Assembly (NCBI GenBank): GCA_032718475.1
Contig: JAUCBJ010005520.1
Location: 62,001 to 126,000, forward strand
Length of the DNA stretch: 64,000 bases
Source of the DNA: Nemertoderma westbladi
Lineage: Eukaryota > Animalia > Xenacoelomorpha
Direction of reading: 5' to 3'
A model generated the notes under the pieces. The model made no database searches, was not told the DNA's origin, and saw only the letters and a list, made by a program, of their open reading frames with translations. The translations under genes were made by a program, and so were the position numbers. Positions 1 through 64,000 of the stretch are shown here, piece after piece. Numbering within the stretch: the stretch's first letter is position 1; the number at the start of each line of letters is the position of its first letter.

Positions 1-322
1 TCTTCAGACCTAACAACAGCCAGACAACAATCCAGCCTACAAATTATTTGTACAATTCGAGCAGGCTTACACGCCTTCTGCTCAATATTACCCTTACAGA
101 TAAATAAAACTGACAGAAACAGGTAAACCATACAAAGGAATAAGGGGTGATCAATCCCTAATCCACTAACAGCCTACAATATACAATATGTCACAATCGA
201 AATAATACTGGTACCGATAAGTACCGGTTCGGGTGGTTGGGCAGTTAGGCCTACAGGTTACCGTCCGACCGGTACATTCGAATTTATTGCCTACGTGCAA
301 TCAAGAAACAAAAATCTATTAT

Positions 323-1513
323 TGTTCGCGCTTTCAGACCTTTAGCAGTTTAACCTACCAATTTTAGGTGTCCTCTTGTTTATATATCGACTTTAGCCTA
401 TAACAAGTATTTAGTGCACATAAAGTTACATTAGCCAAAGCCAGTCTATGCGCGATCATTGACCCACTGTTAAGGGAGACTGGATTCGTGTGCTTTGAAG
501 TGATTGCGGTGCAGACCTACTGTATTATTCGATTGATCGTTACTATATAATCTCTGACAAATATATTTACTTTCGGGGAAATATTAACAGTTCCTTTAGG
601 ACGTGGCGCTTTAAGTATATAAACAGAGTTATGACTTATACTAAACACAACGAGATGGCCACTGAGTTTCGTAAATAGCGCATTCTTTAGGAGATGCTTT
701 ATTATCTTTCACACTACTGCACACGACTTCACACTACTTCACACTGATCTGCCGACCGTCACTGAATTTGATCATATATAAGGAAGATAGCAACTGACAC
801 ATGTAGGGATTATGAAATAGCATTTAATTCACACAAAAACCACTATAATGTAAGTCGCAGTTGCTACAGGTAACCGGTCCCTCTTACCTTCAGCAATCTA
901 GAAGATTGGGGGTTTTATGATTATTTATCGGTATTCTCCAAATATAACAACATATCCATCAATATACAACAATTAATAACAGACAGTAAACAGAAGTAAA
1001 ATAATGCGGTGAAAGTAGCACAGAGTGACACGCAGTGCAGTTTGATATGCAGTTTGCAGTGTTGCTCAGTCAGTTGGTGGTCAATGTATCCAGATAATAG
1101 ATTTACGTTCTTGTAATCAAAGCCATCTAATGTTTGGCCAAAGTCTGAAACTTCTACAGAAGCACAGAAGAATTCTAAGCCGGTGTTCTGAGGCTCAGAA
1201 AAGGTAAACAAAGACCGCAATGCATTGCGCGGTTTTACATAGGCCCTTGTCCAACATAAAATGAAAATCGCTCTGATTGGCTAAGCAGAACAAAGAGAGG
1301 TTCCACGTTTACAGTAAATCAGCTGACAGATTTCGTCATCTGAGTTCCAGTCTTTTAGAGTATTAGGCGCATTGCGGCAAAATATGACTTGTTATGTCCG
1401 CTAAAGCACCTACACGGTACATTGCAGAGAAAATGACTTGTTATGTCCGCTAAAGCACCTACACGGTATATTGTGGAGAAAAATGACTTGTTATGTCCGC
1501 AAAAGCTTTTACA
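323..1513. repeat. Unclassified interspersed repeat, copy A (uninterrupted)
   Basis: Collinear and clearly similar to 22682-23648 plus 30990-31186 (both start TGTTCGCGCTTTCAGACCTTTAGCAG and end AAAAGCTTTTACA). Carries ~49-50 bp tandem units (ATGACTTGTTATGTCCGC...) at 1384, 1433 and 1483. No credible ORF. Confidence 0.8.
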
Positions 1514-2269
1514 CCATGTCCCGTAATACAGTGTCATTTTCTGATGACACGGACCCCCCCCCCCCCAGATTTTTCTACAAATCTTAATTATATTGCTTGA
1601 AATTTGAAACACAACTAGTTCCACTCACCGTCGATGACCCCATGAAGCCGGAATTTTCGATTTTGCCTTTAAATTTATTTTATAAGAGCTTTAAAAAAGT
1701 GTCTTTTGCGAAATCGCACCCTCCGTATCGTGGACATTCTTCAATTTAGTGGAAATTTTTTCATATCATTAGAAAGATCATTAAATAAATATAGATAGAT
1801 AATACTTTTACAGTTATAAGTCCTAACGGTTTTATAATAATTACTACATGCCGCCTTACCATAGTTTAGCTCACAGTTAAAGCAATAAATGAGCTTCAGA
1901 GTTATATATTAATAGTAATTCATCTAACAATTGGAGTTCAGATCAAACATCTCGCTTCTATAACACATTATAAATGGGTCTTTCGCACAGCCCGAGACGC
2001 GGTTAACCAGAGTAAGATTGTATTAATAGTATTCTATAGAAATTTTAAATATCCCGCAATAAAGAACGGTGTCGTCTCATTGTTTTCATCAGTGTCAAAG
2101 TTTGGCTAAATTTTCCGTTTCAAAGAGTGGACAGCAAAGTGAATGTTTTGTCAAACTGAATGGTCATGTGTATTAAATAAACCAATAACAAAATATAGAT
2201 GGAACTTTATGGAAACATCGTACGTTCATGTAAGTTGTATTAAATTAAATTACTGTGGAACGAATCACG

Positions 2270-2560
2270 ATTAGTGAGCGAAGCTACTAGTGCACAATTA
2301 CAATTAGTATTAGGGCAAAATATCATGTCCGTCTGTCTGTAAGGGAGAATTCAATCGTTAATAACTTTTGAAGCCTTTATTGAATTTCAACCAAATTTTG
2401 TATGGACCTACTAGAAGAAAGTTCCAATATTTTGAAAATTTTCGTGGGGCCCTTCGCGCTGCACGAGTCGAGTACTCTGGTTAACAGCTTTTCAGGCATT
2501 CGCGCTGCACGAGTCGAATGAAATATGAATGAATGTGTTTTGTTTATAATATTTATATAC
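2270..2560. mobile_element. Possible Helentron/DINE-like non-autonomous fragment
   Basis: GTCCGTCTGTCTGT microsatellite followed by TTCAACCAAATTT, plus a duplicated CGCGCTGCACGAGTCGA. Resemblance by eye only; ends not defined. Confidence 0.3.
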
Positions 2561-3181
2561 AGAAACAACTATGATTCTTTAATTAAAACTGTTGTATTCC
2601 ATTCCCGTAATTTGGTAAATTCATGAAATTTAATTTATTCAATTTAGACGAAGTAGTAGAATATATGATTCGTATTTGGCATGATTGAGCTAGGTATCCA
2701 AGCCACAAGCATAAATATTATTATTGATCGATTCTATAAAAAATGCGTCAGTTTGGGTCCACCATATATCTATCTGCTTCATACTTCATACCTGTGATTC
2801 ATTCATACATCGATGAGAAACTATGTTATGCACAGCTGCCATTGCCAGCCCCCATTGCAAGATTGTTATTCTTGTTCTTCACGGTATGGATTAGGACAAT
2901 AATGGAATCAATATTGAACCAAGGCAAATTGATCCACTGGTTTATATAGCAAAACTAATGACAATCAATACCAACCAGTTTTATGGGGGTGGAGATTTTA
3001 GAATGGGACAGAAGGGGGAGGGGGGGTGTGGTAAACAAAATATGGCATATAAAGTTTTTGAAAATGTTAATTTAAAAACTAAGAGTTCCAAATGAGATAG
3101 ACAGCTGCAACCCATTAAGAAATATATATAACCTGAAATGTGAGTCCTGAAATTTGTGTATGTTTATTTCAGTAAAGGCTA

Positions 3182-3677
3182 CAGACCGGACCCATTGCTC
3201 AATTTACCGAACCCATTGACCGGACCCATTGCCATTTAAATGAGCAGGTTAGTAAAGGAGAAGATTGCAGAGGCGTGTTGGGGGAACCAAAACAATAAAC
3301 GAAAGTTAACACATGTTACATGATTATGGGTCCGGTCACAAAGTCAGATAGGGGGGGGGGGGGGGGGGGGGGGGGGGGAAACTGGACGCAATAAAAATTC
3401 ATCGCTTTCCAGGGGAAATTGGACGCAAATAACAGATGATTATTCTCCAAAATAAAACTGTAACCTGTTCTATTGTGTTTAGTTTATTGTTTTGGTTAAA
3501 ATAACGTGCCACTGCAACCTGTTCCTTTCCCTAAATTTAGAATTTAACATTGAGGCGGGATATTAATTCGCCAAGGCGGGTTTTGCGTCCAGTCCCCCCC
3601 CCCCCCCCCCCCCCCCACTTGTCTCCAAAAAGTTGAGGTAATAAGGGTCCGGTCAATGGTTCAGGGTCAGTGTCTCT
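3182..3677. mobile_element. MITE-like element with inverted subterminal repeats
   Basis: CCATTGACCGGACCC near the left end is inverted relative to GGGTCCGGTCAATGG near the right end. Internal inverted pair poly-G-ACTGGACGCAA / TTGCGTCCAGT-poly-C. Confidence 0.55.
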
Positions 3678-3889
3678 TCCGTCTCTGCAATATTTAATAA
3701 AAAGTTTATATTGGATATTGTTAATTTTCTGCAATCTACTGTAGAATATTTTCTAATAAAAGGACTGGTTCATATAAAAAAAAACGCACGGAAATTATTA
3801 AAGATATATATAACTGAGCTTCTGTATCATAAAAATACAATGCTTCCTGTTTGGTCCGGTCCTCAAGAGGGCTCTACGGTTCACACTCC

Positions 3890-4935
3890 GATCAGCCCTA
3901 TACTTCAAGACGCTCGTAGATGAAATTATTCTAGAATTCGATTGAGAACTCATAGAAGACGAACTGAACCAACTTAAATTGTCAGTGAACGGCATCTGTA
4001 ACGAGCTATACAAATCAAACTCTATACAATTCACCATGGAACATTCCTATTCTAGCCTTAACTACTTTCACCTTACAATATACCGCTACAATGCCGAACG
4101 CACGCAGCTCTGCAGAAAGCCCACCTCCAACACGTTACCGATACTTTTTTCCAGTTTCCTCCATAAAACCACCAGTTTTAGCTGTTGTTAAATCCACCGC
4201 AGGTTATCTAACTCTATTATTATTTATTCTTCGTCGCCTGACATAGTTATCTAGTTATTCAGGAAACGACATCCCGACTTCAGTGTGTTCATAACGTATA
4301 AAATAACAGGAAAATCACTAGAAAAAAACTGGTAAAATTGATTGGTCGGTAACGGTGATGGTTGATATAACTAACTAGTAACATTTAAGTATATTAATAT
4401 ACGAAAAGGCGTTATAAGAGCTCCAGATTTTTTCTAAGTTATTTCCCGTTGTTTTATAATTATCGAAAACTGTTTACGTTGAGGGGAGGGGAGGGATACC
4501 ACTTAAACTTCCTCCAGTAAGATAAGCACTTACCGACCGACCGCACGTTCATCAACTCCCACAATGCAACCTAATCTAATTCCCCATAACCCCATACTTT
4601 ACCGCACCAATGTTTAACACCATCGCCCGTCACCAACGCCATTTAAAAGTATAGGACTAACCGTTAAACCTGTCCCTCGCAATCTCCCCAACCTCGGCCA
4701 AGAGATCCACATACCTGTTGGTAACCACCCATCATGCCGAACACCCCGCTACCTTGCTACCCGTTGCCTTACCATCCGTAATAACAGAAGAACCCCATGG
4801 GGTGAAGCAATACACGGTCATTTTAATTATAAATCTTACAACCATACCTATATAATTTCCTGTAATAACACCATCTCGAGTACTACATTGGAAAAACAGA
4901 ACAGTTTCTACACGAGAGACTCAACAAACACAGCC
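3890..4935 (+). pseudogene. Degenerate Penelope-like retroelement RT fragment
   Basis: Translation NSIQFTMEHSYSSLNYFHLTIY...RKPT resembles the Penelope RT C-terminal motifs (IQFT-E...L-FLD-I...YRKPT). Heavily decayed. Confidence 0.5.
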
Positions 4936-4959
4936 ATGTACTAAGGGGGCGCAAAAATT

Positions 4960-5142
4960 TAATGAAATAAATAATGTTTGAGTTTTTGCACTCAAACTTG
5001 AAATTTTATTGAATTCATTCAATTTAATTAAGGGGGGGGGGGGGGGGGGGGGGTGGTTATCTTGCAATCACCGGATGGGAGATTGAACTCGGTACCTAGA
5101 GATTCCAAGTTGGACGCTCCACGCTCTACCAACTTCGCCATC
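4960..5142 (-). mobile_element. tRNA-derived SINE (older copy, head interrupted)
   Basis: Minus strand has A-box-like TGGCGAAGTTGG and B-box-like GAGTTCAATCT. The first bases of the head (GCGC) resume at 5446-5449. The 3' end is approximate. Confidence 0.5.
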
Positions 5143-5439
5143 TAAAAAGTAAAGTAAAGTAAAGTAAAGTAAATTTTCTTCGGCCACTAGGCCTTGGTTT
5201 ACGCACAAAGTCTGACGACTTATTTCCAGTGCGGTCCCCCCTGAACTTTACTCCCCAGAGGAAACTACAGTACTCATTTAGCTACAACTTAAGGATGCAA
5301 GGCAGAGATGCGCCCTGGCTGGTCCCTTTAAAGCATTCATACCGAAACGAAAACTGCCCTGGTCCATGTGAGGATCGAACCCACGACCTACAGGAGATGT
5401 GAATTCAATACAACCACTACACCAAGGTGGAACCTTGCT
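5143..5439 (-). mobile_element. tRNA-derived SINE with (TTTAC)n tail
   Basis: A box TGGTGTAGTGG, B box GGTTCGATCC, central AAATGAGTAC motif, (AAAGT)n tail on the plus strand, 6-bp TSD GCCATC at 5137-5142 and 5440-5445. Confidence 0.75.
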
Positions 5440-6218
5440 GCCATCGCGCAGTATGAAGTCTTAAAACCCAAACCCAACTGGAAATTAAGAACAACAGCAA
5501 CGGAGTGAATACTAGAGGTCTCGCTACGTGGGCCTAAAAACATTCACCCGAGGCCTTGTCTAAATAAAGCTGGTAAAGAATCCGCAATGTACGAGATCCA
5601 TAGCATTCTCAATCCTCCGGCCATCACAATAAACTTCTAACTTTGGAGAAGCTGCAATTCGCTGGTGGGATCCAATAAGAATAGAGAAAGTTTTGTCAAG
5701 AAAGTTATTGGAGTTATTTTGGATGCACCAGTAGAGAACACGGCAACGCAACGCTTACTTCACTCACTTATAAAATACTTTTGATTTGCTAATCTCCAAC
5801 CAAAATATTTATTTGTCAAAACATCTCTTCAGGTTTTGGTTCTCCTCCCACCAACCTTAATTGGCAAAGGTGTCAAATTATGTGTGAGTTTTAACCTTAG
5901 AAGGAATGTAATTCTCAAATTATATAGATTATGTTAGAAAGTTTAATTTGCATTCTGCTATGCTCATTGTATGATTTTATATAGAGTAATAATTAATTTT
6001 ATAGTTATAACATATTTATGTGTAGAAAAACTGGTTTTATATTATAGTTTTAGGGTCATATTGTATGCTACATTTTGCTTTATGATATCGAATGGGAATA
6101 TCATTTAGGCTTGTTAGGCCAATGAATGTTTGTTCACTCACTACCTTGAGTGATCTTCCACAGTAAACCCTTCCTCCCTATTTCCTAAAGGAATGCCTAT
6201 TCGGGTAAATCCTTTCGA

Positions 6219-6402
6219 CCTACGCGTAGCTAAGCGTAGCTACGCGTAGTTTGTAACTTCAATTCCTGTTATTTACCGGTAGGGCCAGACTTATTGCCTT
6301 TTTAACAACTACGCGTAGGTGTTTTAAAACTACGCGTAGTTATTTTGGAACTACGCGTACGTATTTTGAAACTACGCGTAGGTGCTACGCGTAGCAGTCC
6401 TG
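6219..6402. repeat. Cluster of CTACGCGTAG palindromes, probable DNA-transposon subterminal array
   Basis: About seven copies of the 10-bp palindrome, ending in CAGTCCTG (a hAT-like terminus when read on the other strand). Partner end not found. Confidence 0.45.
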
Positions 6403-6873
6403 ATAACAATGGTTTTTTCATTTCAGGTCCGGTAGGGTTGAGTTGTTTGGCAAGTATCGGTATATGTCAGGTATCTGATTATCAGACAAATGGAATAACA
6501 GAATCGGAAGCTCATATCTCTACATACAGCACTGGTAATAAATAATATTCGGCTCTTTCTCCTAACGTCTCCAACTTACTAAAGTATGGGGTTACGCTAA
6601 CTGACAATCACAAAATATCTGTATTTAATACAGCAGCGTTAGCTAACGATCTAATTAATTTGTTTTCCAGAATTTGTAACCATAATTTTAGTTACATTAA
6701 TACTGTAGTTTACATAAAATTAGCCTTGTCTTCTGTATTAATTGGGTCTAATTCATGATTCAAACAAGTTAGCATAAATTAGAAACAGTGAGTGAGTCAG
6801 TACCTAACAGCATCCAGCATTTAGCGCCAGTCAGTACCTAACAGCATTAGCATAATAAAAACAGACTACCTAA

Positions 6874-7183
6874 AGGCCCGTTCACATCCAATGGAACGGA
6901 ACACCGTGCAGTGTACCGCAGGGCCAGCTGTACACTGCTGACTGTGAACGACCTAACAGGTAGTTGTGCGCTAAACCGCGCGGTTTACCGCAGCCCATTT
7001 ATACAATGTTAAAACAATTAATGTTATATTTTCCTGTTGAATTCACAGTCGACAGATAGACAATCAGTTACCGCAACGGTACCGTTGGGTGTGAACGGGC
7101 TCCGGGTAGTGTACCACTGGCTTACCGCTTCAATACCGCCAGACTACTTTACCGCTCACGCACTGTTGGATGTGAACGGGGCT
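6874..7183. mobile_element. PIF/Harbinger-type MITE (310 bp)
   Basis: 18-bp TIRs AGGCCCGTTCACATCCAA / TTGGATGTGAACGGGGCT (1 mismatch); 3-bp TAA TSD at 6871-6873 and 7184-7186. Confidence 0.8.
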
Positions 7184-7193
7184 TAAGGATTAA

Positions 7194-8250
7194 GGGGGGG
7201 GGGGGGGGGGTGTTGCGCATTTTCTGACCAAAAAGTCGAATTTTTGAAACATATCCTATCTGATGCAGAATTTCATGCTGAATCCAAATATGGAAACCGT
7301 TTTCCCATATCTTGCTTAGTTTTCGAGATATCTGGGATAGAAGATACTGGCTCCAATATATTTATTATATTATTATATTTATTATATATCATTTCTGCAA
7401 ATTTCTGTGCACAGTGGTGCTAATTGGATGTCTCCACGAGAAAGAGCACAAAATCTTAATTGAGAAGGTATTTTTTTATGATTATTAGACCTACTGATCA
7501 GTTTATAAGACAACTTCAAGTCTCCGGAATGAAGACGGGACTCGAATAAGCGACTCTGCGGTCTTTGCGGGATTACACGGAATAGACTTATCGGTCATCG
7601 GAGATCTTCAAAATGTATAATCTCCAGTTCTAGTGGTCGTACGAAGTTCGTTTTAGTTCGTACGAAGTTCGAAAGCTCTTTTCTTAGAGAACAAAGTTAC
7701 CATTTGATTTAAGACAAAATGGTTGGAAAGCAACATAACATGAATTAGGGTAAAATTTTTGGTAACTTTTGTCTCTGAGAAAAGAGCTTTCGAATGAGCC
7801 CTAAACGAACTCCGTACGACCCTTATACATTTTGAAGATCTCCGATGACCGATAAGTCTATTCTGTGTAATCCCGCAAAGACCGCAGAATCGCATATTCG
7901 AGTCCCATCTTCATTCCGGAGACTTGAAGTTGTCTTATAAACGGATCAGTAAGTCCAATAATCATAAAACAATACCTTCTCAATTAAAATTTTGTGCTCT
8001 TTCTCGTGGAGACACCCAATTAGCACCACTGAGCACAGAAACTTGCAGAAATTGAATGCAAACCCCAAACTTCATCTCCTTTACCGATATCGCGATATAT
8101 CGGAGCCAGTATCTTCTATCCCAGATATCTCGAAAACTAAGCAAGATATGGGAAAAGGGTTTCCATATTTGGATCCAGCATGAAATTCTGCATCAGATAG
8201 GATATGTTTCAAAAATTCGACTTTTTGGTCAGAAAATGCGCTACCCCCCC
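7194..8250. mobile_element. Foldback non-autonomous DNA transposon with TTAA TSD (Kolobok-like termini)
   Basis: Almost the whole 1.06 kb is an imperfect palindrome with arms of roughly 450 bp or more. G-run/C-run termini; TTAA at 7190-7193 and 8251-8254. Purine-starting ends with a TTAA TSD fit Kolobok better than piggyBac. Confidence 0.75.
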
Positions 8251-10721
8251 TTAAATGGATCCGAAACAGCTGAAGGAGGCACAGAACCCTAATTGCTTCC
8301 CCTTCGCTTCATTGGGATAACTGGTAACCCCGATTCCACTTCCACAGGGCCCCCCCTCACCTAACTTCCGCGCTTGCCATGAGTGCAAGTTACATTCTAG
8401 ATCCCCATTGCTGCTCTGTTTTTCTCCTGCCCGGTCGTGCGCCTCGTGCCTCCCTTAGCCTAGCATTCTAGCAGACATGATTAGGCAGTTAGAAGTTGTA
8501 TGCAATTAAGCATTCAATCGAGAAGAAAACAATTATCAAATAAAAAATACGACATAATTAACCAATCAGTGTAATTATTATAGCAAGATTCTGACATTTG
8601 TAGGTTCAGAAAGCAAGAAGAATATACTAAGTTCCGGTACAATTAATAGAAAATTAAAGATGGTGGACAAAACACAACGATGTAAATCTACTACTACTAG
8701 GATCGGCATGGTGCATTGAAGCTGCATTTTCAAGAATGCTGTGCATGCTTGTCGACAAAATTGCGCCGCCACAAAGCAGAGGCGGCTTTGTTCTAGTGTC
8801 AAGCTTGGAGGAACCAATGAGACACCTCCAATGTTATATAGTTTCTGATTGGAGATGTGTGCATTGTACTTGACACAGTGAACCCGGCGTAGCATTCTTG
8901 TGAATGTGCCATCCAGAGATTTGGTGTCCTCAGCAGTTAGAGCCCAGCATGGACTCCCATAGTGGAGTACTGGAACTACTGCTGCTCTAAATAATCGGAC
9001 CTTAAGTTTCCCATTAATCCTACGTGACTTCCAAATCCTGGAAAGCCTATTCAAGGCTGCCTGCCCATGCCTTTTCCTTACATATTCAAAGGGCCTCAAC
9101 TGATTTCCGGATCCATGATCCCAGGTAACATAAGTCATCCACATGCTCAAGCATACCATCCTTTGAGCTTATGCTCATCTGATCAGAGAATTGCTGAGGA
9201 CTTTCAAAGTTAACTGTCAAAATTTTGGTCTTTTTGAAGTTATTAAAAAGACAAACACTGGAAGCAGCCTGTTCTAATGAGCAGAGGAGCCGTTGGGCTT
9301 CCTCTAGTGATTCTGAGAGTACTCCTCTAAGTCATCAGCAAAGTCTAGATCAGTTAGGTGCTTGGCAGGATTTCCTCTATTTCTGGAGCCAGTAGGTGGA
9401 GTTACCATCAATCACCCCATCATCATTATGATGATCAAGGACATGCGTAGAACATAGTCAACCACAATTCTGAACAAGAATGGCTCAAGTATCTCTTGTC
9501 ACCCTGGAGGACTCCCCATAATACTTCAAATGGTTCTGTGTCACCATCAACAGTAGACACACATGTTGCCGAACCATCGTATACTGATCTGATTGTTGCA
9601 ATAATTTCATCAGGAATCCCATATAATGAAAGTATGGTGAACATACGTGTGAGAGAGACTGAATCAAAGGCATTGAAGAAGTCAACAAAGATAACAGCTA
9701 GATGCCTGTCTTTCTTTTTTGATAACTCTTCAATTATCCTTCTAAGTGCCAAAATGGTCCCTTGACCTTTACGGAACCCATTCTGATGTCCACGGAGCAG
9801 TCTCTCAATGGGATCCCTGATGCGGTTTAATAGAATTCTATTGTATAGCTTTGCAGCAATCGAGATCAATGAGATTCCCCAAAAAGAACCTCAGAGTGTT
9901 AGGTTGCCCTTCTTGGGAACTGGCACCAACCTCTTGTTGTTCTGTACATGTCTACTATGATGTGATAGATGAGCTTTAAACACACTGAAAGGAGATATTG
10001 CCAATGGGAATATCTGGGAGTACAGACTCAGACACTTACTTCTATAAAGTAATCAGGCAAATACACTGTCATTATTGAGGAGCTTTTCAAAGTGGGCCTT
10101 CCAACCATTGAGGCGATTGGCTGTTGATTCTGCTTTAACCTTGGTGGTTGGTTGGCTTTCCACCCAGTAAGCAAGTTAATCGATTTCCATGCCTGGGATC
10201 ATCATCATTGATGGCATCAACCTGTTGGTTTATTAGTTCCTGCAGATTAACAGAGTACTGCCTATTCAGGGACCTAGATGCAGCCTTAACTGCATTCTTA
10301 GCCACTGTAGTCTGATTGAGTCAGGACTCTTTCTGCGCCTTATAGAGGTCATTTCGGCACTTCTGAATTTTGTGGTCAGTCCAGGGGCCCTTTTCCTGTT
10401 TTGAGGGTATACAGGAACTGTTTCTGCAGCTGCTAACTTAATTGCTTCTGTGAAGGCAGTATAGCCCTCGTAGTGATCTGCCGCCTCTGAGGCAAGAACC
10501 TCATACCTGTTGCTCATCTGTAGTGTGAAGCTGGATCTCACACTTGGTTGTTGCAACAGAGAGGAACAGTCATGCCGCGGCAAGGCAGATTTCGCACGCA
10601 GACTAAGTCTTACCGTGGCCACAATGAGGCGGTGATCACTGGAGAAGGGTCGAAGTGTAAAAGCATCACATTGTATAGAGCTCATGTATTTCCTACGAAA
10701 CAGAATATGGTCTATCTTGGA

Positions 10722-11249
10722 TGTGACGGGATCCAGGAGGGATCCCGATTTATCCGATGTTTAGTTCACGCGTCCCCGCCGTGTGTAAAGAGTAAAATGA
10801 GTTCTGATGTTCGGTGTATATAATGATCAGTCTAATAAGATATAGATATAGGTTGTTGTACACGGAAGGCGGGATACGGTAACTAAAGTCCCGGTCCTTC
10901 CCTAGCTAAACTATCTAACCTAACTAGCACCAATATGATACTGGGATAACTGACTGGTATGATTACTGGTAACTGGTTATATTGCACGGTGGCCTTATTG
11001 CTGTACCTAATCGATGCCTTGCCCCCCTCTGATTGGTTGATACCCTTGTTGGCGCCCCGTGGAGTGTTCCCGTTCACTCCATCTGTTCTCTCTGGGTTAG
11101 GGGTTTGGCCCCTGACCCTTGTTGTGTGGTTCTCCTTCCCACTCTATTGGGGTGACACGAGGTTGATATTGGTAATCAACCTCGTGCTCCCAATATTGCC
11201 TTATGGCTCACTTTATGGGTTTGTGTTAGCGGAATTGGATAAGCTAACA
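10722..11249 (-). repeat. 3' LTR of BEL/Pao element 1
   Basis: No difference from 17794-18321 seen by eye. Confidence 0.95.
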
Positions 11250-11287
11250 CTCCCCCCCATGCTATCTTCCCGGTAAGAAGATAGCAT
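11250..11287 (-). promoter_or_regulatory. Polypurine tract with adjacent 11-bp stem-loop
   Basis: Sense GGGGGGGAG abuts the LTR. It is preceded by the inverted repeat ATGCTATCTTC-N7-GAAGATAGCAT (11259-11287), which is also present in element 2. Confidence 0.85.
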
Positions 11288-11859
11288 CCAACTAAAGTGC
11301 GCTACAATTCCGCTGGAACTCGATCTATTATCGGGTGTGGGGTGGGGTTATTTTCTTGGAGTCGACTTTCCAGGCCGCTCCCTATGGGTATGATGTCACT
11401 ACCCTCTGGCGTCTCGTGTCGGGCCGATCGTGCGCTTCTCTCACACAATTTTTGTTTCCCCAACACTCTTACCACTCTAACTCCGCTCTCTGACTCAACT
11501 CGCTCTTACCCTCTCCCCACACCTGAATCGCACACTTCTCTCTCGCCAACAGCTCCTTTCACTATCTCCTCTCTACTCCCTGCCACTCTCTAAGGCCCTG
11601 ACCTCTAATGCTACCCCTGTGCTATCATACTATCTACCTTATCTAAGGTCTAACTTGCTAACTATCTAACTTCTCTAACTCTAACTAACTCCTAACTCTG
11701 CTAACTCTACTCTACTCTCTGCTAACTCTTACTACTTCTAGCTCTAACTAAAAGCCTCTAACTTTCTACTAACTCTAACTAGAACTCTCTAACTTTCTGC
11801 TAAGTCTACTAACTCTTTTCTAACTCTGACTAAAATCCTCCAACTAACTCTATCTCTAT

Positions 11860-12406
11860 CTACGTGGCGCTAACGGTGCCCACAACCACAACCGGTACTA
11901 CGTACCCTCTTACTAACTCTACCTCCATCTACGTGGCGCTAACGGTGCCCACAACCACAACTGGTACTACGTACCCTCTTACTAACTCTACCTCCATCTA
12001 CGTGGCGCTAACGGTGCCCACAACCACTCTACTACTGCTTCTACTCTGCTACTATCTTTCTAACTCTACTAACTCTCTACTATCTCTAACTCTACTAGCT
12101 GGCACCCTATGTGCCCTCTCTACTACTCTACTCTCTGGCACCCTATGTGCCCGTCTCTACTACTCTACTCTATCTACATCTCCACCTCAACTAATACCTC
12201 TATCTACGTGGCGCTTGCGGTGCCCACAACCACTCTCTCCTACTACTTTCTACGTGGCGCTTCCGGTGCCCACAACCTCTCTACCACCGCTACTTTCTAC
12301 GTGGCGCTTCCGGTGCCCACAACCTCTCTACCACCGCTACTTTCTACGTGGCGCTTCCGGTGCCCACAACCTCCCTACTACTACTCGTGGCATGACAATA
12401 TGCCAC
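11860..12406 (-). repeat. Array of GC-rich hairpin motifs in the 3' region of element 1
   Basis: Seven copies of CTACGTGGCGCTnnCGGTGCCCACAACC (11860, 11929, 11998, 12204, 12250, 12297, 12344), two of GGCACCCTATGTGCC and one GTGGCAT-N6-ATGCCAC. Confidence 0.85.
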
Positions 12407-12482
12407 ACTCCCTTACCCGCCGATTTCTAACTTAACTCTACTTACTATTATTTTAATTATTTAATTATTTATTAATATTTAT

Positions 12483-15287
12483 TTAAATTAAATAATTAAT
12501 TTTTTGTGGGAAGGGCGTCTCGCCCCCATTCCCACCCCCCTCAGTCCAAAACCTTGGACGACTAAACTCAAGGTGCCCCTTCTTCCAGTAGGCACACTCC
12601 CACTGCCCTTCTATACGTCCTCTTATTCTTCGCCACACCCTCTTCGCCAATTCCGCCTGACCAGGAATTGGTTCTCCCGCTTTCACCACCCTAAGGTTGG
12701 GTCTCTCCACCGTCTTCTTAACTAGCTCATCTCCTGGCATCAAAATGCCACCTCTCTCCTTGTTGTCTCCCGCCGGCAGAATGAATAGAAAGTGAAAGAA
12801 CAGGCAGAACAGTAGGTACAATAGTAGTCCTATCCCTTTCCGTCCTGCCTTCCTTCTCGACTTCCCCCTTGTCGGTATGCCTCCAAACCGGACCGGCATC
12901 TCTTCCGGACACTCCTCTAGACACTCCTCCAGACACTCCTCTGGAGTGTTGTCCTCCGGACACCTCGCCGTCCGCTCCGCTTCATCTCCATACCGATGCT
13001 TGCTGGGAAACCTACTCTCCTCTGCCCACTTTCTTACTGTCACCTCGCTATCTGGCTCTACTATCTCTCGTTTCTCCACTACTTCCTCTGCGTCTTCGGT
13101 GCCTGGTATCATGCACCCAGATGTCTCTGTCACACTGCATGGGATGTTGATTTTAACTGGGCCGCTAAGCGTCCATCCGAACGGCGTGAGGATCGCCGTC
13201 GGGTCCCGCTGCCTGTCTTCGCCGAAGACCGTCTTCATCCTCTCATGGGCCGTCGGGCAGTCCATTCCTACTATAATGGACACCTTCCTAACGTCCACCT
13301 TTGGTATTGAGAAATCGATACCGTCCAGGAATCTATACTGCTCGACCTCAATGTTGGTTGGTCGCCTGGCGTTGATGTTTATCGATTCGATGACGTGGAT
13401 GGGGTCGATCGTCGCCCCATAGCCGCATCCAGGTGCAATTGCTGCTATCCTGCACCGCCCCGTCCTCGTCTCCAGGACCTCATCTTTACTCGAGACGGTA
13501 GTTACCGCCATTCTGTTCGGCCTCGTCTTTAGCCCTATCTCTTCGGCCACCCAGTTCTCCACCAGCGTGAAGGCTGCTCCGCTGTCGACCAGCATTAATG
13601 TCGTTACTGATCGACCGCCCTCTCCTGATATCTTTACTGGTACTACCCCGAGTAGTACTTTTCTCTTCTTCTCCTCTTCTGGCGTACTTGTAGCCATTGT
13701 TTGGCCTCCAGTCTCGGACTCTCTAACTGCTGTTTCTCTACACTCTCCGGACCTGTGTCCTTCTACCACACATCGATGACATAGTCCGTTTGCGTCTGTG
13801 TAGGCTATACGATCTTGTTTGGGCAACGCTTGCCAGTGCCTACAACTCCTGGTCTTATGGGTTCCATCCCGATGTAATTGACATTCGAATCCCGGATTAT
13901 AGCGTTCCCTGTATAGTCCTTCACGTATCGCGCGTAGGTTTATATGTACCGATTTAGTGTTTTGGTTGTCTGTACTCGGCCTACTGGGTATATTGGGATT
14001 ATGTTTATTTATGGTGTTATTTTCTTTCTGTCCCTGCCACGGTGTGGCCCTACTACCAGCTAACTGTGGACTAGCAGTCCCCTGTGTGGCCGCATGTGGT
14101 AGTGATTGTCCTACTCTCGGGAGTGGATCTGCAGGATCGTGTTCGGGTTTATGGCTTGTCCCCAAACTATCCTCGCTATAGACTGGGTCTGTTATTAATT
14201 CGGCTTCATAGTTGAGGAAGCTCGACATTTCTTCTAGGCCCGGTTCCGCACCTTTCTTCTCTCGAGTGGAGAAGGCGATCTTCCTCCACTTTCTCCGCAG
14301 CCAGATCGGCAGTGCCTGCGCTATCGTGGTGATGTTGTTAGACGCGTTGAGTTCGTATGGTGCATCTAGCGTCTTCAGTACGATTAACGCCTTCTCGACC
14401 TTGTTTGCAAAGGTCCTTATGCTAACGGGATTGTCCTGTAGGCCATCCGATGTTATGCCTCTCAGGGTTTGCCGGATGATCTTGGCCGGGTGCCCGTATT
14501 CCCTATCTAGCGCCCGCCATGCTGTCGTGAAGCCTCCCTCGATGCCCTGGTATTGCCTCACGATGTCGTATGCTGGGCCTCCTGTATATACTTGCAGATA
14601 TTTTAGGCACTCCGCCTGCGTCAAGTTCTTACTTAATATTTCGTTACTATACATGCGCCGAAACTGTAGATATTCTTCCGGCCTACTCCCATCGAATTTA
14701 AACGGTTCCACGGGTGGTAACTCGATCCTAGTTTTTAACGCATCGATTAACGTGGCCATCCCCATCGCCTGCGCTTCCAATGGGTTCGATGGATGTTGTA
14801 TAGTTTCTCTTGCTGGGTACGGTCCGTTCATCCTATCTGCTGTTGACTTTGCTTGTTGCGTCGGGTATATCATTGGGGGTAACGGCCCCCTCCATATTTC
14901 CGTGTCGCACGATCTGCTCTCGTCCAAGGGGTTCGATGTTCTCGCTCCTATTGGGGTATATTGTTGATATTGTGATGGGGGAATGTCACCCTGTCCCCCC
15001 CCAGCCGGTATGTTTGGTACTGGGGTTGATGTTAATAAATTGGGGCCCACACATCTATCTCCAATAGCTCTCCCCTCCCCTGGATATATGTTATGTCCCT
15101 GTGTATTATAGTCATGCTGCTGTACCGATATAGGCCTACCTACCTCTCGCCTACCTACCGGTATGTACTCCGCGACTTCCGGGTTTAATTCCGTCGTTCG
15201 CGCTACCCCATCGCCTACTCTATCTCTCCCAGCATGGCCTATAATAGTATGTGCAGTAAGGCCTACAGTATGTCCTGCAGTCTGCAT
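12483..15287 (-). CDS. gag-pro: Pao Gag core, zinc knuckles and aspartic protease, fused to a hydrophobic segment and a probable integrase-tail remnant (934 aa)
   Basis: ELPPVEPFKFDG (Pao Gag, DUF1759-like), CQLH-x4-H-x4-C and CHRC-x4-H-x4-C knuckles, LVDSGA protease site, P-AILTPFGWTLSGP. Confidence 0.85.
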   Translation of the reverse strand: MQTAGHTVGLTAHTIIGHAGRDRVGDGVARTTELNPEVAEYIPVGRREVGRPISVQQHDYNTQGHNIYPGEGRAIGDRCVGPNLLTSTPVPNIPAGGGQGDIPPSQYQQYTPIGARTSNPLDESRSCDTEIWRGPLPPMIYPTQQAKSTADRMNGPYPARETIQHPSNPLEAQAMGMATLIDALKTRIELPPVEPFKFDGSRPEEYLQFRRMYSNEILSKNLTQAECLKYLQVYTGGPAYDIVRQYQGIEGGFTTAWRALDREYGHPAKIIRQTLRGITSDGLQDNPVSIRTFANKVEKALIVLKTLDAPYELNASNNITTIAQALPIWLRRKWRKIAFSTREKKGAEPGLEEMSSFLNYEAELITDPVYSEDSLGTSHKPEHDPADPLPRVGQSLPHAATQGTASPQLAGSRATPWQGQKENNTINKHNPNIPSRPSTDNQNTKSVHINLRAIREGLYRERYNPGFECQLHRDGTHKTRSCRHWQALPKQDRIAYTDANGLCHRCVVEGHRSGECRETAVRESETGGQTMATSTPEEEKKRKVLLGVVPVKISGEGGRSVTTLMLVDSGAAFTLVENWVAEEIGLKTRPNRMAVTTVSSKDEVLETRTGRCRIAAIAPGCGYGATIDPIHVIESININARRPTNIEVEQYRFLDGIDFSIPKVDVRKVSIIVGMDCPTAHERMKTVFGEDRQRDPTAILTPFGWTLSGPVKINIPCSVTETSGCMIPGTEDAEEVVEKREIVEPDSEVTVRKWAEESRFPSKHRYGDEAERTARCPEDNTPEECLEECLEECPEEMPVRFGGIPTRGKSRRKAGRKGIGLLLYLLFCLFFHFLFILPAGDNKERGGILMPGDELVKKTVERPNLRVVKAGEPIPGQAELAKRVWRRIRGRIEGQWECAYWKKGHLEFSRPRFWTEGGGNGGETPFPQKINYLI

Positions 15288-17762
15288 GTGCCCTTCCGAA
15301 CCGAAGTTTAATCTTCGCGAATCTCGAGTCTCCCCGCGACTACTGCACTCTCGATCGGCAGCTATATCACGTCGGGAAGCTTCTCTTCGATCCCCTCTCC
15401 TGTTCTCGACTTTGTATTGGTACCTCCTGTACCCCTTTCTTGGCGTGCGGTGCGTTTCTCCGGGGCGACGTCAATCTCCCGAAGTTCGACCCCACTGACT
15501 CCCTAACTCCATCTCTACCATCGACGGTCCGCTATCTGTCCTCACACTGCTATCGTTCGTGGCGACACTTCTTCTACTATCTTCTCTTCTTCCCCTTTTC
15601 GTGCAGTATTCCCGCTCGTGAGATCTCTCGTCGACCTCCCGGTTAAACTCCACTGTTCTTCTTCTCTCTTCTGATCGGGCTCGACGCTTCGTCTGCCCTC
15701 TCGCGACGTCAACCTGCCTCTCTCTGCTCGATCGCACGCCGCTGGGGATACTCGCAATCCCCCTATTACTCTCCGTCGCCGGGTGTTGCGGTTTACCTGA
15801 TTCGGCCCGCGCATTATCCGCTGACGGCTGTGGGACACTCTCTGCCCCCCCTCTCTCTCTACTAACTTCTCGCGGTGGGGTGTCCGTAGCCCCCCCCCCC
15901 ACCCGCTACTTCTAACTTCACTATCTCTTACTACACTTCTGCGTCCCTCTTGTCGGACACTCTCTACCCCCCTTCTCTCGCCACTAATCTTCTGTGGTGG
16001 GGCGCCCGTAGCCCCCCCCCCCCACCCGCCACTTCTAACTTCACTACCTCTTACTACACTTCTACACCCCTCTTGTGGGGCATTCTCTGCCCCCCCTCTC
16101 TCGCCGCTAATCTTATGTGGTGGGGCGCCCGTAGCCCCCCCCCCACCCGCCACATCTAACTTCAATATCTCTTACTTCGTCTCTACACCCCTCTCTAGTT
16201 GACACACTGTCTCTACTACGGCTGGGTCTTTTCACCCCCGCCTCTCTCCCTACTACTGCGAGGCCTACCAGGCCCACCCCGGGTTGGCTCAACCCCGCTA
16301 CCTCCTGCCTACCAACTACGTGGCCTACCAGGCCGCCGTCGGGTTGGCGCAACCCCGCCACCTCCTGCCTACTAACTACGTGGCCTACCAGGCCGCCGTC
16401 TGCCGGGCTATACACGTCTGACGCGTTCACATTAATAGCACCATTCCCAATATTATTTGTTAAATCAATTAAATTATTAGAATTTGAAACGGGATTATTA
16501 TTTAAATTATTTAAGTTAGAATTATTATTATTTTCAAAATTTAAATTGCTATTCGAATTATTTGAATTATTTTGATTATTCTGAATATTTGAATTAATAT
16601 TATTATTTGAATTTAAACTTAAATTACTACTACCGGGTAAGATATTTCCTGTAATAAAGGGATTAGGGTTATCTACTACGGTACTATCAATACAAACATT
16701 TCCTAACGTACTACTACTACCCCCCCCGCCCGTACGGTTACTGTACGTATTGTAAGTGTACCGCACGCTCTGTTCTCTTGCCTCACGCTCTTCGCGTTCA
16801 CTCTCTCGCTCCTTCCTTCCCCTCAGTCGCCACTCTAATTCTTCAATTTTTAATTTATATGCCATGCGTTCACTCTCTCGCACCCGTCTTTCTTTTGCGG
16901 AGGATGTAGCAGACTTATCGGTTGCGACGGACTCCCGCCGCCCCTCCGTCCTACTAACTTTCCCCCGCTTTCCGGGGTTCTCGCTGACCGACGAGACCGA
17001 ATCCTCGGAGCTAACCTCGGATTCGCCCTCGTGCGGTCCCGCCCAACGCACTAACTTAACTTCCCTGGCATCGACTAAGTATGGCCCTATGTACACTACA
17101 CCAGGCCCCATACCCCTACGTTCCCATAGCCCAAACAGTTCGAAGGCAACCCCTCTCGCTCTCTCCTCGGCCAGTTCTCCCTGCCCAGAACGCACTAGGT
17201 AATCAAAGTATCTGTTCGACTCACCTAGTCGTCTCCTCAACTTCACCTGGTCTATCTCAGCCCCTCTAGCTTCCTTCAGTTGTTCCCGGGTCGCGGTGTA
17301 GGCTCGTCGAAGTCGATCAGAAACCCCGACATCCTCGTCGCCGACCTCCCCTCCATCTCTCCGGGTCCGACGTCGTACCGGCGGCCCCACCGTTGCCGTT
17401 CCGGTGGGCCGTCCGTCGCCCTCGGCCTGTGGCTGGCCGGCGACATCGGTACGTCGACCCTCGCTCCGCATCGACTCGTCTTTCTCCTCTCCCGTCTCAC
17501 TCTCTCCTCTACTCGACTCGCTCTCTCCTCGTAGACGACCCCCCACATCTTGGTTCGCCGGGTTGCTCGTTATCGACGTGGCGTCAACCGGCGTCGACGT
17601 AGCATCGACCGGCGTCGTGGGTTCGTATCGTCTCGCCGTGGCCTCGCGGATCGTTAGATCGTCGTCCGGGGTCCGCGGCGGTGTCGTTCCTCTCTCTCGA
17701 CTCATCTTCGTCTTTAGTGATTGGTGGCTGGTGGTTATTGAGTTTATCCAGGGCAGCAGCAC
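15288..17762 (-). pseudogene. Long N-terminal extension of Gag in element 1 (broken reading frame)
   Basis: ORFs 16113-17762, 15542-16165 and 15471-15902 join across G-runs. The TGA at 15473-15471 is in frame with the Gag ORF and is TGC in element 2. Homologous to 24256-27030 and 46715-48990. Confidence 0.7.
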
Positions 17763-17784
17763 GGATTTAGTTACTGCCGAAGGG

Positions 17785-17793
17785 TTTAGTTAC
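17785..17793 (-). promoter_or_regulatory. Non-tRNA primer-binding position of element 1 (sense GTAACTAAA)
   Basis: Abuts the 5' LTR, lacks TGG, and is perfectly complementary to sense TTTAGTTAC at 17951-17959. Confidence 0.7.
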
Positions 17794-18321
17794 TGTGACG
17801 GGATCCAGGAGGGATCCCGATTTATCCGATGTTTAGTTCACGCGTCCCCGCCGTGTGTAAAGAGTAAAATGAGTTCTGATGTTCGGTGTATATAATGATC
17901 AGTCTAATAAGATATAGATATAGGTTGTTGTACACGGAAGGCGGGATACGGTAACTAAAGTCCCGGTCCTTCCCTAGCTAAACTATCTAACCTAACTAGC
18001 ACCAATATGATACTGGGATAACTGACTGGTATGATTACTGGTAACTGGTTATATTGCACGGTGGCCTTATTGCTGTACCTAATCGATGCCTTGCCCCCCT
18101 CTGATTGGTTGATACCCTTGTTGGCGCCCCGTGGAGTGTTCCCGTTCACTCCATCTGTTCTCTCTGGGTTAGGGGTTTGGCCCCTGACCCTTGTTGTGTG
18201 GTTCTCCTTCCCACTCTATTGGGGTGACACGAGGTTGATATTGGTAATCAACCTCGTGCTCCCAATATTGCCTTATGGCTCACTTTATGGGTTTGTGTTA
18301 GCGGAATTGGATAAGCTAACA
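17794..18321 (-). repeat. 5' LTR of BEL/Pao element 1
   Basis: Sense TGTTAGC...GTCACA, 528 bp, followed on the plus strand by the TSD TTGGA. Confidence 0.95.
18020..18053 (-). promoter_or_regulatory. Putative TATA box and Initiator of the element 1 LTR
   Basis: Sense TATAA (18053-18049) lies about 30 nt before TCAGTT (18025-18020). Same arrangement in element 2 (TATATA 23908, TTAGTT 23938) and element 3 (TATATT 49341, TCAGTT 49312). Confidence 0.6.
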
Positions 18322-19659
18322 TTGGACTTGTGACCACTGGGTCCACTATGAGTCCATAGCTTTCCAGTTCGCTTCTTGAACTGGGTTCCAGCCGAAAACA
18401 ATCCATTTGCAGAGATAAGATCCTGAAGATGGACGGAATTTCGTAACACTATTGTTATAGACCCAGGGTGATGTAGGTGGTTGATGCAGACTTGCATTAA
18501 AGTCTCCCAGGAATGTTAAGAATGCATGCTGATCCACTCCATCAGTAGCTGCTTGTAGATTGTGGTAGAAATTTTCCACCTCCTCTATAGGGGCAACACT
18601 AGTTGGAGAGTAGAACACAATTAGAACCACCTTAGGAAACATCTTAGCCAGTCTTCCAGAACATGAGAAGTGGCAACTGATGCATGTGCAGTTGGATTCA
18701 TAATAGACCAATTCCACCATTGCCACTATCATCTGCTGATGCGAGGGTGAGTCGCCAACCGCCCCCCATGCCTTTAATCAGAACCTCATCAATCTGTCCA
18801 GTCTGCATTCGGTGCTCTTGAATTTCCACTGCGCTAAGAGAAAGCTTATCTGCCAAGGCAGTCAGCTCACCTTGTGGAATTGGGGACCTGTGTGTTAGGG
18901 TGTTAACTGAGGCTAGTCTAGTGACTTGCCTCAGATTCACCAATGGCTTAGTTGGTCGGGGTGGAACATGACAGTAGCCTCAAACTCCAGCATCCCTCTC
19001 CCCCTCACAATCTGGCTTACCTGGTGACCCAGGGTTTCTGCCAGAAAGGTCATCAGGAAAGGGACTCACAGAATTGTTGGCCGCTCTCTCTCCAGAGGGG
19101 GTTAGACAGGCAGCCGGTCAGGAGATAACTGACGCCTGTGAGGCCAATTGTGTGCAGTAATTCCACTGGCCTCAAGTGGCCGGACCTCCGCATTACAAAT
19201 GTAATCCATAGTGGGGGTTGGGGGGTGCTTTTTTACTGAGTCAGCTCTCGAGGCAAATACCACACCCTGGTTTGCCATTCCACATGGTGGGTATCGCAGT
19301 GGAGTCAGATATGAGGCCCATCACCCACACCTACTCTGATGCACATGACTGACCATTGGCTGTGTAGCTCATCTGCTGGGCCATGCCCTGTACCGCTGCT
19401 GCCAGGTGCAGGTGCAGGTGCACTCAGAGTGGATATGAGAACACTCTACTTTGACCAGCCATTGGTAGATCACCCTCTGCCTGGCCAGGCCATATACCCC
19501 TGCAGCCAAGTATATGGGTACTTAATCCAGGACCAAGGGCATCCTTATCCCAGAACGAAGGGGGTCCTAGTTACAGAACCAGATTTGCCCTAGTAAGAGG
19601 GTCTATGCAGCCACAGGTGGCACCTATTTTATGCTGCATGGAGGTGGCAAGTTTTCTTG

Positions 19660-20680
19660 ATCAATGACCTAGAATACCTGATCTGACCTGTGTAAAGTTG
19701 ACCCGTGGCTAACAGACAACCGTCTATCCTTAAATCTAAAAAAACTCGAAAAATCTAAATCGAAAAAAAAATCTATTTTTTTCAAATAAAAAAGAAACAA
19801 AACACAATAACATAAAAATACGTAATCAACTAATCAAAAATGTAAATGAAACAAAATTTTTAGGAATTTGGTAGACAGAAAGTTATCTTGGAAAATCATT
19901 GTGCCTATGTTTTAAAGAAAATCCCAAAATCGGCTGGTATATTTTTTAAACTCCGACACTACCTTTTTTAAACTCTACCACTACGTATATTAAAATTACT
20001 TTACTGTTCACTGATACAACCGTGCATTATTATATATCTGAATATCAGTTAATATCACAAAAGGTACAATATAGGGCATACCAGAATCATGGGGTTAGCT
20101 GCGCGAAACAAGCCTTTGTTATAAGCAGCACCCTAGGCTATAGTTACCCTAGTCTGACGGTATATTTATACATATTTAGTATACTTTATGTGCTATATGT
20201 CAATTATTTAGTGCATATTAAAAATAACTCCAATAATTTCAACTTCACTAATTATGGTATAGTGATCTGGGGTAACGCTCAATCTATACACACGAAATCT
20301 ATTAAAATTAAAATAAATAAACTAGCCAGAAACCTTCAGTCACTACCATGAACACGCATCGCCACTATACAAACAATTAGATATACTACCGATTGAACAA
20401 CTGCATTTTCTTGAAACAACTAAACTAATGTGGGAAATCCACAATAACAAAAAACACAATTTTATCACTTCGTTGTTTCAACAAAAATCCACTGTACATA
20501 TTTATACGCCAAGCACAACGACAAGCAAAAACTACTATGTACCACGGACCCGAGAAATCATTAAAATATGATGGTGTCATTGTCTGGAACACACTAGATG
20601 TAGATATTAAACAAAGTAAATCGAAAAAATCATTTTAACAAATTAAAAAACAAACTAATAAATGAGCTACAGTAAGATGA
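19660..20680 (+). pseudogene. 3' fragment of a CR1/L2-group (Crack/Daphne-like) LINE
   Basis: Decayed peptides WLTDNRLSLNLKKT, KFLGI, LYCSLIQP...YGIVIWGNA and GVIVWNTL, typical of the region after RT. Carries an internal insertion at about 20020-20240. Confidence 0.6.
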
Positions 20681-20999
20681 AATATTACGATTTTATTCAC
20701 TTTCATATCATATCATAAAATATATATCCAATATATTAAATTATTAAGTAATTAATTACTTAATTATTATTTTTTTTTATTTTCATTGTTTTTACTTTCT
20801 TATGGAATTAAGAATGATATTAACAATTATTTTATCGTATCTGTACATTTAATTAACAGGCAATTTTACCGTACCTAATCTAATCTACAAAATGTACATT
20901 AATTAATTAAATAAACGAATAAAATATAAGTGTTATAATTAATTAAGGTGTACGACCAACTCGGTATAAATAAAAAAAAAAGAAGAGGGGTTGCGTTGG

Positions 21000-22640
21000 G
21001 TTTATCATTATGGTTCTGGAGTAGGGTGTATCCGAAACCTTTAAGACGAGAAGAAATTGGCGAGTTGGTTTACTAAATCAAAAAAGATCGCAGTTCGCTA
21101 ATATTGGTTGGAGTCGGCCAGTCGGGAAATCCGAATGAGCTGGATACCCACTTTTGGTCCGCCCGGATGCTCAAACTATGATAACATAGCCGGCAAACTC
21201 GATACTCGGTTGAGCAAACACAAATGTATTTGGGTTTAATATATAATAATGTCGTTGACGATTCTCTTCAAGATAGAAAGTACACTCAGCTGTAAGGAGT
21301 GAGGAATGTTGTGAGATTTTGGCTCTCTGGCTCCAGTTCTATTTGCCAGTAACTGTGAGTGGCATCGAACTTGGAGAAATAGTTCATTCCAGATGGTATC
21401 GAGATGACAACGTCATGTGGACACGGGATTGGGTGGACTGCATGGCAAATAAATTTATTCAGTTTAGTATGGTCCACACAAATTCGAAGTCCACTGGACT
21501 TCTTTGAGGTCATGATGAGTAGTAGGCTGATGAACTCTGTTGGTTCAGCCACTCGTTTAATAATTCCTTTATTTTCCATTTGATCTAAGTTTGCCTTAAC
21601 TTCATCCCAGTAGGAGAACGGTAGAGTGCGGTCAGCATGGACAGCATATGGGGTAGATACGCATAGGAGGTCCCTCCATAACAGAGAGGGTGACATCGGG
21701 AAAACTTCCATGGAAGATATCGGAATACTCATCGAGGAGTTGCATATCGGAATACTCATCGAGGAGTTGCATATCGGAATACTCATCGAGGAGTTCCATA
21801 GAGTGGAGTTTGATAAACCCAAAGGCCAGGTTTGGTATCGATGGAGGTTATAGACAGAATTTGACGGCGATGCGATGTTTAGTTACATAGCAAGGGACCG
21901 GGAATTCCAGCAATATTAAACCATGGAGTTTACGGAGCTCAAATAGAAAAAGGAATCCAGAGAAGTCCGGTCTCAAGTACGCCATTGTATTAACTGTTCT
22001 GTCATAATAGTTTCTATCCAGATTAATGGAATCCAAACGCTTTAGGGGTGTGGTATTAGCAGCAATATTATCTTTGGTGTTAACGAAACATACAAATTTG
22101 TTATGTCTAATGAGCTCTGAACAGATAATAGTCATCGGCACCCGTGTTGGCTATTGTATGAGGCGAAAAATAGATACCATGGCAAATAACGGAAACGTTG
22201 AACATGAGTTGACGATAGGTAATGATATTAATAAAGGAGGGGGATTCATAGCGTTTGTGTGGGATTTTATCTCAGAAGTCTCTGTTGTTTCTGAAGTCTC
22301 TGACTTACTTTTCATACAAATGGGGCGAATGTGCCCTTTGATACTGCATTTGTGACAAATGTTGTCACGGTAGGGGCACTTACTTCATAGGTGGGCAGTC
22401 AAGCATTTCCTACAACTTATATTACCGGAAGTTGAAGGGAAGCTTTCTTCTGTGCATTCGCTGGGCAACGAAAATGTCGACCAGTCAGAGAGACATGTCC
22501 TAAGGACGTCATCCAAAGAAGGATCATCGAATTTTTTGAAAATTCACCAAACCCAAACCCTTATCGGTGTATTTATACCGGTGTATTTGACTTAGGTAGG
22601 AGTTATTGGTTACTACGTTTTGTCCGCAACGTAGTTGCAA
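21000..22640 (-). pseudogene. Degenerate Ty3/Gypsy gag-pol relic
   Basis: RT segment LRICVDHTKLN...FSKFDATHSYWQIEL...TTFLTP (21286-21822), RNase H linker PTPTNISELRSF near 21090-21125, Cys/His knuckle remnant near 22330-22400. No LTRs found. Confidence 0.7.
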
Positions 22641-23648
22641 TGACATTATTGGTATATTGGTGAGATACATAGCATTGCAAGTGTTCGCGCTTTCAGACCT
22701 TTAGCAGTTCAACCTGCCAAATTTAGGTGTCTTCTAGGTTATAAATCGACTTTAGCCTATGACGAGTATTTGATACACTACATTAGCCGAAGCCAGCCTA
22801 TGCGCGACCATTCACCCGCTGGATATACCCGGGAGACTGGATTCGGAAGCTCTGACCTTATTGCGGTGTAGGCCTACTGTATTATTCGACTGATTGTTAA
22901 TATATAATCCCTGACAAATATTATTCACTTTCGGGAAATATTAACAGTTCCTTTAGGACGTGGCGCTCTAAGTATGCAAACAGAGTTATGACTTACACTA
23001 AACACAACGGGATGGCTAATGATTCACGTATAAAGCGCATTCTTTAGGAGATGCTTTGTTATCTATCACACTCATGCACACTACCGCACAATGCTGCACA
23101 CCGATCTGCCGACCTTCACTAATTTTAATCATATATAAGGAGAATGGCAACCGACACATGTAGTGCCTATGAAATAACATTAGATTCACTCCAAAACCAA
23201 TATAATGTAAGTCGCAATTGCTATATGTAACCAGTCTCTTACCTTCAGTATATCAAGAAGATTGGGGTTTTATGATTATTTATCGATATTATCCAAATAT
23301 AACAATATTCCATCAACTGATATAATTAATAACCGACAGTAAATAGCAGTAAAATAATGCGGTGTTTGTATGTGACCAGGTTTGTTATGAGTTCGTTAGA
23401 TAGAGTTGATTTGATAACAGTTATACGTTTCTATGATCAAAGCCGTTCTAATGTTTGGCTAAAGTCTGAAACACAGAATAATTCCACAGCCGGTGTTCTA
23501 GGCTTAGGAAAAATACACACTGACACATACTGATTTGCCTAGCAGGTTTACCTAGGCTCAGTTTGTACATACAAAGAAAATCGCTCTGATTGGCTGAATT
23601 GGCTGAGCCGAACAAAGAACCAAAGCTCCTTGCAAAAAGCTCCACGTG

Positions 23649-24208
23649 TGTTAGCTTATCCAATTCCACTAACACCCCACAAAGTAAGCCGTTAAGCAAT
23701 ATTGGGGGCCACGAAGTTGATTACCCAACCTCGTGCCACCCCAACAAAGTGGGAAGGAGAAACACACAATAGGGGTCAGGGGCCATACCCCTGACAGAGA
23801 GAGAATAGCAGGAGTGAGGGGAAACACTCCAAAGGGCGCCAACAGGGATATTAGCCAATGGGGGGAAGGCACCGGCTAGGTACTGTAACAACGGCCAAAC
23901 CGTGCAATATATATTACCTGTCATCATGTTATTGTAGTTAGTTATTTCATTCTGTTAGTCGGTTAGCTAGGGTAGAGCGGTGACTTTTAATACCGTCCCC
24001 GTCTACTGCCATTATTAGTATTCAGTACATACCGTAAATTAATCAGTTATCTCATTCTATACACTATATCCATTTGACGTTTATATCATACATATATCGG
24101 AGAATTAATAACATCAGGACTCTCAAAACAATCTTTTCACATACACACGGCGGGGACGCGTAATTACAACAACCGGATAAACCGGGATCCTCCTAGGATC
24201 CCGTCACA
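23649..24208 (+). repeat. 5' LTR of BEL/Pao element 2
   Basis: TGTTAGC...GTCACA; direct repeat of 30425-30984. Confidence 0.95.
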
Positions 24209-24217
24209 GTATTAGAA
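24209..24217 (+). promoter_or_regulatory. Non-tRNA primer-binding position of element 2 (GTATTAGAA)
   Basis: Abuts the LTR, lacks TGG, and is complementary (one G-U) to TTTTAATAC at 23985-23993. Confidence 0.7.
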
Positions 24218-24255
24218 CTAAAATCTACCAGCCACCGATCTAAAGCAAAGATAAG

Positions 24256-27200
24256 ATGAGCGACATAACGCCAATGCGGACCCCGGACGAAGACCTAACG
24301 ATCCGCGAGGCCGCGACCAGACGGTATAGGCCCACGACGCCGGACCCATCGGTAATGGGCCATCCGGCAGTTCAGGATGAGGGGGGCCGTCTGGAACCAG
24401 AGGTCGAGTCGAGTGGAGGGGGAGTCGAGTCGAGAGAAAGAGAAAGCGAGATGGGAGAGGAAGAGGACGAGTCGACACGGAGCGGGGGTCGACGTACCGA
24501 TGTCGCCGGCCAGCCACAGGCCGAGGGCGACGGACGGCCCACCGGAACGGCGACGGTGGGGCCGCCGGTACGACGTCGGACCCGGAGAGATGGAGGAGAG
24601 GTCGGCGACGAGGACGTCGGGGTTTCTGATCGACTTCGACGGGCCTACAACGCGACCCGGAAGCTACTTAAGGAGGCCAAGGAGGGGGCGAGGATAGACG
24701 AGGTAAAGTTGACAACAGGACTAGGTGAGTCGGATAAACATTTTAGTTATCTAATGCGCTTCGGGCAGAGAGAACTGGCCAAGGAGAGAGCGAGAGGGGT
24801 TGCCGAGGAACTGTGTGATTTATGGCGGTGTAGGGGTATGCAACCTAGCGTAGTGTACATAGGGCCATACTTAGTCGATGCCCGGGGAATAAAATTAGTG
24901 GGTTGGAGGAGACCTGAGGAGGGCGAATCCGAGGTTAACCCCGAGGATTCGGTCTCGTCGGTCGGAGGAAGTTCTGGGAGGAGGGGGAAAGTTAGTAGAT
25001 CGGGAAGGCGGAGGGAATCCGTCACAACCGATAAGTCTGCTACATCCTCCGTAAAAGAAAGACGGGTGAGAGAGATAAATGCGACATACCATCTCGATCT
25101 GATAGCGCAAGGTCAGAGAGAAGTAAAGAGACGGTTAGAGGAGGGGAGAATGCTACTAGAGAAGGAAATGAAACTGATTAGAGAAACCGGAGAGAGGGCC
25201 GAAAGGGCCGCGAAAAGCTTTAGGGAGTGTGAGGAAATAGGGAGGAAGGAACAAGAGGAGCGTGAGGCGAGAGAGCAGAGTGAACGCAAGGAGCGTGAGG
25301 CGAGAGAGGAAAATGAACGCAAAGAGCGTGAGGCGGAACGCAAGGAACGTGAGGCGAGGGAGAAAAGTGAACGCAAAGAGCGTGAGGCGAGGGAGGAAAG
25401 TGAACGCAAAGAGCGTGAGGCGAGACGAAGGGAGGGAGCTAGGAGAGAGGCGGAATTGGCCGACCAGAACGCACGGGAGGGTCGGGAGAGAATGGCAAGA
25501 GAGGAGCGTGAGCGAAAAGAATTGGAAAGACGCCTAAGCGAGCTTATAGAGTACGAAACTAGACACACGCGCGAACTGGAACTGGCGCGGATAGGGGTGT
25601 CAGAGAGCGGGGCTGACTCGAATGTTTTCGAGGAGCCAAGGGCCGTGGATACATTTATTAATACCCCACTTACAGGGACCGCACGACAGACCCGAAACTG
25701 GTGTGACCGTACGGGCGGGGGGGGGGGGGGGGGGTAATAATAATACTACAGTAGACGACGTTAATATTAATAGTACCGTATTGGATAATCCTAACCAAGC
25801 CTTTATTGCAGGAAATACTTTACCTAGTAGTAGTAATTTAAATTTAAATACAAATAATCTAAATAATAATTTCAATTTAAACGTGCAAAATAACCCGAAT
25901 AGTAATTTAAATTTAGAAAATAATAATAACTCAAATAATTTAAATAATGATCCAAACCCGAATTTACAAAATAATTCAAATAGTGTAGTCGCGCAAAATA
26001 ATTCAAATGATTTTATTTCGAACGAACAAAATAATTCCGTTTCTAATATGGGTGCTATTAACGTGAACGCGTCGGACGTGTATAACCCGACAGACGGCGG
26101 CCTGGTAGGCCACGTAGTTGGTAGGCAGGGGGTGCCGGGGTTGAGTCGACCCGACGGCGGCCTGGTAGGCCACGTAGTTAGTAGGCAGGGGGTGGCGGGG
26201 TTGAGTCAACCCGAGGGGGGCCTGGTAGGCCAGGTGGCAGTAGAGAGAGAAGCGGGGGTGAATAGACCTAGCCGCAGTGGAAACATTGTGTCGACTGGAG
26301 AGGGGTGTAGAAGTGAAGTAAGAGGTAGCGGCGTGATATGTGGCGAGTGGGGGGGGGGCTACAGGAGCCCCGCAACGAGAAGTTAGTGGCGAGCGGGGGG
26401 GGGGCTACAGGAGCCCCACAGCGAGAAGTTAGTGGCGAGAGGGGGGGGGGCAGAGAGTGTCCCACAGGCGTCGGCGGATAATGCGCGGGCCGAATCAGGT
26501 AAACCGCAACACCCGGCGACGGAGAGTAGATAGGGGGATTGCGAGTATCCCCAGCGGCGTGCGATCGAGCAGAGAGAGGCAGGTTGACGTCGCGAGAGGG
26601 CGGACGAAGCGTCGAGCCCGATCAGAAGAGGGAAGAAGAACAGTGGAGTTTAACCGGGAGGTCGACGAGAGATCTCACGAGCGGGAATACTGCACTGACA
26701 GGAGAAGAAGGGAAGAGAGTAGAAGAAGTGTCGCCGCGAACGACAGGAGAGCGAGAACGGATAGCGAGCCGTCGGTAGTAGAGATGGAGATGGAGAGTCA
26801 GCAGGGTCGAACCTCGGGAGATTGCCGTCGCCCCGGAGGAACGCGACCTGACGAGGCGTATTGCGCGCAGAGAGAGGGGTACGGGATGTACCGGCACGAG
26901 AGCGAGAGTAGTAGAGGGGGTCGAAGAGAAACTTTCCGACGGGAAATACCTACCGATCGAGAATACGGTAGCCGCGGGGAGGATTATTCGAGAAGAATAA
27001 ACTTCGATCCCGAGCGACACATACAGACTGTAGGACGTACTGTAGGCCTTACTGCACATACTATAGGCCATGCTGACAGGAATAATGTAGGCGATAGGAT
27101 AGCGCGGACGACGGAATTAAACCCGGAAGTCGCGGAGTACATACCGGCAGGTAGGCCAGAAGCTGATAGGCCTATACCGGTACCAGTACAGCAGTATGAC

Positions 27201-30037
27201 TACAGCATGCAAGGACATAACATATACCCAGGGGAGGGGGGAATTATTGCGGATAGGTGCATGGGCCCCAATATATTAACATCAACCCCAGTACCAAACA
27301 TACCGGTGGGGGGGGGGGGGGGGGGGCAGGGTGACATTCCCCCATCACAATATCAACAATATACCCCAATAGGAGCAAGAACAACGAACCCCTTGGATGG
27401 AAATAGGTCATGCGACACAGAAATATGGAGGGGGCCGCTACCCCCAATGATATACCCAAGCCAGAGGAAGGCAGGAAATAGGACGGACGGACCGCACCTA
27501 ACAGGAGAAACTATACAACATCCATCGAACCCATTGGAAGCGCAGGCGATGGGAATGGCCACGTTAATAGATGCGTTAAAAACTAGGATCAAGCTACCAC
27601 CCGTGGAACCATTCAAATTCGATGGGAGCAGGCCGGAAGAATACCTACAGTTTCGGCGCATGTATAGCAACGAAATACTAACAAAGAACTTGACGCAGGC
27701 GGAGTGCCTAAAGTATCTGCAAGTATATACAGGAGGCCCAGCATACGACATCGTGAGGCAATACCAGGGCATAGAGGGCGGCTTCACGATGGCATGGCGG
27801 GCACTGGACAGGGAATACGGGCACCCGGCCAAGATCATCCGGCAAACCCTGAGAGGCATAACATCGGGTGGCCTACAGGATAATCCCGTTAGCATTAAGA
27901 CGTTCGCGAACAAGGTCGAAAAGGCGCTAATCGTACTGAAAACGCTAGACGCGCCATACGAGCTCAACGCATCCAACAACATAACCACGATAGCGCAGGC
28001 ACTACCGATGTGGCTGCGCAACAAGTGGAGGAAGATCGCTTTCTCCACTCGAGATAGGAAGGGTGCGGAACCGGGTTTAGAAGAAATGTCGAGCTTCTTA
28101 AACTAAGAAGCTGAATTAATAACCGACCCAGTCTATAGTGAGGACAGCCTGGGAAAGGGACCAAGAACAGATTACCATAGACCGAAGCCGGAACACAACA
28201 CGTCAAACGCATTGCCGAAGCTCAGGCAATCACTGCCATACGCAGCGACGCAGGGGACTGCTAGTCCACAGGTAGCCGGGGGTGAGACCACATCATGGAG
28301 TGGACAGGGGAAAAATAACAACACAAACAAACATGACCCTAGTACGCCCAGTAGGCCGAACCCAAACAATAAGAATAGTAGGGACTTTGGTACAAATGCA
28401 ACCGCGATACGCAATGCATTGTATAAGGACGGCTACGACCCAAAGAGCAAATGCCAGCTACATACAAATGCGCTCCATCAGACCATGAACTGCAGGTACT
28501 GGCAAGCATTACCCAGGGAAGATCAAGTAGAATACGCGGCGAGAAATGAGATCTGCTCGCGATGTGTGATGAGTGGACATAGAGCTAGACAATGCGAGGA
28601 AACACCGATTAAGTTCGGTCAAAGTAAAGGCCAAGCGATGGCAACGAGCACAGTAGGGGCGAAGAAGAGAGGAACGGTACTACTTGGGGTAGTACCAGTG
28701 CGAGTAATCGGGGAAGGCAACCGATCAGTGACCACACTTATGCTGGTCGACAGTGGAGCTGCCTTCACATTAGTCGAGAATTGGGTGGCCGAGGAGATAG
28801 GATTGAGAACGAGGCCAAGTAGAATGGCGGTAACAACAATTTCTAGCAAAGATGAGGTCCTGGAGATGAGGACCGGACGGTGCACGATTGCAGCGGTGGC
28901 ACCGGGATGCGACTACGGGGCGACCATCGACCCCATCCAAGTGATAGAGTCAATAAATATCAATGCCAGGCGGCCAACCAACATCGAGGTCGAACAATAT
29001 AAATTCCTGGATGATATCAACTTCTCAATCCCAGAGGTGGACGTTAGGAAGGTATCCATTATAGTAGGAATGGACTGTCTGACGGCCCACGAAAGAATGC
29101 GAACGGTCTTCGGCGAAGACAAGCAGTGTGACCCGGTGGCAATATTGACACCATTCGGGTGGACGCTGAGTGGCCCAATCAAGAGTAAGATACCATTTAG
29201 GATGTTGGAGACATCAGGATGCATGTTCGCGGGAACTATGCGAGAAATGGAGGATGAGGGAGCAGAGGAGCAGCTCAGGAGACTGCTCAGGCAGGATTTT
29301 GAAGGATTAAAGGAGACCGGGGTCGGAACCTCGGTAGAAGATATACCATAGGGATGGTATGGAAGCTACCGAAGCTACCGCTACCCGATAATAGAGGGAT
29401 GGTACTCACGAGGCTTCGTAAGTTAAAGCAGACACTAAAATGGAGCCCCGAGAAGAATGAGTACGTCCACAGAACGATTAAGAAGTACGTCGAGAAAGGA
29501 TGGGCCGTGGAGTTACCGGTCGACGAACCAAGCACGGACAGGACATATTACCTACCACTCCACGTGGCTTTAGATCCAAAGAAAGGTAAACTGCGGATGG
29601 TAGTTGACGCATCGGCCAAAACCAACGGAAAATGCCTAAACGACAATCTGCTGGAGGGTCCCAATATCTACAACTCGGGGATCGAGGTCCTACTTAGATT
29701 CAGGAATGGAAAACACGCCTTCACCTGTGATATAGAAGGCATGTTCAACCAAGTCCGTGTAACGGAAGAAGATAGCGATAGCCAACGCTTCTTATGGTAC
29801 AACGGCGATGAAGAACCGTCGATTATACCGACGTACAAGATGATAGTACAGAACATGGGAGCCAAGTCGTCTTCATTTACGACGACTATGGCAGTAAGAG
29901 ACACAGTGAAGGGCAAGGAGGATAGATACAGCACTAGGGCCGTCGATATGATTCGACGCGGCTTCTACGTAGACGACGGAATGGAGTCTGGAAATACGGT
30001 TAAGGAGATATTGGACACAGGGCGCAGGGTGAGATAG
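24256..30037 (+). pseudogene. gag-pol: Pao gag-pro-RT polyprotein with long N-terminal extension, broken by frameshifts and stops
   Basis: ORF pieces 24256-25737, 25622-26386, 26457-28106 (TAA where element 1 has TAT), 28212-29351 (knuckles, LVDSGA) and 29354-30037 (YLPLH, LRMVVDAS, LNDNLLEGPN, DIEGMFNQV, FYVDD, all Pao RT motifs). Confidence 0.9.
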
Positions 30038-30424
30038 GGCGAGATATGAGTAATAGAGCGTGGAGTGCGGAGTGTGGAGAGGGCGTGGGCGCAATTCAAA
30101 TGTGGGGGGGGGGGGGGGAGAAGTAAGAGGCGGAGTGAGGGACGAGGAGGTCCGAGAGTATGCGAGAGTTAGGGTGAGAGCGGAGGAGAGTCAGGGAGAA
30201 AGTGTTGGGGAAACAAAATCGTATGAGAGGAGCGCACGATCGGCCCGACATGGGACGCCAGGCGAACAGGGTAGCATTATCATGCCCATAGGGAGCGGCC
30301 TGGAAAGCCGGCTCCGAGAGAAAACAGGCCCACCCCACACCCGATACTAGATCGGGATCCAACGGAATTGTAGCGCACTTGAGGAGGATGCTATCTTCTC
30401 ACCGGGAAGATAGCATGGGGGGAG

Positions 30425-30984
30425 TGTTAGCTTATCCAATTCCGCTAACACCCCACAAAGTAAGCCATTAAGCAATATTGGGGGCCACGAAGTTGATTAC
30501 CCAACCTCGTGCCACCCCAACAAAGTGGGAAGGAGAAACACACAATAGGGGTCAGGGGCCATACCCCTGACAGAGAGAGAATAGCAGGAGTGAGGGGAAA
30601 CACTCCAAAGGGCGCCAACAGGGATATTAGCCAATGGGGGGAAGGCACCGGCTAGGTACTGTAACAACGGCCAAACCGTGCAATATATATTACCTGTCAT
30701 CATGTTATTGTAGTTAGTTATTTCATTCTGTTAGTCGGTTAGCTAGGGTAGAGCGGTGACTTTTAATACCGTCCCCGTCTACTGCCATTATTAGCATTCA
30801 GTACATACCGTAAATTAATCAGTTATCTCATTCTATACACTATATCCATTTGACGTTTATATCATACATATATCGGAGAATTAATAACATCAGGACTCTC
30901 AAAACGATCTTTTCACATACACACGGCGGGGACGCGTAATTACAACAACCAGATAAACCGGGATCCTCCTAGGATCCCGTCACA
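30425..30984 (+). repeat. 3' LTR of BEL/Pao element 2
   Basis: Direct repeat of 23649-24208, followed by the TSD ACGTG. Confidence 0.95.
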
Positions 30985-31597
30985 ACGTGGATACAGCTGA
31001 TAGATGTCGTCATCTGAGTTCCGATGTTTAGAGTATTTGAGCTTATTGCGGAGAAAAATGGCTTTTTATGTCCGCTAAAGCACACATGCAGACATAGCGG
31101 GCAAAATCGCTTGTTATGTCCGCTAAAATACCTACTCGGTATATTGCGGAGAAAAATAGCTTGTTACATCCGCAAAAGCTTTTACAGCAAGTCACAAAAC
31201 AATCTTATTATTCACGACACTTCCTCTGGGGTCTATCCATATCGCTCGACTGGTTCATCCGACAGTACTAGACTATACTATAGATTAGACAATACTAGAT
31301 ATACACTCTGAAATCGATTAGTACGATTTCGACTTCTCACCACCTGACAAAATCTACTAACATTTATTGTAATGTATTACTTCAGTTGGAAAATATCGGA
31401 ATTATTGAGCAAACAAACACATATTACAAGTAAACATGGATTTTTTAAATTATATGAAATGGACTTAACTGTATAAATTTAGTTGTTAATGTTGTAACAA
31501 GTTAGGAACTTGACTAACTTGCTGGTTAGGAACGACAATTTATTTTTCAATTTTCCTCGGGCCCAATTCTTTTATTGTTTGGTGGGTAAGTGTCATT

Positions 31598-31700
31598 GGA
31601 GGGCAATTGTTTTCGGGGGACAACTGTCCGGCAGGCAATAGTCCGGGGGCAATTGTCCGGTGGCAATTGTCCGGGGGGTGGGGGGCAATTGTCCTGTCAC
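31598..31700. repeat. G-rich GGGGCAATTGTCC motif array (MITE-type subterminal repeat)
   Basis: Five to six GGCAA(T/C)TGTCC-like units; a related array lies at 59635-59765. Confidence 0.5.
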
Positions 31701-32097
31701 TAATTGCCACATGGTGTTTGACTTATTATTACTTTGAATCAACTTGTAAGGTACCTAATCAGGTATTGGTTCACCATTGTCTTGTGAAATTGTTAAAAAA
31801 TGCTGTATGATGCTGCATATACAATATACATACATAATATCCATATATCACAATCCCTCAGATCATATTGGCTTTTGTTTTATAATCTATCGGTTATATT
31901 TCTAAAACCTGGTATTCATTCATAAGATGTGATCTGCATAATCATATTCAGTTCACCATCATGAATTGTTTTATCTTATTATATATTAGACAACCTGAAT
32001 GATAAACACAATACAAATTTCATATAATTTCTTAAAAAATTTCCAATTTCGATACTTTCATATATAATACTCATTATTATTATTATACAAAATAATT

Positions 32098-32330
32098 ATG
32101 GAACTACTCTCCCAACTCATCCACACCATTCTGCGAGCTGCGATAATTTTCTACACAGTAAATGAGTTCCATCTCCAATGCGTTCATGGTAATGAAGTCG
32201 ATTGTCACAGAGACATTACATATGGGCAAGGTCGTTATGGGTTCAAAGCGCACCATAAGTTGGTGAACCACGACATTAAAACTATCGATAAACAAGTTTC
32301 AAGAATCAATTGTGCTGGACTGTGTTCAAG
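32098..32330 (+). CDS. Host gene exon A: possible signal peptide and first half of a PAN/apple domain
   Basis: ...HKLVNHDIKTIDKQVSRINCAGLCS(R) with donor AG|GTAGGT, phase 2. The start is either the ATG at 32098 or an acceptor at 32158/32159. Confidence 0.65.
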
Positions 32331-32407
32331 GTAGGTTGCACCAATATCACATCATTATTATAATATATTATTATTAATATCATATCATGTGATAGACAGA
32401 ATATTTA

Positions 32408-32590
32408 GGTGTGGTATTTGCCCTGTGAGCTGACTCTGCAAAAAAAAGCACCCCCAACCCCCACTATGGATTACATTAGTAATGCTGAGGTCCGGCCACT
32501 AGAGGCCAGTGGAATTACCGGACACAATTGGCCTCACAGGCGTCAGTTATCTCCTGACGGCTGCCTGTCTCACCCCCTACTGGAGAGATG
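32408..32590 (+). mobile_element. Short 5' fragment of the same RTE family
   Basis: Reverse-complement match to about 19090-19265. Confidence 0.75.
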
Positions 32591-33589
32591 ATATAGTCAT
32601 CCCTTCCTTCTCTGGGTCAAAATAAAAATGGAAGTTGGTCCAAAATTTGTGGCTCAAATGGCCTCTATAATTTATCAGCCTACATAGTTAATGAAAAGGA
32701 TCCAAATGTAATTCTAGTTATTCTAGGTATATCATAGTTTAAATTTGGTTAATTTCCTCTTTATCCAAATTGCGTCAATTTGGGGTGAATTCTATGAAAA
32801 TAGAAAAAACAATATAAAATAATCTTTATAAAAACATTTAACAGCAGTATTCAGTTAATAAGTAAGGAATGACTCAAAAAGGAATGACAGTGGAGTGTTG
32901 TCATTATGGGCTGATACTGTACATAACGTATGTACAGTACATGTTCAGGGGATGTTAAAAATGTCCAGGAATCGATGGTCCTGGTTCTGGTAAAGGTTCT
33001 GGCCCTGTGCTGGTAGCAATTGACTATGAAGGATGCCGCCAATATTTCTGTATGAGTGACGTTTCCTGGTTGTATGCGGTTCTTTGCTTTAGGCTATAAG
33101 GGGAGCAGAGTAATGCTCTTAGGGTTGGAAGGGGATAATTACGGTGGCCCATAGTGGCCACTCCTTACTTAAACAAAATATTTGCAGGATGCGTGCGCGC
33201 GCTGGGTTTTATGTATTATCAATCGGTATTATCAATATTATGTGTGTGCGTGCGGTATTTCATGTGCGCACGCACGGTATTTTATGTGTGCGCACGTGGT
33301 ATTCTGTGTGAGATGTGCGTGCGGTATCTCATGTGCACGCACGCGGTTATTTTTCCATATGTTTGGGATGTACTGGTAGAACTTGTGATATGAGAAAATA
33401 TCCCTAGCAGCAGAGGCCTTGCCAGTACATACATACATACACTATGCACTACAGACAACTGCCAGCCTGTACAAAAATACACAGCATAGTGTATGTCAGT
33501 ATGTACGGTACTACTGCTGTAACTGCTGAACAAAAAAATAGGTACAATAGTCCTACAGTAAGTTATTAGTTTATTAATTATTTACTATT

Positions 33590-33903
33590 TATACTGTAAT
33601 TACGTTTTATAATAAATTGTTCTGTACATTACATCTTTATCGTTGAGTCGGGCATTGTCACGCTCTCGGTAAAGTTGTACATGTACGTACATAGTGTAAT
33701 TACGTTTTATATTGGTTTTAGGTTAGCGTAGTGTAATATTGTATTCGTAACCAAGTAACATAAAGGACCCCCTTGGAAATAAGCTGCAAAGCTTTAGGGG
33801 TAATCCTATATGTTATGTTGGACAATACCTTTATACCGGTACATTGTTTGGTGTATTTGTTATTGTTTTTACATAATGTATAAATAAATCTATCTATCTA
33901 TCT
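33590..33903 (+). mobile_element. 3' tail of a LINE
   Basis: Stem-loop GGACCCCC...GGGGTAATCC, then AATAAA and an (ATCT)n tail. Left end approximate. Confidence 0.45.
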
Positions 33904-34593
33904 CATACGACCACTAGAAGTGTTTCTATTGGCAAAACGTCCTTTCGTGACATTACCAATGATCGCGATCATGGGGGGAAAATTTTGGTGGCATTGAGCA
34001 CCAGGTAGACTTCAATCAAATTAAAAAAAAATTCACAGTTTATTTTTTCACCACTTGGCACATTTTTTTTTGGGCCACCCTAGCCTAGGCCTATACAATC
34101 AGACTACTGGTAGATTCTGAGATTCACTGTTTATGTTTGTTATGAAATCATAACTACCTAAGCGGTAGTTATGATTTTATAGCAAATGCTGAAATTGGGT
34201 TTTGCCATGGCTGCGGAAAGCGAATTTTTGACTGTTCTAACTATTGCCACCACTATGGTATTATGGTTTCCGAAGAAAAACCTACCAGTACCTGCAATTA
34301 GCTCACCATGGCATAGTCATAGTAGTTCCCCTTCACAGCTTATTTCATTCGAGGATTTCTCATTAGAGAAAAAAAGAGGTAATTTAACAGGAGTGGAAGG
34401 TACAAGTACTGGTACATGTAATGGGAGGTCACTAACCACACTAAAAGAATAGCCTGAAAACATCTGAAAACATACATTAGTAATAATATTTGTGTTGTAC
34501 TGTGCTGTACTGCTGTACTGTGTGATACTGCTGTACTGTCTACTGTGTTTGTATTTCTCTTTTATACCGGTATCTATGGTACCGACTTACCAT

Positions 34594-35940
34594 ATGGAGT
34601 CGGCCTCTGCTAATCCATATTCTGTCCTGGCCGATAATAATACTGGCTTGGTCTCGGCTGACCCTACCGAGACAGCCGGGCATAAGACAACTATGTCTGA
34701 AATGGATGCTGAAAATTCTAATGGTGTACCTACTGTTATTAATGCTTGCCTTGCTTCTATGGTGTAAGGATTAGTGTCTCATACTGTGTCTGAGACAAAT
34801 GAACTTGTTCTTAAGCACTATCTGGCGGAGGAGATATTCACTGCAAAAGGTTGTTTATTCGATTTGTATGGGTTTAAGGTTATTAATAGGCAGGATACTG
34901 CGGACCGTTCTGCGGCTGTTGCTAATTTTCGGGACATTTGGGAAAAATTGCGCGAATTAGATGCTGCGAAACAGCTGCCACTAATCGCTGTCTCGGCGAT
35001 TGCTGCATTGTCACTCCCACGCTTTCCTAGTTCCGGCTCCGGGCTGTTGGGGCTACCGGCAACAGTGCCAGTTTGTCTAGTGTCGTGGATGCAGATTGTA
35101 TATCGCGTCTAATCAATCTAGACCAGAAAGTTGATGATATTCATAAGTCGATTGTGGATAAACTGAAGTTAAATAATGATAAAATTATGTTAATCGAGGG
35201 AAAAGTTGATCAACTAGATATGGCGGCATCGGGCCGTCTTGCGCACCCTGGGCCTGGGGTTCATCCTAATGATTTGGTAGCCCCGCCAGGAGTGTCTCGA
35301 ACTCAGTATAGCGCTGTAGTTCGTACCACTCCATTGTGTTCGCACGCAATGCCGGTTCGGGGTTTAGCTCGTCAACAATCCCCGCTCTTCGGTTCGCGTA
35401 GTTCTGGGTCTGGTTTACACGGCAACTCTTCTGGTCGCACTCCTGGTAGTTTAAAACACCCTCGCCCCAGCTCTCCAGATGTTACGGATACCGGTACCGG
35501 TACACAGTTTACTACTACTTTGTAAGACCCTGCAAATCCATGGTTACAAGTCAGGTCTCGGAGGCGCCCCTGCGTTGAAGGGACTAAGAGCCCACCTGGG
35601 GGTGGTGGTGGTTTGCGGGTTAGGGCGGCTGCTGGCCCACCACCATAAATCTACATCTGTCGATTGGATAACGATGTTACTGCGAAGCACCTTGCTGAGG
35701 ATCTCACAACGCTTGGTATAAAAGTTGACGAAAATGCAATCTTGAGGGTTTCCCCCCGGACTCATGGTCATCTAGTTTCAGGATCAAGGTCAGTCAACTG
35801 GATCTAGAGAAAATCCTGGAGCCTTCTTTCTGGCCGAGGGGAGTTTTCGTTCGTAAGTGGATTAACTTTTCGCATGGTCGTAAATTTGCTACTGGGAGAA
35901 ACGATTCTAGGGCAGTAGGGTCAGGCTCTCTAATGAGTAA
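34594..35940 (+). pseudogene. ORF1 of the RTEX-like LINE (stops and frameshifts)
   Basis: YLAEEIFTAK...DIWEKLRELD...LP motif, a coiled coil and C-terminal FWPRGVFVRKW, as in many invertebrate LINE ORF1 proteins. Confidence 0.6.
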
Positions 35941-36103
35941 ATCTGGTTGATTATGGATACCGGCCTATTTATAACTTTATAATTTTATATTATATATATA
36001 TATATATATATATTTTCTTAACTTTTTACAATGGCGTCTCAAACTAACTCACCTATTTCAAATCGCAACATTTCAATAGTGTCATATAATAGTACAGGGT
36101 TTG

Positions 36104-36141
<38 letters not shown>

Positions 36142-37884
36142 TATATTTATATCGCGCCTTTAAGAATAAAAATATACATGCAAGGCGCCAGCAATAACGA
36201 TATGAAAGTCATTAAGGTATACACGAATACATAAATGAAGAAGAGTATACATAGAGAAGGTATACATAAATGATAGTCAAAAAACGTAAAAAAGTACATT
36301 TATAGTTATTCATATTCTTCCTTGAAAAGGAAAGTTTTCAGGCGAGATTTGAATGAGTCAACTCCAGGTGCGCTACGGACATTCATCGGCAGAGAGTTCC
36401 AAACCTGTGGTGCAGCAACGGAAAAAGCGCATTTTCCATAATTTGAGAGACAAAATCTTGGTACGACGAGCAACATCTTATCACTGGAGCGTAACTCGCG
36501 ATGCCAGAACATATGGTGTCAATAGGTCCCTGAGATATTGAGGTGCCAGGCCGTTCAAACATTTGTAAGTCAACAACGCTATTTTGAAATCAATACGGCG
36601 ACGAACAGGAAGCCAATGTAGGCTTTTAAGGACAGGTGTAATATCTTCCCGCTTTCGGACACCCAGTAGAAGACGCGCGGCTGAGTTTTGTACATATTGT
36701 AGCTTCTTAATGAGATTATTCGGCAGACCATAATATAGCGAATTGTTGCAGTCTAGCTTGCTTGTTACCAAGGCATGTATAAGAGTCTCTAGAGTGTCCT
36801 TCTGTAAACATTTTCTGATTTTGGACAGGTTCCGAAGGTGGAAGAAGGAATCTCGCACAGTGATGGCAATCTGTTTACTAAAAGACAAATGAGCGTCTAT
36901 GTAGAAGCCAATGTCACGGGCGTCACTGCTACATTTTACTCTATTGTTGCCTATTTGTAGACAAGGCGGGTCTATCTGACATCCAAACCGTGATTGCAAC
37001 AATAAACATTCTGTCTTGTCCATATTCATCTTGAGTAGATTTGTATTCATCCAGCTCTGTATGTCACGTAAACATTCCTCGGTAACGGTTCAAATGCAAT
37101 ATATATTTGAGTGTCGTCGGCATATAAGTGATATGTTAAACCATGCTTTAATATGACAGACGACAGGGAGCGAGTATATATTGTGAAAAGTAAGGGTCCT
37201 AAAACGGAACCTTGAGGTAAGCCATACTTCAGGTCTTTGAATTTCGAGTACGCATCACCAATAAGTACCTGTTGTTTACGTCCTGAAAGGTATGAACGAA
37301 ACCATTGCAGTGCATTATCTTTTACCCCAATATCATGTTCTAGAATATTCAGTAAGATACTGTGTTCCACCGTATCAAAGGCCGCGCTTAGATCCAATAG
37401 TATAAGTAGCACAGCTGACCCGCTATCGATACTTCGTAGTACATTATCAGTAACCGACAGTAATGCAGTTTCAGTACTATGTAATGGTCGATATGCACTT
37501 TGCATTGGCTCATTAAGAGAGTTCATATCCATATGTTTCATTAGCTGTATAGCTACGGCCTTCTCAGTTAACTTGGCTATGTATATGAGATGTGAGACTG
37601 GTCTAAAGTTCTTAAAAACTTCCGGATCCAGACGCAGCTTCTTCAGTACCGGCGATAATACCGCTTCTTTGAAAAGTTGTGGAACTGTAGAAGTTGAAAG
37701 TGACAAATTAATAATTATTGTGATAATGGGTAGAAGTAACTTGATGGATAATTTAACTAAACGCGTTGGCATCGGGTCACACGGACTAGATTTCGATTTT
37801 GAGTTGTTTATTAGATCTTCAGTATCAGCTGTGGACAGGTCATCAAATATTCGGAAGGAATTGTTTGGAGATTCAGTTAGAGCT

Positions 37885-38075
37885 GCTGCCGGAGTAACCA
37901 TTACCGGATTCGGATCCGCTGGAGTAGCAGTTACCGGATTCGGACCCGCTGGAAGTAACGGTTACCGGATTTGGATCCGTTGGAGTAACCGTTACCGGTT
38001 TCGGACCCATTGGAGTAACGGTTACCGGTTTCGGAACCGTTGGAGTAATGGTTACCAGATTCGGTACCGCTGGTG
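37885..38075 (-). repeat. 30-bp coding minisatellite, second block (about 6 units)
   Basis: Same unit as 39300-39987, located between APE and RT. Confidence 0.85.
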
Positions 38076-39299
38076 TCTGTTGTAAATCATCCCGTATGTC
38101 TGTTATTTTCTTATCGAAAAAGTCAGCAAATCTGTTTGCCAGCTCCTCTTCACTGTCTGCGTCAGGTAACTTTGTTTTAGTCTTCCGGTACAGTATTGTA
38201 TCAATTACTGAGAATAATTTCTTTTGATTTTCTTTTATTATGTCCCGATAAAATGTTTCTTTTGCTGTAACAATAATATCAGAAACGCGTTTACACTGAT
38301 CTCTATAAGCAGTTTGGTCAACAATAAGTTTAGATTTTCGATACTTCCTCTCTAATTATTGCCGTTTTCTTTTCTCCTCTGCAATGTTATCGTTGTACCA
38401 CTCTGACTCGGGACGTCTTCGCACGGTTTTCCGCATTGCCGGAGCATGTTTATTCATTATCATGGATAATGTGTCATTGTATTGAAGCAACATCATTGAG
38501 ATTATCAGAGGGAGTTTGATATAACGGTGATGATTCTAGATCGTATGTAAGGTGATCCCAGTTAATTTTTTTAATGTTTCTATATGTAAATGATTCAAGG
38601 GGCATTTCTGGTTTAAGCAGATCAATATCGAAATGTACAGCAAAATGGTCGGATAATCCAATATCTTCAATGTGGATGTTTTTGATAGTTTTCTCATCAT
38701 CTGAATGAACCAGAATAAGGCAAGAGTGAGCCCATGTCTGTGAGTTGGCTCCGTTACTAACTGCACCAACCCAAAACATTTGATTAGGTTGCCGAAATCA
38801 TTAGCATCTTTGTCGTTCTTGTCATCCACATGAAAGTTAAAATCCCCCAATAAAGTAATCTTCCCAGCCATGATGATTATATGCTGCATGAAATCTGCAA
38901 ATTGGTCAAAGAATTGCTGTACAGTTAATCCATTTGTAGCCGAGGGGCACGTCCGATATACTATAATAATCCTCATCAATACCCCAATATAAATCATTGT
39001 AAATTCAATATATTCAAAGGTCGAGTAAACTACACAATTGGCGCTTTTCTTTAGTTTTAGAGTCTCATTGTGTATAGCCACACCTCCTCCCCTACATCCG
39101 GTGCGGGCTTGACTCTGCACTGTGCCACCAGTGGGGCATATTTCATTAACTATTATGTCATCATCCACATCACCCCTTAACCACGTTTCGGTAATAGCAG
39201 TTATGTCAAATTTCTCATCCACTATGTAGTCCTTTATTACCGGAGCTTTGTTAACAATGGATCTAGCATTGTATAAGCAACAATGTATCAGCTGAGATC

Positions 39300-39987
39300 G
39301 GGAACCAACCGGTATCGGAGCCGCTGGAGTAACGGTTGCCGGATTCGGATACGCTGGAGTAACAGTTACCGGATTCGGACCCGCTGGAGTAAGAGTTACC
39401 GGATTAGGACCCGGTGGAGTAACGGTTACCGGTTTCTGACCCGATGGAATAACGTTTCCCGTATTCGTATTCGGACCCGCTGGAGTAACTGTTACCGGAT
39501 TCGGACCCACTGGAGTAACGTTTCTCGTATTCGGACCCGCTGGAGTAAGGTTTCGCGTATTCGGACCCGCTGGAGTAACGTATCCCGTATTCGGACCCGC
39601 TCGGGTAACTTTTCTCGTATTCGGACCCGCTGGAGTAACAGTTACCAGTTTCGGACCCGCTGGAGTAACAGTTACGGGATTCGGACCTGCTGGAGTAACA
39701 GTTACTGGATTCGGACCCGCTGGAGTTACAGTTACCGGATTTGGACCCGCTGGAGTAACATATCCCAGATTCGGACCCGCTGGAGTAATGTATCCTGTAT
39801 TCGGACCCGCTGGAGTAACATTTCCCATATTCTGACCCGCTGGAGTAACGTATCCCATATTCGGACCCGCTGGAGTAACGTTTCCTGTATTCGGACCTGC
39901 TGGAGTAACGTATCCCATATTTGGACTCGCTGGAGTTACGTTTCCCGTATTCGGACCCGCTGGAGTAACGGTTTCTGGATTCGGCAC
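39300..39987 (-). repeat. 30-bp coding minisatellite (about 23 units of PAGPNxxxVT)
   Basis: Plus-strand unit CCGCTGGAGTAACAGTTACCGGATTCGGAC and variants, in frame with the APE domain. Confidence 0.9.
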
Positions 39988-40044
39988 CCAATGAACAGAT
40001 CGACATGCAGTACTTGGATGTAGGGGTAAGCGTACGGATGGTTG

Positions 40045-41223
40045 TCAATCCAGATCAACCTGCAGCTGCCCTGCAGACCCTGGATTGCTCGGTGTAAGAG
40101 TAACCGTTGATTCCTCAATAACAGAAACATCAGTGTTAGACAGACCATTCTGTGGATGCTCCGCATCCGACCGTGCACTCCTCTTTAGTGCACTGGAGTC
40201 CACAACTTCATTCTTGTAGATAACCCAATGGGTTTTCGGATCTGTAGCAATCAAGTCTCGTCGTCGTTGACGCAACTGAAATTGTAAGGTACTTTCTGCA
40301 GGAGTGTAGTCGGGCGATATATAGACCTCATTATAACGTCTGCATTTACGAAGCTCTCGAGATTTCTTCAGTATAGCAGTGCGTTTCTCCTTCGGGAGGG
40401 TTACGACAATTGGTTGAGTTCTAATGTTGCCAGCATTCCCAGCTCGTCTCTTTGTCTTTATTTGGGACTCATTTAATTGTATATTCAACGAACAGGCTAT
40501 GTTGATTACCGCTTTGGTGTCATTGTCATTCTCACAAGAAGGCAATCCTTTAATAACGAGGTTTAATTCCCGGCGTCGCTGGTCGGCTTCCTCGTCCTTA
40601 ATCTGACGGGCGAGGACGGCAACGTTAGTGGCGGCCGGAGTACCCTTCCCCCGCGGACGGCGAGGAGGAACAACGTTCCAGCTCGCACCGTCATTGGTAT
40701 CAGACACGCCTCGCTCAGTAGTCAACTGGAGATCAAGATCCTCTAGTTGCTGTTTAATTTCCTCTCTTTTTCGTTCATCACTTTCAATGTAATTGTTTAA
40801 ATTACTTTGAATTTCTTTTACTGAATCCTGGAGCGACTTAGTAACTTGGTCCTGATCTGCAGCGTCGTTTTCGAAGCAGTCGCGTAGCGCATTGAGTTCA
40901 GAGTCATGTCGTGATTCCAATTCCTTAATCTCATCAGATAGCCGTATGATGTGTTTTGCCATGCATTTCCCACAATAGAATTGAACCGAACCGAAATTTG
41001 TACCAGGTTTAGCCACGACGATCACAGTAATCTTGCAACTACTTCCGGAGCACTCTACCTCGATCTCTTCCTGTCCGTCGATCCTAGAATCGGATGTTTG
41101 TTGGTTGCCATTGCCGTCAGCCGGTAACTTTTTCCTACTGTTATACTGAAGTTGCCCACTTTGGCGGCGTCGGTGGTTGTCCCCTACTGATAGGGATTTT
41201 CTTTCTGGTTGAGAATTACTCAT
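40045..41223 (-). CDS. L2 ORF1 protein (392 aa)
   Basis: Intact ORF with a Cys cluster, a coiled coil, and RRELNLVIKGLP and VYISPDYT--E motifs of L1-like ORF1 RRM/CTD. Confidence 0.85.
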   Translation of the reverse strand: MSNSQPERKSLSVGDNHRRRQSGQLQYNSRKKLPADGNGNQQTSDSRIDGQEEIEVECSGSSCKITVIVVAKPGTNFGSVQFYCGKCMAKHIIRLSDEIKELESRHDSELNALRDCFENDAADQDQVTKSLQDSVKEIQSNLNNYIESDERKREEIKQQLEDLDLQLTTERGVSDTNDGASWNVVPPRRPRGKGTPAATNVAVLARQIKDEEADQRRRELNLVIKGLPSCENDNDTKAVINIACSLNIQLNESQIKTKRRAGNAGNIRTQPIVVTLPKEKRTAILKKSRELRKCRRYNEVYISPDYTPAESTLQFQLRQRRRDLIATDPKTHWVIYKNEVVDSSALKRSARSDAEHPQNGLSNTDVSVIEESTVTLTPSNPGSAGQLQVDLD

Positions 41224-44200
41224 TATAATTCAATCACCAATAATCAGATAATATAATATTACAGAACCAGTTAAACAAGTTGGCGAGTGTAATCAGGTCA
41301 GATAGATAGATAAAGTTCCGTAGATAAAGTTGACTTTATAAAATGGATATCGCTCGGTGCTGATATTGTATGTTTGCAGGAACATTTTAAATTAAAGCAG
41401 AATGTAGGTTATATACGCAAAGAATTTCGTAATTTTCGGTACTTTAGTGTTCCAGCCCATTATAAGAATGATTCACAGTCTGGGCGTCCATCGGGAGGAT
41501 TGAGTATGTTAATTAATCCGGATCTGGCCGGTTTTGCTTCGAAATGTAAATCAAGTAATCCCAGATTACAAGGTATGAAGTTTAATTTGCCTGATAAAAT
41601 TTTTGTAATCATTAATGTTTATTTTCCTGTTGATGGGCGTACCAGTTCAGTGTCTGATGACCTACTGTGTTTAATTAATGACATATGTGAATTGATTTCC
41701 AAAGTCAACACGCCAAACATACTTATAGTAGGTGATTTAAATTCAGATTTTTTAAGGAATACAGCTCATGTCAATTTGGTGTCTTCTTTCATTAGTGACA
41801 ATAACCTAGAAATTCTATGGAATAAATTTCCAGTTGACCACACGTATTTGCAGAGTGCAGACAACAATTTGCACACTAGTACAATTGATCATTTTATTTT
41901 GTCCCCTAATTGGTTAAATAATTGTGTCGAGGGCGGTGCAGTCCATAGCGGAGCAAACCTTTCCCAGCATAGTCCTATATACGCTAAGTTTAATGTAGAA
42001 GACTTTGAGGCAGCCCCTGAGGTGTCACGAGACCCATCAGGTTTGCCTAGTTACAGCCGTGCTAATGAGGAACAAAGGACAAATTTTAAAAACTCGTTAA
42101 ATGATAATTTGTGTAATTTAAATTTACCTTGTGCAGATTGTGACGATTTATTTTCCACTGATAATACACATATTGGCAATATTGATACATTTGCATTTGA
42201 TTTGCTAGAAGCTATAAATAATGCGGTGCAATTTTTGCCTAATTCTGGAATGCATAAAGGCCACTCTGACTCTGACCACCCAACGCTACCAGGTTGGAAC
42301 GAGCACGTTCGACCATATCGTGTTGAATCCATTTTCTGGCATAATGTTTGGGAGTCAGCTGGAAGGTCTAATGCATCTCAGAGTAATCTCTACCATGTTA
42401 AGAGACGTGCTAGCTTACAATATAAATATGCGGTACGACGACTGAAAGGTAAAACCGATCAAATTCGCTGCAACAAATTTTTCCAATTGGTGATTAATAA
42501 TAACGGTGATATTTTCAATGAAATAAAGAAGTTAAGGGGTAATTTTTCCGGGTTAAGTCATGTTTTAGATGGGGAAACAATGGGCGAAGGTATTTCGAAT
42601 AAATTTGCGGATATATATTCGACTTTATTTAATCAGGGATATTCATCAGATTTTAGTAGTTTAAAAACGCTAATTACGGAAGGCATTGAAAACCTTACGG
42701 CTGTTGATTGTCAGTGGGTTACTCCAGGTCTCGTAGCTGCCGCTATCTCTAGGTTAAAAGCGGGAAAATCGGATGTTTCTGGCAAGTTTATTTCCGATTG
42801 TCTGATTAATGCTCCATATCAGTTTACTAAATCGCTGTGTGAATTATTTAATGCGTGTCTCGTTCATGGCTCTGTTCCTAAATTTATTTTAATTACGGCA
42901 TTGGTACCCCTTATTAAGGATAGTCTTGGTGACATTTCAAGTTCATCCAATTATCGTGCAATAGCTATATCATCATTAATCCTGAAGATATTTGAGTGGG
43001 TCATGGTCCTCTCTCAGCATGATTCGTTGCAAGTCGATGAACTGCAATTTGGTTTCCAAAAGAACTCTAGTACTTTGATGTGCACTTGGGCCGCTGGCGA
43101 GGTTGTTTCTTTTTACTCGAGGTTTTCAACTCCGGTGTATGGCTGCTTTATGGACTTATCTAAAGCCTTCGATATGGTTGAGTGGGTTTCGCTTTTCCTT
43201 CAACTTCTGAAAAAAGGTTTCTCACCATTATTTACTAGGGCCCTGTTGTCTATGTACAGTGGTCAATCATGTAAGGTGAAATGGGGTTCATACTTGTCAA
43301 ATGATTTTGGCATTTCGAATGGAGTTCGGCAGGGGTCGGTGGCCAGCCCGATTCTGTTTTGCGTTGTTCTGGATTTGCGTTGTTCTGGATTTGCTAGTCC
43401 ATAAACTGCGAGAGTCTCAAGTGGGGTGCTCGATTGGATCCAGATATTTGGGTATTTATATATATGCCGATGACATTTTACTTTTATGCCCTTCTGTGGT
43501 TGGTTTACAGTTAATGGTTGATTTGTGTGCAGATTTTGCTAAGTTTAGTACTGATAATAATCCCAGTAAAAGTAAAACTAAGTGCATTCCATTTGGTTAC
43601 AATGGAAACCCCCAATAGCTAATATTTATCTATGTAATAAAGTTTTACCTTGGGTACAGCAGATTCAACATTTGGGCAACACTTTTCATTATACTGGTAT
43701 TTTTTCGTGATATTTAAAAAAAAGGGCGTAATTTATTGGTAAGTAAATAAGTAATAGTAAGTAAGGTAAGTAATAGTCTAAGACAGGAATTTTACTATCT
43801 CCATCCCGGTACACTTTCTGAAATACAACGGATTTATGCCACATCTTTTTACGGTAGTTGTCTTTGGAACTTATGGTCTACAGAATGTACACGTTTATTT
43901 ACCTCTTGGAATATTAATACTAGATTAGTATGGGGCCTACCCATTAATACCCATAGGTTTATCGTAGAAGGTATTGTAACATTTCCTTATCCAATGTCCA
44001 TGGTTGCCAGTCGATATGTCAAATTTGCCTCTAGTTTAATGTCAAATTATATGAAACCCTCATTGCAATTTCTGGCTATGCTGTGTTTATTTGATTGTAG
44101 ATCTAATTCTGGCTCTAACTTGAAACGTATAAAGCCTAAGTGTGCGCCTAATAATGTTACAAGTGATTCGTGCAATTTGATTAATTGGTTTCCAGACCCA

Positions 44201-45341
44201 CGCGCTGTTTCATATTGTGATTTGTGCAAAGAAATTACTGATTGCAGGTACAACTATTTGGAAGTCCCTGGTTTCTCTAAGGTTGAATTAGACACAATTT
44301 TAAATTTTATATGTACCGATTAAGTATCAACCAGTGTATACTATTTCACGAATCATTAGGATATTATGTTTTTACTATCTCATTTATATTTATAGACTAT
44401 AACAACTTAATATTTTGTGCTAATGCTCTAACATTTACCGGTTTTATGTATACTGTGGCTATACGCTGAGTTATATAACTATATGCACGAAATTAAATTA
44501 AATAAAATAAATAAAACAAAAGAAGACTGTCACATCCGAGGATGTTTTAATAGTTAAAATAAACATTGGAGCTTGCGTTTTTAAGGAAAAAAATCATCAT
44601 GTTGAAGTAGCTATGGCGAAAATCTATCAAGGTTTTTAGTACCAAATGATATTGACTAGGGAAACTTACTAAAAGTTGCTACAAGTTGGTATAGGGCCTT
44701 CTACGGTGATGTATTTAAAGACTCAGTACCAGATTCATGAATGGTTTTACTGTATGGTGATCTGAAACCTGCTATGCAATTACCAATGTATGGCGAAGAC
44801 TTTATTCTGTATCGTGACGAAATATGTAACGATTTTAGACGACTTACGTTCCTTATTTGCGACAAAATGTATTATGAGCGGAGCTTAGCCAAGAATAGCG
44901 ATGATGAAAACGAACAGCAGACTTATCAACTTCGGTTTCCAACATCCATAGCAGTTGATGATATATCATCAGAGTCTTTGTCAGACACCACTCATAATCG
45001 AGTAGATGACGAGGACATTAGTATTGGTACCGGTGTATCCTATTCCAATAGGCCTACTCCAGTTGATCCAGAAGAAACTTATATTTTGGTTTAATCTGAC
45101 GATGGAGAAGAGATCCGAGAATCCAATGCCCATGCACCCGATAGAGCCCAAAGTGAATTTTGTATTGTATTTACCCCTACTTCATTTGAACTAAGTCAGG
45201 GTGATTTAAGCTTTTTAGAATATGTAAGCGTTCAGTATAACTATATTAGTGATGATGAATCATTTATTTACATTCGAGTCCGAAGAAAACATATATTAGA
45301 TGATGTTCTGAAAAAAACAGCTTTAATGGATCCACATTCAC

Positions 45342-45872
45342 ATGTAAAAGTGAAGTTTATAGGAGAGCCTGGCGAAGACCAGGGCAGTGGCTTGCGCAGA
45401 GACCTTTTTGGTTATGTTTCAAGTAGCTTCTCCAGCAGTGCTCATTTCAGAGTCTTTGATGATTTCTTAGTCCCATCATGTAGGAACATGAATAATGTTT
45501 TAAGAGGATCTTTATGCGATATTGGTAAGCTTTTGAGTATGATATATTCCAAGGGGAGCAAACGTTTGGTAGAATGCACCCATTAGTTAGTGCTTATATG
45601 GTCTATATGTAAAAGTGAAGTTTATAGGAGAGCCTGGCGAAGACCAGGGCAGTGGCTTGCGCAGAGACCTTTTTGGTTATGTTTCAAGTAGCTTCTCCAG
45701 CAGTGCTCATTTCAGTGTCTTTGATGATTTCTTAGTCCCATCATGTAGGAACATGAATAATGTTTTAAGAGGATCTTTATGCGATATTGGTAAGCTTTTG
45801 AGTATGATTATATTCCAAGGGGAGCAAACGTTTGGTAGAATGCACCCATTAGTTAGTGCTTATATGGTCTAT
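45342..45872 (+). repeat. 265/266-bp tandem duplication inside the HECT pseudogene
   Basis: 45342-45606 and 45607-45872 are nearly identical (one indel and one substitution seen). Confidence 0.9.
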
Positions 45873-48800
45873 GGTTTATCAGTGGATTATTTAAGCTTAC
45901 TAAAATCCCACCCTCTGTTGGCTAAGAGTAGTTAGTGCCTTTTTAATGAGTTTAATCAAACAGGATTCATATCAGCTGAAATTCTAGAAGACAGTTTGAT
46001 GCTTGGCTTAGCACCAGTCTCTGTAGATGCTCTGCTTAGTAGCAAAGAAAAGTTTGTATTGGATTATTACAAGACGAAGTTAATATTTGCCAATAAAGCG
46101 GCTATTGATATGATAAAAGTTGAGTTTTCAAAACATGTGGCAAGTATTAGTCAGGATCTTCAGTTCAAATTTTTATGTTGTTTGCCCCTCTTAACCTATC
46201 CAACTATATCGATTCAGCTATTATTAGTAATCATCAGATCCTGGTTTGAATAGCTTCCAGAAGGAAGAGAACATTTTATATTGGTTTGGTGAGTTAATGG
46301 AGGACATGATGGCAACGTCGTGCCTTACAGATATGGTGAGAATACGTTGGATATTTCCATGTTAAAGTCGTGGTGTGGTTATTTGGATCGAGTAATCCGA
46401 TATGCCCCGCTAAGCTTACATTGGAATTTAAGCATTGTGACCCAGGTTGCAATTGCCACTTAAGTTACTCGACCTGTGCAATACAATTAATATTGCCCAT
46501 TCATTTTGACAGTAAATTAATTATGTGCAGTGCAATTATAAATTCTGTCTTAGAAAGTTAGAGACATTTGGTTTGTTTTTTTTGGGGTAATCACCCCTCA
46601 AAAAAATATAATAATTTTTTTTTATTGAAAGAGTGAGTTACTGTCGCTTGTGGTCACACACCCCCCCCCCCTCTTACCATTTAATCGAAATAATTCAATA
46701 ATTCAATATAATTTGTGAGATCTCTCTTCAACCTCCCGGAAACTCCACTGCTCTTCTTCCGTCTTCCGACTGGGCTCGACGTCTTGTCGCTCGCCCGCTC
46801 ACAGCGCCAACCTGTCTCTCTCTACCCGGTTGGATGCTCCGGGGGATACTCGCAATCCCCCTACTGTTCTCCATCGCCGGGTGCCACGGTTCACCTAACT
46901 CGCCCCGCGCATTATCCGCCGACGCTTGTGGGACATTCTCTGCCCCCCCCCCCCACTCGCCACTAATCTTTCGTGGTGGGGTGCCCGTAGCCCCCCCCCC
47001 CATTAGCCACCTCTTACTTCGCTACCTCCTACTTCGCTTCTACACCCCTCTCTAGTCGATGCATTGTTTCTACTTCGGCTGGGTGTACTCACCCCTGCCT
47101 CTCTCTGTGCGACTGTGTGGCCTTGCATGCTCCTGTCGGGTTGACTCACCCCCGCTACTCCCTGCCTAACTACGTGGCCTTGCAGGCTCCCATCAGGTTG
47201 ACTCACCCCCGCTACTCCCTGCCTAACTACATGGCCTTGCAGGCTCCCGTCGGGTTGACTCACCACCGCTACTCCCTGCCTAACTACATGGCCTTGCAGG
47301 CTCTCGCTGGTCGGACCACCTGTGTCCCCTACATTCGTATTAATAGCACCATTATCAATAATATTATTATCTAAGTTATTCAAACTATTTAAATTATTTT
47401 GTTCGGGATTAGGGTTATTATTTGGATTACTTTGCACGCTTAAATTAGAATTATTTGGATTATTCTATATATTTAAAATGGAATTAATGATATTTGAAAA
47501 TCAAATGATCATTTTGTGCGTTTAAATTTAAATTATTATTTTGATTATTTTGTACATTCAAATTAAAATTATTATTACTGGGTAAAATATTATTTCCTGC
47601 AATAAAGGTTTGATTAGGGTTGTCTACTACGGTACTATTAATATTAATTCTTCTAACGTATTATTATTACCCCCCCCCCCACCTGTACGGTTACACCAGT
47701 CTTGGGTCTGTCGTCCGGTGCCTATAAGTGGGGTATTAACAAATGTTTCCATTACTTCTGGCTCCTCGTAAACGCTACCCAAACCAGCCTCACTCTCTGA
47801 TAGTCCCAACTTCGCCAGCTCTAACCGGCGCTTTTGCTTCACCTGGTACATACATACTACATACACTTTCCCGCCCTCTCTCTCTCCCTGTCCTCTCTCA
47901 AACTTTGGTCGGCCAACTCTGCCTCTCTCGCAATCCTCTCTACCCTCCTCGCCTCACGCTCCTTACGCTCTTTCGCCTCTCGCTCTTTATCCTCCCTCAT
48001 TTCTCTCTCCTCACCCTCTCTATAAAGTTTCTCGAGAGAGAGTTAGCGAGAGAGTGTAAAGAGAGGGCCGAGAGGCCCTCTCTTTACACTCTCTCGCTAA
48101 CTCTCTCTCTTTCTCTAATAATGCAGTTCCCTCATCCAGTTGCCTCTCCAACTCCCTCTGATCCAGCGCCACCAGGTCTAGTGGACACGCCAGATCTATC
48201 TCTAACACCCTTCTTGCTTTTGCGGAGAATGTAGCGGACTTATTGGTCACGACGGACTCCCGTCGCCTCTCTGTCCTACTAACTTTCCCCCGCTTTCTGG
48301 GGTTCTCGCTAACCGACGACACCGAATCCTCGGGGTTAACCTCGGGTTTGCCATTGTGCGGGTCCGCCCAACCCACTAACTTAATTCCCCTAGCATCCAC
48401 TAAGTAGGGCCCTACGTACACTACCCCAGTACGGGCTCCATTACCCCGGATCGCCACAATTCAAACAGTTCTGTGGCGACCCCCCTCGCTCTCTCACTCG
48501 CCAGTTCTCCCTGTCCAAAATGGACTAAATAGTGAAAGTGTTTATTCGACTCATCTAGCCTCTGATATAGTTTAGGCTGGTCTACCTTTCTCCCTTCCTT
48601 GGCCTCCTTAAGCAGTTTCTTGATGGCGTTGTAGGCCCGTCGTAGCTGATCACTCGTCCCGACATCCTCTTCGCCGACTCCGCCTCCTCTCCTCGTCCGG
48701 GGTCGTACCGGCGGCCCCACCGTCGCCGTTCCGGTGGGCCGTCCATCGCCCTCGGCCTGTGGCTGGCCGGCGACTTCGGTACTCCGACTGCCATCGTGCG

Positions 48801-49039
48801 TCGACTCGTCTCTCCCTCGTGGTTGATGGCCGCCCTCCGCTTGGGCTACCGGATCGTCCCTCATCGGCGAATCCGGTGTGGCTGGCCGATACCGTCGCGT
48901 CGCGGCCTCACGGATCATTTGGTTGGTGTCATCCGGGGTCCACGGCAGCGTCCTCTCACCCTCTGATAATCGGGGCTCCCTATTGCTCATCTCGATCTCT
49001 CTTCCTTGCAGTCACAGTTTGTTGGCAGTCAAACTCGGC

Positions 49040-49049
49040 AGTTAATGAC
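49040..49049 (-). promoter_or_regulatory. Non-tRNA primer-binding position of element 3 (sense GTCATTAACT)
   Basis: Abuts the LTR and is a perfect 10-nt complement of sense AGTTAATGAC at 49268-49277. Confidence 0.7.
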
Positions 49050-49714
49050 TGTGACAGGATCAGAGATCCCGACCGGGTTAGAAATGTACTCGTTACCATT
49101 CTGCTTGGCAATCGTGCTACTCGCTTTGGCTGAAGGCTGTTAGGGAAAACAATAAGAGTTTGTGTTGTTTGTCAGTATTGATTAACATAGGCGATAATAG
49201 CAAGTCGGTAATTGAATATGAATATAGCAGAAAATACAGGTTAATTGTTACCGGTATGGTGGTGGCGGTCATTAACTATGACCGGTCTGCACTGACTGAA
49301 TAACTCAACTGACTGGTAAATCAGCAATGTAAGATAATATATGATTAACACACATTGAATATTGGTTTCACCTCCTACTGCACTTTGGCCCTCTGTACCC
49401 AATGGATGCTTTCCTGTTCCCAATCATGTGCTTCCCTCCCCACTATTGGCTAATATACAAATTGTCACTTTGGCACTCCCTGTGAGTGTTTCCCCCCGCT
49501 GCTAGCCTCTACTAGCTGTGTTCCCTCCGAGGTGGTTTGACCTCTCACCTTTCTCTGTGGCTTTGGGGCTTGTGTCACCCACCCAATGTTGGTTATGAGA
49601 CGAGATTGATATTGGTAATCGTCGAAATAATTGTCTCGAATCCCCAACATATTGCTAAAATGCCACTGGTCCCATTTTCTGGTGGGTAATGAAGTGGAAT
49701 TGAATCCGCTTACA
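49050..49714 (-). repeat. 5' LTR of element 3 (665 bp)
   Basis: Sense TGTAAGCGGATTCAATTCCAC...GTCACA is homologous to the ends of LTRs 1 and 2. No partner LTR in the window. Confidence 0.75.
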
Positions 49715-49911
49715 AGTTTTAATGTTTGGTGGAATCTAGTCTGTCTGTCAGTCTTTTGTTTTACACGAGTATTACATGGACAGACCGTCATACAGAAAAA
49801 CAGTGATAACTTGAGAACTGAAAAAGGTCTCACTTTTTTTAAGCGGTTTTTAGATTTGTAATCCTCATTCAATTCTGACCTAAGGGAGGTATAACCCCCC
49901 CCCCCCCTTAA

Positions 49912-50365
49912 GTCTAATAAACATCCAAAGACCTGCATCTTGAAGCGTCAGTAAAATGCGAGAACTTCAGAAACAGCCCACATGCAGCTAGTTGTTATGG
50001 GCTGTCCACCATGCTTATTTTCTCCATGGGCCTGCAAAATCATAAGATTGGGCGCAGGCTGGTCCTCACAGAGAAAGCAATGTCCTGCAAAGTGGAGGCG
50101 CTGTAAGTGTCAAGGCTTGGAGGAACCAATGAGTCACCTCCAATGTTATATATGGTCTATTTGGATATGTGTGCATTGAATATACTTGAAACAGTGAACC
50201 CAGCCTAGAATTCATGTGAATGTGCTATCCCGAGATTTGGTGTCCTCAGTAGTTAGAGACCAGCGTGGACTTCAATAGAGGAGTAGTGTTATTCTGGTGC
50301 TCTAAATAATAGGAACTTAAGATTCCGACATATTCTGTGTGACTTCCAAATCCAGGAAAGCTTGT
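49912..50365 (-). mobile_element. 3' fragment of the RTE family
   Basis: Matches about 8770-9045 and extends it (QRLHFAGHC). Confidence 0.75.
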
Positions 50366-50889
50366 TGTGCTCAGCAAATGTGGGGAAGGCCAAAGAGCAA
50401 CACTAATGGAAATTGGAAAATTTTGTCCCCCTCTAGCTGTGTATGACAAAATTAAATATTTCACTAAAAACACTACCGATACGTCTAGTCCCTTGATATT
50501 TATCCAAATATTTTGAAACCAATTTATTTGCTCTCAATACTCTGGTCACAGGTCTTCGTGTCTACAAAAACTCTCCAGCAGTTCTTCTAATTATCAATTT
50601 TTAATAAAAATTAATTATATTTCTATCTTCTATTAACATTTCTGCACAAAATGATTGTTTTTGGAAATTTTTGTGGATTATATTATTTTCGGTCTATATT
50701 TTGGGAAAAAAATTTTTGTATCTGTTTTTTTTAGTTTGATATAAGGGCTTTCATGAGGTGACATCGGTTTTCACCATTGAATGATTTTTTTTGACCACAA
50801 AACAGCACTTTTCAACAACAATATGTAGGCCTATGGCTGATATTCATGACTCTCCGTATAAAACAACCCTTTTCTCAGTTCGCCGTTTT

Positions 50890-53800
50890 TATAATAATTG
50901 AGATAACCACAGTACTGCTGTACAATAATAAATCTTACACCGACACCATAATATATATAGTAAGTAAGGGGCGAGCCATATATTACAATAGTACCATCCT
51001 ACATGGATACACCATCTGCTTTTCCCTACAGGATCGAAATTAGTTCAGTTTGTTTTGATCGGTTATGACTGTGGGGTGAAGGTTTGAGTTTCAGTTTCGC
51101 CGAAACAGATGGTTTGTTAGTGGTTGCGTGTGCTTCGTTGTGGTCCTGCTACCGGAATTGTTTCTGAGTTACTTACAGTTTCAGTCCGCGATGACAGTGG
51201 TTGGTAGTAGAGGCATAAAAATCGCCTGTTTCGCCACCAAATGCGTCCAGATGGGAGTTTAACATGGTAATCCCTCCGTTTCCCAACTTAGACGACCTGA
51301 CCAATATGGGTTACATTAACAAACTGCTGGCTAGATGGAACGGCATTCCACTCCTCCACTATAGGGAAGCCGGAGTAATGATCTGTATATACCAGGAAGT
51401 GATTTCCACCAAGTTCAAATAAATCAGAGGAAGCGGATTGGAATGCATGGTTGGATACAGGGTCTGTCTGTAATGTCTCATTGTGGAGGCTGGGTAGTAC
51501 TCCCTGACAGGCATCACATTGGCCAACCAATGGCCAATATATTGGCTTTGGTGCTGGGCTAATAGGCGCTATTTCGCACGCGCTGTTTCATCCTAGTGAC
51601 TCCGAGGTGATGGGTGTGTAGTTGTTTTAGAACTTCACTCCTCTGTGACCTCGGTATTTATTACCAGGCGGTCCCCAAATAATACCAGGTCATTGTTGTA
51701 TAATGACAAATTGTTGCTGATCGACCGGTATTCTTGTACCGAAGGTGGTGCAGTGTGGACTTTGCGAAAGTCGTCCCAAATATTTTCGATTTGTTGTTGG
51801 AATTCGGGATCAATGCGTGCTGCAGCTCATAGTCCCTCCATCAATTCATCTCCACTGTCGGAGTCTGATCCGTGAAGGTGTTGGTTGATTGCGTTAATCA
51901 CTAATGGTGTAATGTGATTAGTGTCATCTGGTACTGGTTCCACCAGGAAGCGACTAAGTGCATCTGCTATGGGATGTTGTTTTCCCTTTTGCCATATTAA
52001 TTCGAATTGGTATCTTGATTGTAAATCTGCCTTGATCTTTTGTATCTTGCGATTTTCAATCTGGTCGAGGTTATATGAATTAAATATCGCCAGCAGAGGC
52101 CAGTGATCAGTGACAACGGTGAATTTCGGCCAGCAAGATATAGTCAGCACTTTGAGATGGCATAATGAATTTCGATATTCTCCAACTCTATTACCACATA
52201 CCGTCTTTCTGGGTCTGTAAGGAATCGGCTCCCACATGCGACTATTTTCCAGTCATCACCATGGAGTTGTAGGAGGTCGAATCCAAAGCCATATAACCTG
52301 GGCATCTGTTTCAAGGCGGGTTTCTCGGGTCGTGTCGAAGGGCGCTGGTACTGGGGGGCTAATCCGTGCTTTTTTTTAACTTTGGTAAATGCGGCGTCTT
52401 GATTGTCTGTCCATACGAATGCGTTTCGCGCACATAATAATTCACGTAGAAATCAGTCATTGAGATATCACTACTGTAATGACCCAGTTGATTGACCAGG
52501 CCCATGAAACTCCGCAAGTCCGTGATATTCTGAGGAGTTGGAAATTCGCTAATCGCAGGGAGTTTACCAGGTTCGGCGCAATTCCATCCTTGGATAATAT
52601 ATATCCCGCAAATTTCACTTGTCATTGAGAAAACTGGAATTTGTCTTTGTTAATAGTGATTCCATTCTCCCTGCAACGTTATAGGACTTATCCTACCCGC
52701 TTATGATGCTCAGCGACATTTGTGTCCTTGATAAGGATGTCGTCAATGATTTTGTAGACTTTTGAGAAGCCATCCATCGCCATATCTCCGCGAAAATTTT
52801 AGCTATCTCCCGAATTGATGAATCCAATGGGTGCTCTACAATAGCGGAATCGCTCCTATGGCGTAATGAATGTTGTCAGGTCGTGTGATTCTTCGGCTAA
52901 TTCCACCTGCCAGTACCCAGATTTCGCATCAAGGACACTGAACACGCATGCTCCTGGTGTTCTATGTGAGATAATGTTGTGTGGAGATCGCGCTGTGTGT
53001 ACTGTCAACTTAACCTGACTATTTAACTTGGTCAAGTCAAATGTCATTTGGATTTCGCCCAGTCTGTTTGTCTTGTTGGTTATAACTATGGGGTGGCTCC
53101 ATCCTACGGGTTGGTTGCTAATGCGTTCGATGACGCCCTTTGCCAGCATCCCATCTATCTCTTTTTTTTTTGCTTTGTCTGCATTTAAACAGTATGGTTT
53201 CACCCCATCTATGAGTTGTATGTTCATCGGCAGCCCCAACATAGTTGGGAGTTCTCCAGGTTGATCAAACACGTCCTTAAACTCCTGTAGGAGCTTCTCT
53301 CCTCCGCAATACAGAAATTCTGGTATTGACCACTCCGACCACATAGGTTGTATGTTGCATTTTCCACTTTGCAGTGCCCGCTGAGCGGTACAGGGTCACC
53401 ACATTTCATGCACTTTCCAGTCTCCACCTGTTGCTGTCTCACATTCTGGTAGGTGTCTCTGGATATTGCCTTTCGCCGTGGGCTGTTGTCCCCAAGTTTA
53501 TTACGTTGATAACGACTTCTAAATCAAGTTTGTGCGCGTCCATGCTGAGCATCGGTTTGGTTTACCACATCCACGCGGTGTTGTAGACGTTGTGTTTCTC
53601 TGCTGGCGACCTCCTGAGTGTGGCAGAACTCGATCGTCTCTGTGTAGTTCAATTGTGGATGTTTTCCAAAAATTTCCTCCCGAGTTTTATCGTCGTTAAT
53701 CCCGCAATCGACTATAGTTTGACGCCAGTCATCCATGTTCATTTGTGCGATTTCAGCATCATTGAATGCTTCACTAAGGCGTGAAAGGTATTCATCAAAT

Positions 53801-54090
53801 GTCTTTCCTTCTGATTGTCTCATTTTTATAAGCTGGTATCGGTCCAACTTTATGTTATGTTGCGCCCGAATATACCCGTGTATCAAGTAGGCCTATAGGG
53901 TAGGGTAGGTAAGTCCGGATTGCTGCGCCATGGTCTGTAAAGAAAGCAGATATATAGTGTAGTGAATAAGTATAATAATTGAGATAACCACAGTACTGCT
54001 TAATTAATAATAAATCTTACACCATAATATATATAGTAAGTAAGGGGCGAGCCATATATTGCAATAGTACCGTCCTACATGGATAAACCA
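50890..54090 (-). mobile_element. Degenerate Ty3/Gypsy element with short LTRs
   Basis: 5' LTR 53931-54090 (160 bp), partial 3' LTR about 50890-51014, canonical PBS TGGCGCAGC, PPT AGGGAAAAGCAGA. Gag (53524-53886), RT (LDAKSGYWQV), RNase H (VVTDH-PL) and integrase pieces in Gypsy order. Confidence 0.85.
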
Positions 54091-54304
54091 CATACCAAAA
54101 TGTGTAGCAGCTTTAGGTCCTACTTGTACTACTTCTATTTATGATTTGATCATTTGTTATATTTTAATAAGATTACAAAACCGCCGTGGAAGACCGGATG
54201 AAATGAAATTAAATAAGTATTTTTGTGGCTATGATTATCTCAACTGAAATGGAATTTAAAAATCATGAAGCCAATTCTAATTAATTTTAATTTATTAATT
54301 ACAG

Positions 54305-54473
54305 AGATCCTAGGTGCAAGTCATTTAATTATCGTAACAAACAATCTTCTGGATTCTGTTGTCAATTAAATAACCAATATGCTGAAGATGTCAACACAAC
54401 AGACCTGCTTCCATCTGAATCCTATGACTACATGGCAATCAGTGATGATAAACCGGGAACATCTGTACCACCA
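54305..54473 (+). CDS. Host gene exon B: second half of the PAN domain
   Basis: TTACAG acceptor, phase 2: (R)DPRCKSFNYRNKQSSGFCCQLNNQYAEDVNTTDLLPSESYDY...; candidate donor GTTAGT, phase 0. Not in the ORF track. Confidence 0.7.
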
Positions 54474-55420
54474 GTTAGTGTCCACACAGTAATATACCAT
54501 AATGTAATGTAGGAGAATAAGCAATTGATAGAGTACCTAACTGTAGTAGGCATTATATATTACTATTGATTGGATAAACTAAATATCACTGGCAGACACG
54601 TTAGGCCTTTATAGATAACATAATTATAACAATAAGTCAAGAGTCAGCTGATCGCCACATTCTCTCCTCCACTAAGAAGAGTTCCTGCATCCATACCAAT
54701 CTGGTTGGCACCAACTACTTTGGGAGCATCCTGATCATTGAGGTTCCATTATTGGAGCCTCATTTACGAGAGGTTGAGTTAATGGAGGAGGTTCCAAAGT
54801 TATAGGTGATTGCGGAAATTCTTCAGTGGTTTTGAGATGGTCACAACTGCCAATTGTAATGTGACGAACTCGTCAACCAAACCTTGAAAACTTGAAATGA
54901 ACAAATCGGCGAACAAATATTGGATCATTGGTAGCATTCCTGCATCTACATCTATCTAAAATGTATCACCCTTACTGGGTTAAAACGCCAACCGGCCGCC
55001 CTTGGCAGGGTTCGGCCTACTATACATTGTTATCAGCTGATCGACAGACAACCTGATAATTGGTAATCACACCAATGGTAATGTGGCCTTATAGGTGATT
55101 AGCTCTAATATCTTATCTAAAATCTTATTTTTTTTTTAATAACTACACCCCAGACGGGGTAAAATGATGGTAAAATCTTATTAAAATCTTAATCTTTAGA
55201 GCTTAGCTCTAAAGTAGCCTTAGAGTTGATGCGCCCTACTACTCTTTGGATGACAATATCACACCATCTCCTACTTTAAAAATTCCATTGAATTGAATTT
55301 TTGGGCTCAATTTGGGTTAATTAACTAATTTACTAGTCTGATGTTTGTTCTGGCCAATATCGTTGGTAAATGTTGGCTGTTGTTCCCTTAATGCAATCCT
55401 AAGAAGCATTGATTGCATAT

Positions 55421-55570
55421 AAATAAATGCATATCATAAGCGCAAAAAATAAATGCATATCATAAGCACAAAAAATAAATGCATATCATAAGCGCAAAAA
55501 ATAAATGCATATCATAAGCACAAAAAATAAATGCATATCATAAGCACAAAAAATAAATGCATATCATAAG
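55421..55570. repeat. 26-bp minisatellite (about 5.8 copies)
   Basis: Unit AAATAAATGCATATCATAAGC(G/A)CAAA. Confidence 0.9.
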
Positions 55571-57401
55571 GTTCAATCAATCAAAGATCTTGTAAAGCAG
55601 CTGAAACAATTGCTGCTCCACTTTTATCTGAAGTACCATATCAATCGCACTCCCTAGCTACTGTTGGCATTTATAATTTCATTTGTGTGGAGGTGGTTGC
55701 TGTAGAAACTCTGATGTTGTCCCCCTTCATCAACTTCAAATATAGGGAGAGTCTTCAGTTTCATCTAACACCTGCACATCTGGGGAATGACAACGTTCTC
55801 TCGTATTGGCTGCTGTTGAAGAAGCACCACATTCCATTGCTGTTCCGATTTGTTGTTCTCTGATCAGTTAGAAATTTCCATCAGTGCAGTGGAACCTTGA
55901 GCCTTTTTCCAATGGTACATTGTAATATAATGTAATGTAATATAATTCTCACAACGACAAGCAGCAATTTTAATAAGCTTACTAGAATCATCCTTGAATA
56001 TTAGTAATTTACCAATATATGAAACATCACCTTGAATCTTCGATTTTTGTAATACAACGTGGTAGTTGTCATTATATTTTGTATCATTTTATTAATATTC
56101 ATAAAGGAGATTGACGCTTTTGTTGACATTGCTGCAATATGTATCTATTGCAACCTTCCTAGTTATTTCGTTTTTGGTAGGTGAAACGAGCATATTAAAT
56201 AACAGTGCAGCCAGTTTGTAGAAACTATCACTGTCGGAATGTATATTACTTTCGGCACTCAGCACTCACTCAATCATTCAGGATGTCAAACCCAGACTAA
56301 ACATGGTGAAAACGACACACTGGCCCATCGAATTTTTGGTGGAAATAATTCACAACATGTCCAGGGGCCTTAGAAAATACTACTTTCAGTGGCTTGTTTT
56401 CATGGAAGTGAATTCAAAATGAAATAAACTCAAACACCACGACCACCCACCCCACCACAACTGCCAGCAACAGCGCTATCGCTATAGATCCAGGGCGATC
56501 CCAGAGTCTCCCAGGAAAGTTAAGAATGCATGCTGATCAACTCCATTGATGAATACAATAAGGTTCAATTACATCATTGTGGGAAGGTAATATATTTGGT
56601 TTCATTTCGGTTAAGTGCCCAACTGTAGGATATTTTAGCAAAATCCTCAGACGTACCTGGGGAATGGAAGATTGTTCCTCACTAATTATTATTATAAAAC
56701 TATTTTATATTTCAGATCTAATTACCTGAAAAAATTAGTTTGCCAACCGTTGGATTTGCTCATTCTAGTGCTCTTTGGGGAAACGCATCATTAGGTCAAT
56801 GCTTTGTCAACTTTGGTTGTTAGGTCATGCACATCTTTAGGTCCTGCTCGCCCTCTATTCTAATACAGTAATTTACCAGTAGTATCATTCATTTGATGTT
56901 AGGTGAGGATTAGTTGGTAAGCCTCAAGTACAGTGTCTTGCAACCGTAAGACTGAGAAATAATCTAACAATTTAGCAGAATTTCGGACATTATTGCCTTG
57001 ATTGGTTTAGGTTTATGTTATGAATTAGGGTTACATGGCACTAAATTTGGGATCGGGACATGCACAGTATTACTTACACTACAATAAAGTTAAAGTTATA
57101 AATTATAAGTGTTGGCAAGAAAATGTGAAATTTTAAATTTCAATGAAGGTCTTATTGGAGTGATCTGAAATTCAAAAAACGGGATTTTTATGTATTTTTT
57201 GGCATCATTTCGCAACTTTCCTACCGCTTTCACTTCAAATTTGAAATAAAAATATTTCGATCAACCCTAATGCAACAACTATCAATCACGAAAGTCATAA
57301 AAATCATGTATTTTTTTAATGAAACAAACCACTTCAATTATTTTATGTTTGAAATGCATGACTAATAAGCCTTCTCACATGTGTTTTTTCTGTTGTTTCA
57401 G

Positions 57402-57471
57402 TGCAAATGTAAAAGTGGAACTGAAGAAATTGGTTACGTGGAGGAAGTATGTCTCCTGGAACAAAAAAAAC
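57402..57471 (+). CDS. Host gene exon C (Cys-containing, 70 bp)
   Basis: TTTCAG acceptor and GTGAGT donor; CKCKSGTEEIGYVEEVCLLEQKK; phase 0 to phase 1 bridges exons B and D. Confidence 0.6.
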
Positions 57472-57925
57472 GTGAGTAATGCTATAAATACACTATGGTA
57501 CAAGTCAGACTAGTCATTAGTAGTATAGGATGAATTTACAATCATGACAAATATGTTTAACAACCGGTATCACTTTCGAAATGTTTCGAAAATTTATCCG
57601 TTTTGAAATAATCAATTCATGTTTGTATCCGCAATAATTTTTATTGTCCGTTTAAATCCTTTTTTTTTGTCCTTTTTTTTTTATTTTTTATGTCCTCCAA
57701 AAATCTAATGTTCGGTTCCATGCTACCGGTTTCTCTACTGCTGTTCTCTCAGGCTATCAGTACCGGTATTAGTATATATAGCACTATTTTGCTGTATTGT
57801 ATGTACAGATGTAGGTATAAAGCAGGTATTTCTGTATTTTAGTTCCGGTACCGGCACCGACTGCTGTAGGCCTACTGTGTTGCCTACCATTTAAATACGG
57901 TACTGGTAGGCCTAACGGCTGACTG

Positions 57926-58620
57926 GTTGTTTTGGTTAGAAAATCCCGCCTCTGTAACCTGCTCCTTTCCCCCGCCTCTGTAACCTGCTCCTTTCCCTCA
58001 ATTAGTTAAGTGATCGTTTATTGTTTTGGTTAGGAAATCCCGTCTCTGTAACCTGCTCCTTTCTCCCAATTGGTAATGTTATCGTTTATTGTTCTGGTTA
58101 GAAAATCCCGTCTCTGTAACCTGCTCCTTTCCCTCAATTAGTTAAGTGATCGTTTATTGTTTTGGTTAGGAAATCCCGTCTCTGTAACCTGCTCCTTTCT
58201 CCCAATTGGTAATGTTATCGTTTATTGTTCTGGTTAGAAAATCCCGTCTCTGTAACCTGCTCCTTTCCCTGATTTGGTAAAGTGACTGTTTATTGTTTTG
58301 GTTAGAAAATCCCGCCTCTGTAACCTGCTCCTTTCCCTCAATTAGTTAAGTGATCGTTTATTGTTTTGGTTAGGAAATCCCGCCTCTGTAACCTGCTCCT
58401 TTTTCTCAATTGGTAATGTTATCGTTTATTGTTTTGGTTAGAAAATCCCGTCTCTGTAACCTGCTCCTTTCCCTCAATTAGTTAAATGATCGTTCATTGT
58501 TTCGGTTAGAAAATCCCGCCTCTGTAACCTGCTCCTTTCCCTGATTTGGTAAAGTGACTGTTTATTGTTTTGGTTAGAAAATCCGGCCTTAACCTGCACC
58601 TTTCCATCAATTGGTAATTG
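57926..58620. repeat. 68-bp tandem repeat (about 10 units, three recurring variants)
   Basis: Constant TTGTTTTGGTTAGAAAATCCCG(C/T)CTCTGTAACCTGCTCCTTT plus a 26-bp part that recurs as three variants. Confidence 0.9.
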
Positions 58621-59634
58621 TTTTTGGCTATGAAATGAGTGTTTTGCTACGTCATGTGGTAATCGATTATCGACAACAACCACAAACTATTAAATTTAGA
58701 GTCTTTTACCACAGGCGCATATGGAATTCTATCTCATAGTCTATAAATCATGGAATGTTTTGGCACAGGCATAGTGAAACCAACTATCCGACAGACCAGA
58801 AATCAACAAATTTTGAATGTTTTGGCATAGGCATGTTGAAATCAACTGTCTGACAGTCCAGAAATCAGCAGTCTGACAGTTTGAAGAAATACATGTACAT
58901 AAAAAGTCATTAAAAGGACAACAAACGTCATTAAAAGGACAACAAAAGTCATTATGCACAATTCGTAAAAATTCGTAAAAAAGGACATAAAAAATCACTG
59001 CCGTTTGTATCATCAGATAATAAATTGACTAAGCCTAAAGTAGGAGCTGTATTGAATGTTAACCAATTTAATATATAAATTACTACAATATTATATAATT
59101 CAACAAAATCCTATTAAAAATATTGCAAGTAACCAGGAAATTTAATATGTAGTGTGTATAATATCTATACATATATATAGTATGTATAGTACTATGTATA
59201 TCAATATGTAATGCTGAACACAGAATACAGGTCGATGCATGTCGATTTTACCCTTGAGAGGTATAATTTTGATTGCAACAATAATATTCATGACCCCATC
59301 TGCTACAATTTGAAGAAGACTATTATTACATAATAATTAATACCTATAATTAAAATAATTAATTATTATAATTCTATAGTTAATAAAAACAGTATATCAT
59401 TCGGGGGATGGAATTTATAGGTCATCTAATTAATTGTTTAAAGATTAGCAAACAATACAATGTAATTGCATTGATAAAACCCATAAATAAAACTTGGATA
59501 TAAAATGTAAAATCGGGCTGCAAAAGATCACTTTCTGAGCTAAGAAAGGAAAATTGGATACAACTTGTCTGGATACAAGCGGTCCGTTTACCTTACAAAA
59601 TGAAAAATACGAATGTGCGAAGTTAAGAACAATC

Positions 59635-59765
59635 GGGGGGTAGTGTCCGGGGGGGATCTGGGGGGGAAGTGTCCGGGGGGAAGTGTCCTACTTGAGCGGG
59701 GGGGGAACTGTCCGGGGGGGAAGTGTCCGGGGGGGGGGGGGGGGGGGGGGAGAGTGTCCGAACAC
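59635..59765. repeat. G-rich GGGGGGAAGTGTCC motif array
   Basis: About six G-run-A(A/G)GTGTCC-like units; related in style to 31598-31700. Confidence 0.5.
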
Positions 59766-60347
59766 CGTTTTTCCTTTATTGTTTTTGTTTTCGGTTTTCT
59801 GTTTCTCGTTTTTCTTAATCTCTTCATCTGTGAAAATTCCCCGGCAACCCATCACCTTAATCAATATGTAGACATTTATCATTATTTTGTATTCTACCTA
59901 ACCATGCGCTTAGAGTAGACACCTTATAATCCTATGTAACCTACCTAATCCAATTACACCATTTAGTATGTAGACACCTGGGATTTCCCTATCAGCTTTT
60001 CCCAATTCAACCCTATATTTGTACTTTAGATTGACAGCTTACAACTAACTCTATGTATTTTCCCTTATCACAATTACCTTACATTATATATACACGTTAA
60101 CCTTTTACCTTTAACCTTTTACACGTTAACCTGGGTTAAACTATCAGGTATTCTCCATTAAAACTTATATATATATATATATAGACCCCCACCTTTTCCT
60201 GTTAGTTGCCAGTACATAGTCTGATGCAGACCAGTAGGTCGAAAACGTTTACTATTGGATCTTTAATTAATATAATATAACCAGCTAAAGACCCTCAATA
60301 CTTTATATATTTTTTCTATCATCTGTACACTATGATTACTATTGCAG

Positions 60348-60521
60348 ATGATGGTGAATGGACAAATTGGACTACTGATACAAGCTTATGCACCAATCAT
60401 ATACCACCGGAAGAAACTGGAGGCATCATAGTGAGGTTTTGCGTGAAAAAGAGATGGGGTGGTGGTTGTGAAGGCATAGAAGAGCTACACCCTTGCATTG
60501 TTGACACAATGGGTTATTATG
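60348..60521 (+). CDS. Host gene exon D: divergent thrombospondin type-1 repeat
   Basis: TTGCAG acceptor and GTATGT donor, 174-bp symmetric phase 1-1 exon; DGEWTNW...C...R-C...GGGCEG...C. Confidence 0.65.
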
Positions 60522-60899
60522 GTATGTAATGATGATAGAGATATTTGTTTTGGATGGGGGAAACCATTTCAGTATTATATAGTATATAATATATTATTTA
60601 GATTAGTTAGCACAATAGTTTTAATGTTTATCCCCAATGATATGTTGAATAACACCTAAATACTTCGATTAGACATTATACTGTAGATATACTGTAATTG
60701 CCATTATTATGATTATACTGTGATATTTAATACTGATTTGAATCCATAAACAGTCATATACCAATTATTGAAACATTTCGAAATGATATAATAGTGTAGT
60801 TTAAGTAAGCAAAATAATGCTATACAATGTGTATACAATGTTGTGTTCCTTGTATAATATTCCAGTATATGTACTATCAAAGGATACGGCCCTCAACAG

Positions 60900-62329
60900 T
60901 AAGAACCCAGTAAACTTTCATTGGCACCACAAGCTTCGGTTCTGCACTGAAAAGTCCAACCCTCAAAGATGTACTCAATCAGTATTATTTCCAGATCCTG
61001 TACATCTGATTGAGCACTGAACATATTTCAGACTGGACAGACTGATGAGGTTCTGATTAAGGACATGGGGGGAGGTTGGCGACTTGCCCTCGCTTCAGCA
61101 GATGATAGTGGCAATGGTGGAATTGGTCTATTGATGAATCCAACTGCACATGCAGCATTTGGACAACATAGACCAAATCTCTAACCGCATCATCCGTTGC
61201 CACTTCTCATGTTCTGGAAGACTGGCTAAGAAGTTTCCTAAGGTGGTTCTGATTGTGTGCTACTCTCCAACTAGTGTTGCCCCTGTAGAGGAGGTGGAAA
61301 ATTTCTACCACGATCTACAAGCAGCTACTGATGGAGTGGATCAGCATGCATTCTTAACATTCCTGGGAGATTTTAATGCAAGTCTGCATCAATCACCTAC
61401 ATCGCCCTGGGTCTATAGCAATAGTGTTAACCGAAATTCTGTCCATCTTCAGGATTTTATCTCTGGAAATGGATTGTTTTCGGCTGGAACCCAGTTCAAG
61501 AAGCGAACTCGAAAGCTATTAATGGACTCATAGTGGACACATTGGTCACAAGTCCCAGATAGACCATATTCTGTTTCGTAGGAAATACAGGAGCTCTATA
61601 CAAGACTGCAATGCATTTACACTTCGACCCTTCTCCAGTGATCACCGCCTTATTGTGGCCAAGGTAAGACTTAGTCTGCGTGCTAGCAGAACAACGAAAT
61701 CTGCCTTGCCGCGGCATGACTGCTCCTCTCTGTTGCAACAGCCAAGTGCGAGATCCAGCTTCACACTACAGCTGAGCAACAGGTATGAGGTTCTTGCCTC
61801 TGAGGCGGCAGATACAGTAACTGTGAGGGCTATACTGCCTTCACAGAGGCAGTTAAGTTAGCAGCTGCAGAAACAGTTCCTGTGTACCCTCGAAACAGGA
61901 AACGGGTCCCCTGCCTGGACTGACAACAAAATTCAGAAGTGCCGAAATGACCTCTACAAGGCGCAGAAAGAGTCCCGACTCAAACAGACTACAGCGGCCA
62001 AGAATGCAGTTAAGGCTGCATCTAGGTCCCTGAACAGGCAGTACTCTGTTAATTTACAGGAATTAATAAACCAACAGGTTGATGCCATCAATGATGCTGA
62101 CGACAGCAGGCAATCATCCCAGGCATGGAGATCGATCAACTTGCTTGCTGGACGAAAAAGCCAACCAACCACCAAGGTTAAGGCTGAATCACCAGCCGAT
62201 CGCCTCAATGGTTGGAAGGCCCACTTTGAAAAGCTCCTCAATAATGACAGGGTATTGCCTGATAACTTTATAGAAGTAAAAGTGTCTGAGTATGTACTCC
62301 CAGATATTCCCATTGGTGATATATCCTTT
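60900..62329 (+). mobile_element. Internal fragment of the RTE family (APE region), uninterrupted
   Basis: Matches 18327-18900 and 9990-10716 in reverse complement and spans the insertion site of element 1. Confidence 0.9.
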
Positions 62330-62355
62330 GCTCCTTCACTCCTACCAAATTTCAG

Positions 62356-62489
62356 ATGAATCTGATGGTTGGTTCTATAATTACACAGCTACCGGCGAAA
62401 AATACAAGTTTGAGAACTCTTATGCAATTTTACGTATCCCATTGAATTCAGAACCCTCACAAACCCATTTAACGCAAGAAACAAGATGA
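62356..62489 (+). CDS. Host gene exon E (possible start of a C-type lectin domain, possibly truncated)
   Basis: TTTCAG acceptor, phase 1: DESDGWFYNYTATGEKYKF...; runs into repeat-like sequence and a stop. Confidence 0.4.
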
Positions 62490-62819
62490 CTCAATCAATT
62501 TATATTTGATGGATTTCAAAATTTGGTTCTAGCACAAATTTTGCAAATTCTGAAATCCAGTTTTTAGGAAATTTGAGATGTCTCGTTAAATAAATTATTA
62601 AACCCGTTTAATTATTTATACGGGCTATATTTATACCACTGAAATTGAATTCAGAACCCCATAAACCTGTACAATGTGTGACACAATGTGAGATTTTCAC
62701 AAACAATTGAATTATTTTTAATTGTTTTCTAAAAAGTTCGTGCAGGCGCCAAATTTTGCACATAGCAGCAAAAAATATATATGCCTGGAGCAGCAACTCG
62801 TATAAATTCCATAATGACT

Positions 62820-63170
62820 CGGGACAATTCGTACGCGGACAATTCGTACCCGGATAATTTGTACCCGAATTTTTTGACGGGTACGGATTATCCGGATACT
62901 GAAAGTGCGCTATAATGATTTGTTATACCAGCTAGTTTTTTCTACTTTTTTATAAATGTTATAGAACACGTGTTAGTTATCAATTTTGATAAATATTTTT
63001 GTTCTAGAACACATTTTTTTCTAGAACATTTTTTTGGAAAAAATACCATCCTACTGTTAGAAGGTCAAATATTTGTTCTAGAAAAATAAACCTACATTAT
63101 CTGTACCCGGACAATTCGTACCCCTCAAAAAAAATTTCTGGTACGAATTGTTCGGGTACGAATTGTCCTA
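62820..63170. mobile_element. MITE-like element with GGACAATTCGTAC repeats
   Basis: Tandem GGACAATTCGTAC units at the left and inverted GTACGAATTGTCC units at the right. Confidence 0.55.
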
Positions 63171-64000
63171 ACTTTATTCGCATAGACATCACAACCCTTA
63201 TCTATTATGCAAAAACAGGTTCAAACAATCTATTTTCAACATTTTTCATATTTTCTAAACTTGGTGTTAGCACCAAAATTTGGCACCCGTCGATAAAAAA
63301 AGCTTGAAATTTCTAGCATATTTGATAATAATTCCATTTAATTGTAAACACCATAAAACCATGGTAATTCAAAAATAGAGATGTAAATAGAGATCATATT
63401 TCGTGAAGTTAAATATTCAAAAAACGTCTCAAAATAAGTGCCAAAAGTAGGGATTAAAAATGGTTCTATAATTCAAAAACTTCCCAATATCTTTAAAAAA
63501 CGCTTTCTTTATTATGAAAGTTATAGATTTTTAGGAAAAGTCGTAAAATTTCATATTCCCAGCTGCATTTGTTTCAGAGTTAAGAAAAACCACTATTAGG
63601 GTTTAATAGGGTTAAAACCACTAACTCCATGTAGTAAGTAGTTAACTGTTCATTAAAATACTTAGCCAATGAATGGCCACCATGTACTAGCCCAGTTTTA
63701 ATAAGCAAGATTTAGTTCTTAGATAAAATTCCTGTAGTTTTATCATAAATAGATCTGTCCAAAATTGTTCCAATTACATCAGATTCATCGGGGATCCCTT
63801 AGGATTGAAGTATTGCAAACCTAGTCTTGCACACAGTGCTCATAATAAGTCGACAAAAATTACAAACAATAGACCTCTTTCATTCTTTAATTTTTTCTTT
63901 CTTTCATTCATGTCATTCTTTAAGATAGCTATTCAATGATCTTCCTACTTGCCACAATCAGCTCTAAGAATAATCTACCTTTTTGAATACCATTTTGGCT

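Follow-up and report, generated by a model that had tools for sequence, protein, structure and literature searches.

Three related LTR elements in a 64,000-nucleotide stretch of Nemertoderma westbladi DNA (the window) carry, directly after the 5' LTR, where a tRNA primer-binding site (PBS) would lie, a leader sequence complementary to a site in the element's own LTR. This LTR:leader duplex is a real, non-chance feature: it sits at the end of the LTR, it co-varies among the elements, and it recurs in distant relatives. We think that these defective BEL/Pao elements probably self-prime minus-strand DNA with a capped 43- to 73-nt piece from the 5' end of their own RNA, which the RNase H of a helper element would cut. 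We also offer, tentatively and with slightly less than even confidence, a broader reading: in a widespread branch of animal BEL/Pao elements, tRNA priming may have been replaced by a long capped self-primer that is mostly assembled by splicing, with the window family being an intron-free form gated by a decoy in U5.

Self-comparison of the window yielded the three elements, E1 (minus strand), E2 (plus) and E3 (minus) (Table 1). E1 and E2 have the TG..CA ends, short target site duplication (TSD; 5 bp in both), and polypurine tract of LTR elements; the E2 LTR pair shows 5 differences in 560 bp. E3 has one LTR and keeps the first part of its interior, which is lost beyond about position 46715. 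E1 and E2 both encode a DUF1759 gag and an aspartyl protease (PR), and gag-PR also aligned to P0001. The order in E2 is PR then reverse transcriptase (RT), with RNase H and integrase deleted; its RT fragment has 53 protein matches (29 to 42% identical), mostly polyproteins that carry PF05380 and in many cases PF18701, domains that we take to mark BEL/Pao. Judged by its proteins (gag, protease, and the E2 RT), the E1-E3 family belongs to BEL/Pao. Membership in the Tf1/sushi group, which has a Ty3/gypsy chromovirus RT and a chromodomain integrase, was rejected because the window proteins are those of BEL/Pao. A protein search with gag-PR gave only four matches, at 20 to 22% identity, with no close family member and no named lineage among them; the viral contigs searched contained no relative. 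E2 lies on a long branch (1.54) of a quick RT tree, where its placement is unsure.

Table 1. Coordinates of E1, E2, and E3 and their features (positions within the window)
Feature	Position	Strand	Remarks
E1 whole element	10722-18321	-	From self-comparison
E1 5' LTR	17794..18321	-	528 bp, TG..CA; 0 differences from 3' LTR
E1 3' LTR and polypurine tract	10722..11259	-	LTR 10722-11249
E1 gag (DUF1759) and protease frame	12483..15470	-	RT, RNase H, and integrase absent
E1 PBS-position sequence	17785..17793	-	No TGG
E1 exact second copy of PBS-position 9-mer	17766..17774	-	
E1 candidate self-primer 3' end	17951..17959	-	Ends AC, then CG
E1 LTR arm upstream of primer site	17972..17984	-	Partner of downstream leader in some other copies, by eye
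E1 R arm just 3' of predicted cut	17940..17950	-	Predicted pairing with U5 arm 17852-17843
E1 U5 arm and PBS-like decoy	17832..17852	-	Decoy at 17841-17832 resembles the PBS but has one extra base; competes for site
E1 U5 hairpin	17799..17819	-	8 bp, ends 5 nt before PBS; z -4.3
E1 putative TATA-like and Inr-like (TCAGTT) motifs	18057-18049 and 18025-18020	-	Inferred start 18023
E2 whole element	23649-30984	+	From self-comparison
E2 5' LTR	23649..24208	+	560 bp
E2 3' LTR and polypurine tract	30416..30984	+	LTR 30425-30984
E2 gag, protease, and 5' part of RT	26433..30034	+	RT 29303-30034; several broken frames; RNase H and integrase absent
E2 PBS-position sequence	24209..24217	+	No TGG
E2 candidate self-primer 3' end	23985..23993	+	
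E2 R arm	23994..24003	+	Predicted 10-bp stem with U5 arm 24149-24158
E2 short decoy	24160-24165	+	
E2 U5 hairpin	24183..24203	+	9 bp; z -4.9
E2 leader arms	24224..24238	+	Predicted pairing with LTR 23959-23976, upstream of primer site
E2 putative TATA-like and Inr-like motifs	23904-23912 and 23938-23943	+	Inferred start 23940
E3 5' LTR	49050..49649	-	600 bp; sole LTR
E3 PBS-position sequence	49040..49049	-	No TGG
E3 candidate self-primer 3' end	49268..49277	-	Also arm of local 7-bp hairpin (49284-49266)
E3 putative TATA-like and Inr-like motifs	49343-49335 and 49312-49307	-	Inferred start 49310

Queries with eight full-length relatives detected neither RNase H nor integrase in the window, and RT only as its 5' part, in E2; the E1-E3 copies are therefore classed as non-autonomous. 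No helper element with RNase H was found within the window. Because the two LTRs of E1 are identical, we infer that it inserted recently, with the aid of a helper outside our view.

Several other features accompany these elements. Directly before the polypurine tract, a hairpin of about -17 kcal/mol is predicted in E1 (11260-11288, minus) and E2 (about 30387-30415, plus), and the differences between the two copies are confined to its loop region. Upstream of gag lies a frame of about 500 aa (16113-17789, minus; 24244-25737, plus; 48424-49011, minus) that has Glu/Arg-rich repeats, an Asn-rich stretch, and no Pfam match. The repeats that hold the E1 and E2 insertions have empty-site homologues at 61029-62329 and 323-1520 of the window. 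Elsewhere are two other RT frames (37047-37961, minus; 41314-43404, plus), one with an endonuclease domain (non-LTR type), which bracket a 30-nt tandem array (about 39268-40074); a palindromic element of 1045 bp that is 84% self-complementary (7206-8250); and tandem arrays of 26-nt and 68-nt units (55395-55596 and 57835-58657).

Counted from the first base after the LTR, the duplex comprises 9 Watson-Crick pairs in E1, 9 pairs including one G-U in E2, and 10 in E3 (11 if a terminal G-U is counted), and the paired LTR site lies 157 to 218 nt upstream of the LTR end. When chance was defined as an equal run anywhere in the dinucleotide-shuffled LTR (5000 shuffles per element), P was 0.0022 for E1, 0.0008 for E3, and 0.068 for E2, which alone is thus not significant. 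Each leader forms no more than 5 Watson-Crick pairs with the LTRs of the other two window elements, and a strict test against 18 other LTRs gave maxima of 6 (E1), 7 (E2), and 7 (E3). None of the nine shared pairs is broken: positions 1, 2, and 8 are invariant, positions 3, 4, 5, 6, and 9 have changed on both sides, and position 7 on one side (T-G); the changes between E2 and E3 are equally readable as a matched one-base indel, and the three elements are copies of one family, not independent cases. The initial annotation had reported the missing TGG after all three 5' LTRs, the complementarity to a homologous site in each LTR, and the compensatory nature of the substitutions; we recovered all of these, with identical positions and letters throughout and with five of nine pairs changed on both sides.

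Position sets the duplex apart from background. Among start offsets from -40 to +99 (n = 140), the best contiguous match falls at offset 0 in all three window elements, tied in E1 with +19 (the duplicate of the site) and +85, and a 9-base match occurs at 3 of 414 other offsets. A looser search, with a spacer of 0 to 5 and splice joints allowed, brought 29 of 132 mismatched pairs to 9, so it is position and co-variation, and not length, that carry the argument.

In a metagenome scan, 557 stretches from 25 of the collection's 64 parts were confirmed, and the best of them make up 69 BEL/Pao loci. The 5' LTR end was set by both LTR copies in 11 of them; L019 duplicates L020 and was left out, which leaves 10 families. 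We shifted the end of L036 by 9 to 10 bases by eye, to the divergence point of its LTR copies, and the 3' LTR copy of L046 ends in TTA instead of CA. The complementarity that the initial annotation described for the window elements is also present in 9 of the 10 families, though only across an intron junction: once a GT..AG intron of 76 to 405 nt is removed, 11 to 15 bases of the leader, starting 0 to 5 nt after the LTR, pair with the junction in the element's own LTR. The best uninterrupted match in these nine is 6 to 9, and only the junction gives 11 to 15. The tenth family, L062, whose LTRs are only 84% alike, has no match above 9. Mismatched pairs reached 11 in 6 of 132 cases, all among three loci with one common primer; with two G-U pairs allowed and 19 elements compared, 23 of 342 did so, and four loci that have one primer in common account for 12 of these. 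The best match of 140 offsets fell at 0 to 5 in 12 of 12 elements (3 from the window and 9 from metagenomes, with ties in E1 and L042), and the nine metagenome loci have an 11-base match at 2 of 1197 offsets outside 0 to 6.

Seven further loci, whose ends were picked by eye and which are not independent, pair over 10 to 18 bases. Across the 19 elements tabulated (3 window elements and 16 relatives), TGG is absent from the 5 nt next to the LTR end, the primers mostly end in AC, and the leaders differ widely in sequence yet match their own LTRs. Background was high in a blind scan of 54 loci, where 15 of the 54 mismatched controls also came to 11, and those of its hits that lack an independent boundary (L001, L017, L021, L028, L041, L049, L059, L061, and L066) serve only as leads; of these, L021, L041, L059, and L066 look uninterrupted, like the window family. 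The remaining loci of the 69 lacked a usable LTR plus leader. An intron-split primer was rejected for the window family, in which the best spliced matches (8, 7, and none) fall below the contiguous ones (9, 9, and 10). Spliced and uninterrupted forms are intermixed in the quick RT tree, which gives no order for intron gain or loss.

Canonical, spliceosomal-looking introns whose removal creates the PBS complement occur in many BEL/Pao elements, as in the LTRs of L004-L052. L021 (about 1-290) and L029 (2024-2440) are related and have the last 7 candidate-primer bases in common; an intron precedes these bases in L029 and none does in L021. L030 (1-15884) is a head-to-tail array of 100% identical BEL/Pao elements with shared LTRs.

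All three window LTRs contain motifs that we presume to be TATA-like and Inr-like (Table 1), and E1 and E3 have a common 12-base stretch over the Inr in LTRs that otherwise diverge there. From the predicted start to the last paired C is 73 nt in E1, 54 nt in E2, and 43 nt in E3. The conserved TATA plus Inr and the distance of 43 to 73 nt proposed in the initial annotation thus stand as motifs and spacing, while the start itself keeps its predicted status. Leader sequence beyond the PBS is also complementary to the LTR upstream of the primer site (P = 0.016 for E2 and 0.023 for E3; 0.26, not significant, for E1), and this additional pairing in E2 and E3 points to a longer 5' fragment. A transcript start well upstream of the primer site, and with it a long (43- to 73-nt) 5' fragment, therefore has indirect support.

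Folding predictions give further helices that would flank the duplex in a pretzel-like arrangement resembling the three duplexes of Tf1: E1 and E2 have an R:U5 stem directly 3' of the predicted cut, and each of the three elements has a U5 hairpin, which ends 5 nt before the PBS (z of -1.5 in E3); the central duplex is not part of the predicted minimum structure in E1 and E2. In the predicted folds of these two, the site pairs instead with a PBS-like U5 decoy, leaving primer:PBS a pair probability of 0.01 to 0.04, and forcing the duplex costs 1.3 to 3.6 kcal/mol. In E3, primer:PBS has a probability of about 0.9 with 30 to 45 nt of leader and costs 10.3 kcal/mol with 60 to 80 nt. The duplex itself is weak (-5.1 to -10.6 kcal/mol) and, in E1 and E2, shorter than the 11 bp of Tf1. 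A U5 terminal hairpin as a general feature of the relatives was rejected (z of -1.5 to +1.4).

The window element is present in five DNA runs of three studies. Within 40 of the 52 variant rows from other copies in the host, no variant touches the PBS with the adjoining LTR end (17785-17807), the U5 arm (17833-17867), or the primer site with its R arm (17934-17972), whereas variants are plentiful in the spacer (17868-17933), and the common variant of the U5 hairpin lies in its loop; such invariance is conservation and not co-variation, and mapping favours look-alikes. Loose ends that appear, by eye, to complement 17984-17972 occur in host contigs, one in a single contig and one in four reads.

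We propose that transcription would start at the TATA/Inr of the 5' LTR and that the RNA would fold into a pretzel-like junction, with primer:PBS flanked by the R:U5 stem and the U5 hairpin. The U5 decoy would have to be displaced, a step that might switch the RNA from an mRNA to a genome state or back. As in Tf1, RNase H, here supplied in trans by the helper, would cut after the paired AC to leave a free 3'-OH, and DNA extended from it would begin at the terminal base of the LTR. RT would copy U5 and R downstream of the cut, then jump to the 3' LTR, and the primer site would be inherited from that LTR copy. The plus strand may copy the primer while it is still attached to the minus strand, as with Tf1 cDNA. 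Such copying would rewrite the PBS, so that a change in the LTR site would enter the PBS without a second mutation, and it could account for both the tight co-variation and the extra leader complementarity. With no modified base as a stop, synthesis could continue deeper into a long primer; this would explain the extra complementarity and perhaps the duplicated site of E1. In spliced relatives, the intron of the 3' LTR would have to stay unspliced, and one slip might give rise to an intron-free family like that in the window, whose uninterrupted site would represent the intron-free state of a site that many relatives appear to assemble by splicing. Self-priming as put forward in the initial annotation is supported by where the duplex lies, by its co-variation, and by its recurrence in unrelated BEL/Pao loci; the annotation had overlooked the need for a helper, the U5 decoy, and the intron-split sites in many relatives.

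Other explanations of the duplex can be weighed against this proposal. Chance complementarity in AT-rich sequence, which might be suspected from the loose search and the P value for E2, has a negligible probability given the strict shuffles, the leader swaps, the offset profile, and the homologous site common to all three elements. That the elements prime exactly as Tf1 does, with transcription starting at or just before the paired site and a primer of about 9 to 11 nt, is unlikely. An Inr-like TTAGTT does lie inside the E1 site itself, and the primer is the RNA 5' end in Tf1-group elements, at least in the accessible portions of that literature; yet the TATA-like motif lies about 30 nt before the upstream Inr, and not before the site, in all three elements, and the leaders of E2 and E3 are also complementary to LTR sequence upstream of it. 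Spliced relatives, moreover, require an upstream exon, and those with a TATA-like motif (4 of 16) imply a fragment of >100 nt. We likewise regard as improbable a primer of the element's own sequence that comes from elsewhere, either the 3' LTR copy at the RNA 3' end or a separate short transcript of the LTR that acts in trans. Both LTRs contain the site, and the pairing copy cannot be told from DNA sequence; the fold in cis is unfavourable in E1 and E2, and in host contigs the coverage of U5 far exceeds that of the leader, which means that many LTR copies exist. Against such a source, no AATAAA-type signal was seen by eye 10 to 35 nt before the site, and the distance of the site from the LTR end, together with the conserved R:U5 stem that follows the site closely, is as expected for a 5' junction in cis.

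The duplex might instead be a structural or regulatory helix (for packaging, translation, or a dimer switch), with priming left to a tRNA fragment, a small RNA, or a protein; we consider this quite improbable. The competing decoy and the local hairpins do look switch-like. On the other side, a purely structural helix need not lie at offsets 0 to 5 from the LTR end, as the duplex does in 12 of 12 elements, and 19 differing leaders that each match their own LTR would call for many different host RNAs. The E2 LTR plus leader matched no tRNA at E up to 10, the window contains no tRNA gene, and it has no Rfam match at the gathering score. One segment of the E2 LTR (23963-23991) seems to us to resemble the D and anticodon arms of tRNA-Lys; it was rejected as a tRNA, being without Rfam support or a tRNA match. 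Priming by half-tRNAs is known in Copia groups, according to the accessible part of PMC6317226, which favours this alternative.

If self-priming by a long 5' fragment is correct, it would add another superfamily, the third, to the LTR elements that self-prime, here with a primer several times the length of the Tf1 primer, and the splicing-dependent primer of the relatives would tie retrotransposition to host RNA processing. Such elements might also escape control through tRNA fragments, and PBS-finding tools would miss TGG-less BEL/Pao elements of this kind. The ICTV description of Belpaoviridae (PMC8742986) gives host-tRNA priming from an 18-nt PBS for tRNA-Arg or tRNA-Gly and calls replication poorly understood. 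The window elements resemble Belpaoviridae in the TG..CA LTRs, 5-bp TSD, polypurine tract, DUF1759 gag, and protease of E1 and E2 and in the RT fragment of E2, and differ in having no 18-nt tRNA PBS; this absence conflicts with the ICTV description, not with the placement in BEL/Pao by proteins. Neither "PBS" nor "tRNA" occurs in the main text of two BEL/Pao surveys (PMC3118150 and PMC554778), and the available portions of PMC5445492, PMC5443660, PMC3601003, PMC9094657, PMC8220671, and PMC11042837 do not describe BEL/Pao self-priming. In line with the initial annotation, which knew of no such description, our literature search, which covered titles, abstracts, and accessible text, found none. 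BEL/Pao self-priming with a long 5' primer would best be read as a new form of a process already known from Tf1.

Self-priming is described for Tf1/sushi elements (PMC7175516, PMC4600332, PMC5341516, and bioRxiv 10.1101/2022.12.06.519325). As far as the accessible parts of these and related papers go, Tf1 RNA is cut by RNase H after base 11 (PMC7175516), and forms a three-duplex structure (bioRxiv 10.1101/2022.12.06.519325), and about 50% of particles contain cDNA whose 3' end carries a copy of the PBS (PMC11042837). Like Tf1, Tf2, Tj1, and the Tf1/sushi group as they appear in those texts, the window elements have no tRNA PBS and a post-LTR sequence that pairs with their own R region, as well as predicted flanking duplexes of PBS-adjacent and LTR sequence. 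Tf1 is a Ty3/gypsy chromovirus, whereas the window elements belong to another superfamily; its self-priming was shown by experiment, that of the window family is proposed from sequence. In Tf1 the first 11 nt of the RNA serve as the primer, while the window site is predicted to lie 43 to 73 nt from the start. Unlike in Tf1, the window leader also pairs upstream of the site, a U5 decoy competes for it, and the site is intron-split in relatives. Self-priming has also been predicted for the Tcn1 clade and the TAR copia elements Houba and Osr-1 in the consulted part of PMC6317226, where the criterion is LTR:PBS complementarity of 10 bp or more that begins 0 to 5 bp after the LTR; E3 and the relatives reach this length, and the 9 bp of E1 and E2 are just short of it. 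The TAR lineage (plant Ty1/copia) and Tcn1 belong to other superfamilies, and that part of the paper does not mention a split primer. Fungal GalEa copia elements have, like the window family, lost the tRNA PBS and have a conserved hairpin site instead; complementary LTR sequence was not found in GalEa, going by the accessible text of PMC5445492, whereas in the window elements it is present and co-varies with the leader.
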